Source: Lachnospiraceae bacterium
GTDB taxonomy: Bacteria > Bacillota > Clostridia > Lachnospirales > Lachnospiraceae
DNA: 64,000 nucleotides
NCBI GenBank assembly: GCA_022483465.1
Contig: JAKVNF010000004.1
Coordinates: forward strand, 307,713-371,712
Direction: 5' to 3'
Both the position numbers and the translations under genes were made by a program. Positions 1-64,000 of this stretch are shown in pieces. How positions within the stretch are numbered: the first letter of the stretch is position 1; every line of letters starts with the position of its first letter. Under the pieces are notes generated by a model. The model was not told the origin of the DNA, searched no databases, and saw only the letters and a list, made by a program, of their open reading frames with translations.

Positions 1-94
1 CCCCGATGTTCCGAAAGACCTTTGCCCGATAGGCCTGGGCATACTCGACACCGCTGGAGGCCCAGCCGATGCCGCGATTGAAGCAGTAAATCAT
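1..94 (-). CDS. gtfA: Glycosyltransferase GtfA (SRRP O-GlcNAc transferase); only the N-terminal 31 codons are present and the gene runs off the left edge
   Basis: Reverse-strand translation from the ATG at 94-92 gives MIYCFNRGIGWASSGVEYAQAYRAKVFRNIG, matching the conserved GtfA N-terminus (GIGWASSGVEYAQAYR). It lies 24 nt downstream of secA2, as in canonical aSec loci. Confidence 0.7.
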   Translation of the reverse strand, partial: MIYCFNRGIGWASSGVEYAQAYRAKVFRNIG

Positions 95-118
95 CTTCCT
101 CTTCCTTTCGTCTGTCTG

Positions 119-2467
119 TCAGGGCATCCGCACCTGGATGCCGCCCGTTTCGGTATGTACCACCTCGCCCAGGAGGATGCAGCGCATCGCCTGGGCCTTG
201 ACCGTGCCCTCCATGCGCACAAAGGCCGAAAAGGCTTCCTGGTGGTACTCATAGATCACGTTCTTCTGCGCATACTGTCGGCCCGCCACAGCGGACCGCA
301 GCTGCTGCAGATAGTCTACCTGCTCCACCCAGGCATCGTCCAGTGCGCGAAGGAGCATCCTGCGCAGGAACAGCGCAAAGTATTCCTCTTTGCCGATCGC
401 CTGCTTCTGCCGCGCAAAGGCTTCCCTGGCGAGGTCCAGGACCACATCCCGGATCCGGTCCCTGGTGGAAAAATCCCAGCGGTCAAAGGCGGCCGGCAGC
501 CGGTAGGTGATGTTGTCGAGGCAGTACCGGGCCACCGCATCGACGCCGGGAAGGCCCGGAGTCTTCTCCAGCCAGGCATCCACGGCGTCCCGCTCCATGG
601 CGAGGTAATAGGCATCGTCCTCCGGGACCTTCTTTAAGATCTTGTCCCGCATCCCGTAGACCAGCTGGCGCTGCCTGGAGAGGCTGACCGCGTACTCCGC
701 GGTGCTTCGCCTTGCGAGGCGCCCCTGCTCCTCACTGACCTTCTGGGCCTGCCGGCAGGCGTCGACCAGCCGGGGCGCGGAGATCGCCCGGTCCGTGGTC
801 CGATATTTCCGGAGGGACTTTTTTCCGTGGTCCCGGATCACCGTGTCGTCCAGGCTCACAAACACCCGGGAGGACCCGGGATCCCCCTGCCGGCCCGCCC
901 GGCCCCTGGCCTGCAGCTCGGTGCGCCGGTTCTCCATCTCCCCGACGATCAGAACGGAGAGGCCTCCCAAAGCGTCCGCGCCCTCTCCCAGCTTGATGTC
1001 AGTGCCGCGGCCGGCCATGCCGGTCGCCACCGTAACCGCGCCCTTCTGCCCGGCCTCCTTGATGATCTGGGCCTCCTTGGCGGCATTGTGGGCGTTGAGC
1101 ACGCTGTGGGGGATGCCGTCCTCCAAGAGAAGGCCCGAGACGAGCTCGGAGATCCCGATGGACTCGGTGACGACCAGCACCGGCCGCCCGGTCTCGTGCT
1201 CCTTGGTCAGCTCCTCCATGACCGCCATCAGCTGGGCCCGCAGGTTCGAATAGTACTTTGGCGCGAAGTCCTTTCGGCGGCAGGGCCGGTGGGTCGGGAT
1301 CCGGACGACCTCACAGCCGTAGGTGCCCCGGAGCTCCTCCGCATCCTGCACCGCCGTGCCCGACATCCCCGAGAGCTTCGGAAACAGGTTGAAGAAGTCC
1401 TGGTAGGTGACGCAGGCCATCTGCCGGTTCTCCTGGGTGAGCGCCACGTGCTCCTTGGCCTCCAGCGCCTGGTGGAGGCCGATCCCGAGCTTTGTGTTCT
1501 CCAGCATGCGGCCGGAGGACGCATCCAGAAGGACCACCTTTCCCCGGTCCACCAGGTAGTCCTTCTCCCGCTCCATGGTCTTCTGGGCCCGCAGGGCGAG
1601 GCAGATGTGCCGAAGGAGCTCCCCATTTTCCGGGGCAAACAGGTTGGCGACGGCAAAGTACTTCTGCGCCCGCTGGATACCGCTGTCGGTCAGAAAGATC
1701 TTGGTGTGGTCCTTCACCTCGAAGTCCTCCTCCCGGAGCATGCTGACGAAGTCGTCGGTGATGGCGTAGAGGTTGGACTGGACCCGCGGCGCGCCGGAGA
1801 TCACCAGAGGCGTCTGGGCGCTGTCGAGCAGCACCGCGTCCGCCTCGTCCACGATCACGTAGTAGAAGGGGCGCAGAAACCGATCCCTCGGGCTGCGGCT
1901 CAGGTTTTCGATCAGGTAGTCAAAGCCCAGGGTCGCGTTGGTGGTGTAGACGATGTCGCAGGCGTAGATCTGCCGCTTCTTCTCGGCGGTAAGCCGCTGT
2001 CCCGGCTGGGTGGTCACGCCGATGCCGGTGGTCATTCCGAGAAAGGCGTAGAGCTGGCTCAGCTGTCCCCCGTCCCGGGCCGCCAGGTACTCGTTGGTGG
2101 TGACCAGGATGCAGCTCTTTCCGGTCAGGGCGTTGAGGTAGAGGGGCATGGCGGCCGAGAGGGTCTTGCCCTCCCCGGTCTTCATCTCGGCGATGTCCCC
2201 GTAGTGGAGGGCGATTGCCCCCAGCACCTGCACGTCATAGGGGACCATCTGCAGCACGCGCCCCGCCGCCTCCCGCACCAGGGCATAGCTCTCCGGAAGG
2301 AGCTGCTCCAGGCTCTCACCCGCCTGGAAGCGTGCCCGGAGCTTTTCTGTCATTTCCGCAAAGTCCCCGTCGGAGAGCTGTTTCATGGCCGGGGCCAGGG
2401 CATTGATCCTGCGCAGGATCTTTTTGTATTTGTTCAGTCTCCAGGAGGAGACCGCCTGCTGCATCAT
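119..2467 (-). CDS. secA2: Accessory Sec system translocase ATPase SecA2
   Basis: 782 aa, which is SecA2-sized and shorter than housekeeping SecA. It has the SecA DEAD-motor motifs MKTGEGKTL (Walker A), VDEADAVLLD, TNMAGRGTDI-like (TGMAGRGTDIKLG) and GRAGRQGDPG. Its start overlaps the asp3 stop (ATGA). The neighbours are secY2 and asp1-3. Confidence 0.9.
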   Translation of the reverse strand: MMQQAVSSWRLNKYKKILRRINALAPAMKQLSDGDFAEMTEKLRARFQAGESLEQLLPESYALVREAAGRVLQMVPYDVQVLGAIALHYGDIAEMKTGEGKTLSAAMPLYLNALTGKSCILVTTNEYLAARDGGQLSQLYAFLGMTTGIGVTTQPGQRLTAEKKRQIYACDIVYTTNATLGFDYLIENLSRSPRDRFLRPFYYVIVDEADAVLLDSAQTPLVISGAPRVQSNLYAITDDFVSMLREEDFEVKDHTKIFLTDSGIQRAQKYFAVANLFAPENGELLRHICLALRAQKTMEREKDYLVDRGKVVLLDASSGRMLENTKLGIGLHQALEAKEHVALTQENRQMACVTYQDFFNLFPKLSGMSGTAVQDAEELRGTYGCEVVRIPTHRPCRRKDFAPKYYSNLRAQLMAVMEELTKEHETGRPVLVVTESIGISELVSGLLLEDGIPHSVLNAHNAAKEAQIIKEAGQKGAVTVATGMAGRGTDIKLGEGADALGGLSVLIVGEMENRRTELQARGRAGRQGDPGSSRVFVSLDDTVIRDHGKKSLRKYRTTDRAISAPRLVDACRQAQKVSEEQGRLARRSTAEYAVSLSRQRQLVYGMRDKILKKVPEDDAYYLAMERDAVDAWLEKTPGLPGVDAVARYCLDNITYRLPAAFDRWDFSTRDRIRDVVLDLAREAFARQKQAIGKEEYFALFLRRMLLRALDDAWVEQVDYLQQLRSAVAGRQYAQKNVIYEYHQEAFSAFVRMEGTVKAQAMRCILLGEVVHTETGGIQVRMP

Positions 2468-3258
2468 ATGTTCCTCCCCGACAGGAAGTCCTGCATCCTG
2501 CCGATTCCGTCAAACGCGCGGTGCTCCGCACCGGGCAGGGAAGCCGCAATCCGCGCCCCGGCGCTCTTTGTCTTTTCGCCGTAGGTCGCGATCACCACCT
2601 TCCGATAGCCCCTTGTCAGCTCCTCCAGGGAGGTCTTCCCCGCGAAGGATGCGTCCGGGACAAGATACGGCGTCGGAAGCATCATCGCCCGAAGGCCCGG
2701 CACCGGGTCCGGCAGCGCCGGGATCCGGATCATCCGACTTGTGCCCTCGGGGATGACCAAAACCAGTGTGGTATCCCCGCGCTCTTTATCCGAAACGGGA
2801 AGGGGCTCCTCCTCGGGCGCCTCCTCCACCTCGATGTGATCGAACCAGAGCGACCTGGCGCCAGCCCAGAGCAGCTCCATCTTCCAGGAAAAGGTCCCCG
2901 CCGGGCACACGAACCGGTCCGTCCGGTGCTCGCTGACAAAGAAGGCGCACTGCTCCCCGTAGCGGTCGAAAAACCGAAGCCGCAGGAGCACCGTCCCCTC
3001 CGGGTCATCCCGAAGAAAGGTCCGGAGCTGATACGCCTTTCTCTCCTCCAGGATGGGAAGCTGGGCCTCCACCCGGTCCCGCTGGTAGGCCCAGGCGCTG
3101 GACCAGGTCCGGATCGCCTGGCCGGAGGGCATAAACCGGTTTTCGAACTGGATCGGCCCCTGCCGGTTCCAGTCCAGTTCGGTCCCGTAGAGGTAGGTAT
3201 CCTTCGCCCCGCCATCCCAGCGGATGATAAAAATGCACTGATTCTGATAGGTTCTCAT
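2464..3258 (-). CDS. asp3: Accessory Sec system protein Asp3 with an extra C-terminal domain of about 110 aa
   Basis: The position between asp2 and secA2 fits. The start was refined to MRTYQNQCIFIIRWDG, whose ATG (3258) overlaps the asp2 stop as ATGA. The N-terminal ~150 aa (YGTELDW...FMPSGQAIRTWSSAWAYQRD...LPILEERKAYQL) has the Asp3 pattern. Residues from about 160 onward have no canonical Asp3 counterpart. Confidence 0.65.
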   Translation of the reverse strand: MRTYQNQCIFIIRWDGGAKDTYLYGTELDWNRQGPIQFENRFMPSGQAIRTWSSAWAYQRDRVEAQLPILEERKAYQLRTFLRDDPEGTVLLRLRFFDRYGEQCAFFVSEHRTDRFVCPAGTFSWKMELLWAGARSLWFDHIEVEEAPEEEPLPVSDKERGDTTLVLVIPEGTSRMIRIPALPDPVPGLRAMMLPTPYLVPDASFAGKTSLEELTRGYRKVVIATYGEKTKSAGARIAASLPGAEHRAFDGIGRMQDFLSGRNI

Positions 3259-4748
3259 CTTCCAAAGTCCTCGCGCAGGATGCGCCGGTACTGGCTGACA
3301 AACCACTCCACCACCGCGCCGGTGTTGTCGTTGTGCCGCCCGGTGATGCGCTTGCCGTAGATCGTGGCGTGCTTGCCCCGAAGGTGGGCGAGCAGATCCT
3401 GATAGGCCGTCGGGTCGTAGTCATCCTGGGCCATGTAGGAGACGGCGGCCTCCGTTCCCTCCCAGTCGGCCGCGTCCACCCGGGCAAAGACCCGCCGGTT
3501 GAGTTCCTCCACCCCGTCGGACCCGGCAAAGCGCTGCAGGATGTCGAGGGAGGTGGGAAATCCGCCGGGGCGCAGGAGCCGCTCGTTGACGGCGATGCTC
3601 CCCAGGTTCAGAAGGGGTTTTCCCACGATCAGCGCATGGGGATGGAACTTCGCCCCGTAGTAGACCGCGCCGAAGGACCCCATGGAGATGCCGGACAGGA
3701 TCAGCTGGTCCTCGGTAAAGTGCAGGCGCTCCAGGGTCTGGCGGATGACGGACCGGATGCGCTCCTCAAAGTCCGGATCCCCCAGGTAGAAGGCGCCGCC
3801 CTCCAGGGCCATGTCGGTGACCAGAAGAAACGGCGTCCCCAGACCCTGCATCATGTGCAGGCCCTCAAAGCCCTCCGCCGTGCGGTAGCCGGAAAAGTAC
3901 ACGCAAAGCGGCGGCCTTAAATCGCCGGGCTCAAAGTAGACGGCGGCCTCCCGCCCGTCCTGCCCTGCAAGGCGCTGCCCGCCGGGAAAGAACACCCCGG
4001 CGCCCTGCCGCGCGTATCTTGTGTGGAGCGGGCCCACCAAGAGCTCCCCCTCCCCTCTGGCAAGCAGGGTGACGGAAAGGGTGCCCCGCCCCTTCGAGCA
4101 GAGGCAGATGGGCTGCGAGAGGTCTTCCTCCGAGAGGTCCCAGGTTTTGGCCACGGTATCCAGGCTTCCCTCCCCAATCTGCCGCACGCGGATCGAGAAG
4201 GAGACGCCCTCCCCCGCCAGGATCTCCCACCAGAAATCCAGCGGCTGCTCCTCCCAGATCAGGATGGAGCTTCGGACCGTCAGGACCGGGACAGCCGTTT
4301 TGCCGTCCCCAAAGCGCTGGGAGAGCACCATGCGGTTGTGGCCCCGATACTGGATGTGGTCCACAAAGGCAGGATTGGGGCGAAAGTCCCCCAGCGCCCT
4401 GCGCTCGCCGTACTGCCCGCGAAAATAGCGGACCGCAAAGTGCTGCAAAAAGGCGTCATACGCCTCCTGCGGAAGATACGCTGCCAGCTTGCAGGCAAGA
4501 AACGGACCCATGACGGGATCGGCGGGAAGGGCCGGATCCTTGAAGAATACCCGGTGTGGCAGGGCGGTCTGCGTGAGGATTGCGATCTCCTCCCGGGAGA
4601 GCAGCCGGTCGATGACCACGCCGTCCCAGGCCTCCTTCGTCTCCTCCGGGACCTGGCTTCGGATATGAAGCAGCACTCCTGCTGCCACCTCCCGGTCCAT
4701 ATCCGGAAGGCTCCCGACTTCCAGAATGGAAAGCGGTCTGTCAGCCAT
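3255..4748 (-). CDS. asp2: Accessory Sec system protein Asp2 (alpha/beta-hydrolase, SRRP O-acetyltransferase type)
   Basis: The start was refined to MADRPLSILEVG, whose ATG at 4748 overlaps the asp1 stop. The C-terminal half carries the GxSxG nucleophile elbow (GISMGSFGA) plus downstream Asp and His (GRHNDN), typical of the Asp2 catalytic triad. The gene order is as in aSec operons. Confidence 0.85.
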   Translation of the reverse strand: MADRPLSILEVGSLPDMDREVAAGVLLHIRSQVPEETKEAWDGVVIDRLLSREEIAILTQTALPHRVFFKDPALPADPVMGPFLACKLAAYLPQEAYDAFLQHFAVRYFRGQYGERRALGDFRPNPAFVDHIQYRGHNRMVLSQRFGDGKTAVPVLTVRSSILIWEEQPLDFWWEILAGEGVSFSIRVRQIGEGSLDTVAKTWDLSEEDLSQPICLCSKGRGTLSVTLLARGEGELLVGPLHTRYARQGAGVFFPGGQRLAGQDGREAAVYFEPGDLRPPLCVYFSGYRTAEGFEGLHMMQGLGTPFLLVTDMALEGGAFYLGDPDFEERIRSVIRQTLERLHFTEDQLILSGISMGSFGAVYYGAKFHPHALIVGKPLLNLGSIAVNERLLRPGGFPTSLDILQRFAGSDGVEELNRRVFARVDAADWEGTEAAVSYMAQDDYDPTAYQDLLAHLRGKHATIYGKRITGRHNDNTGAVVEWFVSQYRRILREDFGR

Positions 4749-6300
4749 CTTCCTTTTCCCCTTTCTCCAGCATTTCTTTCCAGACGGACACCAGGGATCC
4801 TCCGGTGTACTCCTGCGCCTTTTTGACACAGTAGACCAGGGCCTCGTTCCAGTGGGAGAGACCGGTCAGGTAGTAGTCCAGGGCCTCCTCCACGTGGTCG
4901 ATGTTGGGAATGATGTACCCGTCCTTCTGGTGCTCCACGTATCGGGTGAAGCGGTAGTTGACCTGCGGGATGCCGGCGCTGATGCCGGAGATCTGCAGGT
5001 AGAGATCCGGCTGGTCCCGGACATCCACAATGAGACGGATGTCCTCCAGCACCTGGATGAGCTCGCTCTCGGAGCGGACCGTGACAAACCGGATCCTGGG
5101 CGGCTTCTTTTCCTCCTCTCCCGGCTCCTGGTCCTCGTCATCCGGGGCAGCGGCGCCCTCTGTGCCAAATTCCTCCAGATGGAGGCGGACAAGTCGGTCG
5201 GCGAACTGCCGGCGCAGCGCTTCCAGCGCCAGCCCTGCCCGCTCCGTGCCTACAACGAGAACCGTCTGGGAATTGGTCTTCATGTACCGGAAGATCTGTT
5301 CCAGCGCCTTGGAGAGATAGGGCTCCTCCAGGCCGTCCACCGGCAGATAGACCTTGAGGTCCCAGGACCTCTGGCTGCGCCCGAGGGAGAGTCTCGTGTC
5401 AAAGGGGGAGATGTCCCGGACCGGGATCTTTGCCTCCGCGTCCTGCCGCAGAATCTTCGCCTCCCGCTCCCGGTCTGTCACCGCCAGGTCTGCCCCGGCC
5501 AGGAGGCGCTTCACCTCCCGTTCATCCGACAGGTCAAAGCGGCTCTCAAAGAAGGAGAGCACCAGCTTCTGATCCGGGCAGGCATCCAGCACCAGGTGAT
5601 TCTGCCTGGCATCCACCGCGAGGATCAGGCAGTCCTCCGGGGAGGCCTGCCGAAACCTTGCCGTGAGGAGCTCCTGCAGGCAGGCTTCCATGGAGTCATA
5701 GGAGGTCTTTGACACCGCGCCGGCTGCCGCCGCCGCGATCTCCACCCGGCCGCTTTCCAGGTCCCTCGTAAAGCGCAGGGCCCCCTGCGGGTCGTAGAAC
5801 TCCTGCCGCACCGGGACTTCCCCGGCAAAAAAGGTCCGCGAGGAGAAAAAGCCCCGATCATCGAAGATATCCCGGTGATGGACCTGCTCCTTTTCATAGT
5901 AATCGATGGAGAGGAGCCTTCCCTCCTCGTCCAGCTCCACCCGGGCATACCGCTCGCCGCCGCGAAAGGCCGTGATCACAAAGGGCGTCTCGATCCACTC
6001 CAGATCCGCCGGCCAGGACAGATCCTCAAAGGAGAGGACGCCGATGCCGGTGAAGTCCACCCCCTGCAGCACGTCAAAGGCGGACCAGAAGGGCGTCGGA
6101 TAGAGGTTCTGCCGGTGCAGGGCAGCTTCCAGCTGCGGGGCATAGGCCAGGATCCAGATCGCGGTCTCCTCGCCTGCCTGCTGAAACATCCGCAGCTGGC
6201 TGACCGTGTCATCGAAGTGACTCGCCTGGGCCCGATACCAGGGCCGCCCGGCCAGGTTCCAGTTGTGATCCGTATACCAGGATGGAAGGAAGATATACAT
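4741..6300 (-). CDS. asp1: Accessory Sec system protein Asp1
   Basis: 519 aa with the N-terminus MYIFLPSWYTDHNWN, matching the conserved Asp1 start (MYYFIPSWY). It lies between secY2 and asp2. Confidence 0.85.
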   Translation of the reverse strand: MYIFLPSWYTDHNWNLAGRPWYRAQASHFDDTVSQLRMFQQAGEETAIWILAYAPQLEAALHRQNLYPTPFWSAFDVLQGVDFTGIGVLSFEDLSWPADLEWIETPFVITAFRGGERYARVELDEEGRLLSIDYYEKEQVHHRDIFDDRGFFSSRTFFAGEVPVRQEFYDPQGALRFTRDLESGRVEIAAAAAGAVSKTSYDSMEACLQELLTARFRQASPEDCLILAVDARQNHLVLDACPDQKLVLSFFESRFDLSDEREVKRLLAGADLAVTDREREAKILRQDAEAKIPVRDISPFDTRLSLGRSQRSWDLKVYLPVDGLEEPYLSKALEQIFRYMKTNSQTVLVVGTERAGLALEALRRQFADRLVRLHLEEFGTEGAAAPDDEDQEPGEEEKKPPRIRFVTVRSESELIQVLEDIRLIVDVRDQPDLYLQISGISAGIPQVNYRFTRYVEHQKDGYIIPNIDHVEEALDYYLTGLSHWNEALVYCVKKAQEYTGGSLVSVWKEMLEKGEKEDG

Positions 6301-6324
6301 AGTGCCTCCAATGCTGACTTTCTT

Positions 6325-7539
6325 CTATAAAAATGGGCGATACCGGTCCAGCGTGCGCAGCATCCGAACCTCATCCAGTACGGTGTTCCACAGGCCCACC
6401 AGGATGCACAGCGAGGTGGAGAGGGTAAAGAGGTCGGACGAGGTATGCATCGCCTGCCGGCAGATCATGGGCACCGCCACCACCAGAAACAGCATGGCAG
6501 CGCTGCAAAAGGCGGCAAACAGGACGTTCCTGCGGATCTCACGCTTCGTGTCCTGCCCGGGGCGATATCCCGGGATGATGTCGTTATTCTCCTGCATCGT
6601 CTTTGCGATCTCCGACGGGTTGATAAACAGGAACGCCAGCGCAAAGGTCATGGCCACCAAGAGGACACTGTAGATGGCAATGCCGAAGCCGGTGTTCAGG
6701 TTCAGGTTGTCCACGACAAACCGCAGCGCGGGATTGTCCGGATATAACAGGGACAGGAGCCGGCACAGGTAGTAGGGCAGCACGAACAGGGACATCACGT
6801 ACATCACCGGCATCATTCCCGAGGGGTTGAGCTTGACGGCCAGGTAGTCATCCCCCGCCAGATCGTTGTGGAGCATCACATGGCGGATCGGGATGCGGAT
6901 CTCCGAGTTCTCAAACAACATGGTCAGCAGGATGCTGAGCACCGTAAAGAGGATCACGAGCGCCGTCCCCGCTGTGGAGAGCGTCTCCGACGTCTCGGTG
7001 CTGCCGCCAAATGCCAGCATGACCCGTCCCGCAAGGGAAGACTCCACGTTGACCAGAATCAGCGCCGTCTGTCCGCCGATCCCGTGAAGGCGGTTTTGCT
7101 CGGCAAGCCAGGCAACCGCAAAGGCGCCGCCTGTCAGAACCAGAATGGTTGCCGCACTGCGCAGCAGAGAGCTGGAAAAATACCCGTCCCGATAGTTCAG
7201 GCGCGCTGCCGTCACATATGCCTGTATCAGCGCAACCACAAGGCCCAGAAGCGCGGTCACCCGCCTGGCCCGTGCCGGAGAGCTGCGGGCCGTGTCGGCG
7301 GGCATCACCGCCCGAAAGAGCGCTGACACGATCGATGCGGTCATCCAAGGCATCAGGCCCAGGGACAGGAGGGATCCGGAACGGGTCTGGGTTCCGACCA
7401 TTTGCAAAAGAAACGATTGGAATCCCGTCTCCACTGTCGGAGTATAGGTCACCCAGGGAAGGGGAATTTCACGCCCCAATATATACAGGAGCAGGATCAT
7501 CCCGGTGTATCCTGCCTTTTTGCCAACTATCGTCCGCAT
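6325..7539 (-). CDS. secY2: Accessory Sec system translocon subunit SecY2
   Basis: A 404-aa polytopic membrane protein of about 10 TM segments, SecY-like but shorter. It lies immediately downstream of the SRRP gene and upstream of asp1. Confidence 0.85.
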   Translation of the reverse strand: MRTIVGKKAGYTGMILLLYILGREIPLPWVTYTPTVETGFQSFLLQMVGTQTRSGSLLSLGLMPWMTASIVSALFRAVMPADTARSSPARARRVTALLGLVVALIQAYVTAARLNYRDGYFSSSLLRSAATILVLTGGAFAVAWLAEQNRLHGIGGQTALILVNVESSLAGRVMLAFGGSTETSETLSTAGTALVILFTVLSILLTMLFENSEIRIPIRHVMLHNDLAGDDYLAVKLNPSGMMPVMYVMSLFVLPYYLCRLLSLLYPDNPALRFVVDNLNLNTGFGIAIYSVLLVAMTFALAFLFINPSEIAKTMQENNDIIPGYRPGQDTKREIRRNVLFAAFCSAAMLFLVVAVPMICRQAMHTSSDLFTLSTSLCILVGLWNTVLDEVRMLRTLDRYRPFL

Positions 7540-7683
7540 CTTCGCTTCTGTCCTCTTTCTGATCTCTCAGGTTCCTTCTCGGCAAGAAGGAGGTATCTGA
7601 ATCCAGATACCTCCCTCGCAATCATATCCACTTATTTCAATTTTGAGCAAGGCAGATGCGATCTGCTGCGAAATTTCACCGCA

Positions 7684-10600
7684 TCACTTCTTATTCTTGC
7701 GATTCTTCTTGCGTTTTGCCAGCCATCCGATCAGAACTCCGCCAGCACCGACGATTGCGCCGGCATTGGCTGCCACACCCGCATCACCGGTCTTTGCATT
7801 CCGGCTTGCGCCAAGAACCGAAGCCTCCTTCTCCTTGGATGCAGGATCTTCTGCAGGATCCTCCGCAGCGGGATCTTCCTCGCTGTTCTCTCTGGATGCA
7901 CCGAGGACGCTGCCCTCTTCCTCATCCGGATTCTCATAGCCGCCGTCTTCGATCTGTCTCAGACCGGCTCCGGATACTGCCGCCGCAGCCGTCACACCGG
8001 GATCAGATACCGAAGTGGTCCCAGGATCCGCCGTGCCCGTGCTCTCAGAAGCAGAACCTCCTGCCGTCGTTCCCAGATCATCGGGATCTGCGGTCTCACT
8101 TGACAGAGCGGCTGCGCTTTCCGATGCCGAAGCACTTTCACTTGCAGACTCGGATGCACTGACGCTTGCGGATTCAGAAGCGCTCAGGCTTGCGGACTCA
8201 GAAGCACTCTCGCTTGCAGACTCCGATGCGCTCTCACTTGCGGACTCACTTGCACTCTCGCTCGCGGACTCAGAGGCGCTCTCGCTTGCGGACTCAGAAG
8301 CACTCTCGCTCGCAGACTCGGATGCACTCTCGCTCGCGGACTCCGATGCGCTCTCGCTTGCGGACTCACTTGCAGATTCAGAAGTACTCTCGCTTGCAGA
8401 CTCGGATGCACTCTCGCTCGCGGACTCAGAGGCACTCTCACTTGCAGACTCGGATGCACTCTCGCTCGCGGACTCCGATGCGCTCTCACTTGCAGACTCA
8501 CTTGCACTCTCGCTCGCGGACTCCGATGCGCTCTCGCTCGCGGACTCACTTGCACTCTCGCTTGCAGATTCAGAAGCACTCTCGCTTGCAGACTCGGATG
8601 CACTCTCGCTCGCGGACTCCGATGCGCTCTCGCTCGCGGACTCACTTGCACTCTCGCTTGCAGATTCAGAAGCACTCTCGCTTGCAGACTCGGATGCACT
8701 CTCGCTCGCGGACTCACTTGCAGACTCAGATGCACTCTCACTTGCAGACTCAGAAGCACTCTCGCTTGCAGACTCGGATGCACTCTCGCTCGCGGACTCG
8801 CTTGCAGACTCAGAGGCACTCTCACTTGCAGACTCACTTGCACTCTCGCTCGCGGACTCAGAAGCACTCTCACTTGCGGACTCGCTTGCAGACTCAGATG
8901 CACTCTCACTTGCTGACTCAGAGGCACTCTCACTTGCGGACTCGCTTGCGGACTCAGAGGCACTCTCACTTGCAGATTCAGAAGCACTCTCGCTTGCAGA
9001 CTCGGATGCACTCTCGCTCGCGGACTCCGATACGCTCTCGCTTGCGGACTCACTTGCACTCTCGCTTGCAGACTCAGAAGCGCTCTCACTTGCGGACTCA
9101 GAAGCGCTCTCGCTCGCGGACTCAGAAGCACTCTCACTTGCGGACTCGCTTGCGGACTCAGAGGCACTCTCACTTGCGGATTCGCTTGCGGACTCAGAGG
9201 CACTCTTGCTCTCGCTCGTGGACTCAGATTCACTCTGGCTCTCGCTTACAGACTCAGACTTCTTCAGGCTATCCGACGCAGATTCGCTCTGGCTCGCGGA
9301 CTCCGACTGGCTCTCGCTTACAGACTCAGACTTCTTCAGGCTATCCGACGCAGATTCGCTCAAGCTCTTGCTCGTGGACTCAGACTCGCTCTGGCTCGTG
9401 GACTCAGATGCACTCTCGGATACAGAAGTACTCTCAGAAGCCGATTTGCTGAGGCTTTCGTGAATGATGCTGTTGCTCTCCGAAGTCGAAATACTAGTGG
9501 ATAACCACTTGCTTCTGCTGGTGGAATTCGAGATGCTGACGCTCTCCGACTGCTCAGCCGATAAGGAAGCACTCTTACTTGCTACCTCAGAATACTCCCC
9601 TTTGTAGTCTGGCGTGAACGTATTCTCTTTAGCGCTGTATGTATAAATGAATCCATCCAGATGGAAGCCATCTGAGCCTTCCCATTTATAGACATAGGGG
9701 ACAAAATACCTCGCACCATCCTCCAGCTCAGTACTTTGCTGGGTGAGCGGTACTTTCGATACAATCTGATTGTCGCTGCCAAGCTTGTACAGATATACCG
9801 TATCCGCCAGCGAAGCTCCCTTACCGCTTGTGCTAGAATCCAGGAAGCTCTGGACATAGTACGTATTTGTTTTAATAATCGCGTTGGCATACTTAACACG
9901 CAGATCCATCAAAGTTTCAGTGAATGTTGTTCCATTAATAGAAGTGAAATTATCCTTTCCTTGGCTCTTGACCTGATCGTCCGTGAGGTCAAACCCAAGC
10001 TCATTGGAACTTGTTGTCTGTCCGTTACTTTCCTGCGCATAGGTTCTTGCACTGCCGGTGGTAGTATGGGATCCGCTTGCCGTGTTATCGAGGATGAAAT
10101 CTATCCAGGTAATGATGTTGGACAGGTCACTATTTCCGTAACCACTAAGTTTCACTGCTCTAGTCCGGATGTTCTCCAGGAAGCTTTCCGTCACATTCTG
10201 GTTGGCAATGGCACTGCGGAAGATCGACACAAGCTGAGATGCGGATACTCTGTTCCAACTGGATACCTCGGCTGCCTCCGATGCGCTGGTAGAGTCTGCA
10301 ATCGACCTCGATGTAGACTCACTCTCGGAGATTCTCACACTCAGCGAGACAGATGCCGAGGTGGAAAGAGACTGACTGTCTTCAATCGAGCGGCTTGTCA
10401 CAAAACTTTCATAGGCGGAGAGACTCTCGCTCTCGCTCATCGCCTGGCTCTCCACCTGGGAAAGGCTCTCGGAAACGGAGCTGATTCTGCTTGCCTCCAC
10501 CGAATTGGCCATGGATACACTGGCATCGACGAGAGATGTGCTCTCTGACTCCGATGCTGCAAGGCTCTGGGATGCAGCCTCGGATGCTTCTCTCTCCGAA

Positions 10601-11715
10601 TCGCTCATCGAAGCAGAGAGGCTTTCCTCCGTGCTCTTGCTCAGGCTGTCTGCCAGGCTCTGGCTCTCTGCCGCACTCTGGCTGTCCGCTGCCTTCTGGC
10701 TGTCCTCCAGGCTATGGCTCTCCGATGCACTCTGGCTGTCCGCTGCACTCTGACTGTCTGCCAGGCTCTGGCTCTCCGATGCGCTCAGGCTCTCAGACTC
10801 GTTCTGCTTGTCCTCGGTATCCTCGTTGTCCTGGGTCTCCTCTGCATCGATCTGCGTCAGATCCGTCGTCGCCTCTGCATCAGACTGGGTCTCCTGCGTT
10901 GTGCTGGCGGTCTCAGCCTGCATCTGGTCGGTCGTCTCCGCGACGGTCTCGGTCTGCGTCTGGTCAGCAGTCTCCTCTGTGCCGGTCTCCTGCGTCTGGT
11001 CAGTCGTCTCCTCTGCGCCGGTCTCGATCTGCGCTTGGTCGGTCGTCTCCTCTGCGCCGGTCTCGGTCTGCGCCTGGTCGGTCGTCTCCGCGGCGGTCTC
11101 GGTCTGCGCCTGGTCAGCAGTCTCCTCTGTGCCGGTCTCCTGCGTCTGGTCAGTCGTCTCCTCTGCGCCGGTCTCGGTCTGCGCCTGGTCGGTCGTCTCC
11201 TCTGCGCCAGTCTCGGTATTGCTGCTCTCGACAGCGGCGTCCGTCTGCGCTGTGTCGGACGATTCCGTACTCACATCGGACGACGAACTCTCCGTGGACG
11301 CTGCCGCCTGCTCCTCCTGGCCGGGCGTGCTGGCAGTACCGGACTGCTCCGGTGCAGCCACTTCCACCTCTTTTTCCTCGACGATGACCTCGACGTCCTC
11401 ATTGGACGTCGTGGTCTCCTGCTGGATCTCCTGCTGTGCCGGGTCCACCTCATTGGCATAGACGTTCATTCCATTTGCCGCAGCAGCTCCGCCGACGGCA
11501 AAGCCCGCCGCGATCGTGCCTTTGGCAAGATTTGCAATTTTGCCGGAGAACTTTCTCTTCTCCTTTTTCTGACTGGTTTCCTCTTCCCGCTGGATCCGCA
11601 GAAACCGAAGGCTGGTGGTGATGGTGTTGAACCACTTGCCGTTCTTCTTTTTCTGCTGTACCTTTGCATCACGGTTGAGTTCGATTTTGTTCTTGTCTTT
11701 CGTATTGAAATTCAT
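7684..11715 (-). CDS. Serine-rich repeat adhesin (SRRP), the aSec substrate and a cell-wall-anchored glycoprotein
   Basis: The start was refined to MNFNTKDKNK (ATG 11715, RBS AAGGGTG). The long atypical signal peptide has a KxYKxGKxW-like motif (KKKNGKWF) and an AGFAVGGAAAANG hydrophobic core. Next come acidic T/E/Q repeats, a short SRR1, a ~225-aa non-repeat binding region, and a very long SRR2 dominated by (SASE)n. The C-terminus has NAKTGD, a hydrophobic segment and a KRKKNRKNKK tail. Confidence 0.9.
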   Translation of the reverse strand: MNFNTKDKNKIELNRDAKVQQKKKNGKWFNTITTSLRFLRIQREEETSQKKEKRKFSGKIANLAKGTIAAGFAVGGAAAANGMNVYANEVDPAQQEIQQETTTSNEDVEVIVEEKEVEVAAPEQSGTASTPGQEEQAAASTESSSSDVSTESSDTAQTDAAVESSNTETGAEETTDQAQTETGAEETTDQTQETGTEETADQAQTETAAETTDQAQTETGAEETTDQAQIETGAEETTDQTQETGTEETADQTQTETVAETTDQMQAETASTTQETQSDAEATTDLTQIDAEETQDNEDTEDKQNESESLSASESQSLADSQSAADSQSASESHSLEDSQKAADSQSAAESQSLADSLSKSTEESLSASMSDSEREASEAASQSLAASESESTSLVDASVSMANSVEASRISSVSESLSQVESQAMSESESLSAYESFVTSRSIEDSQSLSTSASVSLSVRISESESTSRSIADSTSASEAAEVSSWNRVSASQLVSIFRSAIANQNVTESFLENIRTRAVKLSGYGNSDLSNIITWIDFILDNTASGSHTTTGSARTYAQESNGQTTSSNELGFDLTDDQVKSQGKDNFTSINGTTFTETLMDLRVKYANAIIKTNTYYVQSFLDSSTSGKGASLADTVYLYKLGSDNQIVSKVPLTQQSTELEDGARYFVPYVYKWEGSDGFHLDGFIYTYSAKENTFTPDYKGEYSEVASKSASLSAEQSESVSISNSTSRSKWLSTSISTSESNSIIHESLSKSASESTSVSESASESTSQSESESTSKSLSESASDSLKKSESVSESQSESASQSESASDSLKKSESVSESQSESESTSESKSASESASESASESASESASESASESASESASESASESASESASESASESASESASESVSESASESASESASESASESASESASESASESASESASESASESASESASESASESASESASESASESASESASESASESASESASESASESASESASESASESASESASESASESASESASESASESASESASESASESASESASESASESASESASESASESASESASESASESASESASESASESASESASESASESASESASESASESASESTSESASESASESASESASESASESASESASESASESASESASESASESASESASESASESASESASLSASESASVSASESASESASASESAAALSSETADPDDLGTTAGGSASESTGTADPGTTSVSDPGVTAAAAVSGAGLRQIEDGGYENPDEEEGSVLGASRENSEEDPAAEDPAEDPASKEKEASVLGASRNAKTGDAGVAANAGAIVGAGGVLIGWLAKRKKNRKNKK
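8105..9560 (-). repeat. SRR2 coding tandem array; 12-nt SASE units, near-perfect from about 8105 to 9235 and degenerate up to 9560
   Basis: The sequence shows direct periodicity (gcactctcgcttgcagactcggat and variants), translating to SESASESASE... for more than 350 residues. Confidence 0.9.
10266..10795 (-). repeat. SRR1 coding region (degenerate S-x-S/E repeats)
   Basis: It translates to SESLSASESQSLADSQSAADSQSASESHSLEDSQ...STSASEAAEVSS, between the acidic repeats and the non-repeat region. Confidence 0.75.
10880..11220 (-). repeat. Tandem 36-39-nt repeats encoding the acidic motif (A/T)QTETGAEETTDQ
   Basis: The unit ctggtcggtcgtctcctctgcgccggtctcggtctgcgc recurs with minor variants, giving about 9 protein copies (TETGAEETTDQAQ / TQETGTEETADQ). 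Confidence 0.85.
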
Positions 11716-12310
11716 GTTTTCACCCTTAGCCTGTCTGATGTCTGCAAGTATCTTCAGGCAAATTTCCTGTTGCCCGGCGTGAACGGTTTTCACAGTGTTT
11801 TACCACCGGCCGTCAGGGAGCCTGCCGATTTCACGTAATTGAGATTTGTTACTATTTTTGTTGTCGCATTATAATGTTTCCGTCGTCTTACTTCAAATCG
11901 TCACTTTTGTGTTTCATTGTTTATTTCGCTCATTTTTACCCCGATCTATCCACACATTTTTCAGAATCTGTCCGATTTTCACGGTTCGTACACAAAAGTT
12001 TTAAAAACAAATCACAGGTTTCTCATCCATCGTCTGTGTTCCCTCCGGAAGCCTTCCGCACGCTGCTTTTGGCTCCTTTATGAAAGATGTTTCCTCCGCG
12101 TGCGTAATGGCTTATGATTATTATTTCAAATTCCCGCGGCCTGCGTTTCACAATTCCTGCACCCGAAATTTCAAAACCCGTTCTTGACATTTTCTCTCAT
12201 CCGTGATAGTTCCACAAAAATTCTGTTATAATTCAAGTGAGATCATGTGAATTACTCTTATATAATGTTTTATTTGTGATAGTTTTCTTGATTTTCGCTC
12301 TCCCGGCATC

Positions 12311-12348
12311 AAAAAAGCACCCGCACCGGAATATTCCGGTGCGGGTGC
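12311..12348 (-). terminator. Rho-independent terminator after the 12385..12813 gene
   Basis: A perfect 13-bp stem gcacccgcaccgg / ccggtgcgggtgc with an aatatt loop. On the minus strand it is followed by TTTTTT (the A-run at 12311-12316). Confidence 0.8.
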
Positions 12349-12384
12349 GCTTTCAGCCTGCTGTATGCGGATGATCTGTTTCAC

Positions 12385-12813
12385 TCAAAACTGCACGGAC
12401 CGCAGCTGCCGCAGGATGTCATCCACCCTTCGGATCGCCTCCTGGACCTGCTGCCTCCCCCTGCTGATTTTGGACTGCACAAAGAGATCTGCGACAAATC
12501 CGTCAAAGAAGAAATCCGCAAAGGTGAGGAAGCCGTCGATGTCCACGTTCAGGCCATCGATGTCCCGCAGGTCCCCGAGCTCATTGCGGAAGGCGTCCAG
12601 ATCCCGTCTTGCCTCTTCCACGCAGCGGCTGGCGTTGTTGACCTTCATGTGCTTCATGAGGCCGGAGACCGTGTTTCCGCCAAAGATGTCGATCAGGCCC
12701 CAGCTGCCGGCGGAGGCAAGCTGCCGGTCTGCCTCCTGGAGGCTTGCCCGGGCCCGCTCTCCGGCCTGGATGGCCTCCCGCACTTCCCTGCTCCTGTTGT
12801 AAACCTCATTCAT
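12385..12813 (-). CDS. Uncharacterised 142-aa soluble protein (predicted helical, with a hydrophobic or aromatic C-terminal patch)
   Basis: The start was refined to MNEVYNRS (ATG 12813, preceded by GGAGGAACACAG). No family was recognised. A strong terminator follows it. Confidence 0.6.
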   Translation of the reverse strand: MNEVYNRSREVREAIQAGERARASLQEADRQLASAGSWGLIDIFGGNTVSGLMKHMKVNNASRCVEEARRDLDAFRNELGDLRDIDGLNVDIDGFLTFADFFFDGFVADLFVQSKISRGRQQVQEAIRRVDDILRQLRSVQF

Positions 12814-12829
12814 CTGTGTTCCTCCCCGC

Positions 12830-13051
12830 TCACTTTGCCACGCCGACGGCGATGGCGATAATACCCGCCACCAGCAGGATCGGCAGGACAAAGAATCCGA
12901 TACCCAAGATGGTAACCGCAAGAATGCCCAGAACCAAAAATCCGATCAGTCCCAGGACACCTCCGAACACCCTGCCCAGAATGCCAAGCAGAAAGCCGGT
13001 GAAGCGGAACAGCAGAACGCCGATCAGTATGAAAATCAAAAATCCGAACAT
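12830..13051 (-). CDS. Small (73 aa) glycine-zipper-rich membrane protein
   Basis: The start was refined to MFGFLIFILIG (ATG 13051, RBS GGAAAGGAGAAG). The whole protein is hydrophobic with repeated GxxxG/GxxG spacing (GVLGLIGFLVLGILAVTILGIGFF). Confidence 0.55.
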   Translation of the reverse strand: MFGFLIFILIGVLLFRFTGFLLGILGRVFGGVLGLIGFLVLGILAVTILGIGFFVLPILLVAGIIAIAVGVAK

Positions 13052-13200
13052 ATTCTTCTCCTTTCCCCAGATCTGGGGTCCCCCGGTGGGAACGCCGCAC
13101 GTTCTGTGCACCGCTCTCTGATTCGGGGTTCTCTTGATGATTCCCATTGTAGTGGACAGGAGGTCTGCAAAAAACCACTGTATCGAAGATCGAATGGGGT

Positions 13201-13764
13201 CTATTCCTCCGGTTTGGCGAAATAGCCGGCCTCCCGCCTCGTGCGCTCTGCCAGGACGGCAGCCCGCGCCCGTTCCAGGTCCTTCTCGGCGATCTTGCCC
13301 GAGGCGATCGTGTCCTGAAGCCAGAGGGAGAGCGAATCCGCCGCCATCTTGATCGCCCGGATGTCGGCCTCAATCCGCGCGAAGTCCTCCATCTCCTCCG
13401 GGGAGATGGTGCCGTCCGCGGTGATCTCGATGAAGCGCTTTTCCTCCCGCTCCAGGGTGTTCACCGTGGCCAGGGTCTCCAGCACGATCTGGGACAAATT
13501 GCTGGCGCGCACCTCCGGGACCATCTCCTTTCCGATCGGACAGTCATGGGAGCAGTACTGGTTGCACAGGGCCGGCATCCGGTACGCCTTCGACATGGCG
13601 AGCACCTCCTCCGGCTGCACCGGGGACCTGCCGCTCTCGTACTTCTCGATCCGGCTCTCGGAGACGAAGCCCATGGCCTCCGCGGCCTCTGCCCGGGTCA
13701 TTCCCGCCGCCTCCCGGCTCCTCTGCCAGATGTTCTTGTCTTCTCTTGTGGATTTTCTGCCCAA
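13201..13764 (-). CDS. XRE-family helix-turn-helix transcriptional regulator
   Basis: HTH_3 pattern NIWQRSREAAGMTRAEAAEAMGFVSESRIEKYESGRSPVQPEEVLAMSKAY. The most plausible start is the TTG at 13764, 6 nt after AGGAGG and just after the stop of the upstream small ORF. The long ATG-initiated ORF (to 13962) would overlap that ORF. Confidence 0.7.
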   Translation of the reverse strand: MGRKSTREDKNIWQRSREAAGMTRAEAAEAMGFVSESRIEKYESGRSPVQPEEVLAMSKAYRMPALCNQYCSHDCPIGKEMVPEVRASNLSQIVLETLATVNTLEREEKRFIEITADGTISPEEMEDFARIEADIRAIKMAADSLSLWLQDTIASGKIAEKDLERARAAVLAERTRREAGYFAKPEE

Positions 13765-13780
13765 TTCCTGCCTCCTGCGG

Positions 13781-14002
13781 TCAGTAGATCTTCTCGATTT
13801 CCCCGGTGATGCCGTACTGCTCCCGGAACGCCGAAAGATCCGCATCGCTCCGGATGCAGCAGACCTCCTCCACGCGGCCGGTCTTTTCATCGCGAAAGCC
13901 CGCCACCTGTTCCCCGGTGCAGATGCTGCAGGAAAGGACCGGCTGTTTTCCCGCAAGGTCAATCTCTGGCCAGCTCTTTTTCCTGTGAAATTTCTGAAAC
14001 AT
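13781..14002 (-). CDS. Conserved small CxxC protein (73 aa), function unknown
   Basis: The ORF MFQKFHRKKSWPEIDLAGKQPVLSCSICTGEQVAGFRDEKTGR...YGITGEIEKIY resembles a small protein family common in Clostridia, recalled from memory only. It abuts the XRE gene. Confidence 0.5.
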   Translation of the reverse strand: MFQKFHRKKSWPEIDLAGKQPVLSCSICTGEQVAGFRDEKTGRVEEVCCIRSDADLSAFREQYGITGEIEKIY

Positions 14003-14167
14003 TTCTTCCTCCCCGCCTGCCGTCCGTGTTTCCTGTGTCTGACAGTTTTTGCTTTTGTATTATCTTTTTCAATGATAGCATGATGGGCCGGCGCAGGAAA
14101 GGCCTGACGGTGAACATGGAAACAGCCGGGGCACTCTGCCCCGGCTGCTGTCGTGTGCCTGTTGTTC

Positions 14168-14662
14168 TCAGTGTTCCGGGCCTGCCCCGCTCCCGAGCTT
14201 CTGGTTCATCTTCTCAACATTGCGCCGGGCGGAGAAAGCAAGGGAGAACCAGATGCCGGCGTAGATGGCAAAGAAGATGCCAAAATAGGTGAGCACTCCC
14301 GCCGTGGTATGGGCCATCCAGTGCATCAGCCAGGCAATGGGGAAAGTCGCCACGGAACAGACGAAAAGGTGCACAAGGGTCTGCCGCAGAAGGCTCCAGT
14401 CCAGGGACCAGACCAGACCCGCGCCGCCAAAGGCTGCGCCGTAGAGCAGGGAAAACAGCGTCTGCCGGATCACGGCATTCAGCTCCCCGCCGCACTCCTC
14501 TATCAGTTCCTGGGTAACCGGATAGTAATATCCGTCTCCGTAGATTGCGGAGACCGTCACCGTGATCAGGGTGCTGATGGCGACGCCGATGAGGGCGCCG
14601 GTAAAGCACCGCGCAAAGAGTATCTTTCCAATCGGTCTCCTGTGTTCTGCCTGCGTGCTCAT
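14168..14662 (-). CDS. DUF3021-type membrane protein (partner of the LytTR regulator)
   Basis: The start was refined to MSTQAEHRRP (ATG 14662, RBS GAGGAGGAAG). It has 4 predicted TM segments and lies directly downstream of a stand-alone LytTR protein, the usual pairing. Confidence 0.7.
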   Translation of the reverse strand: MSTQAEHRRPIGKILFARCFTGALIGVAISTLITVTVSAIYGDGYYYPVTQELIEECGGELNAVIRQTLFSLLYGAAFGGAGLVWSLDWSLLRQTLVHLFVCSVATFPIAWLMHWMAHTTAGVLTYFGIFFAIYAGIWFSLAFSARRNVEKMNQKLGSGAGPEH

Positions 14663-14675
14663 GGTCTTCCTCCTC

Positions 14676-15116
14676 TCACATGCCCAGCATCTGCCGGATT
14701 CTCGGCACGTACCGCCTGGATACAAAGGTCTTGGTGCCGTCTGTCAGGATGACGCAGATGGTGCCGGTGAAGCTCAGGTCGAAATGTCGCACCTTCTTCA
14801 GGCTGATGATCTCGGAATTGGAGATCCGCACAAAGGAGTAGGGCGCAAGCCGCTCCTCCAGCTCATAGAGCCGCAGGCGAAGAAGATATTCCCCCGCCTC
14901 GGTTCCCGCAAAGACCTTTCCCTGCTGGGCGTAGACCCGCAGGATCTCCTCCGGGGCGAGCACCCGCACCGTGTCCTCGCAAAAGCCCGCGAGCATCTGC
15001 GGCGTCTTTTCGGAGAGCTTCTGGAGGATCTCCTCCACCTCTGCGGTCATCCGGTCGGTCAGGATGACCACCTCCGGTTCTCTGATGTTTTGCTCGATGC
15101 GGACGCTGACCTTCAT
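14676..15116 (-). CDS. LytTR-family DNA-binding protein (no receiver domain)
   Basis: The start was refined to MKVSVRIEQ. The C-terminal LytTR pattern is present: FVRISNSEIISLKKVRHFDLSFTGTICVILTDGTKTFVSRRY. Confidence 0.75.
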   Translation of the reverse strand: MKVSVRIEQNIREPEVVILTDRMTAEVEEILQKLSEKTPQMLAGFCEDTVRVLAPEEILRVYAQQGKVFAGTEAGEYLLRLRLYELEERLAPYSFVRISNSEIISLKKVRHFDLSFTGTICVILTDGTKTFVSRRYVPRIRQMLGM

Positions 15117-15228
15117 GCGGCATCTCCTCCCTTGTCTTCCTAACACTGTCATCCTATGCGAAGGAAGCGCTCATTTCCACCTTTTTGCGACAGGTGGTCG
15201 TCTGGGGCACACAGGCGGTATCCGCCGG

Positions 15229-15990
15229 TCAGAGGCTGACGTGTCTTTCCATCATCCACCCGGAGGCAAGGTACAGAAGAACGACGGCGCCGCAGTTGAT
15301 CAGGGCCGAGAAAATGCCCGTTCCGCCGGATGAGAGGCTGTCTGCCCGAAGGATCAGAAGAATCAGAAACAGATCGATCAGGAGGGAGATCCAGAAGGCC
15401 CCCCGCTTTCCCCGGAAAAACGATGCCTGCAGCACGATGCTGAAGAGGCAGATCATCAGGATTGTGAGCCACGAGAGCGCCACCATCCCCAGGCTGGGAA
15501 GAAAGCCTCCCCAGGTGCTGCTGCCTGCGGGGTCAAACTGGATCACCTCGGAGAGTGCATCCGGCCCGATGCCCCGCACGGCAAGGAGGGAGACATCCAG
15601 CAGGGCAAGAAGCCCATAGGCAAGGACCGAGCCGGCCAGGATCAGAACGTTCTGCAGGACCTTGGCGCCAAGAACGGCAAAGGAGTTCTCTGGAACGAGG
15701 AACAGCATCAGACCCTGGTCCGAGTTGAGTTCTCTCCGCAGCGCCCAGACAGGCATAAGGCTGCAGAGCATGACGCCGAAGGTCCCGCACAGGGAGAGAA
15801 ACCCGGATCCCACGAGCAGGAGAAATGCCGGCATCCCGCCAAGATCCGGCTCTCCCCTCAGGAGAAAGATTCCCTGCGGCAGAAGGGCAGTCCCCAGGAG
15901 GAGCATAACCTCCCCCACCGCGGTGCAGACAAGAAGCGCCAGAAGGGCACTCCTGGATTTCCGAAATTCATAGTGCAAAAGCTTTGTCAT
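15229..15990 (-). CDS. ABC-2-type transporter permease
   Basis: A 253-aa polytopic membrane protein immediately downstream of the ABC ATPase, with 1 nt between the stop and start codons. Confidence 0.7.
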   Translation of the reverse strand: MTKLLHYEFRKSRSALLALLVCTAVGEVMLLLGTALLPQGIFLLRGEPDLGGMPAFLLLVGSGFLSLCGTFGVMLCSLMPVWALRRELNSDQGLMLFLVPENSFAVLGAKVLQNVLILAGSVLAYGLLALLDVSLLAVRGIGPDALSEVIQFDPAGSSTWGGFLPSLGMVALSWLTILMICLFSIVLQASFFRGKRGAFWISLLIDLFLILLILRADSLSSGGTGIFSALINCGAVVLLYLASGWMMERHVSL

Positions 15991-15991
15991 G

Positions 15992-16693
15992 TCATACTTC
16001 CTTTCCCTGCATCAGTTCCCGATACTTGTCCGCCAGAGACTTTCCCTCCCGGGCGCGCAGCTCCTCAATGTCCAGATCCGCAGCCACTCTCCCGTCCCGG
16101 AAGAAGATCGCCCGGTTGACGGCGGACTCGATCTCCTCCACCAGATGGCTGGAGATGACCACCGCATTGTCCGGGGACGAGGTCTCCAGGATGGAATTCA
16201 TGATCTGATCCCGCGCCAAGAGATCGATGCCGTTGAAGGGCTCATCCAAGAGATACACCTTTGCAGCCCGCGACATCGCGGCGGCCGCCCGGCACTTGGC
16301 CCGCATGCCGGTGGAGAGCGTCCGGACCTTCTGCTTTTCCGGCAGTTCCATCTGCCCGCAGAGCGCCCGGTAGCGGTCCATGGAAAAATCCGCAAAGAAG
16401 TCGGCAAAGTATTTTCCCACCTCCTCCACGGTCATCCAGCTGTAGAAGAAGTCCTCCGTGGGCAGGTAGGCGATGTCGGACCTGGTCTTTGCACAGACGG
16501 GCTCTCCCTCCCAGAGGACGCCGCCGGCACTTGGCCGAACCAGCGCCGCTGCCATCTTCATCCAGGTCGTCTTGCCGCTCCCGTTGGGCCCTAAGAGCGC
16601 ATAGATGTTCCCGGGCTCAATGTCAAAGGTGACGCCCTGCAGAGCCTTCGTTCTCCCGTAATTCTTTTCTGCTTCCTTTGTCTGCAGTGTCAT
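15992..16693 (-). CDS. ABC transporter ATP-binding protein
   Basis: Walker A GPNGSGKTT, signature LSTGMRAK, and Walker B VYLLDEPFNGID. Confidence 0.9.
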   Translation of the reverse strand: MTLQTKEAEKNYGRTKALQGVTFDIEPGNIYALLGPNGSGKTTWMKMAAALVRPSAGGVLWEGEPVCAKTRSDIAYLPTEDFFYSWMTVEEVGKYFADFFADFSMDRYRALCGQMELPEKQKVRTLSTGMRAKCRAAAAMSRAAKVYLLDEPFNGIDLLARDQIMNSILETSSPDNAVVISSHLVEEIESAVNRAIFFRDGRVAADLDIEELRAREGKSLADKYRELMQGKEV

Positions 16694-17046
16694 CTGTTTT
16701 CCTCCTCCTTCAGGATCTTCCCGATCTCCTCGCCGGAGAGCCCCAGGGCTCTCATGCGCTCCAGAAAGCTTCTGGTCAGATCTCTTGCCATCTCTTCTCT
16801 CACTTTTTGCTGCATCCCGATTTCCTCCACCACATAGGTACCGAGCCCGCGCCGTGTCTCACAGATGCCCTCCTGTTCCAGCACCTGGTAGACACGGGCC
16901 GCGGTGTTCGGATTGATCTGATACTGCTGTGCCAGTTCCCGCCCGGAGGGGAGTTTCTCCCCCGGTTGGATCTGGCCGGACGCAATTTTTCCCTTCAGGT
17001 CGTTTCCCACCTGCAGATAAATCGGAATCGACGTATCAAAGTTCAT
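16690..17046 (-). CDS. GntR-family transcriptional regulator (YtrA subfamily size)
   Basis: 118 aa with a winged HTH (LPSGRELAQQYQINPNTAARVYQVLEQEGI). It is the first gene of a GntR-ABC-permease operon and overlaps the ATPase gene by 4 nt. Confidence 0.85.
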   Translation of the reverse strand: MNFDTSIPIYLQVGNDLKGKIASGQIQPGEKLPSGRELAQQYQINPNTAARVYQVLEQEGICETRRGLGTYVVEEIGMQQKVREEMARDLTRSFLERMRALGLSGEEIGKILKEEENR

Positions 17047-17118
17047 TGGTCACCTCCGTTGTCTACTGTACTAGTTATATAGTGCACTATGTAATTCGTC
17101 AAGCACTTTTTTGGGCAA

Positions 17119-17143
17119 CAAAAAAACGGCCCCGCAGGGCCGT
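17119..17143 (-). terminator. Rho-independent terminator after the GGDEF gene
   Basis: Stem acggccc / gggccgt with loop cgca. On the minus strand a run of T follows (the A-run at 17119-17126). The plus side also has a T-rich tail, so it may work in both directions. Confidence 0.7.
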
Positions 17144-17168
17144 GAGTTTTCTTTCGGCTGTGTCGGCT

Positions 17169-18320
17169 TTATTTCCGGAGACACTGAGACGCCCGCTTGT
17201 CCTCGTACAGGGCCGTGTCGGCGTCCCGCACGATGGCCTCCGGCGTCTCCTCCGGGCTGGTACAGAGCCGGTACCCCACGCTGACGGAAAGCTCATAGGG
17301 GAGGTTCTGCCGCTTTGCCTCCTCCGGGACCCCGTCCCGGATCTGCTGCGCAAAGTCAGCGGGAGATCCGATCTTTTTCTGGGCGCCGATCATCATGAAC
17401 TCATCCCCGCCCCAGCGGCAGACGTACACCGAGTACTGTCCGGCGATGCGCGCCAGGCCCTTCGCCGCGGTCTGCAGGGCGCGGTCTCCCTCCATGTGCC
17501 CGTAGCGGTCGTTGATCGTCTTGAAGCGGTTGACATCGATCATGTAGACGACAAGTCCGTTGTCCGCGCCAACGCTCTGCATCATGTTTTCGAGGCGCTG
17601 GTCGGCGCTGCGGCGGTTGTTGAGGCCGGTCAGCGCGTCCTGGTAGATCTGGGCATTCTGCATGCTGACATAGAGGAGAAGGAGGGCGGAGAAGACACAG
17701 GGGGACATGATGGCCGTGTTGGGAACAATACCATCGAACACGCCTGCAAAAAACGGGAAGAGCACAAACGTGGTCATGGTGTAGTATTCCCTCCGTTTGG
17801 ACTTGGAGTGGTCGCGGTGCGCCTTTCTTCCCGCATGGATGGTGATGCCCATCAGGTAGAACATGTCGATGACACTCACGAGCATGTAGGCCGGGCCGTG
17901 GTACTCCGCGGTCTCGTCCGAGTAGTACACGAGTCCCGTGAAGGCGTTGGTGACAAGAAGTGTGGTGTCCAGGAGGATCGGGGCCGCTGTGAGCGCAATA
18001 AACCAGCCGCGGCGCAGGAGATCCTGCCGCATGCGCACCTCGGCGAACAGAAACCAGAGATAGCTGAGCAGGGCCATGCTGAACAGGCTGATCCCGTTGA
18101 CGAACGACCGCACCTGCCAGGGAATGGGCAGCAGGTTCCTAACCGCCAGCTCCCAGAACTCATCACAGCCCAGATAAAAGAGAAATACGCCCAGCATCAT
18201 CCGAAACAGGTGCATCTCCAGCGCACTGCCCACGTCCTGACTGAGGTTGAAGAGGATAATCAGCGTAAAGCCGAAACACCCGGCATTGATGATCAGGTAG
18301 TTGACGGTATCCGAAAACAT
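17169..18320 (-). CDS. Membrane-anchored diguanylate cyclase (intact GGDEF)
   Basis: The start was refined to MFSDTVNYLI (ATG 18320, RBS AGGAGGTG). It has an N-terminal multi-TM domain and a C-terminal GGDEF domain with LTGLNNRR...RWGGDEFMMIG. Confidence 0.85.
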   Translation of the reverse strand: MFSDTVNYLIINAGCFGFTLIILFNLSQDVGSALEMHLFRMMLGVFLFYLGCDEFWELAVRNLLPIPWQVRSFVNGISLFSMALLSYLWFLFAEVRMRQDLLRRGWFIALTAAPILLDTTLLVTNAFTGLVYYSDETAEYHGPAYMLVSVIDMFYLMGITIHAGRKAHRDHSKSKRREYYTMTTFVLFPFFAGVFDGIVPNTAIMSPCVFSALLLLYVSMQNAQIYQDALTGLNNRRSADQRLENMMQSVGADNGLVVYMIDVNRFKTINDRYGHMEGDRALQTAAKGLARIAGQYSVYVCRWGGDEFMMIGAQKKIGSPADFAQQIRDGVPEEAKRQNLPYELSVSVGYRLCTSPEETPEAIVRDADTALYEDKRASQCLRK

Positions 18321-18523
18321 GGCGCACCTCCTGTCAGAACCCGAGGGAACACTTCGGGGCATCTGTGTTGCAATCGTTTTCATTTACAGGATACCACCGG
18401 TTTTGGGGCAGATTCCAGTACAGCTTTGCCGGGGGTGACAATGTAGAAGCGACAAAAAATCCCTCCGGGCAAGGGCCCGAAGGGGATTCGCATCCAGACT
18501 GCCGGATCATGGAAAGGCACCCG

Positions 18524-19777
18524 TCACTGCTTCCGGTTCTTTGCGTGCACCGCAGACCGCCGAAGCAGCAAAAAGCCGATGATGAACAGGATGCCCAGGG
18601 CGGCGACGGAGATGTTAATGCTGCCCGTGATGCTGACGGTGACGCCGATCAGCATGGTGCCCACGAACGAGGCACCCTTGCCGCAGATGTCATAGATGCC
18701 GAAGTACTCTCCGGAGCTCTCCGCCGGGATGATCGATGCGTAGTAGGAGCGGGACAGGGCCTGGATGGCGCCCTGAAACATGCCCACCACAAAGGCCATG
18801 ATGCCGAACTGCCAGAGCGTGTGCATAAACAGCGCCAGGATGGCAACGCAGAAGTAGCCGAAGATACAGACGCTGATCAGGGAGATCGTGTTGTACTTCT
18901 CCGAGAGCCTTCCGAACAGGGTCGCAAAGGCAAAAGCGACGACCTGGGTCAGAAGCAGCACCACGAGGAGTCCTGTGGTGTCCAGGCCCAGGGAGGTGCC
19001 GATGGCAACCGCCTCATCGATGATTGTGTAGACGCCGTCGATGTAGAAGAAGAACGCGAGCAGAAAGCAGAAGATGTGCTTTTCATCCCGGTACATCCGG
19101 GAAAGGGTCCTGCCGAGGCGGGAGAAACTCTCCTTCAGGGCTGCGGACTTCTGATGCTCCACGTAGTGGGTCTGGTGGTAGTTCTTCAGGAGCGGAATGG
19201 TCACCGCAAGCCACCACACACCGGCAATGAGAAACGCGAAGAAGATGGCAAGCTTCATCGGGATCTTTCCCATGGTGCCGAGGAGATACATCGCCAGGGC
19301 GCCGATGAACGGGATGCAGGAGCCAAGATACCCGTAGGCATAGCCGCCGGAGGAGAGTGCATCCATGCGCTCGGGCGCTGCCACATCGATCAGCATCGAG
19401 TCGTACAGGACGAGAGAGAGCTGATAGCAGCACTTGGCGATGATGAAGATCGCGATGTAGAGCTGCCAGGAGGGCACGAGGCCCATCAGAATGCAGCCCG
19501 CCACGCCCGTGTACAGCATCGAGGAGAACATCGGCTTTCTCGCACCCCTGTTGTCGGAAATGCTCCCGAGGATCGGTCCCAGAACCGCCGTGATGATGGT
19601 CACGATGCTCACCGCATAGCTCCACATGGCGAGGTACCGGGTACTGCCGATGCCGGCATCCTCCGCCAGCGCATCAAACCAGATCGGGATCAGCGTGGAC
19701 ACCATCAGCGTGAAGACCGAATTTCCCACGTCGTAGAGCACCCAGGCACGCTCTGTCCGATTCATATTTTTGAACAT
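18524..19777 (-). CDS. MFS transporter (UMF1/Atg22-like family)
   Basis: 417 aa with 12 predicted TM segments. The N-terminus MFKNMNRTERAWVLYDVGNSVF is typical of this MFS subfamily. Confidence 0.75.
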   Translation of the reverse strand: MFKNMNRTERAWVLYDVGNSVFTLMVSTLIPIWFDALAEDAGIGSTRYLAMWSYAVSIVTIITAVLGPILGSISDNRGARKPMFSSMLYTGVAGCILMGLVPSWQLYIAIFIIAKCCYQLSLVLYDSMLIDVAAPERMDALSSGGYAYGYLGSCIPFIGALAMYLLGTMGKIPMKLAIFFAFLIAGVWWLAVTIPLLKNYHQTHYVEHQKSAALKESFSRLGRTLSRMYRDEKHIFCFLLAFFFYIDGVYTIIDEAVAIGTSLGLDTTGLLVVLLLTQVVAFAFATLFGRLSEKYNTISLISVCIFGYFCVAILALFMHTLWQFGIMAFVVGMFQGAIQALSRSYYASIIPAESSGEYFGIYDICGKGASFVGTMLIGVTVSITGSINISVAALGILFIIGFLLLRRSAVHAKNRKQ

Positions 19778-19975
19778 CTCTCTTTCCTCCTTCTTAGGTC
19801 AGACGTTTTCACCTTATCATTCCCCGCATTGCCGCTCTACCGCCCTCTTGTAAAGGCCATGTAAAGTTCCGGTGAAGTCTTCCCTTCCCTCTGCCATTGT
19901 AGCGGAAAAGAGGACAGTGAACAACGAAGGAAGTACCTCTTGCTGTCAGAAAAATATTTCCGGTCCCCGAAATCA

Positions 19976-19984
19976 TGGTATAAT
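19976..19984 (+). promoter_or_regulatory. Extended -10 promoter element (TGgTATAAT) for the response-regulator gene
   Basis: TGGTATAAT at 19976-19984 lies about 25 nt upstream of the ATG at 20009 and is followed by the RBS AAGGAGG. The -35 region is weak. Confidence 0.45.
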
Positions 19985-20008
19985 CCCGGAGCATAAGGAG
20001 GAAATGCC

Positions 20009-20734
20009 ATGTCAGGCTTACGGATTGCAATCTGTGATGATGAGGCAATCGAGCGATTTCGGCTGCGCCGCCTCCTGGAAAAGGCAGGTCAGCAGGATCC
20101 CGTCTTCGCGGATCTGCACGTCTTTGAATACGATTCCGGCAAGGAGCTCCTCCAGGTCTACTGCCGCGGCAGCTTTGACCTGGTCTTCCTCGACATCTAC
20201 ATGACCGGGGTCGACGGGATCGAGGTCACCAAGAAGATCCGGGAGGTGGACCCCCGGGTCCCCATCGTGTTCCTGACCAGCTCCTCCGACTTTGCCATGA
20301 ACGCCTACAGCCTGAAGGTCAGCCAGTACCTCATCAAGCCCGCCCACGGCGCAGACGTGATGGACGTGCTGCACACGTCCCTGATCCGCAAGAACAGCCG
20401 GCCCTCTCTGACCGTGCGCTCCGGCGGCGTCCTGGTCCCGGTGCCCTATGACAGCATCCTGTGCCTGGAGCAGAAGGGACACCAGGCCATCCTGCGGCTC
20501 GCCGAGGAGGAGCCGGTGGTGACCAATGCCAAGCTCTCGGACCTGATCCAGCAGCTGCCCGAGGAGTTCTACGCCTGCCACAAGAGCTACATCGTCAACC
20601 TGATCCACGTGCGCGCCCTGGACAGAGACCTGCGGGCCTTTCAGCTCGACGACGGCTCCTATGTCAGCATCCGGAGGGAGAGCCTCTCCGAGGCAAAGCG
20701 AAAGATGGAAGAACAGAAGATCCGGCCCCAGTGA
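20009..20734 (+). CDS. LytR/AlgR-family two-component response regulator (REC + LytTR)
   Basis: REC pattern (IAICDDE ... DLVFLDIYMTGVDG) and a C-terminal LytTR pattern (CHKSYIVNLIHVRALD ... SIRRES). Confidence 0.9.
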   Translation: MSGLRIAICDDEAIERFRLRRLLEKAGQQDPVFADLHVFEYDSGKELLQVYCRGSFDLVFLDIYMTGVDGIEVTKKIREVDPRVPIVFLTSSSDFAMNAYSLKVSQYLIKPAHGADVMDVLHTSLIRKNSRPSLTVRSGGVLVPVPYDSILCLEQKGHQAILRLAEEEPVVTNAKLSDLIQQLPEEFYACHKSYIVNLIHVRALDRDLRAFQLDDGSYVSIRRESLSEAKRKMEEQKIRPQ

Positions 20735-20753
20735 TGGGTCCGGATCTTTTTTT
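20717..20753 (+). terminator. Rho-independent terminator overlapping the response-regulator stop codon
   Basis: A 9-bp stem aagatccgg / ccggatctt with a 14-nt loop, followed by TTTTT. Confidence 0.7.
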
Positions 20754-20770
20754 CTCTGTATTTTTTGGGT

Positions 20771-21889
20771 TCAGGCGGAATCCCGGTCGTAGAAGCTCCC
20801 GCAGATGCCCCCGGGGGCATGCTGCGCGTCCCGGCTGTGCCGGTCCGCCGCGCGGACCATGTTCCAGAGGTCCCGCTCCCCGGCGCAGGTTCCAAAGACG
20901 TACCCCACGTAGATGGAAAAGTCCGGCCGTTCGCTCTCCTGCATGGACTTTCGAAGCTCCTGCAAAAGTGCCCCCTCCGAAGTGCCCGTGACGAGCACCA
21001 GGATGGTGCCGCCGAAATAGTGAAAACAGTTTTTCTCCCCAAAGCGCGCCTGCAGGACGCCCGCAAAGTGCAAAAACGCCTTCTCCTCTTCCTCCGGCCC
21101 CTTGGCATCCAGGAGCATGCGGCAGGAGGGCGCCTCTGCCACCGCGGCAAAGAGAAGCTGCCCGGTGAAGCGCTCGGCTGCAGGCCGGAGCATCTCCCTG
21201 GTCTGGAGGCCGGTGTGCTGCTCATGGGTTGCAAAGTAGTCCCCGATGAGCTCTCTCTTGATCACCCGGTCATACCCGCCGGTGACCAGGATCGCGATGG
21301 GAAAGGCCGCGGCCGCAGCGGTCGCGAGGTGCATCGCGTCTGCCTCGAAGAGGCTCCAGGGCTTGGCAAGAAAGCTGCAGACCAGAAAGAAGGCGCTCCA
21401 GCCGATGTCAAACAAAAGCACCCGCAGCGTCCGGTCCACAATGAAGAACTGGGTCCCCGCGAAGGCAATCATAAAGGTGATGGCCTGGGCGTCCGGGTCC
21501 CAGAAGGTGCCCATCAAAACGCTTGCCAGGTACAGAAGGCTCAGACACCCGTAGAGAAAGATCTGGGGATGCCGGCGGAACATCCCGGAGCTGTCCCGCT
21601 TCCAGAACAGGCACAGCACCAGGAGGAAGGCAAGGAACAGGGCACTGCTGCGGAACACCTCCGACTCCCGAACGAGGCACTGAAACAGGATCGCAAAGCC
21701 GCAGGTCATCAGGCCACCCAGAAAGAAGTTTCCCAGCTGCGCGCAGGCAATGCGCTGCAGCTCCTTTGGGTATGCCTCGTCCCGAAAGGCCTCATACCGC
21801 GCCCAGATGGCGGGGTACGTCCGATTTCGGAGCGCCTTCTCCACATCCTCCAGGCCGCTCCAGAAAAAGGGAACGGCGCGGCGCCTCAT
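20771..21889 (-). CDS. Membrane protein with a degenerate GGDEF-like C-terminal domain
   Basis: About 6 TM segments, then a domain with GGDEF-like architecture. The signature position reads HYFGGTILVL rather than GGDEF/GGEEF. The start overlaps the stop of the upstream kinase gene (ATGA). Confidence 0.6.
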   Translation of the reverse strand: MRRRAVPFFWSGLEDVEKALRNRTYPAIWARYEAFRDEAYPKELQRIACAQLGNFFLGGLMTCGFAILFQCLVRESEVFRSSALFLAFLLVLCLFWKRDSSGMFRRHPQIFLYGCLSLLYLASVLMGTFWDPDAQAITFMIAFAGTQFFIVDRTLRVLLFDIGWSAFFLVCSFLAKPWSLFEADAMHLATAAAAAFPIAILVTGGYDRVIKRELIGDYFATHEQHTGLQTREMLRPAAERFTGQLLFAAVAEAPSCRMLLDAKGPEEEEKAFLHFAGVLQARFGEKNCFHYFGGTILVLVTGTSEGALLQELRKSMQESERPDFSIYVGYVFGTCAGERDLWNMVRAADRHSRDAQHAPGGICGSFYDRDSA

Positions 21890-23733
21890 GACGACGTCTC
21901 CTTTCCGGAGAATTCCCCGGCGGCCTTCGCCGAGCGCTCATAGAGCGCCATCAGGGGCGCATGCTCTGCCCGGATCTTGGGGATCAGGTCCCCGGCAAGC
22001 TCCGGATTCTTCACGAGCTTTTGCACCATCGCCTCCTGCGCCCTTGCGCGCCCGGACAGCACCGTGCAGCCCGTCTGCAGAGCCGTGGAGCCCAGTGCAT
22101 GGACAAAGACCAGATAGTTGTTCCAGTCCCCGTCCCCATAGTATTTCTCGATCTGTTCCCGCTTTTCCGCGTACTCCCCGGCAAACATGGAGGCGATCAC
22201 GTAGTAGAGATCCTCCTCCCCGTCGCACAGGGCAATCCCCGCGCTCACATCCACCAGGACTTCCCCGCCGGAGGGCGCCTGTGTCTCTTCCTGCTTCACC
22301 TGTTCCTCTTTCTTCTCCGCTTCCTCCTGGATGAGGCTCACCTTTTCCGGCGGCAGGAACCTTGCCAGCATGCGCTCCAGCTGGCTCATGCGCACGGGTT
22401 TGGGGAGGTAGTCCGCAAACCCCGCCGCAAGGTACTTCTCCCGAGAGCCGCTCAGCACGGTCCCGGTCGCCGCCACCACCGGCGTCGTCCAGTTGCGGTT
22501 TCCCTCCATGGCCCCCGCGATCCGCAGGGTCTCCACGCCGGTCATGCCGGGCATCAGGTCATCCAGAAAGATCAGATCATACTGCTCGCGGCACATCCGC
22601 TGCAGGGCTTCCTTGCCGCTGCGGCACTTCTCGATCCGCACCTTCTCCGGCCGCAGCATCTCCTCCAGAACCCGCAGGTTCATCTCGTTGTCATCGACAA
22701 GAAGGACCTTGGCGCCGGGCGCCTCAAACCGAAGGTGCGTCCGCTCCGTCCTGGTTCTCTGGGAGAGCTCCAGGGTGATGGCCGCCTCCCGGCTGTCTCC
22801 CGCCGAGAGCCGAAGACACCCGCCCATCATTCTGGCATAGCTGTCCGCAAGGAGAAGCTCGAGATCCGTCTCCTCATCATCTGCCGGCTCGTTCTCTTTT
22901 CTCCCAAAGAGGGTCCGGATCTTCTCCAGCTCCTCCGAAGAGAGGTTCATGTCCGTGCCCGAGACGCAAAAAAGAAGCCTGGTCTCCAGCACCGAATGTC
23001 CCGCCTCGGCGTGCACGGAGAGAAAGATCCGCCCCGCCCTGCCGCGGCGGATCGAGCCGCCAAGAAGGATGCCCAGGATCCTGCGGATCTTCTGTGCGTC
23101 TCCGGTCAGTGCGTCCGGGGCGTTCTCCTCAATCTCTCTGACAAGAACCAGGCCGCGCTTTTTTGCCTGCGCGTCCCAGGGGGCTGTGACCTCTCCGATC
23201 ATCTCCCGCAGGCTGTAGTCTGATTCCTGCAGCTCAATCGCCCCGGACTCGATCTTGCCCAGATCCATGATGCTGTTGACGGTTGCAAGAAGCTCCTCTC
23301 CCGCCTCTTTGATGTGCTGTGCCCGCTCCCGGTCCGCCGGGTCTTTGCTCTCCCGGAGCGTCAGATCATTCATGCCCAAAAGTTCTGTCAGGGGCGTCCG
23401 GATCTCGTGGGACATGCGTGCAATGAACTCGGTCTTGGTCTGTCCCGCCTGCCGCGCCTCCTTTTTGGCCTGTTCCAGCTCGTCCCGCTGCTGCTCCTTT
23501 CGGTTTGCCGAGAAGAACAGATGCAGCACCGCCGCCAGGGCGACCATCAGAAATCCTGCCGTGTAATAGAGCTGGCTCGCCAGCGTAAGAAAATAGGCGT
23601 CGGTCGGCACCGTCTGCGCCGCGATCTGCGTCGCAATGACCTGGTGGAACTGCGGCTCGATCAACAGCACGGCCGCGCTGCCCACACCCAGGATCAGTGC
23701 AAGATCCACCGCCCTGCTTTTTCTGCTGCCCAT
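21886..23733 (-). CDS. Hybrid sensor histidine kinase (TM - HisKA - HATPase_c - REC - Hpt)
   Basis: H-box FIARMSHEIRTPLTELLGM, REC KVLLVDDNEMN...DLIFLDDLMPGMTG, and a C-terminal Hpt-like VHALGSTAL. The start was taken at MGSRKSRAV (ATG 23733); the longer ORF to 23802 is possible. Confidence 0.85.
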   Translation of the reverse strand: MGSRKSRAVDLALILGVGSAAVLLIEPQFHQVIATQIAAQTVPTDAYFLTLASQLYYTAGFLMVALAAVLHLFFSANRKEQQRDELEQAKKEARQAGQTKTEFIARMSHEIRTPLTELLGMNDLTLRESKDPADRERAQHIKEAGEELLATVNSIMDLGKIESGAIELQESDYSLREMIGEVTAPWDAQAKKRGLVLVREIEENAPDALTGDAQKIRRILGILLGGSIRRGRAGRIFLSVHAEAGHSVLETRLLFCVSGTDMNLSSEELEKIRTLFGRKENEPADDEETDLELLLADSYARMMGGCLRLSAGDSREAAITLELSQRTRTERTHLRFEAPGAKVLLVDDNEMNLRVLEEMLRPEKVRIEKCRSGKEALQRMCREQYDLIFLDDLMPGMTGVETLRIAGAMEGNRNWTTPVVAATGTVLSGSREKYLAAGFADYLPKPVRMSQLERMLARFLPPEKVSLIQEEAEKKEEQVKQEETQAPSGGEVLVDVSAGIALCDGEEDLYYVIASMFAGEYAEKREQIEKYYGDGDWNNYLVFVHALGSTALQTGCTVLSGRARAQEAMVQKLVKNPELAGDLIPKIRAEHAPLMALYERSAKAAGEFSGKETSS

Positions 23734-23929
23734 ATGGTCTCCCTCTGTCTGCGCACCGGATTTCTGCGGTCTCCCCGCCCGCTCCATAGAAATGGATCTC
23801 ACCCACAGTTTTCGGATACGCCTATATATTTTGTGTCCGATTGTAGTATCGCAGAAAGCACATCTGGTTTCTACCCGGAACGCGCACCTGACTTGTCATA
23901 ATTCAGGCTTGACATCCGGCAAAATTGTG

Positions 23930-23937
23930 CATACCCC
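23930..23937. repeat. Left copy of the 8-bp target-site duplication CATACCCC
   Basis: The sequence reads ...aaaattgtgCATACCCC|CTTAACTTATTG. Confidence 0.75.
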
Positions 23938-25560
23938 CTTAACTTATTGAACTTTTACACCCTAGGCATGCTTCTGGCATTGCCAGGAAGATCGGATATT
24001 GCCCGATCGATCATGTCCAGAGATACGCCACAGGGTGCAAGATCCTGACGCTGCATCTTGGTCAGTTTGTATCTGCGCTGATAGGTTCTGGTTGTCAGAT
24101 CCCGATCGGCTGTGATCTCCTCGTACTGCTCTACAAGCGCTGGAACGGTACTTCGCTTGCGATCTTTAACCCGAAGCTTTTCCGTCTTGGAAAAGATAAG
24201 GGCATGCAGGATGGAGGCTACAAACCAAATGAGACTCTTGGTGTGCAGGGATGGCTCAGAGTGAACGCCCATCTTATCCATTCCGAGAGAGCTCTTCAGC
24301 GCGCGAAATGTTTTCTCAACGCAGTCGCGCCTGGACATCGCCAGCATTGCCTCTTTGGCAGACATCGGTTCACTAGACACAAGGACCATGTATCCGCATT
24401 TGCTGCTGGCACGATCAATGGCTTTCCGATTTCGGGCGAAGGAATCGATCACATAAGACGGAACCTCCTTGTCCTCGCCTGCTCCGCGGCCACGCTTCTT
24501 CACGATGAGGGTTCCCTCCTCGTGGCATTGGATGTCGAAATAGGTGCGGTCATTGTCGAGTTCCTGTTTTGTCATTCGGGTGTGCCGCTTCTCGGCGTTC
24601 TGCAGCCGATGCTCTGCAGCGGCGACATACTTCATGAGTTCGTCGCGGTGTTTTCGCTCGAGCTCCCCGTCCCAGGCAATGTGGAAGCAGGTATTCTGTT
24701 TGTCATCCTCGAACAGCTTTTGCGCAAATGAGAGGCCGAATCTTCCGGTTTCCTCATCATAGTTCTCCGTAATCTTCACTTCGCTGACATGGGCATCAAG
24801 GACTTCATCCACGATTTCCATGTTCTTTCGAAGCATCAGGATGAACCCAAGACCTGCATTCCGCATCTCGGTGATATTCTCTTCCGAGACATATCCACGG
24901 TCCGCGATCATAATGATGTGGAATTTTACCTCTGTGTCCAGGCCATCCTGCAGATTCCTCAGCTCGGTGATCACGTCGGATGCTTCGGCCATGTCGTTCA
25001 GAGAGCCCGGGAAATTCTTGAACGTAACGGGCATGCCATCCCGCTGACGGATTGTGTACTCAGTATTGACCTGGTCCTTATCCGGATCATCCTTGGCGTG
25101 ACCCTTCTGCACAATGAAGATGCCCTCTGCCTGCGAGTTTACGTTGGTAGAGTCATAGCAGACGAACACCCTGCCGTCATCGAGGACATGGCATGCCCAT
25201 TTCTTCTTAAAGAGATTGATCCTGGAGACTGATATCTCTTCTTTCTCAAAGTCCGAGAGGAAGCTGTCGCTGCGGACGGATTCGGCAAAGAGCGCGTGGC
25301 TCTTTGCCCAATGGGGATAATGCTGAAAGACAGCAGATCTTGCTGACAGCATGTACATCGCAAGGTCCATGATCAATTCTGTGTTGGCGCTGCCAAAGAC
25401 CTCGGTCAGAAGATCCAACAGCTGAGATTCCCCAGCGAGAGTCTTCACCACGGAGTACAAGCCAACCGAGATGCAGTCGGACCGTTCCGGATACTCCGTA
25501 TCAGCGGAAGGAGCAGGCAACTCCTGTGCAGGAGATGGATCTCCCGAGGGAGCTTTCCCA
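23938..25560 (-). mobile_element. IS copy A; the 3' 1.6 kb is near-identical to copy B, and the 5' end is divergent with no recognisable terminal repeat
   Basis: It aligns base-for-base with 35788-37410 apart from scattered substitutions. Similarity collapses near 25560, and no ...AATAAGTTAAG end occurs before the lacI-type gene stop at 25777. Confidence 0.8.
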
Positions 25561-25664
25561 CGAGGCGCTGTTGCAATGGCATGATTCTTGTAGTAATTTC
25601 TAAAGATACTTCCCGAAGCATGGATCCAAGCTTCTTCATTTCGTTGTCCTTTGTCTTGCTCCAA
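23955..25664 (-). pseudogene. IS1634/IS4-like DDE transposase, copy A; probably N-terminally defective
   Basis: The C-terminal ~530 aa are nearly identical to the 612-aa copy B protein. The N-terminus (MEQDKGQRNEEAWIHASG...) differs. The homologous upstream segment (...TGDGTLHIETYGMIIWSKTKDNEMKKLG) is in another frame (ORF 25445..25771), which implies a frameshift or truncation. Confidence 0.6.
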
Positions 25665-25776
25665 ATTATCATGCCGTACGTCTCGATGTGTAGGGTTCCG
25701 TCTCCGGTCATCCCGGAAATCTCTCTTGTATTTCTATACTGTATGAGTATTTTTATACCGTATCCGCGCACCCAAC

Positions 25777-26745
25777 CTACTGCTGCTTTGTAGCAGATCT
25801 TGTGGACCCTCTCCAGATTACGTTTACTGCTATTTTAAAGATATCGTTGTTACTGTTGCCAATCAGGTCCTGAACCAGACACTGGGCAGCAAGATATCCC
25901 CGCTCATAGTTCGGAATTTCGATCGTTGTGATCCCGTACTCCCTGGATTCTTCTGTCCCGTCAAAGCCCGTGATTGCAATGTCCTCCGGAATTCTCTTGC
26001 CCATCTGCCGAAACATCTTCATCGCACCGATCGCCATATTATCATTGACGCAGACCAGAATCTCGGGAAGATCTTCCGTCATCAGCATGAGTCTCGCCGC
26101 CTGATATCCGCTCTTTTCCTTGAAATCTCCCAGATAGTATCGGTTTCTTGAAAAGCTGATTCCATGCTCATCCAAGACATCTGAGAAGGCCTTGTAGCGC
26201 TCCTGGTTATCCAGGGTGTCCGGCCCAGCAAGGAAAGCAAACCGTCGATATCCTCTTGCCACCAGACCTGTCATCAGCTCTCTCATGGCACGATAGTTGT
26301 CCACAACAACACTCTTGATGTTCGGTGTGGTAAAGATGCGGTCCATTGTCACAATCCGATAGCCCTCTCTTGCCTTGTCCAAAAGAAGGCTGTCCCTGCA
26401 ATTTCGATCCAAAATGATTGCACCTGACGTATACCGAGAATCCATAAACTTCTCGCAAGAGCCCGTCGTGCTGATGATCAAGTCAAAATGATGCGCATAA
26501 ACGTAATCACTGATTCCATGGATGATTTCAAGATAGAATTTCCTGTCAAAATCACTGAAGTTAAATAGAATCGTGTTAGTATCTTTTTTACTGTATTTTC
26601 TTTCCTTAATATCAAGACCATATTGATGACACAGTTCGAGAATTCTTTGCTTCTGCCTTGCACTGACATTTCCCCTGTCATTGAGCGCATTTGAGACGGT
26701 AGAAGGGGACACTCCGGCCAACTCTGCAATCTCTTTTAATGTCAA
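25777..26745 (-). CDS. LacI-family transcriptional regulator
   Basis: N-terminal HTH MTLKEIAELAGVSPSTVSNALN and a periplasmic-binding-protein-like sugar-sensing core, next to a sugar operon. Confidence 0.9.
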   Translation of the reverse strand: MTLKEIAELAGVSPSTVSNALNDRGNVSARQKQRILELCHQYGLDIKERKYSKKDTNTILFNFSDFDRKFYLEIIHGISDYVYAHHFDLIISTTGSCEKFMDSRYTSGAIILDRNCRDSLLLDKAREGYRIVTMDRIFTTPNIKSVVVDNYRAMRELMTGLVARGYRRFAFLAGPDTLDNQERYKAFSDVLDEHGISFSRNRYYLGDFKEKSGYQAARLMLMTEDLPEILVCVNDNMAIGAMKMFRQMGKRIPEDIAITGFDGTEESREYGITTIEIPNYERGYLAAQCLVQDLIGNSNNDIFKIAVNVIWRGSTRSATKQQ

Positions 26746-26922
26746 GATACGTCCTCCTTCTCTGTTATTGAAGACTTACAAATCCTATCTTCCAGCATCA
26801 TCTCATATTTTCCATCCTGCTGCTGTATCATTAACTAAAAAACAGGCCGGCATTCTCACTTGCTCTGCCGCCTGTGGGAATATCGGTCTGTACCCGTCAC
26901 CGCATGAAATGGAAAATACGCA

Positions 26923-28590
26923 TTACTGTAGAACCAGCGCCTCATAAGGGCGGAGGTTTATGATTTTTTCCACGTTGCTGTCTTTATAATTGGAAATCAG
27001 AATTCCCGCATGATCAAATTCTTCCGGCAGGTTCCAACTTATCTCTTTTTTTGTAAAGTTGCAAATTACCAGGAGCTTTTCTCCGTTCCACTCTCTCTCG
27101 TAACAAAAGAGGTCTGGATTCTCCTGATCCAGGAGTTGGTAGTGGCCATGTACGATGAGATCCGAGTCGTGCCGTAACTGTATCAGTTTTTGGTAATAAT
27201 GGTACACAGAATCGGCATCTTCCTGTTCATCCTTCGCATTGTATCTGACATAATTAGGGTTTACCGGCATCCATGGCGTTCCACTGGAAAAGCCCGCATT
27301 TTTGCCCTCATCCCATTGCATTGGCGTTCTGGCATTATCTCTGCTGATGGTACGCAATGCTGTAAACGCATCTTTCTCGTCAACAATTCCCTTTTCCACT
27401 GCCTGCCTGTAGTTGCCAAGCGATTCATTGTCCTTCATCTCAGAGAGGTTCTTCCATGGGTAGTTTGTCATTCCCAGTTCTTCTCCCTCAAAGATATAGG
27501 GCGTTCCCTGCATCATATGCAGGCATGTTGCAAGCATCTTTGCAGAAAGATCATGATATCTCTCACTATCATCCCCCCACCTTGAAACTATCCTTGGCTG
27601 ATCGTGATTGTCCCAGAACAGGCTGTTCCATGCAATCCCATCTAACTGAGTCTGCCACCGGCTCATAATCTTCTTTAGCTTCACCAGGTTTAGTGGAAGT
27701 TTTTTCACATATCGGCTGAACGCAGGGTCAGCATCAACAGACATGTGCTCGAAGGAAAACACCATGGAGAGTTCACTCCCATCAAGGTTTGCATACTGCT
27801 TTGTCCCCTCAAGCGTGACACCTGGACATTCTCCCACCGTCATTACATCATATCTAGAGAGAACCTTATGATTCATCTCCCGAAGATATTCATGCTCATG
27901 CGGACCATTTGCCACAATGTCAAAAGGCGCATAACCTGTCTTGTCCGCGGGATAGTCCGGGAACGACTGGTCTTTTGAAATCAGACTAATGACATCCATC
28001 CGGAATCCGTCGATTCCTTTTTGCAGCCACCAATCCATCATTCTATAGACCTCATCTCTGAGAACAGGATTATCCCAGTTGAGATCCGGCTGTCTACGAT
28101 CGAACAGATGCATATAAAACTGACCCGTGGTCTCATCCAAGGTCCAGGCAGATCCACCCACACAGGATCCCTGATTGTTTGGTGCATGGCCATTTACCGG
28201 ATCGCGCCAGATGTAATAGTCGCGATACGGATTTTGTATGCTTTTTCTGGATTCTTGAAACCACTGATGCTGATCGGATGAGTGATTAACCACAAGGTCC
28301 AGGATGATCCGAATCTTCATTGCATGGGCTTCTTCCAACAGGCGATCAAAATCCTCCATGGTTCCAAATTCCTCCATGATCGCCTGATAGTCGCTGATAT
28401 CATAGCCGTTATCTACATTTGGAGATTTGTAAATCGGCGAAAGCCAAATGACATCTATCCCAAGATCCTTCAGGTATGGCAGTCTTTGACGAATACCATT
28501 TAAATCTCCTATTCCATCTCCATTGCTGTCCATAAAGCTGCGTGGATAGATCTGATATACTACGCTCCGCTGCCACCATTTCTCCTGCAT
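26923..28590 (-). CDS. GH13 alpha-glucosidase (oligo-1,6-glucosidase / isomaltase type)
   Basis: WWQRSVVYQIYPRSFMDSNGDGIGDLNG, DLVVNHSS, GIDGFRMDVI (nucleophile region), VGECPG (acid/base region) and FWDNHDQPR. These are the canonical GH13 subfamily 31-like conserved regions. Confidence 0.9.
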   Translation of the reverse strand: MQEKWWQRSVVYQIYPRSFMDSNGDGIGDLNGIRQRLPYLKDLGIDVIWLSPIYKSPNVDNGYDISDYQAIMEEFGTMEDFDRLLEEAHAMKIRIILDLVVNHSSDQHQWFQESRKSIQNPYRDYYIWRDPVNGHAPNNQGSCVGGSAWTLDETTGQFYMHLFDRRQPDLNWDNPVLRDEVYRMMDWWLQKGIDGFRMDVISLISKDQSFPDYPADKTGYAPFDIVANGPHEHEYLREMNHKVLSRYDVMTVGECPGVTLEGTKQYANLDGSELSMVFSFEHMSVDADPAFSRYVKKLPLNLVKLKKIMSRWQTQLDGIAWNSLFWDNHDQPRIVSRWGDDSERYHDLSAKMLATCLHMMQGTPYIFEGEELGMTNYPWKNLSEMKDNESLGNYRQAVEKGIVDEKDAFTALRTISRDNARTPMQWDEGKNAGFSSGTPWMPVNPNYVRYNAKDEQEDADSVYHYYQKLIQLRHDSDLIVHGHYQLLDQENPDLFCYEREWNGEKLLVICNFTKKEISWNLPEEFDHAGILISNYKDSNVEKIINLRPYEALVLQ

Positions 28591-28612
28591 TTTCTATTCC
28601 TTTCTTCTCACT

Positions 28613-29467
28613 TCATCCTTTTACTGCACCGGCTGCAACACCTTTTACAATGTATTTCTGTGCACTCAGATAGAAAATAATCACCGGGATGATCGCGAAC
28701 GTCAGCGCCGCCATGGACATATTCCACTGAATGTTATACTGTCCAAAGAACAATGCCATCGCAAGCGGAATGGTCTTGTTCTCAACACTTGTCAACGTGA
28801 GAGACGGAAGGAGGTAGTCATTCCAGATCCAAATGACATTTAAGATGGTAACGGTAACCGTTATCGGCTTTAGAATGGGAAACACCACTTGCCAGAATAC
28901 TCTCCACACACTTGCACCATCTATATATGCTGCTTCCTCCAGGGAGGCAGGAACGGAAGCCCGGATAAAACCGTCATACAGGAAGACGCCCATTCCGGCG
29001 CCAAAACCAATGTACATGAAGATCAGGCCGCCAAGTGAGTCCTTAAAGGCGATTCCCGTCGCCTTTTGCATGCTGTTCATCTCCTGCATCAAAGGCATCA
29101 TGATGGTCTGGAAGGGGACCAGCATTGTGACAATCAAAACGGAAAACAGAAATTTGCTCAGTCTGTTTCCAGAACGCACAAACATCCATGCAGTCATAGA
29201 TGTGAGTACGAGGATGATGATGCAAGAGATCACTGTGACAATCAGGGAGTTTTTGAACGCAATAAAGAAGTTCATCTTCTGAAATGCGCCCAGGTAATAC
29301 TCCATCGTAAAGTGCTTCGGCAAAGCAAGGAAGTTTTCATACATCTCTGATCGACTCTTGAAGGAGTTAACCACGATGATATAAACCGGATAGAGCCAGA
29401 TGCAACAGAACACTATGAGAAGGATGTTCCAAAGGACTCCAAGTCTCTTCTTTATCGAGGTTGTCAT
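28613..29467 (-). CDS. Carbohydrate ABC transporter permease (MalG-like)
   Basis: 284 aa with 6 TM segments and an EAA-loop-like motif (EEAAYIDGASVWRVFWQVVFP). Confidence 0.85.
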   Translation of the reverse strand: MTTSIKKRLGVLWNILLIVFCCIWLYPVYIIVVNSFKSRSEMYENFLALPKHFTMEYYLGAFQKMNFFIAFKNSLIVTVISCIIILVLTSMTAWMFVRSGNRLSKFLFSVLIVTMLVPFQTIMMPLMQEMNSMQKATGIAFKDSLGGLIFMYIGFGAGMGVFLYDGFIRASVPASLEEAAYIDGASVWRVFWQVVFPILKPITVTVTILNVIWIWNDYLLPSLTLTSVENKTIPLAMALFFGQYNIQWNMSMAALTFAIIPVIIFYLSAQKYIVKGVAAGAVKG

Positions 29468-30333
29468 AATGTCACCTCCTTGCTCTTCGTCAGCCTCACC
29501 TGAAGCAGTGTGATGACTGCGATGATGAAGAACAGAATGACCGCTTTTGCCTGACCGTAACCAAAGTTACTCTTGGTAAAGATCTCATTAAAGATGTTCA
29601 TGGCAACCAGTTGCGTCGCATTATTCGGTCCGCCACCTGTCAGAGAAACATTAACGTCATACATCTTGAAACAGTTTGAGAGCGTCATGAAAAGGCAGAT
29701 TGTGATAGATGGCATAATCAGTGGAAGTTTTACGTAAAATAGTGTCTGAATGCCATTAGCTCCATCCACAGCAGCCGCCTCAATCACATCATCTGAGATT
29801 GCCTGAAAGCCGGCAATATAGATGATCATCATATATCCCGCAAGCTGCCAGGTTGTCACAACAATCAATGCGTAAAAAGCAAATTTCTTGTCCACCAGCC
29901 AATTGAAAAAGAGATTATCCATTCCAGTCAGGCTTGCAAGACTTGACATCCCCTCTCCAAGAACATAGTTCCATATGTAGCCCAGGATCAGTCCACCAAT
30001 CAGATAAGGCATGAAGATCATGGCCCTTGCCACGTTTCTGGTCTTCAACCTAGATGTAACGATGATGGCAAACAACAGTGCCAAAATATTGACAATCACG
30101 ACCGTGATCAACGTAAAGATCGTTGTCCTTAAGAGAGAGCTCAGAAAGAGCTTATCCGAGAAAATGCGGGCGTAATTCTGAAGCCCAACAAAGGTTTTCG
30201 GAGACTTCCCCAATCCGTTCCATTTCACAAACGAATATCCGATTCCAGTGACGAAGGGAATAAGTTCTATGATGGCGAAAATGATCATCAGTGGGGCAGT
30301 GAACAGAATGTACCATCCTTTTTTTATTTTCAT
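29464..30333 (-). CDS. Carbohydrate ABC transporter permease (MalF-like)
   Basis: The start was refined to MKIKKGWYILFT (ATG 30333). EAA motif IEAAAVDGANGIQTLFYVKLP. It overlaps the downstream permease gene by 4 nt. Confidence 0.85.
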   Translation of the reverse strand: MKIKKGWYILFTAPLMIIFAIIELIPFVTGIGYSFVKWNGLGKSPKTFVGLQNYARIFSDKLFLSSLLRTTIFTLITVVIVNILALLFAIIVTSRLKTRNVARAMIFMPYLIGGLILGYIWNYVLGEGMSSLASLTGMDNLFFNWLVDKKFAFYALIVVTTWQLAGYMMIIYIAGFQAISDDVIEAAAVDGANGIQTLFYVKLPLIMPSITICLFMTLSNCFKMYDVNVSLTGGGPNNATQLVAMNIFNEIFTKSNFGYGQAKAVILFFIIAVITLLQVRLTKSKEVTL

Positions 30334-30416
30334 ACCTTTTGTCCTTTGCAGTGTGATGAAATGATAAGGGGTGCTGCCAACAGGCAGCACCCCCATAGAT
30401 CAGGCATTCATGCCGA

Positions 30417-31751
30417 TTATTCAGACGCAGCCTGAACAAAATTGTCATTCAATGCTCGTAAGTAATCATCCGCCGTCATATCTGGATTGGAGAAGAACTC
30501 CTCAGTCGTGGGTGCCAGGTAGGTGGTCACAATGCCTGCCGGCCAGCTGGTGTTGAATGTCCAAGGAAGGATATTTCCGCTTGTAATAGCATCCGAAACG
30601 GTCTGAGAGAGAGGATCAAGGTTGTCTGCTGTCATGCCTTCGATGACCGGGACAAAACCAAACTTGTTCATCAGATAGTCAGTACCAGTTTCGCTGGTAT
30701 AGAGCCAGTTCAGGAAGTCTTTGCCAAGCTGCTGCTCTTCTTCAGTTGCATCGGAATTGACTGCCCAGACAGCCGGACGGCTGACCGCAATTTTATCGTT
30801 TCCATCAATAGGAAGTGCTGCAATGCCCATGTCAAAGCTCACATCATAATCTGCGAACATCGAATAGCACCAGTTGCCCTGATGGATGGTTGCTGTCTTT
30901 CCTGTTGCAAAATTACCGACGTTTGTGTCGTAGGTTACCTCAAGAGGATTTGTCTCATTTGCACGAATTGCTTCAAATAATTTTCCAAGCTGCTGGAACT
31001 CATCCACATCTGCGATATTGACTTCACCGTCATAAACTTTCTGGCAAAATGCATCCGGATCATCCTGCAGAGCGAATGGCGTATTCAGAATATGGCCAAT
31101 CAGGAAATATGCTTCCTGGGAAAGGCCAACCCCTTCTACGCCGCTGTCCTTCTCGGTTTCAATATAGGAGACGAGATCATCAATGCTGGAAATCTTAGAG
31201 GGATCATAGAGATCCTTGTTGTAAACGAGACCAAAGCCCTCTGCAGTGGTTGGAATACCAATCACGGTTCCGTCGTCATTCTTTGCCAGGAGAGAATCAT
31301 TCTCCTTGTCGATGAAGGAAAGATCTGTAAGCGGAGACATATAGTCTTTCAACTCTGCAATCTCCGTATCAGATTCAACCGTAAAAATTGTGGGGCCGGA
31401 TTCAGATGACAGATACGTCTTAAGGTTCTGGTAATAGTCATCTCCGGAGATCTGCCATACATCGACAGCCACACCCGTCTCTGCCTCATAGTCTTTTGCC
31501 ATGGCAACCATCTGATCGTAAATTTCCGTCTTGTTCTGGAAAATGGTTATCTTCTGATCACCTGACGAGGTGGCACTGTCTGAGGCCGCTTCTGTCGTAT
31601 TCTGGGATGCTGTATCATCCGCAGAAGTTGCCGCTGCAGTTGCTTCTGAAGAAGCCGAGCTATCTGCTGTGCTGGAAGAGCCGCACCCTGCAAGGATAGA
31701 CGCACCGACTGCAAGAGTCATAACAAGCGATAATACTTTTTTCTTTTTCAT
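30417..31751 (-). CDS. Extracellular sugar-binding lipoprotein of the ABC transporter
   Basis: The start was refined to MKKKKVLSLVMTLAVGASILAGC (lipobox LAGC, RBS GGAGGG), followed by a Ser/Thr/Ala-rich linker and a family-1 solute-binding fold pattern. Confidence 0.85.
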   Translation of the reverse strand: MKKKKVLSLVMTLAVGASILAGCGSSSTADSSASSEATAAATSADDTASQNTTEAASDSATSSGDQKITIFQNKTEIYDQMVAMAKDYEAETGVAVDVWQISGDDYYQNLKTYLSSESGPTIFTVESDTEIAELKDYMSPLTDLSFIDKENDSLLAKNDDGTVIGIPTTAEGFGLVYNKDLYDPSKISSIDDLVSYIETEKDSGVEGVGLSQEAYFLIGHILNTPFALQDDPDAFCQKVYDGEVNIADVDEFQQLGKLFEAIRANETNPLEVTYDTNVGNFATGKTATIHQGNWCYSMFADYDVSFDMGIAALPIDGNDKIAVSRPAVWAVNSDATEEEQQLGKDFLNWLYTSETGTDYLMNKFGFVPVIEGMTADNLDPLSQTVSDAITSGNILPWTFNTSWPAGIVTTYLAPTTEEFFSNPDMTADDYLRALNDNFVQAASE

Positions 31752-32275
31752 ACTTCCCTCCATTTTCTGTTTGATGGATGTTGTAAAATTTTCCCCTTGC
31801 CTCAGGTAAATTCTTCTCTGAGACTGACTATAGTATTACCCATTGTCTCTATATTAGTCAATATGCTGTAATAAATTTCGGAATTAGTGCTAATAATTGT
31901 GTATAATGTCTTCATAAAATGCTGAAAATATAAATTTTATGAGTAAAATTCATTATAAATTTATGTACTACTATTGTAAATTTACTATAATTGCATTACT
32001 TGTGCTCCTCCAGATATCAATTACCCCGATCAGTCACCTACCTGTTTGCCATTTATCCTAAGACGGCGCCAAAAGTAGCACCATATTTCAGCAAGATATT
32101 TTCATTGTATCCTTTATCTCTAATTCCCGGGTATGTTGATAACTTTACACTTTTCAACTTTCCATCAACCGCGGGCTTTTTGGAACTTCGCCCGCGGAAA
32201 ATAATGGGCTAAATATTACGGATCCATGGTAATCGGCTCCTGTTTTTGGAACTCAATGATAACTTCGCTTGTTGC

Positions 32276-34507
32276 TCAGGCCCCGTCTCGCTTTGTCCCG
32301 GAAAGATCTGCTTCCCTGGCCTCACGCTCAAGTGTCTTCTTGTTCTTGGATCCCGGTGGCCTGCCTGGCTTTCTCTTGACGTGTACGATACCTGCAGCTG
32401 CCTCGGCTGCCTCTCGCTCGAGGGTCTTCTTGTTCTTGGATCCAGGCGGTCTGCCCCGGCCTCTCTTTTTCGTTATTCCGTCTGAAGAGTCGGCTGTCCG
32501 CGGTACAGAAGTTGCATCCTGCTTTCCTTTGTCCGGAGCAGGTATTGCACCATTGCCATCTGTGATGACATCTGTTGGCTTTTCACCTGAGACGCCGGCT
32601 TCTGGTACTGTCAACGGATCGCTGCTATTCGTGTCGAAAGAAGCAACGGATTTTCCACTGGCATCATCCTCAGCAATCCTGAGCCCTGCCTTTTCCGCCG
32701 CTTTTCTCACGCGAATCAGCTCGTTTGCCTTGCGCTTTTTCTCGATTTCATCATCCGAGAGATAAGCTTTGCGTGCAAATGCGTACTTCCTTGTGAGTTT
32801 GTTTTTCTCACCCTCTTTGAAGACATAGGTGAGCGCATTGTCCTTCCGATTGATCTTGAAAGGGCTGGCAATCCGGAAGGCATCGTAGAAATCTCTGGCC
32901 TGTCGGATCGGAATCTCGGGGAGAATGACCTCATCAAAAACCTCCGCCTTCTGACCACGCAGTTCCAGAAACAGGCTGGAGGGAGATTCCCTGAAAACCT
33001 GCCCAACTGGGATCTGTTCAAGGAAGCTCTTCCCGCTCTTGTCGGTCATGGCATCCTCGGAAGGTTCATCCAGAGCTTTGGCAAGTGCCGGGGATACCTC
33101 CACATACCTGCTGTCCACCATACCGAGACGATTCTTGATGACGATAACAAGAAACGTGGCAATGAACGCAATCAGCATGTGTCCTTTCAGGGTCTCCATG
33201 TTGTGCTGCCGTACCGGAAGGAACTTTGCATAGTTCTTGCCAAAGTCAAAGTACTGCTCGATATCCTGGCGGACATAGTATTCCGGAAGGACCTCCTCTA
33301 CAGGAAGGTCTCTTGTAGTGACGATGGCAAAAACACCAAGCTGCTCAGAAATCTCGAGGATCTGGTCACAGGTCATCTTCCTGGCAGACTTCGTCTTCAT
33401 CAGCCGTGTGTACTTGAAGGAGCTGCTGTCGCGGTCTCTGCAGAGATAAACAAACCCTGTGACGTCCTTCCCGGTTTCCTGATCGACGGCGATCTTCGTC
33501 TCGACCTTGACGATATAGAGAATGCGGTCCCTGTACCGAATCGCATTTGTGTCATCTTTAAGCTCCGCGGCATGCTCATCCAGGATCTGCTTGTACAGAT
33601 CATAGGTGGGATTCAGTCGGGTCATGAAGTCAATGCCAGAGAGAACAAGTTTCTCCATGGTAGAGGGACAGCAGTATCCTGCATCACCAATGGCATAAGA
33701 AACATCGCAGTGATACTGTTTCGCCAGCTCAATGATGCGCTGTGTCGTGGAAACATCCACGATGTTGCCCGGGATGATCTCATAGAAGATCGGCAGTCCG
33801 GTAGACCGCTGAACAAGGGCAATCATCCGGAACTCGATATTGATATCGCCCTCATGGTTGCTGACACGGGTGACCGGGAGATCACACTTGTTTGGCATTC
33901 CGGTGCTGTCGATCAGGATAGAAACCTCCTGATCCGTTGAATTCAGCAGATACTTGATATGCGCAAGAAGGAAGTCCCTGCGCTGGCTGTCGTCGCCGAG
34001 CTTTGCCAGCATATCACTGATCCGCTGGCTGTAAATGTTGGCCTTCGGGAACAGGTACGATGCATAGTTCTGTCGATACCACCTGTCGGCATTCACGTTC
34101 GCCTTTCCCTCAAGGATGTAATAGAAAAGGAGGGCGTACAGAGTGTCCCGATTCACATATTTGAGAGAGTCAAGGACTTCGTTATAGCCGATCGAATCGA
34201 TCAGTGTTTTCAGGAAGTAGGAGTCGCCGAAGTCCACAAGCACATGCCGCTCTTTTCGCGCTCCGTCAGGGTTCTGTTCCGCGTTCGGGACATCCTTTGC
34301 CTCAAGTGCAGTGATGCTCTGATCATCCGGATTGAAATGGAAGTAACCTTCATCCCGTTTCCAGAAGATAAGGCGGTCCTTGTCGATCACCTTTCCGAGG
34401 TACTTCTGCCCCTGCTTCCTGGGGCCCTGATCCGTCTGAATCGTAGAGCCTGGCCATACAGCAACAAGTGTGCCGGATGAGTTATTGCGATAAGAAATGC
34501 TAGGCAT
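32276..34507 (-). CDS. IS1634/IS4-like DDE transposase (743 aa) with a C-terminal duplicated AT-hook-like tail
   Basis: The transposase core is homologous to the other IS proteins in the window (e.g. GLPIFYEIIPGNIVDVST..., DAGYCCPS). The C-terminus carries two GRPPGSKNKKTLEREA repeats. The putative element ends are ATAACTT at about 32259 and AAGTTAT at about 34526 (approximate). Confidence 0.75.
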   Translation of the reverse strand: MPSISYRNNSSGTLVAVWPGSTIQTDQGPRKQGQKYLGKVIDKDRLIFWKRDEGYFHFNPDDQSITALEAKDVPNAEQNPDGARKERHVLVDFGDSYFLKTLIDSIGYNEVLDSLKYVNRDTLYALLFYYILEGKANVNADRWYRQNYASYLFPKANIYSQRISDMLAKLGDDSQRRDFLLAHIKYLLNSTDQEVSILIDSTGMPNKCDLPVTRVSNHEGDINIEFRMIALVQRSTGLPIFYEIIPGNIVDVSTTQRIIELAKQYHCDVSYAIGDAGYCCPSTMEKLVLSGIDFMTRLNPTYDLYKQILDEHAAELKDDTNAIRYRDRILYIVKVETKIAVDQETGKDVTGFVYLCRDRDSSSFKYTRLMKTKSARKMTCDQILEISEQLGVFAIVTTRDLPVEEVLPEYYVRQDIEQYFDFGKNYAKFLPVRQHNMETLKGHMLIAFIATFLVIVIKNRLGMVDSRYVEVSPALAKALDEPSEDAMTDKSGKSFLEQIPVGQVFRESPSSLFLELRGQKAEVFDEVILPEIPIRQARDFYDAFRIASPFKINRKDNALTYVFKEGEKNKLTRKYAFARKAYLSDDEIEKKRKANELIRVRKAAEKAGLRIAEDDASGKSVASFDTNSSDPLTVPEAGVSGEKPTDVITDGNGAIPAPDKGKQDATSVPRTADSSDGITKKRGRGRPPGSKNKKTLEREAAEAAAGIVHVKRKPGRPPGSKNKKTLEREAREADLSGTKRDGA

Positions 34508-34643
34508 TTATTCGTCCTCAAGTTATTGTTTGTGATAACTTATTGTACGATATTTTGCCCGGCTTCGCAATAGTAGTAGCCAAGAAACACCGTGCTTTAG
34601 GCACTTTTTTGAAAATATTGTGCAGAAATATTCCCGAGAGTTA

Positions 34644-35747
34644 TCAAGTTACCCGGGAAATAGAGTTTATGAAAGCTTTTAGAGAGAACGTACTGGGTAT
34701 CTCGATATCCATCTGTTTATAGAATTCTCGGACACTCTTGTTCGGCACTTCAACTTCGATATCTCCATTTCGATTTTTTAAGCACATGAGCGATGAAGTA
34801 CTTCCGATTAGTCGAGTAGTTGCTATCCCTACTCCAAGGAGCTCCTTGCGTAAAAATAGAAAGGCAATTTCCTCGATAATATCCGAGAACAGCTTACCCT
34901 TTACTCTTTCTGCTGTCCATTTTACAATTGGCAGGATATCGAGATATTCCTTCTCTGTTTTGAAAACTGTTTCGATATCGGCTCTGGCAAAATAGGAATC
35001 CAAAGTATCGGCAGGTGTCATGTTTTTGTTAGTGATTAGAGCGAAGTAACCGAACTTTACGTCAAACCAGTTTTTATCAGCCATGCTGAGCTTCTCGTAT
35101 GCTTCTGGATCTTTCATCCTGTTCTGACGGCCAAGCTCAAGAGCATTGTCTTTATCTACATATACATATGCATTTTCATAATTCTCAAAGATCTTTACCG
35201 TTTTGCAATATCCAAAATAGGTATGACCATGACGGTCAAACTGATATTTTGAGTTTGGTATCAGACGTTTTAGTTCATTGTATAGCTGCTTATATGGGTA
35301 TCCTCTTTTTGCAGGCATTCTTGCAAGCATTGTTCGAAATTTCTTTCCCTCTTCCGGAGAATCCGTCTTTGACGGAAGGTGAAACATCTCGATCAAAGGT
35401 TTGCAAATATAACCAGCATCCAAAACAAGGCTGTCAATCCGTACATCCAATATTTCGGCAACATTAGATATGATAAATGTGATCGTACTGAGATCCAGAA
35501 GATTTCCAGGTATTACATCGAACCAGACCGGTATTCCGGTACTTTCATCCAAAACCAAGATAAGGCGGGTCTGAATAGAAGTATAAGAAACGCCACGAGA
35601 GCACAAGGCATTAAACGGATTATTTTTGATATCATTCGGCAATGGTGTTGAATCTGCATAACATCCAACGCCAAAATCAGGATTTGATTTTCTTTGGTAT
35701 TTAATGAAGCTCTTAAAGAATGTTACCTTAAGTTGATTATCTCCCAT
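34644..35747 (-). pseudogene. 5'-truncated IS1634/IS4-like transposase (C-terminal two-thirds only)
   Basis: The 367-aa ORF starts within the catalytic region (GIPVWFDVIPGNLLDLST..., LDAGYICKP), parallel to residues ~230+ of the 743-aa homologue. Its missing N-terminal part would lie where IS copy B begins (35788). A terminal motif GATAACTTATTGTAC is at about 34534. Confidence 0.65.
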
Positions 35748-35787
35748 TGTTTCGAAGTAAGGGAAATCTGAACCAAGCCGTTCAACC

Positions 35788-37804
35788 TTAACTTATTGAA
35801 CTTTTACACCCTAGGCATGCTTCTGGCATTGCCAGGAAGATCGGATATTGCCCGATCGATCATGTCCAGAGATACGCCACAGGGTGCAAGATCCTGACGC
35901 TGCATCTTGGTCAGTTTGTATCTGCGCTGATAGGTTCTGGTTGTCAGATCCCGATCGGCTGTGATCTCCTCGTACTGCTCTACAAGCGCTGGAACGGTAC
36001 TTCGCTTGCGATCTTTAACCCGAAGCTTTTCCGTCTTGGAAAAGATAAGGGCATGCAGGATGGAGGCTACAAACCAAATGAGACTCTTGGTGTGCAGGGA
36101 TGGCTCAGAGTGAACGCCCATCTTATCCATTCCGAGAGAGCTCTTCAGCGCGCGAAATGTTTTCTCAACGCAGTCGCGCCTGGACATCGCCAGCATTGCC
36201 TCTTTGGCAGACATCGGTTCACTAGACACAAGGACCATGTATCCGCATTTGTTGCTGGCACGATCAATGGCTTCCCGGTTTCGGGCGAAGGAATCGATCA
36301 CATAAGACGGAACCTCCTTGTCCTCGCCTGCTCCGCGGCCACGCTTCTTCACGATGAGGGTTCCCTCCTCGTGGCATTGGATGTCGAAATAGGTGCAGTC
36401 ACTGTCGAGTTCCTGTTTTGTCATTCGGGTGTGCCGCTTCTCGGCGTTCTGCAGCCGATGCTCTGCAGCGGCGACATACTTCATGAGGTCGTCGCGGTGT
36501 TTTCGCTCGAGCTCCCCGTCCCAGACGATGTGGAAGCAGGTATTCTGTTTGTCATCCTCGAACAGCTTTTGCGCAAATGAGAGGCCGAATCTTCCGGTTT
36601 CCTCATCATAGTTCTCCGTAATCTTCACTTCGCTGACATGGGCATCAAGGACTTCATCCACGATTCCCATGTTCTTTCGAAGCATCAGGATGAACCCAAG
36701 ACCTGCATTCCGCATCTCGGTAATATTCTCTTCCGAGACATATCCACGGTCCGCGATCATAATGATGTGGAATTTTACCTCTGTATCCAGGCCATCCTGC
36801 AGATTCTTCAGCTCGGTGATCATGTCGGATGCTTCGGCCATGTCGTTCAGCGAGCCCGGGAAGTTCTTGAACGTGACGGGCATGCCATCCCCCTGACGGA
36901 TTGTGTACTCAGTATTGACCTGGTCCTTATCCGGATCATCCTTGGCGTGGCCCTTCTGCACGATGAAGATGCCCTCTGCCTGCGAGTTTACGTTGGTAGA
37001 GTCATAGCAGACGAACACCCTGCCGTCATCGAGGACATGGCATGCCCATTTCTTCTTAAAGAGATTGATCCTGGAGACTGATATCTCTTCTTTCTCAAAG
37101 TCCGAGAGGAAGCTGTCGCTGCGGACGGATTCGGCAAAGAGCGCGTGGCTCTTTGCCCAATGGGGATAATGCTGAAAGACCGCAGATCTTGCTGACAGCA
37201 TGTACATCGCAAGGTCCATGATCAATTCTGTGTTGGCGCTGCCAAAGACCTCGGTCAGAAGATCCAACAGCTGAGATTCCCCAGCGAGAGTCTTCACCAC
37301 GGAGTACAAGCCAACCGAGATGCAGTCGGACCGTTCCGGGTACTCCGTATCAGCGGCAGGAGCAGGCAACTCCTGTGCAGGAGATGGTTCTCCCGAGGGA
37401 GTTTTACCATAGATCTTGTAGTAGGACTCGTTGGCATACATCCGCCGGTCGCTCTTCCAGTTAGAACCCGGATGCAGTGCCATACCGATGCACTGCTTTT
37501 TGTGATCTGCGTGCTTGCCGGTTCCGTTTTTACTGTCCACCCATTCGGTGGATGTATTGACATAGACATACCCAAGCTTGTTGACAGATACGCTGATTGG
37601 TATCTCTACGATGTTGCTTTCCGTCTTTGCAATGCGTGGCATAGTTGCTCCTTTACTAGGGTTTAATTATACCCTAGCGAAGAGCAACTTTCAAGTGTCA
37701 TGTGGTGTACAATTGCGGCCAGTTCTCCTTGATTTTCTCGGAAAATCAGGTCGTTAGGCAACTGTGTTTACACCCACTGGGGTGTAAACAGCGAATAAGT
37801 TAAG
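35788..37804 (-). mobile_element. IS copy B; a complete IS1634/IS4-like element of about 2.0 kb
   Basis: It has imperfect ~24-bp terminal inverted repeats (CTTAACTTATT...TTTACACC at both ends) and an intact 612-aa transposase ORF. Confidence 0.8.
35804..37642 (-). CDS. IS1634/IS4-like DDE transposase, copy B (intact)
   Basis: 612 aa, full length relative to copy A, with DDE-type blocks (VCYDSTN..., MIADRGYVSE...). Confidence 0.85.
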   Translation of the reverse strand: MPRIAKTESNIVEIPISVSVNKLGYVYVNTSTEWVDSKNGTGKHADHKKQCIGMALHPGSNWKSDRRMYANESYYKIYGKTPSGEPSPAQELPAPAADTEYPERSDCISVGLYSVVKTLAGESQLLDLLTEVFGSANTELIMDLAMYMLSARSAVFQHYPHWAKSHALFAESVRSDSFLSDFEKEEISVSRINLFKKKWACHVLDDGRVFVCYDSTNVNSQAEGIFIVQKGHAKDDPDKDQVNTEYTIRQGDGMPVTFKNFPGSLNDMAEASDMITELKNLQDGLDTEVKFHIIMIADRGYVSEENITEMRNAGLGFILMLRKNMGIVDEVLDAHVSEVKITENYDEETGRFGLSFAQKLFEDDKQNTCFHIVWDGELERKHRDDLMKYVAAAEHRLQNAEKRHTRMTKQELDSDCTYFDIQCHEEGTLIVKKRGRGAGEDKEVPSYVIDSFARNREAIDRASNKCGYMVLVSSEPMSAKEAMLAMSRRDCVEKTFRALKSSLGMDKMGVHSEPSLHTKSLIWFVASILHALIFSKTEKLRVKDRKRSTVPALVEQYEEITADRDLTTRTYQRRYKLTKMQRQDLAPCGVSLDMIDRAISDLPGNARSMPRV

Positions 37805-37812
37805 CATACCCC
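37805..37812. repeat. Right copy of the 8-bp target-site duplication CATACCCC
   Basis: The sequence reads ...CGAATAAGTTAAG|CATACCCCttttccgg. Confidence 0.75.
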
Positions 37813-37843
37813 TTTTCCGGCGCAGCGCGCCGGTGGGCCAACG

Positions 37844-37872
37844 TTGTACATTCTTTCTTCTTCCGGTATAAT
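37844..37872 (+). promoter_or_regulatory. Sigma-70-type promoter for the 37924 gene
   Basis: TTGTAC (37844-37849), a 17-nt spacer, then TATAAT (37867-37872). The RBS AGGAGA lies upstream of the ATG at 37924. Confidence 0.55.
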
Positions 37873-37923
37873 ACTTCGAAGAAGTTCCTGCCCCGAATCG
37901 AATCCTAGGAGAACAAACGCGCA

Positions 37924-40596
37924 ATGTATCCTTCCTATGTCATAACACGCCTCTTCTTTGAGGCGTCCTCCGTATTTTTCTGCGGAATCATCTGCCTGTA
38001 CCTGTTTCTGCTCTACCAGGAGACCACCCCCACCGTCAAGGTGTTCCGAAAGTTCTCCGTCACGGTCCTGGCTGAGAACATCATCGACCTGGTCTGCGGC
38101 TACCTGAATGGCACGGTGACCTACTGGAAAGTCCTAGTGGTGCCGGTCCCCGTCCTCATGCTCGTCAACCTGGTCGACGTGGTGGGCGGCGCCCTGTGCA
38201 GCTACTACTTTCTGCAGTACGCGGCGATCCACGCGGGGCAGAAACCGGACGACAGGATGCGCAATCTCCTGTCCCGACTCGTCGTCTTCGCCAACGGGCT
38301 CCTCATGTTCGTCAACCTCTTCAACGGCTGCGTCATGTCGATCCCCGAGGATGAGATCACGCTGCACCACGGTTCCCTCTACCTGGTCGGAATCTATCTT
38401 CCCTCGATGATTCTCCTCTTCTGGGGCATCCTCCTCATCCTGCGCCACTTTCGAAAATACTCGCTGACACAGCGGATTCTCCTTCTTGCCACCGCCTTTC
38501 TGGTCGCCCTCCTGATCTGGCTCCAGGCCGTCGTCACCGACGTGTACCTCGTGCTCTTTGCCGTCAGCCTGGGGGAGCTGGGCCTTCTCTTTACGCTGGA
38601 GACCCCCGACTACATGGCTCTGAAGAAGGCCCTCTCGAGACTGCAGAAGACCCAGGATACCCTGCGGGTCGCCAGGCAGCGGGCCGAGGACGCGAGCATC
38701 GCCAAGAGCGAGTTCATCATCAGCACCGCGGACCAGTTCCGCAACCCGATCTCCGCAATCCTGGGCTTCTCCCGGCTCATCGCCTCCGGCACCGCCGAGC
38801 CGAAGATCCGGGACTACGCCGAGAAGGTGCAGGAGGCGGGACAGCGCCTGCGGAAGGTCTTTGACAGCATCGTCTACTACACCGCATCGGACTACCATGA
38901 GGATGAGGCCTATGCGCGGCCGAAGGTTGCCTCCATCGAGGACAAGGAGCTCTTCACCGACTACATGGAGGAGTGGAGCACCTGGGAGTACGCCCAGAGT
39001 GAGGTGGGATCCGGCAGCAAAAAGGATGCGAAGGCAGCCAGGGAGCAGGACGTCCTCGCCTTTGCGCAGGCGAATGCCCCGGTGGAGGAGGGAAAATCCC
39101 TCTTCTCCCGCCCGGTCAGTGTCCTTGCCATCGACGACAACAACATGAACCTCTTCCTCATCAGCAACCGGCTGCGCCGCTTCGGCGCCCAGGCCGACAT
39201 CGCCAACAGCGCCGAGAGTGCCCTGTCCATGGCGGCGGAGAAGAGCTATGACCTGATCCTGTTGGATCGGCTCCTGCCCTCCATGAGCGGGCCGGAACTC
39301 CTGGAGGCGATGCGGGAGCAGAAGCTCTGCGAGGGAACTCCGGTCATCCTCATGAGTGCGGGGACCGGGGAGACCAGGGAGGAACTGCAGCGCGAGGGCT
39401 TTGCCGGGAGTCTTCCCAAGCCCTTTACGCTCCACCAGCTCCGGGACCTTTTGATTCAGGTCCTGCCGGACAGCGTCAACCGAGACCTTCCCGAGGTGCA
39501 GGAGGTGCTGTCCGGCAAAGAGGACGCCCCCAAGGAGGAGGAGACCGCGGAGCAGGCACCGGAGGAGGATGCGCCCGAGGAGAAGGAGCCCGTCATCCCG
39601 GCCTCCCTGCGCCCGGCACTCTGCCTCTGCGGACTGGTCCTGATCCTGGCCTACCTTCTCCTCATTACTCTCCTTGTGCGGGGGAATCTGCGGGTTCTTC
39701 CCATGGCAGTCGGCTGCGCCGGGTATCTGGTGCTTGATCTTCTCTACGGCAGGCTGATCGGCGCTTCCTTCAAAATAAGCACGCTTCTGCCGCTCCCGCT
39801 CCTTCTTCTGTGCATTCTGGCGGGGACCTTCGGCGCCCGCGACAGTGTGGCCTTCATCTTCTTCCCGGTCCTTCTGTTCACACCGCTGCTTTTGCAGCGC
39901 GCCTCCCCCGCCTGGAACCGCTGGGTGCTGCTTCTCTCCTCCGCGCTGTTTCTCTATCTGGACGATACCGTAAAGACCTGGGACCTCTTCTATAGGGACC
40001 TCATCCACACGGTATCTGCCCTGATCCTTGCGCTCGTCTTCTCCCTGGTGCTGCAGAGGCAGCGGAAGCGGGAGGAAGATCTCATTTCCCAGTACCGGGA
40101 ACTCTCCGAGTACGACCAGATGACCCACACGAAGAACTACGACCGGATGCGGGAGGACTTAAAGCCCATCTTCGGACAGAAGGTTACCTTCCTCTACACC
40201 TCCATCGACCGCTTCCGGCTGATCTGTGACACCTGCGGCACCCGGGAGGCCAACGATCTGCTCGCCTTCTTTGCCGCCACCCTCCAGAAGATCTTCGGGG
40301 AGGAGCACTGCTACCGGTACTACGGCGCGGTCTTCCTCGTGATCCAGCAGGATCTGTCCCTGGAGGAGCTGCGCAAAAAGTGCAGCGCGTTCGGCAGTGC
40401 CGTGTCCCGCTACGAGATCGCCCACCGCAGGCTCCACCCCACCTGCAGCGGCAGTTACGACAGGATCCTGCTCACCGGAGAGGAGGACCTGCAGAGCCTC
40501 AACCACCGGCTGGGCATGAAGCTCTACGAGATCCAGGCCCTGGGAAACAAGCGCTTCGAGCAGGCGGAGCGAAGCCCCTTCTCCGAGGGGGACTGA
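37924..40596 (+). CDS. Multidomain membrane signalling protein: N-terminal multi-TM sensor, His-less HisKA-like dimerisation domain, REC, second TM block, degenerate GGDEF-like domain
   Basis: The H-box position reads SEFIISTADQFRNPISAILGF, with no phospho-acceptor His, and no HATPase_c is recognisable. REC pattern VLAIDDNNMN...DLILLDRLLPSMSG...KPF. The C-terminal domain has the GGDEF position as YRYYGAVFLVI. Confidence 0.7.
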   Translation: MYPSYVITRLFFEASSVFFCGIICLYLFLLYQETTPTVKVFRKFSVTVLAENIIDLVCGYLNGTVTYWKVLVVPVPVLMLVNLVDVVGGALCSYYFLQYAAIHAGQKPDDRMRNLLSRLVVFANGLLMFVNLFNGCVMSIPEDEITLHHGSLYLVGIYLPSMILLFWGILLILRHFRKYSLTQRILLLATAFLVALLIWLQAVVTDVYLVLFAVSLGELGLLFTLETPDYMALKKALSRLQKTQDTLRVARQRAEDASIAKSEFIISTADQFRNPISAILGFSRLIASGTAEPKIRDYAEKVQEAGQRLRKVFDSIVYYTASDYHEDEAYARPKVASIEDKELFTDYMEEWSTWEYAQSEVGSGSKKDAKAAREQDVLAFAQANAPVEEGKSLFSRPVSVLAIDDNNMNLFLISNRLRRFGAQADIANSAESALSMAAEKSYDLILLDRLLPSMSGPELLEAMREQKLCEGTPVILMSAGTGETREELQREGFAGSLPKPFTLHQLRDLLIQVLPDSVNRDLPEVQEVLSGKEDAPKEEETAEQAPEEDAPEEKEPVIPASLRPALCLCGLVLILAYLLLITLLVRGNLRVLPMAVGCAGYLVLDLLYGRLIGASFKISTLLPLPLLLLCILAGTFGARDSVAFIFFPVLLFTPLLLQRASPAWNRWVLLLSSALFLYLDDTVKTWDLFYRDLIHTVSALILALVFSLVLQRQRKREEDLISQYRELSEYDQMTHTKNYDRMREDLKPIFGQKVTFLYTSIDRFRLICDTCGTREANDLLAFFAATLQKIFGEEHCYRYYGAVFLVIQQDLSLEELRKKCSAFGSAVSRYEIAHRRLHPTCSGSYDRILLTGEEDLQSLNHRLGMKLYEIQALGNKRFEQAERSPFSEGD

Positions 40597-40693
40597 ACAT
40601 CCTTGGAACGCAAAGATCCCGGCAGCGTGCGGAATGATCCGCACGTTGCCGGGGTCTTTTCGTTTACAGGGGAGAAACCTTCCGCAGTGGAGC

Positions 40694-42127
40694 TCAGGTG
40701 CTCTGCGCCTTTGCCGGTTTCTGCACCGAGGGCTCATCCTCGCGCAGCTCCCGATAGGTCTGGATGATCAGGATGAGGGAAATCACAAACGTCAGGACAT
40801 CCGAGACCGGCATGGAGTAGAGCACGCCGTTCAGGCCAAAGAAGTTGGGAAGCAGGATGGCGAAGCCGACACCGAAGACAATCTCACGGACCATCGAAAG
40901 GATCGTGGACTGCACGGCCTTGCCCATTGCCTGCAGGAAGATGAAGCAGCTCTTGTTGACGCAGGCCAGCACCAGCATGCACAGGTACGTCCGGAAGCTC
41001 TTGATGGCGAAGTCGGTGTAGTAGGAACTCTCGTTGGCGGCGCCGAAGATGGCGATCAGCTGTCTCGGGAAGAACTCCACGATGATCAGGCCGACAAGGC
41101 CCACCAGTGCCTCATAGGTGAGCAGTTTCGTGAACAGCGTGCGGACTCTTCTTCTCTTGCCGGCACCCATGTTGAAACCGACGATCGGGATGCAGCCCGC
41201 TGCCATGCCGACGACGATGGAGATGATGATCTGGAAGAACTTCATGACGATGCCGATGACTGCCATCGGGATCTGGGCGTACTGCTCCTTGCCGAAGACC
41301 GGGTCCAGTGCGCCGTACTTGCAGATCATATTGTTGATGGCTGCCATAGCGGCAACCAGGGAGATCTGAGACAGGAAGCTCGTGCCGCCCTGGGTGAGCA
41401 CCTTCCGGTCAATCTCTCCGGAGAGGGCGAAGTCACTCTTCTCCGGCTTGACCTGCTTCATGTGCACGAGATACCAGATCGAGAGCACAGCGGTCAGAAC
41501 CTGACCCATATCCGTTGCGACAGCGGCGCCCATCATGCCCCAGTGGGTGCCATAGATGAAGACCGGATCGAAGATGATGTTGACCACAGCGCCCGCAAGG
41601 GTTGCCACCATGGCAAAGCGGGGGCTTCCGTCGGCACGGATGACCGGGTTCATGGCCTGGCCGAAGACGTAAAACGGAATGCCCAGCGTGATGTAGAAGA
41701 AGTACTCATGGGACCGCTCAAAGGTCTCCTGGTTGACGGTGCCGCCGAACATGGCGATCAGCTGGTTCATGAAGATCAGGTACAGTGCGCAGATCACGAC
41801 ACCGGCGAGGATGCTCATGACCACCGAGTTGCCGACGCTCTTCTTTGCCGTTGCCCGGTCGTTCATGCCGAGGTTTAGGCTGACGAAGGCGCAGCAGCCA
41901 TCACCGATCATGACCGCAATCGCAAGGGCGATGACGGTCATCGGGTAGACGACGGTGTTTGCCGCGTTGCCATAGGAGCCCAGATATGTCGCGTTCGCAA
42001 TGAAAATCTGGTCCACGATGTTGTACAGGGCGCCTACCAGCAGGGAGATGATACAGGGCACCGCGTAGCCCCGCATCAGTTTCCCGACGGGTTCTTCCCC
42101 GAGAAATGCATTAGCTTTTGATTCCAT
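40694..42127 (-). CDS. MATE-family efflux transporter
   Basis: 477 aa with 12 TM segments and the N-terminal pattern GKLMRGYAVPCIISLLVGALYNIVDQIFI, typical of MATE/NorM-like proteins. Confidence 0.85.
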   Translation of the reverse strand: MESKANAFLGEEPVGKLMRGYAVPCIISLLVGALYNIVDQIFIANATYLGSYGNAANTVVYPMTVIALAIAVMIGDGCCAFVSLNLGMNDRATAKKSVGNSVVMSILAGVVICALYLIFMNQLIAMFGGTVNQETFERSHEYFFYITLGIPFYVFGQAMNPVIRADGSPRFAMVATLAGAVVNIIFDPVFIYGTHWGMMGAAVATDMGQVLTAVLSIWYLVHMKQVKPEKSDFALSGEIDRKVLTQGGTSFLSQISLVAAMAAINNMICKYGALDPVFGKEQYAQIPMAVIGIVMKFFQIIISIVVGMAAGCIPIVGFNMGAGKRRRVRTLFTKLLTYEALVGLVGLIIVEFFPRQLIAIFGAANESSYYTDFAIKSFRTYLCMLVLACVNKSCFIFLQAMGKAVQSTILSMVREIVFGVGFAILLPNFFGLNGVLYSMPVSDVLTFVISLILIIQTYRELREDEPSVQKPAKAQST

Positions 42128-42424
42128 TCTGTCCTCCTATTCTGCTGCAGAATTATAGATGCACGCAAAAAACGTGTGGCAATCAACTGGATTTACGCAG
42201 TGACTGCCACACGTTCGGTAATGATTATAACCATCCCGGATTCAATTTTCAAACCGATAATAATATGGTCTTTTCTACGAAATTTTTCTGTTTAACGCAT
42301 TACGGTTTCATCATTCTGCTATGTTGCCCCATGTGATCCCGTTTTCTGCGCCATTGCCCGGCGCCTCCCCGCATGCTACACTGTCCGAATGGTTCCAAAA
42401 TCTGATCACCGGAAAGGACAACCC

Positions 42425-43141
42425 ATGATACGGGCCATCCTGTTTGACAAGGACGATACCCTGCTCGATCTGACCGCGCTCTTTCGGGAGCCGGTGCGGC
42501 GCATGGCCCAGCGGGCAGCCAGGGAGCGGGGCTTTTCTGATACCCCCGCCTGGGAAGAAGCCGTGTTTTTGGCCTGCGGCATCGAGGGGGATCACAGCCG
42601 GGACGGCTCTCCCATCGTCTCCGGCACCGATCTCGACGCTGCAAAGACGCTGAACCCGCTCCTTGCCAAGCGGGGCCTTGCCCCGATCGACGCCAAAGAT
42701 TACTCCAGAATTCTCGAGCAGGCTTCCGCCATCGGGCAGGTGCGCCCCAAAAATGGGGAGGATCTCCCCCACTGGTTTTCCCACTGGAAAAAGAAGGGAC
42801 TCCTTCTTGGCCTCATCTCCTCCGATACAGAGGACGCCTGCCGCACCTGTCTTTCGCGGCTGAAAATCCTTCCCTTTTTCGACGACATCCTCGCCGACGG
42901 CCAGGGCCTTCCCCCAAAGCCGGACCCCGCGCTGGCACAGGCATTTCTTCGCCGCCACGCCCTCTCTCCCCGGGAGGCGCTCTACGTCGGGGATAGTGAA
43001 AGCGACATGCGCTTTGTCAAAAACGCCGGCATCTCCGGCATCCTCTACCGGCGTCCCGCCCCGGAAGTTCTGCCGGAGGGCGCTGCCGCCTGCATCAGCG
43101 CCTTCTCGGAGCTCGACGCCCTCTGCTGCAGGGAGGCGTAA
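42425..43141 (+). CDS. HAD-superfamily hydrolase (phosphatase)
   Basis: The start was refined to MIRAILFDKDDTLLD (HAD motif I DxDxT). Motif IV-like YVGDSESDMRF lies near the C-terminus. Confidence 0.8.
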   Translation: MIRAILFDKDDTLLDLTALFREPVRRMAQRAARERGFSDTPAWEEAVFLACGIEGDHSRDGSPIVSGTDLDAAKTLNPLLAKRGLAPIDAKDYSRILEQASAIGQVRPKNGEDLPHWFSHWKKKGLLLGLISSDTEDACRTCLSRLKILPFFDDILADGQGLPPKPDPALAQAFLRRHALSPREALYVGDSESDMRFVKNAGISGILYRRPAPEVLPEGAAACISAFSELDALCCREA

Positions 43142-43170
43142 GCGCCCCAAATTCTTCCACAGATAAAAAG

Positions 43171-43205
43171 CTGCCCCGGAGCCTTTGCCCCGGGGCAGTT
43201 TTCTG
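43171..43205. terminator. Bidirectional rho-independent terminator between convergent genes
   Basis: Stem ctgccccgg / ccggggcag. T-run on the plus side (ttttctgttct) and A-run before it (ataaaaag) serving the minus strand. Confidence 0.7.
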
Positions 43206-43221
43206 TTCTGATATTGGCCTA

Positions 43222-43863
43222 TCAGGCCTCGACTTCCACCTTCTCGAAGTCCGCTGCCCCGTGCTTGCAGATGGGACAGACGAAATCCGCGGGGAGCTCC
43301 GGTCCGTCGTAGATGTAGCCGCACACGGTGCAGCGCCAGACGGTCTTGGTCTTCTTTCCGGCCGCCGCCTGCTGGGGCTTCGGCTTGATGTGATCCTGGT
43401 AGTAGGTGTAGGTCGCGGACGGTGTGTAGTCGATCCGGTCCAGATCGGTGACCTGGGCGATGAACATCGTGTGGGTCCCAAGATCGATCGTCTTCTCCAC
43501 CACGCCGGAGAGGTAGGCGTTGGTGCCCGAAGTCACATACACCAGCCCGTTGGCGCTTCGCTCATAGTTTCCCTCAAAGCCCGCAAACTTGTCCTTCTCC
43601 CTTCCGGACTGGAAGCCGAAGCGCTGAAACAGCGCAAACTCCGCATCCTCCGCGATGACCGAGATGTTGAACTTTCCGTCTTTCTTCACCAGGTCGTGAG
43701 TGTAGTTGGACTTGTTCACGCAGATGGAGATGCGGTTCGGGTCGGAAGTGACCTGCCCTGCGGTGTTGATGATACAGCCGCTGTCCTCGTTGTGGATGCC
43801 GTCGCCCTTCGCCGTCAGCACAAACAGTCCGTATGTCAGTGAATACATTGCCTTCTGGTCCAT
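43222..43863 (-). CDS. Flavin reductase-like domain fused to a C-terminal rubredoxin (high-molecular-weight rubredoxin type)
   Basis: N-terminal flavin-reductase pattern (YGLFVLTAK...CIINTAGQVTSDPNRISICVNKSNYTHD). C-terminal rubredoxin motifs WRCTVCGYIYDG ... FVCPICKHG. Confidence 0.85.
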   Translation of the reverse strand: MDQKAMYSLTYGLFVLTAKGDGIHNEDSGCIINTAGQVTSDPNRISICVNKSNYTHDLVKKDGKFNISVIAEDAEFALFQRFGFQSGREKDKFAGFEGNYERSANGLVYVTSGTNAYLSGVVEKTIDLGTHTMFIAQVTDLDRIDYTPSATYTYYQDHIKPKPQQAAAGKKTKTVWRCTVCGYIYDGPELPADFVCPICKHGAADFEKVEVEA

Positions 43864-44084
43864 ATGATCCCCTTTCCCGCTCTACTCCCCAAAAGAGCAG
43901 CTGTCCATATCGCTGATTCCACAAGTTTACCGGAAACAGCAGCGGAAATCCAGTACAAGCTGTGAAAAGTGACGGTTTTTGCCGCCCGGTTTTGCCCACT
44001 GCCGATACCGGAGTATACTGGAGACCGTTGCTGATTTCGGAATTCACAGTACGCCTTCAGGGGCATACAGTCAGGGGGATGAAT

Positions 44085-45461
44085 ATGACACAATCTGCAG
44101 AACCGGGAAACCGCGCCTCTTTTTCCGGGAGAGTCGGCTACGTCCTTGCGGTGGCGGGCTCCGCCATCGGGCTTGGCAACATCTGGCGCTTTCCGTATCT
44201 TGCCGCAAAGTACGGCGGGGGGATCTTTCTCCTCGTCTATCTCGTGCTGACGCTGACCTTCGGCTACACAATGATCGTCTCAGAGACGGCGCTTGGCCGA
44301 ATGACAAAGCGAGGCCCCTCCGGCGCCTTTCAGGCCTTTGACGCCTCTCCCCTGGGAAAGTTCGGAGGCTGGATCAACGCGGTGATCCCCATGCTCATCG
44401 TCCCCTACTACAGCGTCATCGGGGGCTGGGTTCTGAAATACCTCGTCGCCTGCTTCACCGATGGGATCACCGCGCTGGCGCAGGAGGACTACTTTTCCAC
44501 CTTCCTTGCGGACTCCCCGCAGGTGGTGCTGTACTTTGTCCTCTTCTCGGCGCTGGTGTACGCCGTGATCCTCGCCGGGGTTAGGCGGGGCATCGAGCAG
44601 ATCTCCAAGGTCGTGATGCCCATCATGCTGCTCCTTGCCGTGATCGTCGCGGTCTACTCCTGCACGAGGCCCGGCGCCCTTGCCGGCATCGCCTATTTTC
44701 TGGTCCCGAACGTCCGGGACTTCTCCCTGATGACCTTTGCGACGGCGATGGGGCAGATGTTCTACTCGCTCTCGATCGCCATGGGGATCCTCTACACCTA
44801 CGGGTCGTACCTGAAAACCGACGTCGACATCGAGAAGAGCACCGGGGAGCTGGAGTTTTTCGACACCGGCGTCGCGATCCTGGCGGGTCTCATGATCATT
44901 CCCAGCGTCTTCTCCTTCTTTGGCGGGGACATCGGAAAGCTCCATGCGGGCCCGTCCCTCACCTTCATCACACTCCCCGCGGTCTTTGCCAGCATGCCCG
45001 GCGGCACCTTTGCCGCAGCCGCCTTCTTCCTGCTCTTTCTCCTCGCCGCGCTGACCAGTGCCATCTCCCTCCTGGAGACCAGCGTCAACACGTTTGAGGA
45101 CGGCCTGCACCTCACCCGGGGAAAGGCCAGCCTCCTGATGGGCGTCATCATGGCCGTCATCGGGATCTCCTCCTCCCTCGGCTTCGGAGTCTGGTCACAG
45201 GTGAAGCTCCTTGGCATGGACATCCTGGACTTCTTCGACTTTCTCACAAACTCCGTGATGATGCCCATTGCTGCGCTTGCGACCTGCCTCCTCATTCTGC
45301 GGAAGGTCGGCTTTGCCGCCATCGAGGCCGAGGTCGGCCAGTCCTCCCGCTTCCGGAGGAAGTCCCTCTACCGCTTCTGTCTCCGGTACCTGGCGCCGGT
45401 CTTCCTTGTCATCATTCTGGTGACCTCCGTTGCCTCTGCCCTGGGTCTTGTCACCATGTGA
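44085..45461 (+). CDS. Sodium-dependent transporter, SNF (neurotransmitter:sodium symporter) family
   Basis: Hallmark GSAIGLGNIWRFPYLAAKYGGGIFL near the N-terminus, with about 11-12 TM segments. The start was taken at the MTQSAEPG ATG after GGGGGA; the ATG two codons upstream is equally possible. Confidence 0.85.
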   Translation: MTQSAEPGNRASFSGRVGYVLAVAGSAIGLGNIWRFPYLAAKYGGGIFLLVYLVLTLTFGYTMIVSETALGRMTKRGPSGAFQAFDASPLGKFGGWINAVIPMLIVPYYSVIGGWVLKYLVACFTDGITALAQEDYFSTFLADSPQVVLYFVLFSALVYAVILAGVRRGIEQISKVVMPIMLLLAVIVAVYSCTRPGALAGIAYFLVPNVRDFSLMTFATAMGQMFYSLSIAMGILYTYGSYLKTDVDIEKSTGELEFFDTGVAILAGLMIIPSVFSFFGGDIGKLHAGPSLTFITLPAVFASMPGGTFAAAAFFLLFLLAALTSAISLLETSVNTFEDGLHLTRGKASLLMGVIMAVIGISSSLGFGVWSQVKLLGMDILDFFDFLTNSVMMPIAALATCLLILRKVGFAAIEAEVGQSSRFRRKSLYRFCLRYLAPVFLVIILVTSVASALGLVTM

Positions 45462-45599
45462 CGGCCCTGCCGGGAAATCAGTTCGATATGTCTGCCATCC
45501 AAAAAGCCAAAGAGCAGCCTGGTGCCCACGCATCAGACTGCTCTTTTTCCGTATGGCGGCACCCCATCCTGCTTTGGGATTACCTCAAATGGGGGTTCC

Positions 45600-46399
45600 T
45601 CACTCCTGTCCGATCAGGCTCTTCTGCCACCTGCCGATGAGATCCGCCTGGCAGGCTGCGGGCAGATGCGCCGCAAGACAGCGGATCGCGCGGTAGTCGG
45701 CATCCGGGATGCAGACAAGCTCCCCCCGCTGCATCGCGATGAAGCCCTCCCTTGCGACCTCGTCCAGGTTCTTTGCAAATTTCGCATTCCTCGCCCAGCC
45801 TGTCTTTGTGGGTCCGGGGCAGCGGGCGGTCACCGTGGCGTTTTCCCCCTTCCGTTCCCCATACATGGTCTCCGTCAGGAACCTCTCGTATGCCTTTGTC
45901 GGCCCATAGACGTTGGACCAGGGATCCGGGAGGAAGGCGCCCATCGAGGAGACGTTCAGAATTCTGCCTCTGCCGCGCTCTTCCATGTCCCGCCCGAAGT
46001 ACCGGCCAAGGAGTGTGACGCTGACGACATTCAGATGCAGGAGCGCCTGCATGGTCTCCGGATCCGCATCGACAACCCTGCCCATCTTTCCCGCGCCCGC
46101 GTTGTTCACCATCTGATCGACCGCGATCTTCTTCTCCTGCAGCTCCCCGTAAATCTCCCTGGCAGCCTCCTCCCTGGAAAGATCCTTCACGATGGCTGTG
46201 ACACGGACGCCGTAGGAGTTCTCGATCTCGAACTTCCACTCCTCGAGCCTGTCCTTCCTTCTTGCCACCGCTGCGATGTCAAAGTGGTGCTCTGCAAAGA
46301 GAAAGGCGAAAAGGCGCCGGTGATGAGGACGGTCTGTCCGCGCCCGTCGGTCTTAAGCGCCTCTTCCCTCCGCTTCTTCTCCACCGCTGCGGCTCCCAT
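45600..46399 (-). pseudogene. Short-chain dehydrogenase/reductase (SDR) disrupted in the cofactor-binding motif
   Basis: The downstream frame (45600..46268) encodes a normal SDR from ...FAFLFAEHHFDIAAVARRKDRLEE through NNAG and the YGPTK (YxxxK) active site. The upstream frame (to about 46399) ends ...GQTVLITGA and then runs out of frame. The expected SSGIG part of TGxxxGxG is missing at the junction near 46300. Confidence 0.6.
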
Positions 46400-46518
46400 A
46401 CTGCGTTTTTGCTGCCCCTGGCAAACCTCCTTCCTGATCGTTCCTTCATACACCGCAGGGTCTCCTCCGGATCATCGGGAAAGGACATCCATCCGAATGA
46501 GGTGCAGGGTGTGCGATG

Positions 46519-47094
46519 CTACTGCGCAGTCCCGGTGCCGAGGAGCTGGAGCTCTGCCGCATGAGCCTGCATGCCCGCAATGCAAATCTGCGCGATCTCC
46601 TTCACATCCTTCCCCAGCATGGCGCAGCCTGCGGCGATGATGTCCCGGCTGCAGCCCGCGGCGAACTTCTTGTTCTTGTACTTCTTCATAAAACTGGAGA
46701 TCGTCAGGTCCGTGATGCCGCCAGGGCGCATTCTCGCGCAGGCCTGGATGATGCCCGAGAGCTCATCGCAGGTGAAGAGGCACTTCTCCATCTCGGTTTT
46801 GGGCTCCACGTCGTTCACGATCGTGTAGCCGTGGCTTAGGATCGCCCGGATGTCCTCCTCGGGAACCCCCTTTTCCCGCAGCGGCTCCTCGGTGAACTGC
46901 AGGTGTTCCTCCGGGTGCTTCTCGTAGTCGTAGTCGTGCAGGTATCCTACCGCTGCCCAGTGGTCCGGATCCTGTCCGTAGACCTTTGCGAGGGCCTCCA
47001 TGCATGCCGCCACGTTTGCCGCATGGAGCCGCAGATGTTCCTCTGTCACCATCTCGTCATTGATCTTCTTCGCCTGTTCCAGTGTAAACATCAT
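46519..47094 (-). CDS. HD-domain metal-dependent phosphohydrolase
   Basis: 191 aa with H...HD (EEHLRLHAANV ... GYLHDYDY), typical of small HD/HDIG hydrolases. Confidence 0.7.
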   Translation of the reverse strand: MMFTLEQAKKINDEMVTEEHLRLHAANVAACMEALAKVYGQDPDHWAAVGYLHDYDYEKHPEEHLQFTEEPLREKGVPEEDIRAILSHGYTIVNDVEPKTEMEKCLFTCDELSGIIQACARMRPGGITDLTISSFMKKYKNKKFAAGCSRDIIAAGCAMLGKDVKEIAQICIAGMQAHAAELQLLGTGTAQ

Positions 47095-47109
47095 GCTGCC
47101 TCCTCTTCT

Positions 47110-48408
47110 CTATGCGCCGCTCTTTCCCTGCTCTTCCCCGCGGCGGATCTTTTTCACGAGATCCGCCGCAAGGCGCGCATCCTCCGGCTTTGCCTGCCCG
47201 TCATAGCGGGCGGCCAGGTAGAGGGCGCGGAGCTGTTCCTCCTCCGGCTGTTTTCCCCGGAGGTGTTCCTGTTCTTTCAGGATCTCGGCGCTGGTCCTGG
47301 AGGGATCCAGCTTGGTTCCCTGCTCCTTCAGATACCGCAGGTACTTCCGGTACTCTCCCCGGACCCGGTCCGCCGCCTGTCTTCCCACAAGGCGCGGCCG
47401 AAGGTTCTTCTGCCGCTTCTGCCCGGACACGGGGAGCTTCTCCTCCCGCAGGGGCTCCGGAGTGAGCCCCTCCCACTTGGCCCCGGCATTGGCCGAGAGA
47501 AACCGGTAGATCAGGGCCGCCGCAAGGGCAAGGAGCACAAACGGCAGGATCTGCCGCAGAAGGAGCAGAAACGGAGAGGCCTCCCGGGCGGTCTGCTGCA
47601 CGCCGTTCACCTCCCCGAGCGAGGTCAGCTGCTCCGCAAGCACCTGATCCGGGGCCGTCAGGGTTCCGACATCCGGGAACAGCCGGGACACCACCCAGAC
47701 GATCCCGTAGCAGATCCCCCAGAGGATCCAGAGAAGGCACAGCAGCACCGGGACGATGACCCGGTTCCACAAAAAGGAGAGCGCGGCCGCCATCGCATGG
47801 CGGGCCGCCGGGGTGGCAAGAACAAGCGCCGCCGCGGTGGGGATGCCAAGCAGCACGGCATTGACCCCTGCAAAACCGGTCTCTGCGGCCGCTGCATCGG
47901 GAAGCCGCAGGATTCGAAGCAGCAGGACCGCCGCAAACAGGTGGATCAGCACCATCGGCACGCCGACTGCCGCAAGGGGCGAGAGGTTCCCGTCGGCAGC
48001 AAGGATCAGAAGGGCAAAGAGAAAGACGACGCACTGCACCGCAAGGTTTCGCGCCACCTTGTCCCGGTCCGGGTGCTCCCGCTTTGCCGCAAGGAGAAAC
48101 ACCGCGTACCCGCCCGCGATGCCGGCCCCGATCCGATCTGCCAGGGTGGGGAGCAGGAAGATGAGAAGTGCCGTGGCAAGAAGGACCGGCAGGAACCTCG
48201 AGAGAAGATGCAGGACCTGCTCTCTTTTTTTCTTCCCGGACTCTGTTCTTTCCGAGAAAAGACAGGCAAGGCCAAAGGCCAGGGAGAGCAGAATCAGGGC
48301 AGCAAAGGAAGTCCCGGTACCCCCGCCACGGGCAGGGATCACCATCCCCGCGATGGAGTAGTACAGGGAGAGATCATTTGCCATCCGCAGTGCCTGCATC
48401 ACAAACAT
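47110..48408 (-). CDS. Polytopic membrane protein with a DUF4129-like C-terminal domain (third gene of the MoxR operon)
   Basis: Many TM segments, then the cytoplasmic tail RVRGEYRKYLRYLKEQG...SAEIL...LRALYLAARYDG, which resembles DUF4129. It overlaps the DUF58 gene by 10 nt. Confidence 0.6.
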   Translation of the reverse strand: MFVMQALRMANDLSLYYSIAGMVIPARGGGTGTSFAALILLSLAFGLACLFSERTESGKKKREQVLHLLSRFLPVLLATALLIFLLPTLADRIGAGIAGGYAVFLLAAKREHPDRDKVARNLAVQCVVFLFALLILAADGNLSPLAAVGVPMVLIHLFAAVLLLRILRLPDAAAAETGFAGVNAVLLGIPTAAALVLATPAARHAMAAALSFLWNRVIVPVLLCLLWILWGICYGIVWVVSRLFPDVGTLTAPDQVLAEQLTSLGEVNGVQQTAREASPFLLLLRQILPFVLLALAAALIYRFLSANAGAKWEGLTPEPLREEKLPVSGQKRQKNLRPRLVGRQAADRVRGEYRKYLRYLKEQGTKLDPSRTSAEILKEQEHLRGKQPEEEQLRALYLAARYDGQAKPEDARLAADLVKKIRRGEEQGKSGA

Positions 48409-49472
48409 GGCTTTTCCTCTTCTGCCGCAAGAACCAGAAGTTCCGCCCCCGCCCGGGCGGCCCGCCTGGCAAAGTCAGACACCGAGTCATCCTGCCGGTG
48501 CAGGGTGACGAGAAGGATTCCAGTCCCCTGGCCGCAGCGCGCAAGGCAGGCGTTTCGCATCTCCTCCCCGGAGACCCGGTCCGTGTACTGCGCCCGGCCG
48601 AGGCCCTCCAGGATTCCCTCGAAGTGCTTTCTGCCGCTCCCCTCCGGGATCCATCCGTAGTCCTTTGTGCCGCCAAGAACCGCGGCATTCATCGAGAAGG
48701 CATAGGGAGTTCTCGCCTTTTCGAGGCACTCCAGAACGCCCCGGGCAAGGGAAAAGGCGGTCTCCACCAGGTCCGCATCAAAGAGCGCCCCCCGGGAATC
48801 TGTGTCCACCAGAACGATTGCCCTTGGCATAGCCGTGTGGTCGGGATTGCGCACCATCAGGCCCCTGCCCTGGGCGCTTCTTGTCCAGGAGATCTGCTTC
48901 ATGGGCTCCCGACCCGTGTACTCCCGAAAGCCCACCGTCAGCACCGGGTCCTCATAGAGAAAGCGTCGCACGGACACCTCCCCCAGAAAGCCGCCGACGG
49001 CCCGGGAGAGAGAGGGGCTTTTGACCGCCCGGGGCCAGATGACAAGCTCCCGGCCCTCGCTCTTTCCAGCCTGCCGCTGCTCCCGAAGGCCCAGAAAGTC
49101 TCCGGTCATCAGAGAAAAGGCGGGGAGCCGGTAGCAGCCCCGCCGCGCCGCCTCCGCCGGGATCCGGACCTCGCGCTTTGTCCGCGGGCCGATCCAGATC
49201 CGGAAGTCAAAGACCCGCTCCTCGGTGAAGCGAAGCGGGCTGCTCCCTTTCGCCACGATGCTTCCCGGGGTGTACTGGCAGATGTGTACGTAGGAGCGGG
49301 GAAGGATGCCGGTGTTGGTCACCGTATACAGCAGGGAGAACGTCTCCCCCTGCTCCAGGATTGCCCGGTCCGTCCGGACCGAGGCGCCGACCTCCTCCGG
49401 AGCCCGGTCGACGGACCAGTACTCCAGGATGAGCGCGGCGAGCACGAGAAACAGGAGAAACAACAGGATCAT
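48399..49472 (-). CDS. DUF58-domain protein (MoxR-associated)
   Basis: An N-terminal TM segment and its position directly after a MoxR ATPase. It carries the conserved REY/REYxxGD-like motif (FREYTGREPMKQISW). Confidence 0.75.
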   Translation of the reverse strand: MILLFLLFLVLAALILEYWSVDRAPEEVGASVRTDRAILEQGETFSLLYTVTNTGILPRSYVHICQYTPGSIVAKGSSPLRFTEERVFDFRIWIGPRTKREVRIPAEAARRGCYRLPAFSLMTGDFLGLREQRQAGKSEGRELVIWPRAVKSPSLSRAVGGFLGEVSVRRFLYEDPVLTVGFREYTGREPMKQISWTRSAQGRGLMVRNPDHTAMPRAIVLVDTDSRGALFDADLVETAFSLARGVLECLEKARTPYAFSMNAAVLGGTKDYGWIPEGSGRKHFEGILEGLGRAQYTDRVSGEEMRNACLARCGQGTGILLVTLHRQDDSVSDFARRAARAGAELLVLAAEEEKPCL

Positions 49473-49482
49473 GGCATGCTCC

Positions 49483-50433
49483 TCAGACCTTCCCCTCCAG
49501 GGGCACCTGCACCCCCGCGAGAAGATCCGCGAGGAACTTTTCCGCCCGTCCGCTTCCCGCGTCCGCGCCCGCTGCGATCCGGTGCAGCAGCACGTAGGGG
49601 GCCACGTACTTTACATCCTCGGGGACGGCATAGTCCCTTCCGGCAAACAGGGCTGTCACCTGTGCCGCGGCGTAGAGAGCCCGGGTGCCGCGGACGCTGA
49701 CCGGGGTCACCGCCGCCTGCTCCTGCCTGGTCGCCTCCACGATGTCGAGAAGATACCCGCAGACCTCCTCCGTCATCCGCACCTCCCGGTAGGCGCGGCG
49801 AAGATACGCCGCATCCTCTTCGCTGATCACCCGGTGCACCTTCGCAAGAAGCTCCGTTGCGGGGCCGCCCCGCAGAATCCGCTCTTCCTCCTCCCTGGTG
49901 GGATAGCCCAGGGACAGGCGCATGAAGAACCGGTCCACCTGGGCATCCGGCAGCGGGAAGGTGCCGTAGGACTCCAGGGGGTTCTGCGTCGCCATGACAA
50001 GGAACGGCTCCGGCACCGGGTAGCTCGTCCCGTCCACGCTGATCTGGTGCTCCTCCATGACCTCCAGCAGGGCGGACTGGGTGCGAGGCGTTGCCCGGTT
50101 CAGCTCATCCGCCAGCACCACGTTGGCAAAGAGCGGACCCGGGCGGAACGAAAAGTCCGAGGTCTTCTGGTTGAAGAAGTGGATGCCCGTCAGATCCGAG
50201 GGCAGAAGGTCCGGGGTGAACTGGATGCGCCGAAAGCTCCCGCCAGTTGCCGCCGCAAAAGTCCGAAGGAGCATGGTCTTTCCGGTGCCCGGCGTGTCCT
50301 CCAGCAGCACGTGTCCCCCGCAGAGAAAACAGGTGAACAGGAGCGAGATCTGCTCCTGCTTTCCCAGAATGACACTGCTGCAGCAGTCCACCACCGCATC
50401 CCTGCACCGTTGATATCGCCCGACGTCCACCAT
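49483..50433 (-). CDS. MoxR-family AAA+ ATPase
   Basis: The start was refined to MVDVGRYQRC (ATG 50433, RBS GAGGAGAG). Walker A EDTPGTGKT, Walker B VVLADELNRA, and the QFTPDLLPSDLTG motif. Confidence 0.9.
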   Translation of the reverse strand: MVDVGRYQRCRDAVVDCCSSVILGKQEQISLLFTCFLCGGHVLLEDTPGTGKTMLLRTFAAATGGSFRRIQFTPDLLPSDLTGIHFFNQKTSDFSFRPGPLFANVVLADELNRATPRTQSALLEVMEEHQISVDGTSYPVPEPFLVMATQNPLESYGTFPLPDAQVDRFFMRLSLGYPTREEEERILRGGPATELLAKVHRVISEEDAAYLRRAYREVRMTEEVCGYLLDIVEATRQEQAAVTPVSVRGTRALYAAAQVTALFAGRDYAVPEDVKYVAPYVLLHRIAAGADAGSGRAEKFLADLLAGVQVPLEGKV

Positions 50434-50507
50434 TTTTCTCTCCTCGCGCCTGCCTGCGCCCATTTTTTCCGATTGTACTGCGGCGGTGCATTTTCGTTGT
50501 GAAGAAA

Positions 50508-50544
50508 ATGCGAAAAGCCCGCAGGGGATCCTTCCTCTGCGGGC
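50508..50544 (-). terminator. Rho-independent terminator after the epimerase gene
   Basis: Stem agcccgcag / ctgcgggct. On the minus strand it is followed by TTTTCGCATTTTC. Confidence 0.65.
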
Positions 50545-50549
50545 TCTTC

Positions 50550-51647
50550 TCAGCGCAGTTCCTTCAGATAGCCTTCCTCCACACCGCGGATGCCCATGCC
50601 GGGGTCATCGCAGACCTGAATGTCCTTCTCTGCAAAGACCGCGCCGCCCAGCACCGGGTCCTCCCGGCACAGGACCGGGCCGTCCAGGTCGATCCGGGTG
50701 ATGGTGTCGGTCGCGCAGGCGAGCTCCACCGCCGCATTCACGGAGATCTTTGCCTCCAGCATGCAGCCGATCATGCACTCGCAGCCGTAGACCTTCGCGG
50801 CCGACACGATCTGCAGGGCGTTGTAGAGGCCGCCGCACTTCATGAGCTTGATGTTCACCATGTCCGCCGCGTGCTTCTGGAAGATCCGCACCGCATCCTG
50901 CGGGGAGAACACCGCCTCGTCGGCGAGCACCGGCACCGGGCTGTTCTCGGTGACGTACTTGAGCCCCGCAAGGTCCGCCGCGGGGACCGGCTGCTCCACC
51001 AGCTCCAGGTGGAGATTCTCCTGCTCCATGTCGGAGAGGATCCTGAGCGCCTGCTTTGGTGTCCAGGCCTGGTTCGCATCGATCCGGATGCGGACGTCCT
51101 CCCCCACGGCCTTCCGCACGGCGAGGAGCCGCCTGGTGTCGAGAGAGGGATCCACGCCGACCTTGACTTTCAGCGTATCATACCCCCTGGCGACGGCGGT
51201 CCTGGCATCCTCTGCCATCTCCTCCGGCGAATTCACCGAGATCGTGATGTCGGTCTCGATCCGGCTTCTGGCGCCGCCCAGCATCCGGTACACTGGAATC
51301 TGGAAGCGCTGGCCGTAGAGGTCGTAGAGCGCCATGTCGACGGCGGCTTTCGCACTTGAATTGTGGACCACGGCGCGCTGCACCTTTTGAAGCAGCGGCT
51401 CCAGGTTCTCCACCTCTTCGCCCAGGATAGCCGGGATCAGGTGATCCCGGAGGGCCCCCACAATGGCCCCCGTCGTGTCGCCGGTGATGACGCCGGTGGG
51501 CGGCGCCTCTCCCCAGCCCTTTTCTCCGGTATCGGTGTCCACTTCCACCACCACGTCCCGCACGCTGTCCACCCGGCGAAGGGCCGTCTTGAATGGCACC
51601 CGGAGCGGAACCTCCATCGTGTACAGTCTGACCTTACGAATCTTCAT
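50550..51647 (-). CDS. Dipeptide epimerase (L-Ala-D/L-Glu epimerase, enolase superfamily, YkfB-like)
   Basis: The start was refined to MKIRKVRLYTMEVPL (ATG 51647, RBS GGAGGAA). MR/MLE pattern with KVKVG, IRIDANQAW, LVEQP, LADE and KLMKCGG. Confidence 0.85.
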   Translation of the reverse strand: MKIRKVRLYTMEVPLRVPFKTALRRVDSVRDVVVEVDTDTGEKGWGEAPPTGVITGDTTGAIVGALRDHLIPAILGEEVENLEPLLQKVQRAVVHNSSAKAAVDMALYDLYGQRFQIPVYRMLGGARSRIETDITISVNSPEEMAEDARTAVARGYDTLKVKVGVDPSLDTRRLLAVRKAVGEDVRIRIDANQAWTPKQALRILSDMEQENLHLELVEQPVPAADLAGLKYVTENSPVPVLADEAVFSPQDAVRIFQKHAADMVNIKLMKCGGLYNALQIVSAAKVYGCECMIGCMLEAKISVNAAVELACATDTITRIDLDGPVLCREDPVLGGAVFAEKDIQVCDDPGMGIRGVEEGYLKELR

Positions 51648-51681
51648 CGGTTCCTCCAACGAACTTGTTTTCTCTGCGATA

Positions 51682-52584
51682 TCATTTCGAAGCAAGTGGA
51701 TACAGACTTCCCGCCTTCTCCCACTTCCCGTCAAGATCCTCCCGGTACCCCGGTGCCCCAGGAACAAGGCTTGCGTACACGCAGCCAAAGTCCCTTGCGT
51801 ACCCGGTGCTGTGCAGGTATCTGCCCTCTCCCAGGTACATAGCCACGTGTCCCTTCATGAAAAGAAGGTCTCCGGGCTTTTTGTCCTCCCAGGGGATCTC
51901 GTGGATCGGATACTCCGGTCGGATCTGGGCATCCCGGTAGATCAGGATGCCGCAGAGCCGGTAGGCCATGGAGACGAGTCCCGAGCAGTCGATGCCGGCG
52001 CCGCTCGTGCCGCCCCAGCGGTACTGCACGCCCAGATAGCTCTCTGCCATCTCCACCACCTGCTTTCGGAGCGTCTCTTCCGGGATGGCGGTGAGGTTTT
52101 TCTGGTGCAGAAACCAGTCATCTCCGCCCTGGTTGAAGTACCCGTCGCTGTCCCGCCGTGCCATCAGGCTTGACGCAGCAAGGTACCCGGTTTTGCCGTC
52201 TGCTGCGCGCACCGGAAGATACCCCGCTTTCTCCTCTCCCGTCTTCTCGAGAATGCTCCCGCGGGAGTAGGTGGCAAGAAGCGCGCCCTGGACCTTCGGT
52301 GCGGCCAGAAGATCCGCCATGCGCTTTCTGACAACCAGTGCGTCCCCGGACGTCTCCCGACGGATGAGCTCCCGCGCCGTCACCGGCTTGAGCACCCCGG
52401 GATCGATCCAGCCCCGGTACCCGTAATAGGTCTCCACCGGGACCCTGCCGTTCCTGTCCTGTCTTGCCTCCAGAAGCCGAACCGCCCAGCCCGAGAGCAC
52501 CTCGTCCGCGATAGTTCCATCCTCCTCATACAAAAAGGCCTCCGGCACCTTCACCAGTGCCAGCCCGCTGCCATATTCCATCAT
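51682..52584 (-). CDS. NlpC/P60 (C40) gamma-D-glutamyl-L-diamino-acid endopeptidase with N-terminal SH3-like domains (YkfC-like)
   Basis: Catalytic block YRWGGTSGAGIDCSGLV ... GHVAMYLG. It is paired with the dipeptide epimerase as in ykfABCD-type murein peptide recycling loci. Confidence 0.85.
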   Translation of the reverse strand: MMEYGSGLALVKVPEAFLYEEDGTIADEVLSGWAVRLLEARQDRNGRVPVETYYGYRGWIDPGVLKPVTARELIRRETSGDALVVRKRMADLLAAPKVQGALLATYSRGSILEKTGEEKAGYLPVRAADGKTGYLAASSLMARRDSDGYFNQGGDDWFLHQKNLTAIPEETLRKQVVEMAESYLGVQYRWGGTSGAGIDCSGLVSMAYRLCGILIYRDAQIRPEYPIHEIPWEDKKPGDLLFMKGHVAMYLGEGRYLHSTGYARDFGCVYASLVPGAPGYREDLDGKWEKAGSLYPLASK

Positions 52585-52650
52585 GCCTCCTTGATTCTGT
52601 GCCGTATGTCCCACAGTATACCACGGGAAACCCTGGAAAGAGGTTCCCAC

Positions 52651-52943
52651 TGGCGTCCAGATATGGTAGGATGTACCGGATACACTGACTTACCCCGTGG
52701 CGAGCCACGGGGGTTCGCACGCGAGGGATTCTGGTTGGGGAAGATGTTGGTCTTCCACACGGAGGTATTTCGTGTCGTACTCACAGACAAGCTGCTTTGG
52801 GACAGGTATTTACTCCGGAGCCAGCCATCTAAACCTCTGACCGGTCAGCTCAGAGCTGACGGTACTTTACTGGGTTCAATTCGTTCTCTGTTTCAAGAAC
52901 CGGGCGCTAAGTCAAACGCCCTGCTATGGTAAAAGCAGAAAGA
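52651..52943 (-). ncRNA. Candidate TnpB-associated guide RNA scaffold (omega/reRNA-like), hypothetical
   Basis: A 290-nt non-coding tract starts at the stop codon of the TnpB-like gene. It contains several stable hairpins: 52693-52712 (CCCCGTGGC/GCCACGGGG), 52840-52863, 52902-52921, and 52932-52955, which spans the stop codon. No ORF or terminator-only explanation fits. Confidence 0.3.
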
Positions 52944-53844
52944 TTACACTGCTTTATCCAACTTAATGCCGGAATTACAAATCGTTAAGTGATTCTGGAT
53001 GATGGTGTTGATACATTGCTGGTGCATCTGCCAAAAGTGATCAAATGCTTGCAGACACCGGTTTCGGTCAATGGCTTGGAATTCGTCGTCTGCACACGAT
53101 AACAGGAAAGCTGACATAATGTCCCGCTGGACTTGCCGTCCATCCGGAAGAGAATGCCATCGTTCGTCGAGCTTCTTTTTGATGTATGCGTCAAGCATAA
53201 AATCGTACTGACTCGCTCGATAAGTCATACGTGGTACTTCATGGTAGCCGGGCCCAAATTTCTTACGAAGCTCTGCCTGAAAACCAGCAGGACTTCGCCT
53301 TAATACGGAAGCGCCAAACCGTTTCTTTTTCTTGAACTTGTGGACCGTTTTCGTTGTGCCGTCTTTTTGCGGGATCTGCGATGCTTTGTCAGATCGCTGT
53401 GCCTTTTTCTTCGACCTGTGTGCAAGTGCTGCTGTATTCGAAGGCTCCGTGATCAGGACATTGCCTAGCGAAAGCAGATGATTGGCAGCTTCCTGGTTGG
53501 CATACAGTCTGGTTGCGGCTTCCTTTCTGCAGAGTTCCCGATATTTATACAGCCTCTTGCGATTGGATTTCGACACCTTCCACTTGCCATGTGTGCCGTT
53601 CTTATAAGTACCGTCTTTGTTGAACCGTTCCGGATTCATAGCTCTGCGGCTGGCATCCATCTTACGAAGCAGGAACTTTTTCCGCTTATCGTTTTTCTGA
53701 TATGCACCCTGATTGCGTTCTCCCAGATTGAAGAGTTCTACAGAGTTTTGAGACACAACAGCTGCTGACTGTGTTCCAATATCGCAGCCAACCCGTCCGT
53801 TTCCACGGACGACTCTCGGTCTGCCATACTTAGGAATTGACACA
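52944..53844 (-). pseudogene. tnpB: TnpB-like RuvC nuclease, C-terminal fragment (RuvC domain); the gene is split by an IS insertion
   Basis: It contains RuvC-I-like RVGCDIGTQSAAVV, RuvC-II-like NVLITEPSN, and RuvC-III-like ASQYD...RWHSLPDGRQVQRDIMSAFLL. The reading frame continues exactly from the fragment at 55341..56195 once the IS and one 7-bp repeat are removed. Confidence 0.65.
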
Positions 53845-55340
53845 TAATAAATTAATCAGTTGGCACGTAATAAATCGACTGCTATAATAGCCTTATATCT
53901 CGGATCGGAGGCAGTCGATTCATGGCTTCACCAATATATGATAGCGACCACGTTGATCATATTTTATCCAATATTTCCGTCATTTTGCCCTATGTCAATG
54001 AGCGCCAGAGACGGCTGATTATAGGAGCTCTTTCTGATGCACTGGGTTATGGCGGCAAGTCTGCGATCAGTGAAAAATGCGGTGTGACACGTAATACCGT
54101 GCGCAAGTCCGACGAAGAGTTCAAGCTCATTATCGCTGATGCTGCCGGCGAGACTTCTACTTCCACAGAGACAGAAACCAAAAGTGACGAAGCAGAAGAC
54201 TCTGGCACTGCGGATACCGATAAGGATTCTGAAATGTTGCTGGAAGCAACTCCAGAGCAGATTGTCGGGCTTTATGATGGCTCCGTCAGCCTTTCTTCAC
54301 TTGAAAGCAGACAGCGCCGCGCGGGTGGTGGCAGAAAAAGTGAAGCTGCGAAAAATCCGGAACTGATTCCTGCATTGATGGAGATCCTTGACGACTACAC
54401 CTATGGTAATCCGGAATCCGTGCTGCTTTATACAAACCTGAGTGATCGCAAGCTCTCAGCTATGCTCGCTGAGAAGGGCTATTCAGTTGGGAGAAATGTC
54501 GTCAACCGAATGCTGAAGGCACTCGGTTGGAGCAAACAACAGAACAAGAAGCTGAAGCAGGTCGGTAAGGAACATCCAGACAGAAATGTGCAGTTTGAAT
54601 TCATCAATGCAACGGGTAAAGAGGTTTTAGCTGCAGGGAATCCCATGATTTCCATCGATTGCAAAAAGAAGGAAAACATAGGAGACTATGCCAACAAAGG
54701 CAAGGAGTACAGACATAGCAAAGATCCTCGAGCGGTGCTTGACCACGATTTTCTGGATAAGGAACTTGGTCAGGTTGCACCATATGGTGTTTACGTCGTC
54801 AACAATAATACTGGGTTTGTAAATCTTGGAACCACACATGACACCTCCCAGTTCGCAGTCGCCAGTATACGTGCCTGGTGGTACACCGTTGGCAAGAACA
54901 CGTTTCCTGACGCGACCATGATTTATATCACGTGTGATGGAGGCGGAAGCAATTCCAGCCGTGTGCGAATGTTCAAGACGGAACTGGCAAAGCTGGTTGA
55001 GGAAATCGGGATTCCGATTCAGATCTCTCATTTCCCGCCGGGAACATCAAAGTGGAACAAGGTGGAGCATCGCCTTTTCTCTGAGATATCAAAAAGTTGG
55101 GCAGGTAAACCGCTAATCAGTGTTGAAACTGTAGTTCAGTTGATCGGATCAACAACTACAACAACTGGTCTGAAGGTAACCTGTCAGCCTGATTACAATG
55201 ACTATAAAACAGGTCTGAAGGCTTCTGAGGAAGAGTACGATAAAGTTGATATTGAATGGATCAATATCGGGACATCTAACAAATGGAACTACATCATTCA
55301 TGGGCTGAAAAAGGACTCGTGAATTGATCAATTTAAAGGA
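53845..55340 (+). mobile_element. ISAzo13-family insertion sequence (about 1.5 kb) inserted in the TnpB-like gene
   Basis: It is flanked by the 7-bp direct repeat TGACACA (53838-53844 and 55341-55347). The imperfect terminal repeats contain AAATTAATCA / TGATCAATTT. It has a single transposase ORF. Confidence 0.75.
53922..55322 (+). CDS. ISAzo13-family (Rhodopirellula-type DDE) transposase
   Basis: 466 aa with characteristic blocks ISIDCKKKENIGDYANKGKEY, APYGVYVVNNNTGFVNLGTTHDTSQFAV, ITCDGGGSNSSR and HFPPGTSKWNKVEHRLFS. Confidence 0.85.
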   Translation: MASPIYDSDHVDHILSNISVILPYVNERQRRLIIGALSDALGYGGKSAISEKCGVTRNTVRKSDEEFKLIIADAAGETSTSTETETKSDEAEDSGTADTDKDSEMLLEATPEQIVGLYDGSVSLSSLESRQRRAGGGRKSEAAKNPELIPALMEILDDYTYGNPESVLLYTNLSDRKLSAMLAEKGYSVGRNVVNRMLKALGWSKQQNKKLKQVGKEHPDRNVQFEFINATGKEVLAAGNPMISIDCKKKENIGDYANKGKEYRHSKDPRAVLDHDFLDKELGQVAPYGVYVVNNNTGFVNLGTTHDTSQFAVASIRAWWYTVGKNTFPDATMIYITCDGGGSNSSRVRMFKTELAKLVEEIGIPIQISHFPPGTSKWNKVEHRLFSEISKSWAGKPLISVETVVQLIGSTTTTTGLKVTCQPDYNDYKTGLKASEEEYDKVDIEWINIGTSNKWNYIIHGLKKDS

Positions 55341-56195
55341 TGACACACCCTTATCCTTCTTTGGCATAGGAGGAGCAGCAATGGTGATCAGCACAAAACA
55401 GCGGAGCTTCCCACGGATTTTCTTGCACTGAATCGCACAATAGCAGGGGCGGAAAACAGGAACAGCATTATTGGTTTCGCTGTATGTACGCACTGCCGTA
55501 TCTTCCACCTCTGGGTGTTCCATATAATCCAGCAGTGCGTTGTATTCGTCGATCAGATATTGATCATCCTTCGGGACCAGCAATGGCATCGGGTCAAGTC
55601 CATCTATATGAACCACAAGACGCTCTGTTTCCTTATCGACTTTGAGAACGATAATGCGATTGATTTCTTTCGCCCGCATTACAGGCAGATCGCCGCGCTT
55701 ATAGAAGTGGATATTCTTCCCATTGGAGTACAGGACTTTTTGAATGCCCTGCCAGATATTATCCGCACTGGTAGCAGCAAGAACAGAAGGAATCTTGTGG
55801 CCTTTTGCCGCTTCCTGCATTAATTTCTGAACCTCAGATTTTGAGATCAGAAATTGATGCTGCATTGCGGCCATCTGATTGGCAGTATGCTTTCTAGCCT
55901 CATCCAGCTGCTGATACGCATCGGATTCGGGATCCAGCTTGGCAAGATGCTGCTTCTTCCATAGGTAGTCTTTCTGAAGAGCACGATATTTCCGTGTACG
56001 CTTGAGCTGATCAATCCGTTTGCGCATGATGGCTATCGTTTCATTATCAGCTCTGCGCAGGGTATCGTTTTTGGAGAAAGTATGCCGTTTGTTGTCTTCA
56101 TCTATGTCTGCCTCCAATGCGATAACATGGCGAGGGCATAAAAGCCGATAAGCAGTACGATTCTCATTTTCCGGTCTGAAACGCTTGAATCCCAT
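55341..56195 (-). pseudogene. tnpB: TnpB-like nuclease, N-terminal fragment (285 aa; WED/REC-like region)
   Basis: The ORF from the ATG at 56195 is genuine up to ...ITIAAPPMPKKDKGVS at the IS junction. The remaining 63 codons of the tracked ORF (down to 55149) are read-through into the IS. Confidence 0.6.
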
Positions 56196-56338
56196 ATGCC
56201 GTCCTCCTGATAGAAAGGAGCTGTCTTGCTTGTTGCATTACAAATATGTCGGATTATTTTGAAGTTAAGAACACTTTTTCAAAAGGCGTTAGTAAAGATC
56301 CGGGGTGATAAGCGATGTAAAAATTTGTAGGAACATAT

Positions 56339-57294
56339 TTATACAGCAAGTAAATTCAGTTCCTTGACATCATCACAGTGATGCACTCTCTTCGGATCAC
56401 GCACCAGGAAGAGCTTCTCTGCAAGCTCATCCACCGACATCCTCATCCGGTATGCCGCACGGAATACCATGTTGTAGCGGTTCAGGTACTTGGTAGCCAC
56501 ACCGCGGTAGTCGTAGTAGCGGTTCTTGATGAAGCTGTGCAGATTGTTACAGCTTCGGATATACGTTCAGTTCCGTCCGTAAGGAAGAGGGTCCCCTTCT
56601 TAACATGACCTGTGTAGATGACGACGACATCCTCTGTGGAAGGTCTTGCACAGTTCTCTGACTTTACAACCAGATCGCCGCTTTTGCGCTGAACTGCAGT
56701 GCAGGTGCAGATCTGCTCGTCAGAAAAGCCGCGCTTAGATGCCGGAGTACCGTGCTTACGGGGCTTTCTCTTGGCGTCGGGCCCGAATTTTGTCCCTTTC
56801 TCCGACTCTGGTACGTAGGTTTCATCAGCCTCGACAACTTCCTCGACCATTGCAGGACTGACCTCCTGAAGATCCTCAATCGCCAGCATGATCTTATGCC
56901 TCATAAAGAAGAGGCTGGTATGGCTGATCCGGATATGCTGAAGATCAAGTCCATCTCTTGTGTCATCATGGGATACGCCCATAAGCGTGTCAGCAAGGAC
57001 GGTCTTCCAGACATCACTGCTGTAATGTGAGCCAGACAGAAGTGTGTTACTTGCTGTAACAAACGACTTTCCGCATGCCCGGCACAGAAATGTCTGCTTG
57101 CCATGCTTGTGACCGTTCCTAACAACATGTGAACTGGTATGGCAGACCGGACATTCCATCCGGGGAACGATCTTCACCGAAGAAGCAAACGCCTTCTCAT
57201 GGTTCAAACGGTCCATGATCTTGTTAACGGGAATCTTAAGATCCGAATCGGAGAGGTTGTTTCCTGCAGCCAGTATGCATTCGATGTTACCCAT
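56339..57294 (-). pseudogene. IS1595-family (ISXO2-like) transposase, internally deleted and frameshifted
   Basis: An N-terminal zinc ribbon (CPVCHTSSHVVRNGHKHGKQTFLCRACGKSF) and DDE region run up to ...LFLTDG. The conserved C-terminus NNLHSFIKNRYYDYRGVATKYLNRYNMVFRAAY... follows in a different frame (stop at 56339-56341), with the intervening conserved block missing. Confidence 0.7.
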
Positions 57295-57485
57295 AGTCGT
57301 GTCCTCCTGACACGACTATTATAGGTCAAGTCCTAAAAGGGCGTTGTACATTCAAATGTACAAATCCGGAAAAACTTTTGGGATCGCTAATTCCTTAACT
57401 TCCAGCGGGGTGATGACTTTACAAAGCGGCCCAGAGGCAATTCCAACGTTTTGCCTCTGGGCCGTACTTTTTCATTTTTGGAGCT

Positions 57486-57698
57486 TCAACCCTGGATGAA
57501 TGCAAGGACCTCTTCGTAAGTTTTCGTACTTTTCTTCATCGCCGTGGAGATCGCTTTCAGTGCTTTCTGCTCTTTCTTCCTCTGGAGCTCCTTCAGCCTT
57601 TTCTGCTCATCATCGTATTTCGCCTTTACTTTATCAACCGCGTCTTGCTGCTTTCTGATTGCTTCATCGATCTGGGCAAATGAACTCTGTTCTTCCAT
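57486..57698 (-). CDS. Small (70 aa) charged coiled-coil protein encoded inside the IS, downstream of the transposase
   Basis: ORF MEEQSSFAQIDEAIRKQQDAVDKVKAKYDDEQKRLKELQRKKEQKALK... starts 17 nt after the transposase stop. A 14-bp-stem hairpin (57429-57466) follows it. Confidence 0.5.
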   Translation of the reverse strand: MEEQSSFAQIDEAIRKQQDAVDKVKAKYDDEQKRLKELQRKKEQKALKAISTAMKKSTKTYEEVLAFIQG

Positions 57699-57715
57699 TG
57701 CGTAAACCTCCTCTT

Positions 57716-59428
57716 CTATTCCTCACTGCTCTCTGCAGCGGTCTGATCGTATTTCTCAAACTGATCGGCAAGCTTCTCTGCTTCCCGCTTCACAGTTCCG
57801 CTATTCATGCCAAACGCGGAAAGGATCATTTTCTGATTTTTCGTAACTGCGTAATCCATGTGATATCGGCCATCTGTGAGTTTCGTCATCTGAATCATTT
57901 CCAGCTCGGCAAGCGCACCAGGCACTGTCATGAAATTCGGGTCATCCCCATTCTTATCCTTTTGGTCTTTCAGAAGACTGTAGATTTCACTGCGGACCGT
58001 CAGTGCGAGGAATTCAATAAAAATCTTGGATGATGCGGATCCTGTCGATGCCACCCGTATCGTCGCATCCCCAAGAAAGCTCTTGTCACTTCCAAAGAGT
58101 TTTTCCGATGCATCACGGCTTTTGTAAATCCTGTAAGCAGTCACTGCATCCATTTCCTCTGACGTGATGATTGCGAAGTATCCACACGTTTTCAGCTCTG
58201 CTTCAATGACATCTGTTTTCTCCACTGCAGTCACAAAGACCTCCGGGTCTTTTGGATCCATTATGATGTCGAAGTAATTCTCATAATCCTTCGGAATCGT
58301 CACTTTCTTTCCTGTGAGCTTTTTCAGCTTTTCCCCGATTTCGGAAATTTTGTCCTCCAGAGTCTTGCGCTCTACGTGCTCCTTGAACGTGGAGTGATAC
58401 AGATGGAAATACCTCTCACGGTCCGCAAGATCAGCCTTTTCCGTCATGCCATAGACTCCACTGTTGTTGATCTTGCAATCCCGCTTTTCTTCAAACAGCC
58501 CGCGGTGCTCCAGAATCATTTTGCTGATCAGATCCTTTTGACCCTTGCACATGATTATGAAGCTCAAACCGTTTTTATCCAGATACCGCAGATTGTCTTC
58601 TGAGAAATATCCCCGATCTATGATGAACGTCGCTTTGCTATACCCATAGCCTTTTGCCTTACCAACGATGTACGCAAGCTGAGAAACATCCGGTATACTG
58701 CCGGGATACCATTCATAGAACAATGGCATCCTGTTATCCAGATCGTATCCAATCGCATAATTGAAGATCTTTCCTTTTACGCCATCCTTGGAATGCCCCG
58801 GTTCCGCCGTTTCGATATCTCCGGACTGACAGTGCTTGTTCGTCGAATCATAGGATATATTCACCTTCTGATTGTGATCTCTGTCTGCATTCCAGTCATT
58901 TAAGAATCCCTGGATCTGTTCATCCGTGATGGAACCGAGCAGATTCGAAATCGACGAATCACTGTACCGATGCATGCTGTCCGTAAACAGCGGATGGTTG
59001 AATGTGTAGATGGGATAATACAGTGCCTTGTTATCCTCTGTGACGATGGAGTATGCCATCAGATCCATGATCTTTCCGGCATCTTTTGCTTCGAAATGCT
59101 GGAGCAGTTTTTTCTTCATTTTGAGTTTTTCCATCACCTTCTGGATGATCAGAAACGCCCCAAAGTTGATTGTTACCGACCTCGTCGGATCCACCTCTTC
59201 CGGCGGATATGCCAGATCCGGGAAATAGATCATGAAGTTCTCGTTGGGGTACATCTTGTCCAACTGATCCTTTACCCGTTTTCCGATAATCTTGTGCTTC
59301 GACAGTGTATACTTTTTGTCTTTATCGTATTTTCGTTCCTCGGCGTATCGAACGTACTCAGTCCCGTTTTTAGAAAGATACGTAATGCCCTTAACGTCCG
59401 GAATGCCCACCGGCGTCGTGAGATACAT
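57716..59428 (-). CDS. IS1634/IS4-like DDE transposase (570 aa)
   Basis: The N-terminus GITYLSKNGTEYVRYAEERKYDKDKKYTLSKHKIIGK and the DDE blocks (ISYDSTN, IIDRGYFSEDN) parallel the other IS1634-like proteins in the window. Confidence 0.8.
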   Translation of the reverse strand: MYLTTPVGIPDVKGITYLSKNGTEYVRYAEERKYDKDKKYTLSKHKIIGKRVKDQLDKMYPNENFMIYFPDLAYPPEEVDPTRSVTINFGAFLIIQKVMEKLKMKKKLLQHFEAKDAGKIMDLMAYSIVTEDNKALYYPIYTFNHPLFTDSMHRYSDSSISNLLGSITDEQIQGFLNDWNADRDHNQKVNISYDSTNKHCQSGDIETAEPGHSKDGVKGKIFNYAIGYDLDNRMPLFYEWYPGSIPDVSQLAYIVGKAKGYGYSKATFIIDRGYFSEDNLRYLDKNGLSFIIMCKGQKDLISKMILEHRGLFEEKRDCKINNSGVYGMTEKADLADRERYFHLYHSTFKEHVERKTLEDKISEIGEKLKKLTGKKVTIPKDYENYFDIIMDPKDPEVFVTAVEKTDVIEAELKTCGYFAIITSEEMDAVTAYRIYKSRDASEKLFGSDKSFLGDATIRVASTGSASSKIFIEFLALTVRSEIYSLLKDQKDKNGDDPNFMTVPGALAELEMIQMTKLTDGRYHMDYAVTKNQKMILSAFGMNSGTVKREAEKLADQFEKYDQTAAESSEE

Positions 59429-59739
59429 GAATCGTCCTCCCTTCCGAAATACGAGTTATACTTTCTCACTCGTATTGTCTCACTTTTTCGTCCTAAAAGC
59501 AAGCATAGAAAAAGCCGCAAACCGTTATTTTTCAACGTTTTGCGGCTCTCGCTATTTGACTCTCACTGGATTCGAGTGAGAAGATTATTGGAAGTTCAGG
59601 TAATTATCAACCCGTTTCTTTATTAACGTCTTTTCAAAATTTCTTCATTTTGCGGGCGGCTTACCGGGGCAAGCCCCGGGGCTTGAACCCGCCGCTCGCA
59701 TTTTATGTCACAAAAACTGCCGACTGGCGGGAGGATGGG

Positions 59740-60732
59740 ATGGCGCGCAGAAAAATCACACTGGAAGAACTGCTCCGGGCAAAGCAGAAAGAGCCCTATG
59801 AGGACCAGGCAGCCTTCATCCTCGCCAGGGTCGGCGAAAAAAGACTCATTCCCATCCCCCGTTCCGGAACCAACGGCAAAAAGCCGGCGCTCTGCCTGCG
59901 ATACTGGGAGGTACTTCCGGAAACCGATCGACAGGATCTTCGGGAAGAGCTCCTCTACCAAACCGTGCCGGGAATCCGGGTGGACTACTATCTCTCCCAC
60001 CTCGAGGTCTACGAAAAGGAGCGGGCGGACGTGCGCCGCCTTGACGCCTGGCTGCGAGAGCAGAAAAACCAGGCCCCGCTCCCGATCTCGGTCAACGAGC
60101 GGAGCTTTGCAATCTTCGGGCGGGAGAAATTTCTCTCCCAGGGCGGCGGAAAGACACTCCTTGCCCACTGCGGAATCGACCCCGACCTCCTGCACATGAT
60201 CCGAACTGCGGAACCGTTTGCCGCCTATGCCGGGGACCGCACGGTTCCCCAAAATGCGCTGATCCTCGAGAACAAGGACCCCTTCTGCGGCATGCGCACC
60301 CACCTGCTCCAGGGACACCGGAACATCCTCGGCGTCCCCGTGGGAACGCTCCTCTACGGGGCTGGAAAGCGGGTCGTTGCAAGTTTTCAGGACTTTGATA
60401 TCAGCGCAGAGCCCTATCTTAAGGATCCCCGAAACCAGCTTCTCTACTTCGGCGACCTCGACTGGGAGGGGATCCTGATCTATGAGACCCTGGCAAAGTC
60501 CTTTCAGGAGGCAGCCGACAGGCTGATCCGCCCCTTTGTCCCCGCCTACCTGGCGATGCTGAAAAAGGCAGCAGTGGTTCCCTCTCTCCCCGAGACAAAG
60601 GAGGGACAGATGCGCCGGGAGAGCGGCCTCTTCTTCTCTTTCTTTCAGGAGGAGGACAGGGCGAAGATGACCGACATCCTGAATGCGGGGCGCTATATTC
60701 CACAGGAGATTCTGAACGGGAGCGACTACTGA
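59740..60732 (+). CDS. jetD: JetD/MksG-like Toprim nuclease subunit (DUF2220-type), first gene of a Wadjet-like operon
   Basis: The start was refined to MARRKITLEE (ATG 59740, RBS GGGAGGA). The C-terminal half has the topo-VI/Toprim pattern of DUF2220: ALILENKDPF (catalytic Glu), then GAGKRV and YFGDLDWEGILIY (DxD). It is about 330 aa, somewhat shorter than typical JetD. Confidence 0.65.
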   Translation: MARRKITLEELLRAKQKEPYEDQAAFILARVGEKRLIPIPRSGTNGKKPALCLRYWEVLPETDRQDLREELLYQTVPGIRVDYYLSHLEVYEKERADVRRLDAWLREQKNQAPLPISVNERSFAIFGREKFLSQGGGKTLLAHCGIDPDLLHMIRTAEPFAAYAGDRTVPQNALILENKDPFCGMRTHLLQGHRNILGVPVGTLLYGAGKRVVASFQDFDISAEPYLKDPRNQLLYFGDLDWEGILIYETLAKSFQEAADRLIRPFVPAYLAMLKKAAVVPSLPETKEGQMRRESGLFFSFFQEEDRAKMTDILNAGRYIPQEILNGSDY

Positions 60733-60733
60733 C

Positions 60734-62350
60734 ATGAAATATGACTTTCTGAAAAACTTTCCGGAGCGCATGAAGCGGGTCGGTCTCTACGCCCTGCTGA
60801 TGACAAACAGCGCCCAGAAATTTACCTGGAAGGACTTTGGCATCGAGAGCAGTGACCAGCAGCTCGTTCTGCTCTTTGCCATTCTGCTGTTCCTGATGGA
60901 ACAGTCCCTGAAAGAGGAGCCCTGCACGATGGACGACGTCGCGACCTTTGTGATGGGGCTGAACGATACCTCTCTCCACCTTCCACTCTCCAACGAGGAG
61001 AGCTATAACCTCTCCTCCTTCGTCGTGAACACGATTCTCTCCAATGACGGCAGTCCCATGTTCTTCCAGGGCTTTGACTTTGCGAAAAATGAGACGGTGC
61101 CGATCCGGATCAGCTACATCGCAAACCGCATCATCTACACCGACGCTGGTGAGCGCCGCACCTCCTACTACCTGACCGACGACGGCTACAACCTGCTCCT
61201 GGGAACCCTGGAGGTGGAGAACAACTTAAAGCTCTCGATCCACGAGATGATCTTTCAACTCCACCTGGAGAAACAGAGCTACGACAAGGCCCTGGACGAC
61301 GTTCGAAACATCTTCAACCTGATGCGCATCCAGGTACAGAAGATCCAGGAGGCCATGGTCCGCATCAAGCGCAACGCCCTGGACTATGAGATCGCAGAGT
61401 ATCGGAAGATTCTGGAGGAGGACCTGGACACCATCGACTCCACGAAGCAGAAGTTCGAGGGGTACCGGAAGAATGTCCAGGCCAGAGAGCAGGAGTTTCG
61501 GAGCATGGATGCGGTCCATTTCACAAAGGCCGAGGAGGACAAGCTCCGGGACCTGCAGGAGATCGAGAGCTATCTCTCCCGGGCTATCGACGAGTACCAG
61601 CGAATTCTCAGCAGCCATTTCGATATGCGCGCCCTCTACGACAGCGAACTCGAGAAGATCTCCGACATGGCTGCCGTGCAGCGCTTTCCGCTGCGGAGCG
61701 CTCTCTTCGAGAAGGTTCTGAACGACCCGGGCATTCTGGAAGACCTCGACCACGTCCTGTTTCCCCTGTTTGTCAAGGACCCGGAGCGGATGTTCAATAT
61801 CAACCGGGCGCTGGAGCCCCAGTCCGTCCTCGAGGAGGAACAGGAGGAGGGGGAGGCGGACACCGACGTCTTTGATGAGGAGGCATGGAAGCGGGAACAG
61901 GAAGAGGCACACCGAAAGAAGATGGCGCTCTATGAGAACTGCCTGACTCTGTTCTTTGACCTGCTGCAGGAGACGGGGCGGGTGACACTCCATGATATCT
62001 GGAAAAGGGCGCAGGAAGATACATCTCTCCTCGACATCCTGATCCCCACGCCGGAGATCTTCAAGGAGATCATGGTGGAACTCCTAAAGAGCGAGACGCT
62101 CGACATCGACGCCCTGGAGAAGGAGCGCGCTATGTACATTCAAGAGGAGAGCGGCAGCTTTGAGCTCTCCCTGATGGTGCTCCAGATTCTGGAGAAACAC
62201 CCTGACTGGAACCGCATCCACCAGGTAGAGATCTACCGGCTGGACCAGTACACCCCGGTCGTTTTCTATGATCTGCAGACGCCGGAGGGCCCTCGGACCA
62301 TCCGCTGCACCAATGTATGCCTAAAGCTTTCTGGAGGAAAGGAATCATGA
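60734..62350 (+). CDS. Kleisin-like subunit candidate (JetA/MksF position), 538 aa, largely helical with an acidic linker
   Basis: The assignment rests on position and size within the four-gene SMC-type operon and on the long coiled or helical central region. The start is 1 nt after the upstream stop. No specific motif was recognised by eye. Confidence 0.45.
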   Translation: MKYDFLKNFPERMKRVGLYALLMTNSAQKFTWKDFGIESSDQQLVLLFAILLFLMEQSLKEEPCTMDDVATFVMGLNDTSLHLPLSNEESYNLSSFVVNTILSNDGSPMFFQGFDFAKNETVPIRISYIANRIIYTDAGERRTSYYLTDDGYNLLLGTLEVENNLKLSIHEMIFQLHLEKQSYDKALDDVRNIFNLMRIQVQKIQEAMVRIKRNALDYEIAEYRKILEEDLDTIDSTKQKFEGYRKNVQAREQEFRSMDAVHFTKAEEDKLRDLQEIESYLSRAIDEYQRILSSHFDMRALYDSELEKISDMAAVQRFPLRSALFEKVLNDPGILEDLDHVLFPLFVKDPERMFNINRALEPQSVLEEEQEEGEADTDVFDEEAWKREQEEAHRKKMALYENCLTLFFDLLQETGRVTLHDIWKRAQEDTSLLDILIPTPEIFKEIMVELLKSETLDIDALEKERAMYIQEESGSFELSLMVLQILEKHPDWNRIHQVEIYRLDQYTPVVFYDLQTPEGPRTIRCTNVCLKLSGGKES

Positions 62351-63075
62351 CATTTGAACAGGAAGATGTGACACGGGCGCAGGAGCTCTTTGCCAGCCTT
62401 CTTGCCCGGCACGAGGTCCGGGAGAAGGAAGAGCCGGATCTCTACCGGAGCTATACGGAGCGCGCCGATGTGCAGACGCTGGTGCAGCAGCAGGGCGATG
62501 CCCTGGGGTGCGACATCGAGCGCTATGCAGATGTGATCTACCTCATTCCGCGGGAGGACAACCTGTATCTGGGCTTTTCCCGGCAGGAGCTCAAGAACCG
62601 GCTGTGCAGGAGTCTTGCCAAAACCGCCGACTACGACCTTGCGATGTTCGTGATCTGCGTGCTCCTCGTCGAGTTCTACGATGGGCAGGGCGCCAGTGCC
62701 AAGACAAGGGATTTTCTCCTCGCAGGGGATCTGCAGAACAAGGTCTCCTCCTATCTGCAGGAGGGTGTCGACCGGTACGACAAAAAACAGCAGAGAGAGA
62801 TCGGCATCTCGTTCTCCGGCATGCAGCATGCCTTCGAGGCGCTCAAGTCAGACGACCGGCTCACCCGGAAGAAGACCACAAAGGAGGGCTTTCTCTATGG
62901 GATTCTGCACTTTCTCGAGGACCAGGGGCTTGTCACCTTCATCGACCGGGATGAGATGATTCTCACAACCCCAAAGCTCGACCACTTCATGGACTGGAAC
63001 CTCTTAAACCGCGCAAACTTTGACCGGGTGCGCCGCGCACTCGGCAGGGAGGACGAAATCAATGAGCAGGATTAA
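62347..63075 (+). CDS. JetB/MksE-like (KITE-type) subunit candidate, 242 aa
   Basis: The start was refined to MTFEQEDVTRAQELF, with its ATG overlapping the upstream stop as ATGA. Its size and its position before the SMC-like ATPase match JetB (DUF4194). Similarity was not verified computationally. Confidence 0.45.
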   Translation: MTFEQEDVTRAQELFASLLARHEVREKEEPDLYRSYTERADVQTLVQQQGDALGCDIERYADVIYLIPREDNLYLGFSRQELKNRLCRSLAKTADYDLAMFVICVLLVEFYDGQGASAKTRDFLLAGDLQNKVSSYLQEGVDRYDKKQQREIGISFSGMQHAFEALKSDDRLTRKKTTKEGFLYGILHFLEDQGLVTFIDRDEMILTTPKLDHFMDWNLLNRANFDRVRRALGREDEINEQD

Positions 63076-64000
63076 CCGCATCCGCCTCATCAACATCAGC
63101 TACAACCATGACGCCATCCGCATCTCGGACGAGCTGCTGTCTCTAAACGGCGAGAGTACCCTGATCTCCCTGCAGAACGGAGGTGGAAAATCCGTGCTGG
63201 TCCAGCTTCTCTCCGCCCCCTTTGTGCACACCAAGTATCGAAATGCGAAGACCAGGATGTTCGCTGACTACTTCCATACCTCCCAGCCCTCCTTCATCCT
63301 GGTGGAGTGGGAACTGGATTCCCACGCGGGATACCTTTTGACCGGCATGATGGTGCGCAAAAACCCGAAGCTCGATGAGCCCGGGGCGGATCATCTCGAC
63401 ATCCTGAACCTCCTCTGCGCCTATCCGGAGGACTGTGAGCAGGATATCCAGCACCTGCCCGTCGTGGAGCGGGACGGCAAGGCCGTGCGCGTCAAGAACT
63501 GGCTCCAGTGCAAATTTTTGTTTGACCAGTACCGGAGAAATCCGGATATCGGCTTCTATACGTTCGATATGAACAACACCTCCCAGCGGCGGGACTACTT
63601 CCAGCGCCTCTCCCAGTACCGAATCAGCTATCGGGAGTGGGAGAACATCATCCACAAGGTGAATGAGCAGGAGGCGGGTCTCGGGGAGCTCTTCAAGGAC
63701 TGCCGGCAGGAGAAGGACCTGGTGGACAAGTGGTTTCTCGATGAGATCGAGAAAAAGCTCGGGCGCTCCACATCCGACGACGGCAGCGAGGGCGGCAGAA
63801 TTCGGGGATTTCAGGATCTGATGGAGAAATACATCCTGCAGTGCCAGCAGCAGGATGTCAAAATCCGCAGAAAAGAGCGGGTAGAGGCCTTTCAGCAGGA
63901 TTCCGTCGCCCTGCGGGAGCACGCCGTGGGCTGGAATCAGGCGGAAGAGGACCGGAAGGAGGCGCTCTCCCGAATTCTCGGATTCCTGCGTGCGATGGAG
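63062..64000 (+). CDS. jetC: SMC/JetC-like ABC-type ATPase, N-terminal 313 codons (continues past the right edge; not in the supplied ORF track)
   Basis: An open frame runs from the ATG at 63062, overlapping the upstream gene by 14 nt, with no stop to the window end. The N-terminal head has Walker A LQNGGGKSVLVQLL, followed by the onset of a charged coiled coil (EKYILQCQQQDVKIRRKERVEAFQQ...). Confidence 0.65.
   Translation, partial: MSRINRIRLINISYNHDAIRISDELLSLNGESTLISLQNGGGKSVLVQLLSAPFVHTKYRNAKTRMFADYFHTSQPSFILVEWELDSHAGYLLTGMMVRKNPKLDEPGADHLDILNLLCAYPEDCEQDIQHLPVVERDGKAVRVKNWLQCKFLFDQYRRNPDIGFYTFDMNNTSQRRDYFQRLSQYRISYREWENIIHKVNEQEAGLGELFKDCRQEKDLVDKWFLDEIEKKLGRSTSDDGSEGGRIRGFQDLMEKYILQCQQQDVKIRRKERVEAFQQDSVALREHAVGWNQAEEDRKEALSRILGFLRAME

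Follow-up and report, generated by a model that had tools for sequence, protein, structure and literature searches.

The stretch of DNA analysed here (64,000 nucleotides, the window) comes from one strain of an uncultured Lachnospiraceae species from gut or rumen. At 23938-37804 it carries a 13,867-bp insert bounded by two copies of an insertion sequence (IS_A) that bracket, as in a composite transposon, a 10.2-kb interior of unrelated genes, with the left copy being 5'-truncated. As a preliminary description of the locus had stated, the insert lies between two signalling genes of the host; these are divergent, share a promoter region of 262 bp, and both encode HisKA-domain proteins. The features are listed by window coordinates and strand:

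21886-23802, minus: left flanking host gene, hybrid histidine kinase/receiver (HisKA, HATPase_c, and Response_reg domains)
23930-23937, no strand: left copy of the target duplication, CATACCCC (probable 6-bp core ATACCC, 23931-23936)
23938-25560, minus: left IS_A arm, 5'-truncated, 1623 bp (pairwise comparison and DDE_Tnp_1 match)
25561-25776, no strand: 216-bp spacer within the mobile unit, separating the LacI stop codon from the truncated arm
25777-26745, minus: LacI-family regulator, 322 aa (Pfam LacI and Peripla_BP_1/3)
26923-28590, minus: GH13 alpha-glucosidase, putatively of oligo-1,6-glucosidase type, 555 aa (Alpha-amylase domain, E = 1e-166)
28613-29467, minus: ABC sugar permease, 284 aa (BPD_transp_1)
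29464-30396, minus: ABC sugar permease, 310 aa (BPD_transp_1)
30417-31763, minus: solute-binding lipoprotein, 448 aa, lipobox LAGC (SBP_bac_1/SBP_bac_8)
31952-31980, minus: promoter-like site upstream of the operon, TTTACA-17-TATAAT, 11/12 (consensus scan only)
32118-34665, minus: IS_B, intact second IS1634-family element, 2548 bp (NF033559, 118.5 bits, above the cut-off of 100)
34666-35786, minus: IS_C remnant, C-terminal two-thirds of a third IS1634-type transposase (DDE_Tnp_1)
35787-37804, minus: right IS_A arm, complete, 2018 bp (100% identical to stand-alone copies; NF033559 match)
37805-37812, no strand: right copy of the target duplication, CATACCCC (probable core ATACCC, 37806-37811)
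37924-40596, plus: right flanking host gene, HisKA-receiver-GGDEF protein, 890 aa (domain matches)

Anatomy of the insert and its surroundings

Read along the minus strand, the insert runs from the complete IS_A through the IS_C remnant, the promoter and operon, and LacI to the 5'-truncated IS_A. The lower G+C content noted earlier holds for the whole insert (0.473, with 0.457 in the operon and 0.52 in the IS arms, versus 0.59-0.60 in the flanks). All insert genes share the orientation of the left kinase gene, and no terminator-like site was found between 23955 and the start of that gene. The kinase comprises 615 aa from ATG 23733 and is called as 633 aa in sister strains; the distance of 135 bp previously given between insertion and kinase start is correct only for GTG 23802, whereas gene callers use 23733 or an upstream start. 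On the other side, the promoter-like site of the 37924 gene (37845-37872) starts 33 bp from the duplicated 8-mer, in good agreement with the earlier estimate of about 30 bp before the -35 element, and its -10 element TATAAT is kept in relatives.

The two IS_A arms are direct repeats that align without gaps over 1624 bp (23937-25560 and 35786-37409; blastn within the window) at 98.46% identity. Their 25 mismatches are unevenly placed rather than scattered as first thought, all being confined to 24403-25557 with the outer 466 bp (23937-24402) identical. Nor is the left arm the equivalent copy that it had been taken for: it still has its outer inverted repeat (23938-23965) and encodes the transposase from about residue 78 onward (ORF end 23955), i.e., an N-terminally truncated fragment of 501 aa, but lacks 395 bp with the other (inner) inverted repeat, a promoter-like site, and transposase residues 1-77. 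No IS_A homology was detected past the break at 25560, and the truncation junction is identical in contigs L025, L026, and L030-L039.

The right arm ends at 37804 as originally placed but starts at 35787 and not 35788; counting in a conserved terminal C at either end (35786 and 37805) would bring it to 2020 bp. A promoter-like site (37694-37666; promoter scan) accompanies an intact DDE-type ORF of 612 aa (37642 to 35804), which may encode an active transposase. Because this arm is 100% identical to at least eight stand-alone copies with differing flanks on other metagenome contigs (L007-L015), IS_A appears to have been recently active.

Elements of the IS1634 family normally measure 1500-2000 bp, have ends of the form C-----YT, and generate repeats of 5-6 bp (PMC2266710). 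IS_A, IS_B, and IS_C all belong to this family. The IS_A transposase scores 183.6 bits against NF033559 (IS1634 family; curated cut-off, 100 bits), and the length of 2018 bp and the ends of the element (CTTAACTT) were counted as agreeing with the family, further hallmarks of which are a long spacer between the second D and the E and the lack of a complete YREK motif. IS_B (ends CTCTATTT and CTCTAATT, inverted repeats matching at 25/30 positions) encodes a transposase of 743 aa (34507 to 32276), exceeds the typical IS1634 range with its 2548 bp, and is flanked by a clean 5-bp duplication, TTTAT (32113-32117 and 34666-34670). It is missing from L025, L026, and L030, where the site is uninterrupted. 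IS_C, which is present in these three contigs and in L009, comprises an ORF of 367 aa (35747 to 34644) that abuts the inner end of IS_A and matches NF033559 only partially (64.7 bits, below the cut-off). The interior had been described without further ISs. Its LacI regulator, GH13 enzyme, two permeases, and binding lipoprotein were all confirmed, and the two additional DDE transposase ORFs (743 aa and 367 aa) that had been missed are those of the nested intact IS_B and of the IS_C remnant.

Target duplication, empty site, and copies elsewhere

As had been proposed, the outermost ends of the insert, CTTAACTTATTGAACTTTTACACCCTAG and CTTAACTTATTCGCTGTTTACACCCCAG (23938-23965 and the reverse complement of 37777-37804), form an intact inverted terminal pair, matching at 22 of 28 positions with the first 11 identical. 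The same 8 bp, CATACCCC, do lie directly outside both ends, and an 8-mer match at one fixed position pair has a chance probability of ca. 1.5e-5. The true duplication is probably shorter, comprising 6 bp (ATACCC), with each IS end carrying one conserved terminal base. This reading is based on the flanks of stand-alone IS_A copies and on the family norm: two stand-alone flank pairings fit 6 bp (one of them read from L014 alone; chimeric flanks occur in several of the metagenome contigs), and so does the invariant G on either side of all IS_A copies. The observed 6-8 bp are compatible with the 5-6 bp of the family, and the reconstructed empty site is the same for the 6-bp and the 8-bp reading.

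This empty site, AAAATTGTGCATACCCCTTTTCCGGCGCAGC, had been predicted and was found verbatim, with one CATACCCC and no insert, on 10 contigs of conspecific strains (L057-L066) with flanks 98.8-99.6% identical to the window. In these sister strains the flanking genes are 262 bp apart and the operon is absent, i.e., the unit is a presence/absence polymorphism between strains and is flanked in the window by a duplication of a site that is uninterrupted elsewhere. More distant relatives (79-82% amino acid identity) keep the gene order on both sides without the insert, and L021 (77%) agrees on the right side.

The complete two-copy structure recurs in separate assemblies, namely in L001/L006 (a contig of 88,970 bp with one indel compared with the window) and in L016/L024 (a contig of 203,688 bp), and cluster members span it on contigs of ca. 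832 kb. L025 and L026 share the two-arm layout in a different lineage. L025, from another metagenome, has the same arms and both internal junctions in a different genomic context, where the right flank begins with a fragment of an IS200-type transposase and continues with GH43 and GH35 genes, and its cargo differs from that of the window at 3/6555 positions (99.95% identical). The composite is therefore mobile as a block. However, the L025 copy is not flanked by a duplication and its outer left end has lost the terminal CTTAAC, so that it shows the mobility of the block but not the route taken. Contig L030, which is without IS_B, carries cargo that is 100% identical over 6657 bp.

With the empty site in relatives and the same unit in L025, the claim that an IS-bounded alpha-glucoside block was acquired once at one target is well supported. 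The 13,867-bp block is a compound (composite) transposon of the IS1634 family, a clear but ordinary case and thus a new example of an already known transposon type rather than a new type.

Routes by which the block may have reached its site

Of the two routes raised in the preliminary description, we favor, with moderate confidence, transposition of the block in one step from its outer ends. It would have been pre-assembled elsewhere and inserted recently into one strain, with the intact right arm supplying a transposase that would act on the two termini of the block (at 37804 the left inverted repeat, and at 23938 the right inverted repeat that the truncated arm retains) and move the whole block from incoming DNA in a single cut-and-paste event. 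A staggered cut at the target would have duplicated ATACCC, seen as an apparent CATACCCC, and IS_B, a resident multicopy IS of the host, would later have jumped into the IS_C remnant and created its own 5-bp duplication. In favor of such a one-step event, the ca. 40 contigs of the locus all show either the empty site or the whole unit, with no IS_A-alone allele among them, and the host MAG has one accession for the exact IS_A transposase versus four (MCH40xxxxx) for that of IS_B; Tn6097 may serve as a precedent (see below). Against it, there is no second clean unit-transposition event given the missing duplication and damaged end of L025, and contigs L036 and L038 carry a permuted junction, expected from a recombination-derived circle or tandem array, that runs from LacI through a single truncated IS_A (no 5' part) and IS_C to the binding protein gene.

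The arms also diverge far more than the cargo. The window and L025 differ by 2.3-2.5% in the arms, in a mosaic pattern, versus 0.05% in the cargo, a ca. 50-fold excess, and IS_C shows 4-7 differences per 1.1 kb versus 0-3 per 6.6 kb of cargo. Arms and cargo thus do not share one simple history, and the mosaic arms mean that, in addition to unit transposition, exchange with other IS_A copies by recombination or gene conversion has to be assumed. An alternative that we consider unlikely, though still deserving attention, assigns recombination the main role: a stand-alone IS_A that had already made the ATACCC duplication would have sat at the site, and the cargo with a truncated IS_A, as a circle or other incoming DNA, would have recombined into it in a RecA-type reaction within the shared 1624 bp, regenerating a complete IS, the cargo, and a truncated IS inside the old duplication. 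The product predicted by this route exactly matches the observed structure, and the mosaic arms and the circle- or tandem-type joint of L036 and L038 are in line with it. The same is true of the outer part of the truncated arm, which varies among three composites despite near-identical cargo (canonical in the window, variant in L025, and canonical from position 933 in L026), of the identity of both its outer 466 bp in the window and the entire right arm to the canonical stand-alone IS, and of L003, where full-arm alleles give way once to truncated-arm alleles, between positions 229 and 448. However, L003, L036, and L038 are short-read contigs, and the L003 switch falls into the longest SNP-free interval (219 bp) among the variable positions of the arms, just as it would in an assembly chimera. 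The lack of an IS_A-alone allele among the ca. 40 contigs of the locus also speaks against a resident IS_A, and with the exact transposase occurring once in the host MAG nothing shows IS_A to have been there before the cargo. Moreover, both tails would be canonical only if the tail of the incoming copy already was, so the SNP pattern does not require this route, and the divergence of IS_C in excess of the cargo shows that IS sequences are generally homogenized by gene conversion.

Two further explanations are extremely improbable. Independent insertion of IS_A copies around a native operon, with the matching 8-mers due to coincidence or later rearrangement, would account for arms that have the same orientation and include one damaged copy, as seen when ISs accumulate around a locus. 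This was rejected based on the empty-site contigs, in which a single CATACCCC takes the place of the operon and which also dispose of the concern that the 8-mers match by chance; the G+C content (0.47 in the insert versus 0.60 in the flanks), the right arm without a duplication of its own (inner flank ...GCCGTTCAAC, outer flank CATACCCC), and the presence of the same block in L025 likewise contradict it. As for a single IS duplicated or misjoined by the assembler, to which we give next to no credence, short-read contigs of the locus do often break within the IS (L002-L005, L017-L020) and L003 mixes alleles of both arms. However, the two copies are of unequal length and have 25 mismatches, the layout recurs in the other lineage of L025 and L026, and the independent contigs spanning the structure led us to reject the idea.

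Comparison with known transposons and the cargo operon

The closest parallel to the proposed unit transposition is Tn6097 of Paracoccus ferrooxidans, which has two ISPfe2 arms (IS1634 family) around a 13,991-bp core. In capture experiments it transposed as a whole and made repeats of 6 bp, just as the single IS does (PMC3281130). Both share IS1634-family arms, a scale of ca. 14 kb, metabolic rather than antibiotic-resistance cargo, and probably a duplication as long as that of the single IS (6 bp). In contrast to the identical, complete, and convergent arms of Tn6097 in an alphaproteobacterium, those of the present unit are 98.5% identical direct repeats in a Firmicute with one lacking 395 bp, the cargo is of the alpha-glucoside ABC/GH13 type with two further IS1634-type elements nested inside, and the unit is described here from its sequence.

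Compound transposons with one defective arm are familiar from Tn5 (IS50L/IS50R) and Tn10 (IS10L/IS10R), whose arms are inverted, full-length, and assigned to the IS4 family proper, with duplications of 9 bp. Like these, the present element has one arm that would provide the transposase and can also move alone and another that contributes mainly an outer end, with the outer ends defining the unit. It differs in the physical truncation of the arm, its direct orientation, the IS1634 family, and the 6-bp (apparent 8-bp) duplication. By analogy to the Tn5 inhibitor protein, the 501-aa transposase fragment might damp transposition.

IS26, of the IS6 family, forms translocatable units and pseudo-compound transposons that carry a complete IS and move by replicative or conservative transposase-mediated cointegration. 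Shared with these are direct-repeat arms, a possible circle of cargo plus one IS resembling the L036/L038 joint, and possibly an insertion beside or within a resident copy, by which the old duplication is kept. In contrast to IS26, the IS copy at the joint described here belongs to the IS1634 family and lacks the transposase start and one end, and any circle could therefore integrate only by host homologous recombination. It is rather doubtful that the unit spreads mainly as such a "translocatable circle" of cargo and a single truncated IS_A homing into resident IS_A copies; if it did, an IS1634-family element would have reached an IS26-like lifestyle through homologous recombination, with the L036/L038 joint and the mosaic arms as its footprints.

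The exact LacI protein occurs in 29 blocks of the collection, each time within the same operon, and the 216-bp spacer next to it, which has no homology to the 5' part of IS_A, directly adjoins the cargo in both L025 and L030. The preliminary assignment of the GH13 enzyme to the oligo-1,6-glucosidase type is consistent with its best solved structure, the oligo-1,6-glucosidase 1UOK (full length, E = 2e-202); the top PDB matches (1UOK, 9U7V, and 4M56) are all oligo-1,6-glucosidases. The translation shows the motifs GFRMDVIS, VGECPG, and NHDQPR of a GH13 catalytic domain with its conserved Asp/Glu/Asp regions; among these, the region-II motif DV (GFRMDVIS) is presumably that of alpha-1,6-specific enzymes. 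Based on these sequence features, the cargo is predicted to enable its host to take up and hydrolyze isomaltose or short alpha-1,6-glucosides, and a shared ATPase encoded by the host would serve the transporter since the cargo carries no ATPase gene for ABC uptake. In its LacI repressor, binding lipoprotein, two permeases, and missing dedicated ATPase, as well as the full-length GH13 alignment, it resembles the oligo-1,6-glucosidase/CUT1 ABC operons of Firmicutes (Bacillus MalL; B. cereus O16G, PDB 1UOK). It differs from them in a TreC-like subfamily placement of the enzyme (above the broad TreC-like cut-off and below the TreC equivalog cut-off in NCBIfam) and in the distance to its nearest non-transposon homologue, which among 5.8 billion protein clusters reaches only 68% identity.

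An insertion with empty and occupied alleles

The segment 23938-37804 (13,867 bp; the unit), which lies between genes for a hybrid histidine kinase (minus strand, left) and an 890-aa HisKA-receiver-GGDEF protein (37924..40596, plus strand, right), is an insertion. Using 90%-cluster members of the 890-aa protein, i.e., slightly different versions of it, we found eleven loci of sister strains. In ten of these (L057-L066), the kinase and 890-aa genes are 262 bp apart without any IS, and the flanks are 98.8-99.6% identical to the window. Their empty site reads GGCAAAATTGTGCATACCCCTTTTCCGGCGCAGC with a single CATACCCC, exactly as the preliminary description had reconstructed it, while in the window CATACCCC stands directly outside both outer ends of the unit (23930-23937 and 37805-37812). 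At the eleventh locus (L067), a scaffold gap of 10 Ns (861-870) covers exactly the target, with contigs stopping 42 and 53 bp off, and the sample may contain a mixed population of empty and occupied alleles. Relatives at 79-82% amino acid identity have the same genes in the same order to the left and right (MFS, LytTR regulator, receiver-domain gene, 890-aa homologue, MatE, HAD, flavin reductase, SNF), and their intergenic region aligns straight through the target; a further contig (L021, 77%) is consistent with this order as far as it extends. The genome_contigs collection, from which the species of the window is absent, yielded only two relatives of the 890-aa protein (77-84% identity). A search of metagenome_contigs with the 24-mer of the empty site gave 0 matches but is uninformative, because a control 29-mer from the IS end found no match either, although contigs L010 and L025 from JGI contain it.

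Exact-protein look-ups matched the window to the host MAG, with consecutive accessions across the insert (MCH4035683 to MCH4035691). In all contigs with identical flanking proteins, the IS begins at the junctions seen in the window; some of these contigs stop inside it, and others, including two of 88,970 and 203,688 bp, span the whole structure. These independent contigs exclude an assembly artefact, and the empty-site contigs exclude that IS copies assembled in place around a native operon. The composite transposon is real and well supported, and it provides a clean example of how a gut or rumen Lachnospiraceae strain naturally gained a carbohydrate-utilization operon via an IS-bounded unit, with carrier and empty-site strains that are directly comparable at flanks of ca. 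99% identity.

The bounding IS (IS_A, IS1634 family) accounts for the sole long direct repeat of the region when the window is compared with itself (23937-25560 against 35786-37409; 1624 bp, 98.46% identity, 25 mismatches, 0 gaps). Two direct copies therefore bracket the cargo as initially described, though the left one is incomplete. The right copy extends 395 bp further to 37804, and its terminus there forms an inverted repeat with the outer end of the left copy (CTTAACTTATT, then TTTACACCC; 22 of 28 positions match). The left copy is thus 5'-truncated and misses the inner inverted repeat, the promoter-like site that the right copy has at 37694-37666, and the first 77 transposase codons. Local alignment past 25560 found no diverged continuation beyond a shared 30 bp and no resemblance to the missing part, which rules out that the truncated arm runs on as a diverged homologue. 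All 25 mismatches fall within 24403-25557, and the outermost 466 bp of the left copy match the right copy exactly. The right copy by itself is not flanked by a duplication. With 0.60 and 0.59, the flanks are richer in G+C than the arms (ca. 0.52), the operon (0.457), and the insert as a whole (0.473), in which every gene is on the minus strand:

Features of the unit
37642->35804, minus strand: IS_A transposase, 612 aa (NCBIfam IS1634 family, 183.6 bits, cut-off 100)
35747->34644, minus strand: IS_C remnant, 367-aa fragment of another IS1634-type transposase
32118-34665, minus strand: IS_B, complete third element, 2548 bp (743-aa IS1634-family transposase, inverted repeats 25/30, 5-bp duplication TTTAT)
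31980-31952, minus strand: promoter-like site
31763->30417, minus strand: binding lipoprotein
30396->29464, minus strand: ABC permease
29467->28613, minus strand: ABC permease
28590->26923, minus strand: GH13 enzyme (best solved relatives oligo-1,6-glucosidases: 1UOK, E = 2e-202, full length)
26745->25777, minus strand: LacI regulator
25560->23938, minus strand: truncated IS_A

The cargo genes had been listed correctly between the IS copies, while IS_B and the IS_C remnant had been missed. The insert carries no ABC ATPase gene; CUT1-type sugar transporters of Firmicutes commonly share an ATPase of the host. Outside the unit, no relative of the GH13 enzyme is more than 68% identical, and its closest named homologues come from Clostridium sp. 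and Lachnospiraceae MAGs. The operon is known only in this IS-flanked form.

Duplication length and route of arrival

Eight identical bases flank the unit in the window, and the preliminary description had taken them as an 8-bp target duplication. However, a G directly adjoins both CTTAAC...GTTAAG ends in every stand-alone copy of IS_A, and in two flank pairings, of which one comes from a single contig (L014), exactly 6 bp located one base outside the IS ends are common to both flanks (ACTGCT and AAACAG). Since duplications in the IS1634 family typically measure 5-6 bp (PMC2266710), we read the true duplication as 6 bp plus a single conserved base at either terminus of IS_A, on evidence that chimeric flanks in several metagenome contigs keep limited. 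The window fits this scheme with GGGTAT in IS orientation (ATACCC on the plus strand), ISPfe2 and Tn6097 also make 6-bp duplications (PMC3281130), and IS_B in the window has one of 5 bp. Among related elements, the right end of L046 (transposase 82% identical to that of IS_A) is cut by another IS, and only one boundary could be placed in L047-L056 (70% identical). The reconstructed empty site is the same under either reading.

For the arrival itself, both mechanisms considered at the outset, i.e., transposition of the composite and recombination of a circle into a resident IS, yield the same product. We regard one-step transposition as the probable route: the transposase from the intact arm would act on the outermost ends and move the whole block at once, and all cis and trans parts that this requires are predicted to be present. 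Across ca. 40 contigs of the locus, alleles are either empty or fully occupied, and the host MAG shows no further sign of IS_A, both of which we count in favor of this route. There is also precedent in Tn6097, where a pair of IS1634-family elements moves the complete composite (core of 13,991 bp) with the IS's own duplication length (PMC3281130). It is less likely, though worth serious consideration, that a circle or other incoming DNA with the cargo and one truncated copy recombined homologously into a pre-existing stand-alone IS_A. This would fit the comparison with L025, a 16.7-kb contig carrying the unit at another locus, in which the cargo differs from the window at 3 of 6555 positions (0.05%) while the arms differ at 38-41 of 1623 (2.3-2.5%) in a mosaic pattern. 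It would also fit that the outer part of the truncated arm varies among composites with common cargo, and that two contigs (L036 and L038) show a permuted joint of LacI, truncated IS_A, IS_C remnant, and binding-protein gene. However, the IS_C remnant is likewise more diverged than the cargo, so that gene conversion between paralogous IS copies in previous hosts can explain the mosaicism without recombination into a resident copy; the SNP pattern of the arms requires under either route that the incoming copy already had the canonical tail; and L036, L038, and L003 are short-read contigs. Placing a crossover from the arm SNPs was dropped because their pattern fits both mechanisms.

The ENA contigs L036 (1-5843) and L038 (1-3333) carry their circularly permuted piece of the unit, which runs from GH13 (window 27989) across this joint into the binding-protein gene as far as window 31547. 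Both ends of the piece in L036 are the same 52-bp terminus of yet another IS (GAAACTGCGCGCAATTAACTCATGC...) in inverted orientation, of which L038 has only the GH13-side end before it breaks off. Another IS could have captured a circle or tandem joint here, or the structure could be an assembly artefact. In L003 (1-1160, equivalent to window 36250-37409), from one metagenome, the alleles of the IS beside the 890-aa gene are those of the right arm as far as position 229 and those of the left arm from 448 on, and this single switch falls into the longest SNP-free interval (219 bp) among the variable positions of the arms. It is either a real recombinant (e.g., a cargo-deleted hybrid IS) or an assembler switch.

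The unit in other genomes and among known systems

The exact binding protein and LacI regulator are present in many samples, the latter in 29 blocks of the collection, and contig L030 matches the window at 100% identity across 6657 bp of cargo. L025 has complete IS_A, IS_C remnant, operon, and truncated IS_A joined to one another as in the window but beside different neighbors (an IS200-type transposase fragment, GH43, and GH35), and L026 is similar. Complete IS_A is 100% identical to at least 8 stand-alone copies with unrelated flanks, indicating recent activity of this IS. We found no evidence for a plasmid or phage vector, as neither megablast of the whole 13.9 kb against the plasmid collection nor a scan of viral_contigs for the IS end gave a match.

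The L025 locus has been rearranged by further IS activity (1-104 and 11407-11592). Its complete IS_A lacks the terminal CTTAAC at the outer end, and directly next to its truncated arm are the N-terminal 61 aa of an IS200-type (Y1) transposase. Simple insertion into that transposase gene was rejected by eye, given the missing CTTAAC and the 104 bp left of the unit, which do not seem to be the remainder of the gene.

IS_B is missing from L025, L026, and L030, where its target is uninterrupted. Its exact transposase has four accessions in the MCH40xxxxx series of the host MAG, compared to one for IS_A, so that IS_B is most simply a resident multicopy IS that jumped into the unit after acquisition. 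A 70-nt direct repeat (32308-32377 and 32398-32467, 77% identical) inside the 3' end of its transposase gene encodes two copies of a K(R/K)GRGRPPGSKNKKTLEREA segment that resembles an AT-hook (GRP core), an unusual C-terminal extension for an IS1634-type transposase. The IS_C remnant (34666-35786), whose ORF lacks roughly the N-terminal third, adjoins IS_A at its inner end without a gap. Every copy of the unit retains this remnant, which is probably a trace of the unit's first assembly.

The closest described system is Tn6097 (ISPfe2, IS1634 family), from which the unit differs in having direct, non-identical arms of which one is truncated, another host phylum, other cargo, and nested IS elements. 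The unit thereby extends IS1634-family composites from one experimentally captured case (Tn6097 in Paracoccus) to anaerobic Firmicutes, without overturning current understanding. In classical compound transposons such as Tn5 and Tn10, one arm gives the enzyme and the other only an end, and the unit would work in the same way. It may also show circle-and-recombine behavior like IS26.

Surroundings of the insertion site

The insert lies 112 bp upstream of the 890-aa gene and 204 bp upstream of the kinase start at ATG 23733. The 135 bp initially given for the kinase is correct from GTG 23802, but the exact-protein look-up matched the kinase with the ATG start and not with this one. On the other side, a promoter-like site of the 890-aa gene (37845-37872), whose -10 is kept in relatives, begins 33 bp from the duplicated 8-mer, in good agreement with the ca. 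30 bp previously estimated to its -35. A conserved box containing TTGACA (23912-23917) is now 13.9 kb away from this promoter. All genes of the insert are directed towards the kinase gene and scanning from 23955 to 23733 revealed no terminator-like site, so that read-through into the kinase gene appears possible from the sequence. With the divergent promoter region split and all insert genes facing one of two signaling genes, the insertion may thus also alter host signaling.

Elsewhere in the window, a 1369-aa ORF (7684-11793, minus strand) has repeats at 8132-9390 and 10640-11217; it is full of 12/24/48-bp tandem repeats, with ca. 70 copies of the 12-bp unit, and has a second block with a 75/150-bp period. 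The reverse complement of the 12-bp unit encodes a Ser/Ala/Glu-rich repeat of SASE type, and the product is probably a repetitive surface protein. Comparison of the window with itself also revealed a perfect 32-bp palindrome at 12317-12348.

Follow-up and report, generated by a model that had tools for sequence, protein, structure and literature searches.

A nuclease-first operon in a Lachnospiraceae chromosome is an ordinary member of type III Wadjet

Introduction

Wadjet systems are divided into types I, II and III on the basis of operon organization and domain composition. For types I and II, a mechanism of extrusion followed by cleavage has been demonstrated; it is expected to hold for type III as well, of which no complex has been characterized biochemically or structurally. 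A Wadjet operon of Bacillus thuringiensis, named as the representative of type III, blocks plasmid transformation in Bacillus subtilis; it is known to restrict small circular plasmids in vivo and to need all four genes for this. The type III prototype is said to be the B. thuringiensis system of Doron et al. 2018. The JetC protein of type III is reported to have long coiled coils and to be without a hinge channel. PADLOC cautions that Wadjet systems look similar to Muk systems.

The last part of a 64,000-nucleotide stretch of Lachnospiraceae DNA (the window) holds four genes that an earlier sequence-only reading placed in the Wadjet/JetABCD family of SMC-nuclease operons, possibly as an undescribed subtype with a permuted gene order. 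With a probability of about 0.9, the operon encodes a complete and intact Wadjet system of type III (JetDABC), directed against plasmids and located on a Lachnospiraceae chromosome. It is an already classified system and an ordinary member of type III, not a new variant.

Organization of the locus

Four tightly coupled genes on the + strand extend from 59740 to the end of the window. The open reading frames agree with the sizes, junctions and motifs given by the sequence-only reading. The features of the operon and of the DNA in front of it are as follows.

59740..60732, + strand: jetD (type III), 330-aa putative nuclease, winged-helix-like at the N-terminus, with a predicted Toprim domain; PADLOC JetD3
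60734..62350, + strand: jetA (type III), 538-aa putative kleisin-class subunit with an acidic linker; PADLOC JetA3
62347..63075, + strand: jetB (type III), 242-aa putative KITE-class subunit; PADLOC JetB3, Pfam DUF6063
63062..64000, + strand: jetC (type III), 5' part, putative SMC-like ATPase with Walker A NGGGKS; PADLOC JetC3
59730..59734, + strand: Shine-Dalgarno sequence GGAGG, visible in the DNA letters themselves, 5 nt ahead of the jetD ATG
59652..59695, + strand: GC-rich hairpin, adjoins the operon and is not a conserved part of it
52685..59706, no strand: insertion-sequence (IS) nest of ~7 kb, inserted 33 nt ahead of the jetD start codon, from alignment to the related contig L009

Translated from its ATG at 59740, the first open reading frame (59650/59740..60732) yields 330 aa; this start is backed both by the GGAGG at 59730-59734 and by the N-terminal ends of 18 homologues. 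Gene callers that give a jetD product of 349-360 aa take upstream TTG codons as the start. The genes are translationally coupled: jetD and jetA are separated by a 1-nt gap, jetA and jetB share a 4-nt ATGA overlap (the jetB ATG lies at 62347), and jetB and jetC overlap by 14 nt. The fourth frame starts at 63062 and leaves the window after 312 codons. Its remainder can be read from contig L001, which has the same sequence as the window throughout their 4261-nt overlap and carries the full jetC at L001:12329-16822. The complete JetC is 1497 aa long, where about 1000-1100 aa had been expected. With jetC completed in this way, all four frames are intact and of full length relative to the PADLOC models.

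Assignment to type III

The type III assignment follows from matches of all four proteins to the type III PADLOC models only, at full length and with very strong scores. JetD matches JetD3 (PDLC00592) at 2.1e-102, with residues 2-329 on positions 12-337 of 346, and JetA matches JetA3 (PDLC00561) at 3.2e-211, with residues 1-532 on positions 1-535 of 539. JetB matches JetB3 (PDLC00572) over its full length at 1.6e-98 and the Pfam family DUF6063 (PF19539) at 1.6e-66. The part of JetC inside the window matches JetC3 (PDLC00583) at 4.5e-139, and the full protein from L001 does so with E=0 and 1437 bits, residues 1-1485 lying on positions 1-1465 of 1471. The PADLOC models of types I and II were not matched, the JetD1 and JetD2 models reaching only E = 0.004-0.05. 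Nor was the Pfam set of these types (DUF3375 for JetA, DUF4194 for JetB and the DUF3322 N-terminal domain for JetD) matched, and the genes stand in the order D-A-B-C, not A-B-C-D.

General family collections recognize little of the operon. None of the four proteins belongs to an NCBIfam family. In Pfam, JetB alone is recognized, as DUF6063; the match of JetD to JetD_C is below threshold, and nothing was returned for JetA or full-length JetC. Pfam and NCBIfam thus largely miss type III Wadjet, which the PADLOC models catch. The NCBI names in use for such genes are 'Wadjet anti-phage system protein JetD domain-containing protein' and 'DUF6063 family protein'.

Gene order among relatives

The sequence-only reading took the nuclease-first order as a possible sign of a Wadjet subtype not yet described, or of a related SMC-nuclease defence system. 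In drawings of types I and II the order is indeed A-B-C-D, the general families overlook JetA and JetC and see JetD only below cut-off, and one distant type III operon, on an actinobacterial plasmid of Rhodococcus, has the order A-B-C-D, which shows that order varies within the type. However, the four proteins match existing type III models from end to end, and D-A-B-C is the order in 82 of the 88 loci compared (80 of them come from the genomes of different species); of the remaining 6 loci, 4 are truncated by the end of a contig. The same order is found in operons on megaplasmids of Clostridium perfringens and Bacillus cereus, both confirmed as type III by PADLOC, and in a similarly annotated operon of Pontibacillus. 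Identity to these three copies is 25-31%, and in each of them the gene after jetA belongs to DUF6063, the same family as JetB. In addition, the NCBI names of these genes already refer to JetD and DUF6063. An undescribed system is therefore highly improbable. The reading had itself asked whether a nuclease-first order is common and already classified; it is both, and the claim of novelty falls with it.

The gene jetD comes first because type III operons in Firmicutes are normally laid out in this way. A search of the running text of the accessible literature found no explicit statement of 'jetD first'. Relatives of JetD3 are encoded in at least 541 matched stretches of the species genome set.

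The relatives also bear on whether the operon could encode a housekeeping condensin of the MukBEF/MksBEF kind, which would organize the chromosome and have the Toprim gene as a mere neighbour. JetABC are analogues of SMC, kleisin and KITE proteins, and the PADLOC warning about Wadjet and Muk applies here. Against this, jetD lies 1 nt from jetA and the two are linked in all loci that show both genes (86/86, among the 88 loci compared); the proteins match JetX3 models only; the B. thuringiensis family member restricts plasmids; and the operon is present in some relatives and absent from others and also sits on megaplasmids, behaviour that is typical of defence genes. A chromosomal condensin is thus a very unlikely identity for the operon, and type III Wadjet is retained.

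The JetD nuclease

JetD contains the motifs ILENKDPF (E177) and YFGDLDWEG (D239 and D241), and all three acidic residues are invariant in alignments of 19 and of 4 sequences. An AlphaFold2 (AF2) model of the protein has a pLDDT of 87.9. The top fold matches of this model in the PDB are the topoisomerase VI A subunits 9o8p_A (3.8e-4) and 1d3y (5e-4), and JetD accordingly has a predicted Toprim fold, in which the acidic catalytic Glu and the DxD are conserved. The overall superposition on topoisomerase VI A is poor (TM about 0.3), suggesting that the domains of the JetD model are arranged differently. When the JetD profile was compared with solved structures, the sole match was a weak one to the DxD region of MksG (8b7f, E = 0.3). 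Type III JetD proteins are 330-373 aa long and their models have 345-350 positions. The short JetD and the unrecognizable JetA and JetB, which had been taken as unusual, are traits of type III, in which a JetD of about 330-350 aa is normal, and the long JetC is another such trait.

JetA, JetB and JetC

Profiles of JetA3, JetB3 and JetC3 showed no detectable sequence similarity to solved structures, including those of type I and type II Wadjet and of MukBEF. In these searches, the JetA profile had no sequence match among PDB structures, the JetB profile gave nothing meaningful among solved structures and matched no solved KITE chain, and full JetC and the profile of its C-terminal head gave nothing meaningful. 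The acidic stretch of JetA reads EEEQEEGEADTDVFDEE. The single-sequence AF2 model of JetB is poor (pLDDT 42). Judged by the family matches, the assignment of JetA as kleisin, JetB as KITE protein, JetC as SMC ATPase and JetD as Toprim nuclease appears correct.

Full-length JetC, presumed to form a long coiled coil, has the Walker A motif NGGGKS at residues 39-44 and the signature SGGE. Type III JetC proteins are roughly 1400-1700 aa long, and the length of the present protein fits the long coiled coils reported for Wadjet-III JetC. The canonical Asp-Glu of Walker B is missing. In all 76 distinct type III JetC proteins (76/76), Walker B reads hhhhD-N-P-F, and the Rhodococcus JetC also has D-N-P; the substitution is thus a family-wide trait of type III and has no effect on membership in the type. 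SMC proteins, MukB and type I JetC have a catalytic Glu where type III JetC has the Asn of Asp-Asn-Pro. Since D-N-P replaces D-E, and the Glu-to-Gln mutant of the type I Walker B is inactive, the ATPase cycle of type III may differ from that of type I. That type III Wadjet would in fact run the SMC ATPase cycle differently is doubtful, and presupposes that the motif has been assigned correctly and that no other residue substitutes for the Glu. If the cycle does differ, hydrolysis might be slow or another catalytic base might be used. No mention of the D-N-P Walker B of type III JetC was found in the searchable literature. It is the only point of this locus that might interest SMC specialists and, if the reading is true, it bears on whether all Wadjet types are loop-extruding motors. 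The locus would remain an ordinary type III member even then.

The upstream insertion-sequence nest

The closest relative, L009 (JetD 93% identical), aligns to the window up to 52684 and resumes directly at 59707, from where the segment is conserved. L009 lacks the intervening IS nest, which stops 33 nt short of the jetD start codon. Within the nest, GC content falls from about 0.62-0.65 to about 0.45-0.50. Family searches identified three transposase genes, which confirm that insertion sequences adjoin the operon, as had been noted before; the nest also carries open reading frames without a family assignment.

53922-55322, + strand: ISAZ013-type transposase
56482-57294, - strand: IS1595/IS1-like transposase fragment
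57716-59428, - strand: IS1634-family transposase

The sequence-only reading described a GC-rich structured leader in front of jetD. The hairpin at 59652-59695 does fold stably (-43.9 kcal/mol for a folded segment of 116 nt, z = -2.35) and occurs only once in the window. It is not a conserved leader: it belongs to the IS-derived inserted DNA and was not found upstream of jetD in L009 or in a second relative, L010. A search of 59300-59900 against Rfam gave no family at threshold and only chance-level hits to MicF (E = 0.64) and a togavirus element. A riboswitch or leader interpretation was dropped in view of these hits. No convincing terminal inverted repeats tie the hairpin to a particular insertion sequence. 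An apparent 'leader' can be IS-derived DNA.

Because the IS nest has displaced the native upstream region and now lies 33 nt upstream of jetD, expression of the operon is open to doubt. A genuine type III Wadjet could be silenced or misregulated here if the 7-kb nest has separated it from the native promoter, and the operon could even be decaying. The insertion breakpoint relative to L009 is consistent with such a loss, as is a consensus scan of 59300-59800 that found no sigma-70-like promoter. The scan found no terminator pattern either. IS activity is ongoing, since IS content differs among the otherwise identical L001, L002 and window, and in one relative (L038) jetC is split into two open reading frames. 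However, the four frames of the present operon are intact and of full length, insertion sequences often carry outward promoters at their ends, and the consensus scan is a crude one. Furthermore, a public collection contains 74 blocks with the identical JetA protein, and so the allele is widespread. Silencing or decay is therefore unlikely, and an intact type III system remains the preferred reading.

Proposed mechanism

Gene content, type, gene order across relatives, conservation of the catalytic motifs and the JetD fold are as described above; assembly, extrusion and cleavage are drawn by homology. The mechanism is extrapolated from types I and II because of the lack of a characterized type III complex. 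By analogy, the SMC-like ATPase JetC would assemble with the kleisin JetA and the KITE protein JetB into a dimeric SMC motor, which would load on DNA and extrude loops. On small circular DNA extrusion would run to completion and the motor would stall. The stalled motor would then recruit or activate JetD, a presumed topoisomerase-VI-A-like Toprim nuclease with E177, D239 and D241, which would cut the plasmid, while linear DNA and large chromosomes would be spared. On the same analogy, the operon may be useful for predicting the resistance of its host to small plasmids.

Comparison with known systems

The significance of the locus is mostly one of annotation: it contributes a further type III Wadjet operon, from a gut or rumen Lachnospiraceae. 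A nuclease-first order together with a short JetD and unrecognizable JetA and JetB is what marks type III in Firmicutes and does not denote a new system.

The type I systems, which include MksBEFG and EptABCD (E. coli GF4-3, P. aeruginosa, C. glutamicum and M. smegmatis), follow the same logic of SMC ATPase, kleisin, KITE and Toprim subunits, and extrusion followed by cleavage is presumed to be common to them and to the present operon. Their genes are ordered A-B-C-D whereas those here are ordered D-A-B-C. The PADLOC models for JetD of types I and II have 382-430 positions and by description combine DUF3322 and DUF2220, compared with the 345-350 positions of type III. JetC is about 400 aa longer here than in type I, and its Walker B has D-N-P in place of D-E.

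MukBEF and MksBEF share the three-part SMC-kleisin-KITE motor with JetABC. They lack a nuclease gene and serve to organize the chromosome, whereas here the neighbouring Toprim gene is tightly spaced and its linkage is conserved. Topoisomerase VI A and Spo11 share with JetD the CAP-plus-Toprim architecture and the conserved acidic Toprim residues, but JetD would serve an SMC sensor as its nuclease effector and would not act as a topoisomerase.

Type III Wadjet is the closest system. Four full-length families, the order D-A-B-C, tight coupling, a short JetD, a DUF6063 JetB and a long JetC are common to type III and to the present copy, which shows no difference of substance from it; the copy lies on a Lachnospiraceae chromosome with an IS nest immediately upstream.

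Operon anatomy

The four-gene operon that begins at position 59740 is a routine, already known member of Wadjet type III. Its genes lie consecutively on the plus strand and encode, in order, the Toprim nuclease JetD, the predicted kleisin-class protein JetA, the predicted KITE-class protein JetB, and the SMC-like ATPase JetC.

59740-60732, plus strand, jetD, 330 aa counted from the ATG
60734-62350, plus strand, jetA, 538 aa
62347-63075, plus strand, jetB, 242 aa
63062 to the window end, plus strand, 5' part of jetC, 312 codons

jetD and jetA are separated by 1 nt, jetA and jetB overlap at an ATGA, and jetB and jetC overlap by 14 nt. JetD carries the motifs ILENKDPF and YFGDLDWEG, JetA an acidic stretch, and JetC the motif NGGGKS. 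The ORFs, junctions, and motifs are all as described in the earlier sequence-only reading. The mechanical jetD ORF opens at a TTG (59650). The true start is likely the ATG at 59740, which is favored because GGAGG lies 5 nt before it (59730-59734) and the N-termini of 18 JetD homologues line up there. The same reading had proposed extending the contig to obtain the whole ATPase, and this was achieved with a public contig (L001; JGI 3300046839) that is identical to the window across a 4261-nt overlap. The full jetC product is 1497 aa, and the operon terminates with jetC, followed by convergent pflB and pflA genes.

Family assignment

All four proteins match the Wadjet type III models of PADLOC-DB from end to end: JetD to PDLC00592 (JetD3; E = 2.1e-102), JetA to PDLC00561 (JetA3; E = 3.2e-211), JetB to PDLC00572 (JetB3; E = 1.6e-98), and the full JetC to PDLC00583 (JetC3; E = 0, 1437 bits). 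In the same database, hits from the type I and type II JetD models to the operon JetD are weak (E = 0.004-0.05), and the type I and type II models for JetA, JetB, and JetC do not match the operon proteins. The placement of the operon in the Wadjet family, first made from the sequence alone, was correct.

General-purpose libraries mostly miss Wadjet type III. In Pfam, JetB is recognized as DUF6063 (1.6e-66) and JetD matches JetD_C below threshold, while JetA and JetC match no family; a search of NCBIfam returned no family for any of the four proteins. The near absence of type III from these libraries accounts for the earlier failure to recognize the two middle proteins, and their poor recognizability is a trait of type III that is not peculiar to this locus.

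Gene order among relatives

Type III is drawn with jetD first. The order was tested because the case for novelty had depended on the position of jetD. Searches of annotated plasmids with JetD (tblastn) identified distant relatives (25-31% identity) on plasmids of Clostridium perfringens (404 kb), Pontibacillus (898 kb), and the Bacillus cereus group (~0.5-0.64 Mb). In the three operons examined, one from each, the annotated genes for JetD, a 506-547-aa hypothetical protein, a DUF6063 protein, and a 1406-1705-aa hypothetical protein follow one another on one strand. PADLOC, through other sub-models, places the loci of C. perfringens and B. cereus in type III. These plasmids (404-898 kb) are far above the reported Wadjet target limit of ~50-100 kb. 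On the Pontibacillus plasmid, a gene for a MerR-family regulator (L007:8408-8965), not found in the window, overlaps the jetD start by 4 nt and may be a dedicated regulator of that operon.

A survey of one genome per species found at least 541 matched stretches encoding a relative of JetD3, from which 80 loci were retained. Order was counted over 88 loci, including five copies of the query's own locus, by calling ORFs and searching them with the four Jet proteins. The order is D-A-B-C in 82 of the 88. Four others are truncated by contig ends, one has jetC as two ORFs, and one, from B. cereus, is too divergent for phmmer and is D-A-B-C by annotation. One exception, apart from these 88, is a locus (L089; 1350-9687) on a 77-kb linear plasmid of Rhodococcus pseudokoreensis (NZ_CP070616.1), where the order is A-B-C-D. 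The PADLOC type III models identify JetA3, JetC3, and JetD3 in this set and JetB only marginally; thus, order is not uniform within type III. Within Firmicutes, D-first is the norm. The sequence-only reading had regarded the D-first arrangement as a possible undescribed subtype and had named a common, already classified D-first order as grounds for refutation; this proposal is refuted, since the arrangement is common in Firmicutes and the type is already classified. According to three published sources, Wadjet types I-III are set apart by operon organization together with sequence or domain composition.

Two jetC genes are irregular. In an Anaerovibrio metagenome-assembled genome, jetC is in two ORFs (L038:13310-17724), and on B. 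cereus pA the annotated JetC is without the first ~120-165 model positions, with a 520-nt unannotated gap ahead of it (L008:12213-12734). Decay or mis-annotation is possible in both.

The upstream insertion block and hairpin

The closest relative (L009, a Lachnospiraceae metagenome-assembled genome; JetD 93% identical) is ~92% identical in DNA to window 46531-52684 and then resumes directly at 59707, which indicates that the intervening DNA is inserted.

52685-59706, inserted block (~7-kb IS nest) with an ISAZ013-type transposase, an IS1595/IS1-like fragment, an IS1634 transposase, and unassigned ORFs
52944-53843, minus strand, ORF of 299 aa in the nest, no convincing Pfam family
55149-56195, minus strand, ORF of 348 aa in the nest, no convincing Pfam family
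59652-59695, perfect GC-rich hairpin, unique in the window

The block ends 33 nt before the jetD ATG and is lower in GC content than its flanks. The 299-aa and 348-aa ORFs in it may be cargo or remnants of IS elements. Its content is not constant between public contigs that are otherwise identical: 55352-59623 is missing from L002, and L001 carries an additional copy of IS1595 type at 53695-53702, flanked by an 8-bp duplication. The hairpin lies within the block and is absent from L009 and from a further relative (L010). Searches against RNA families gave it no meaningful match, it fits neither a terminator nor a promoter pattern, and it could not be assigned to any IS end. The GC-rich structured leader proposed earlier is not a conserved regulatory leader. 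In public gene calls, JetD is 340-360 aa long, with upstream TTG starts inside or beside the hairpin (59650-59740).

Protein structure and proposed mechanism

JetD was modelled by AlphaFold2 from an alignment of 19 sequences with high confidence (pLDDT 87.9), and the sole significant fold matches of the model in the PDB are topoisomerase VI A subunits (9o8p_A, 3.8e-4; 1d3y, 5e-4 to 1e-3; 258-287 columns aligned). JetD residues E177, D239, D241, and E243 do not vary in alignments that range from Lachnospiraceae to Bacillus. The JetC Walker A (N39-G-G-G-K43-S) is likewise invariant, and the SGGE signature is present. Wadjet-III has been reported to lack a hinge channel and to have long coiled coils, which the length of JetC fits. 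Profiles of JetA, JetB, and JetC found no solved structure of similar sequence; the kleisin (JetA) and KITE (JetB) folds are predicted from family assignment and published AlphaFold-based domain maps.

By homology, JetABC would assemble into a dimeric, DNA-extruding SMC motor; once a small circle is fully extruded, the motor would stall and JetD would be licensed to cleave. Such extrusion and cleavage have been demonstrated for types I and II, and a published account expects them for type III as well. In Bacillus subtilis, plasmid transformation is blocked by an operon of Bacillus thuringiensis that is named in the literature as the representative of type III.

The putative Walker B motif of type III JetC

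The putative Walker B of type III JetC was assigned because it follows the SGGE signature and has the context of a hydrophobic strand. Its sequence is hhhhD-N-P(F/I) in each of the 76 distinct full-length type III JetC proteins examined, and also in the Rhodococcus protein. In the window operon's JetC, the site (residues 1402-1405; L001:16532-16543) lies beyond the window. D-N-P is a feature of the whole type III family and is not locus specific; in the literature searched, no paper combined JetC, Walker B, and type III. The equivalent of the D-loop Asp is also non-acidic in type III JetC, being Asn in most Lachnospiraceae members and Ser in the window operon's JetC. At Walker B, a catalytic D-E is present in SMC, MukB, and type I JetC, whereas type III JetC has D-N-P at the candidate position. 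In type I JetC, changing the Glu to Gln abolishes ATPase activity.
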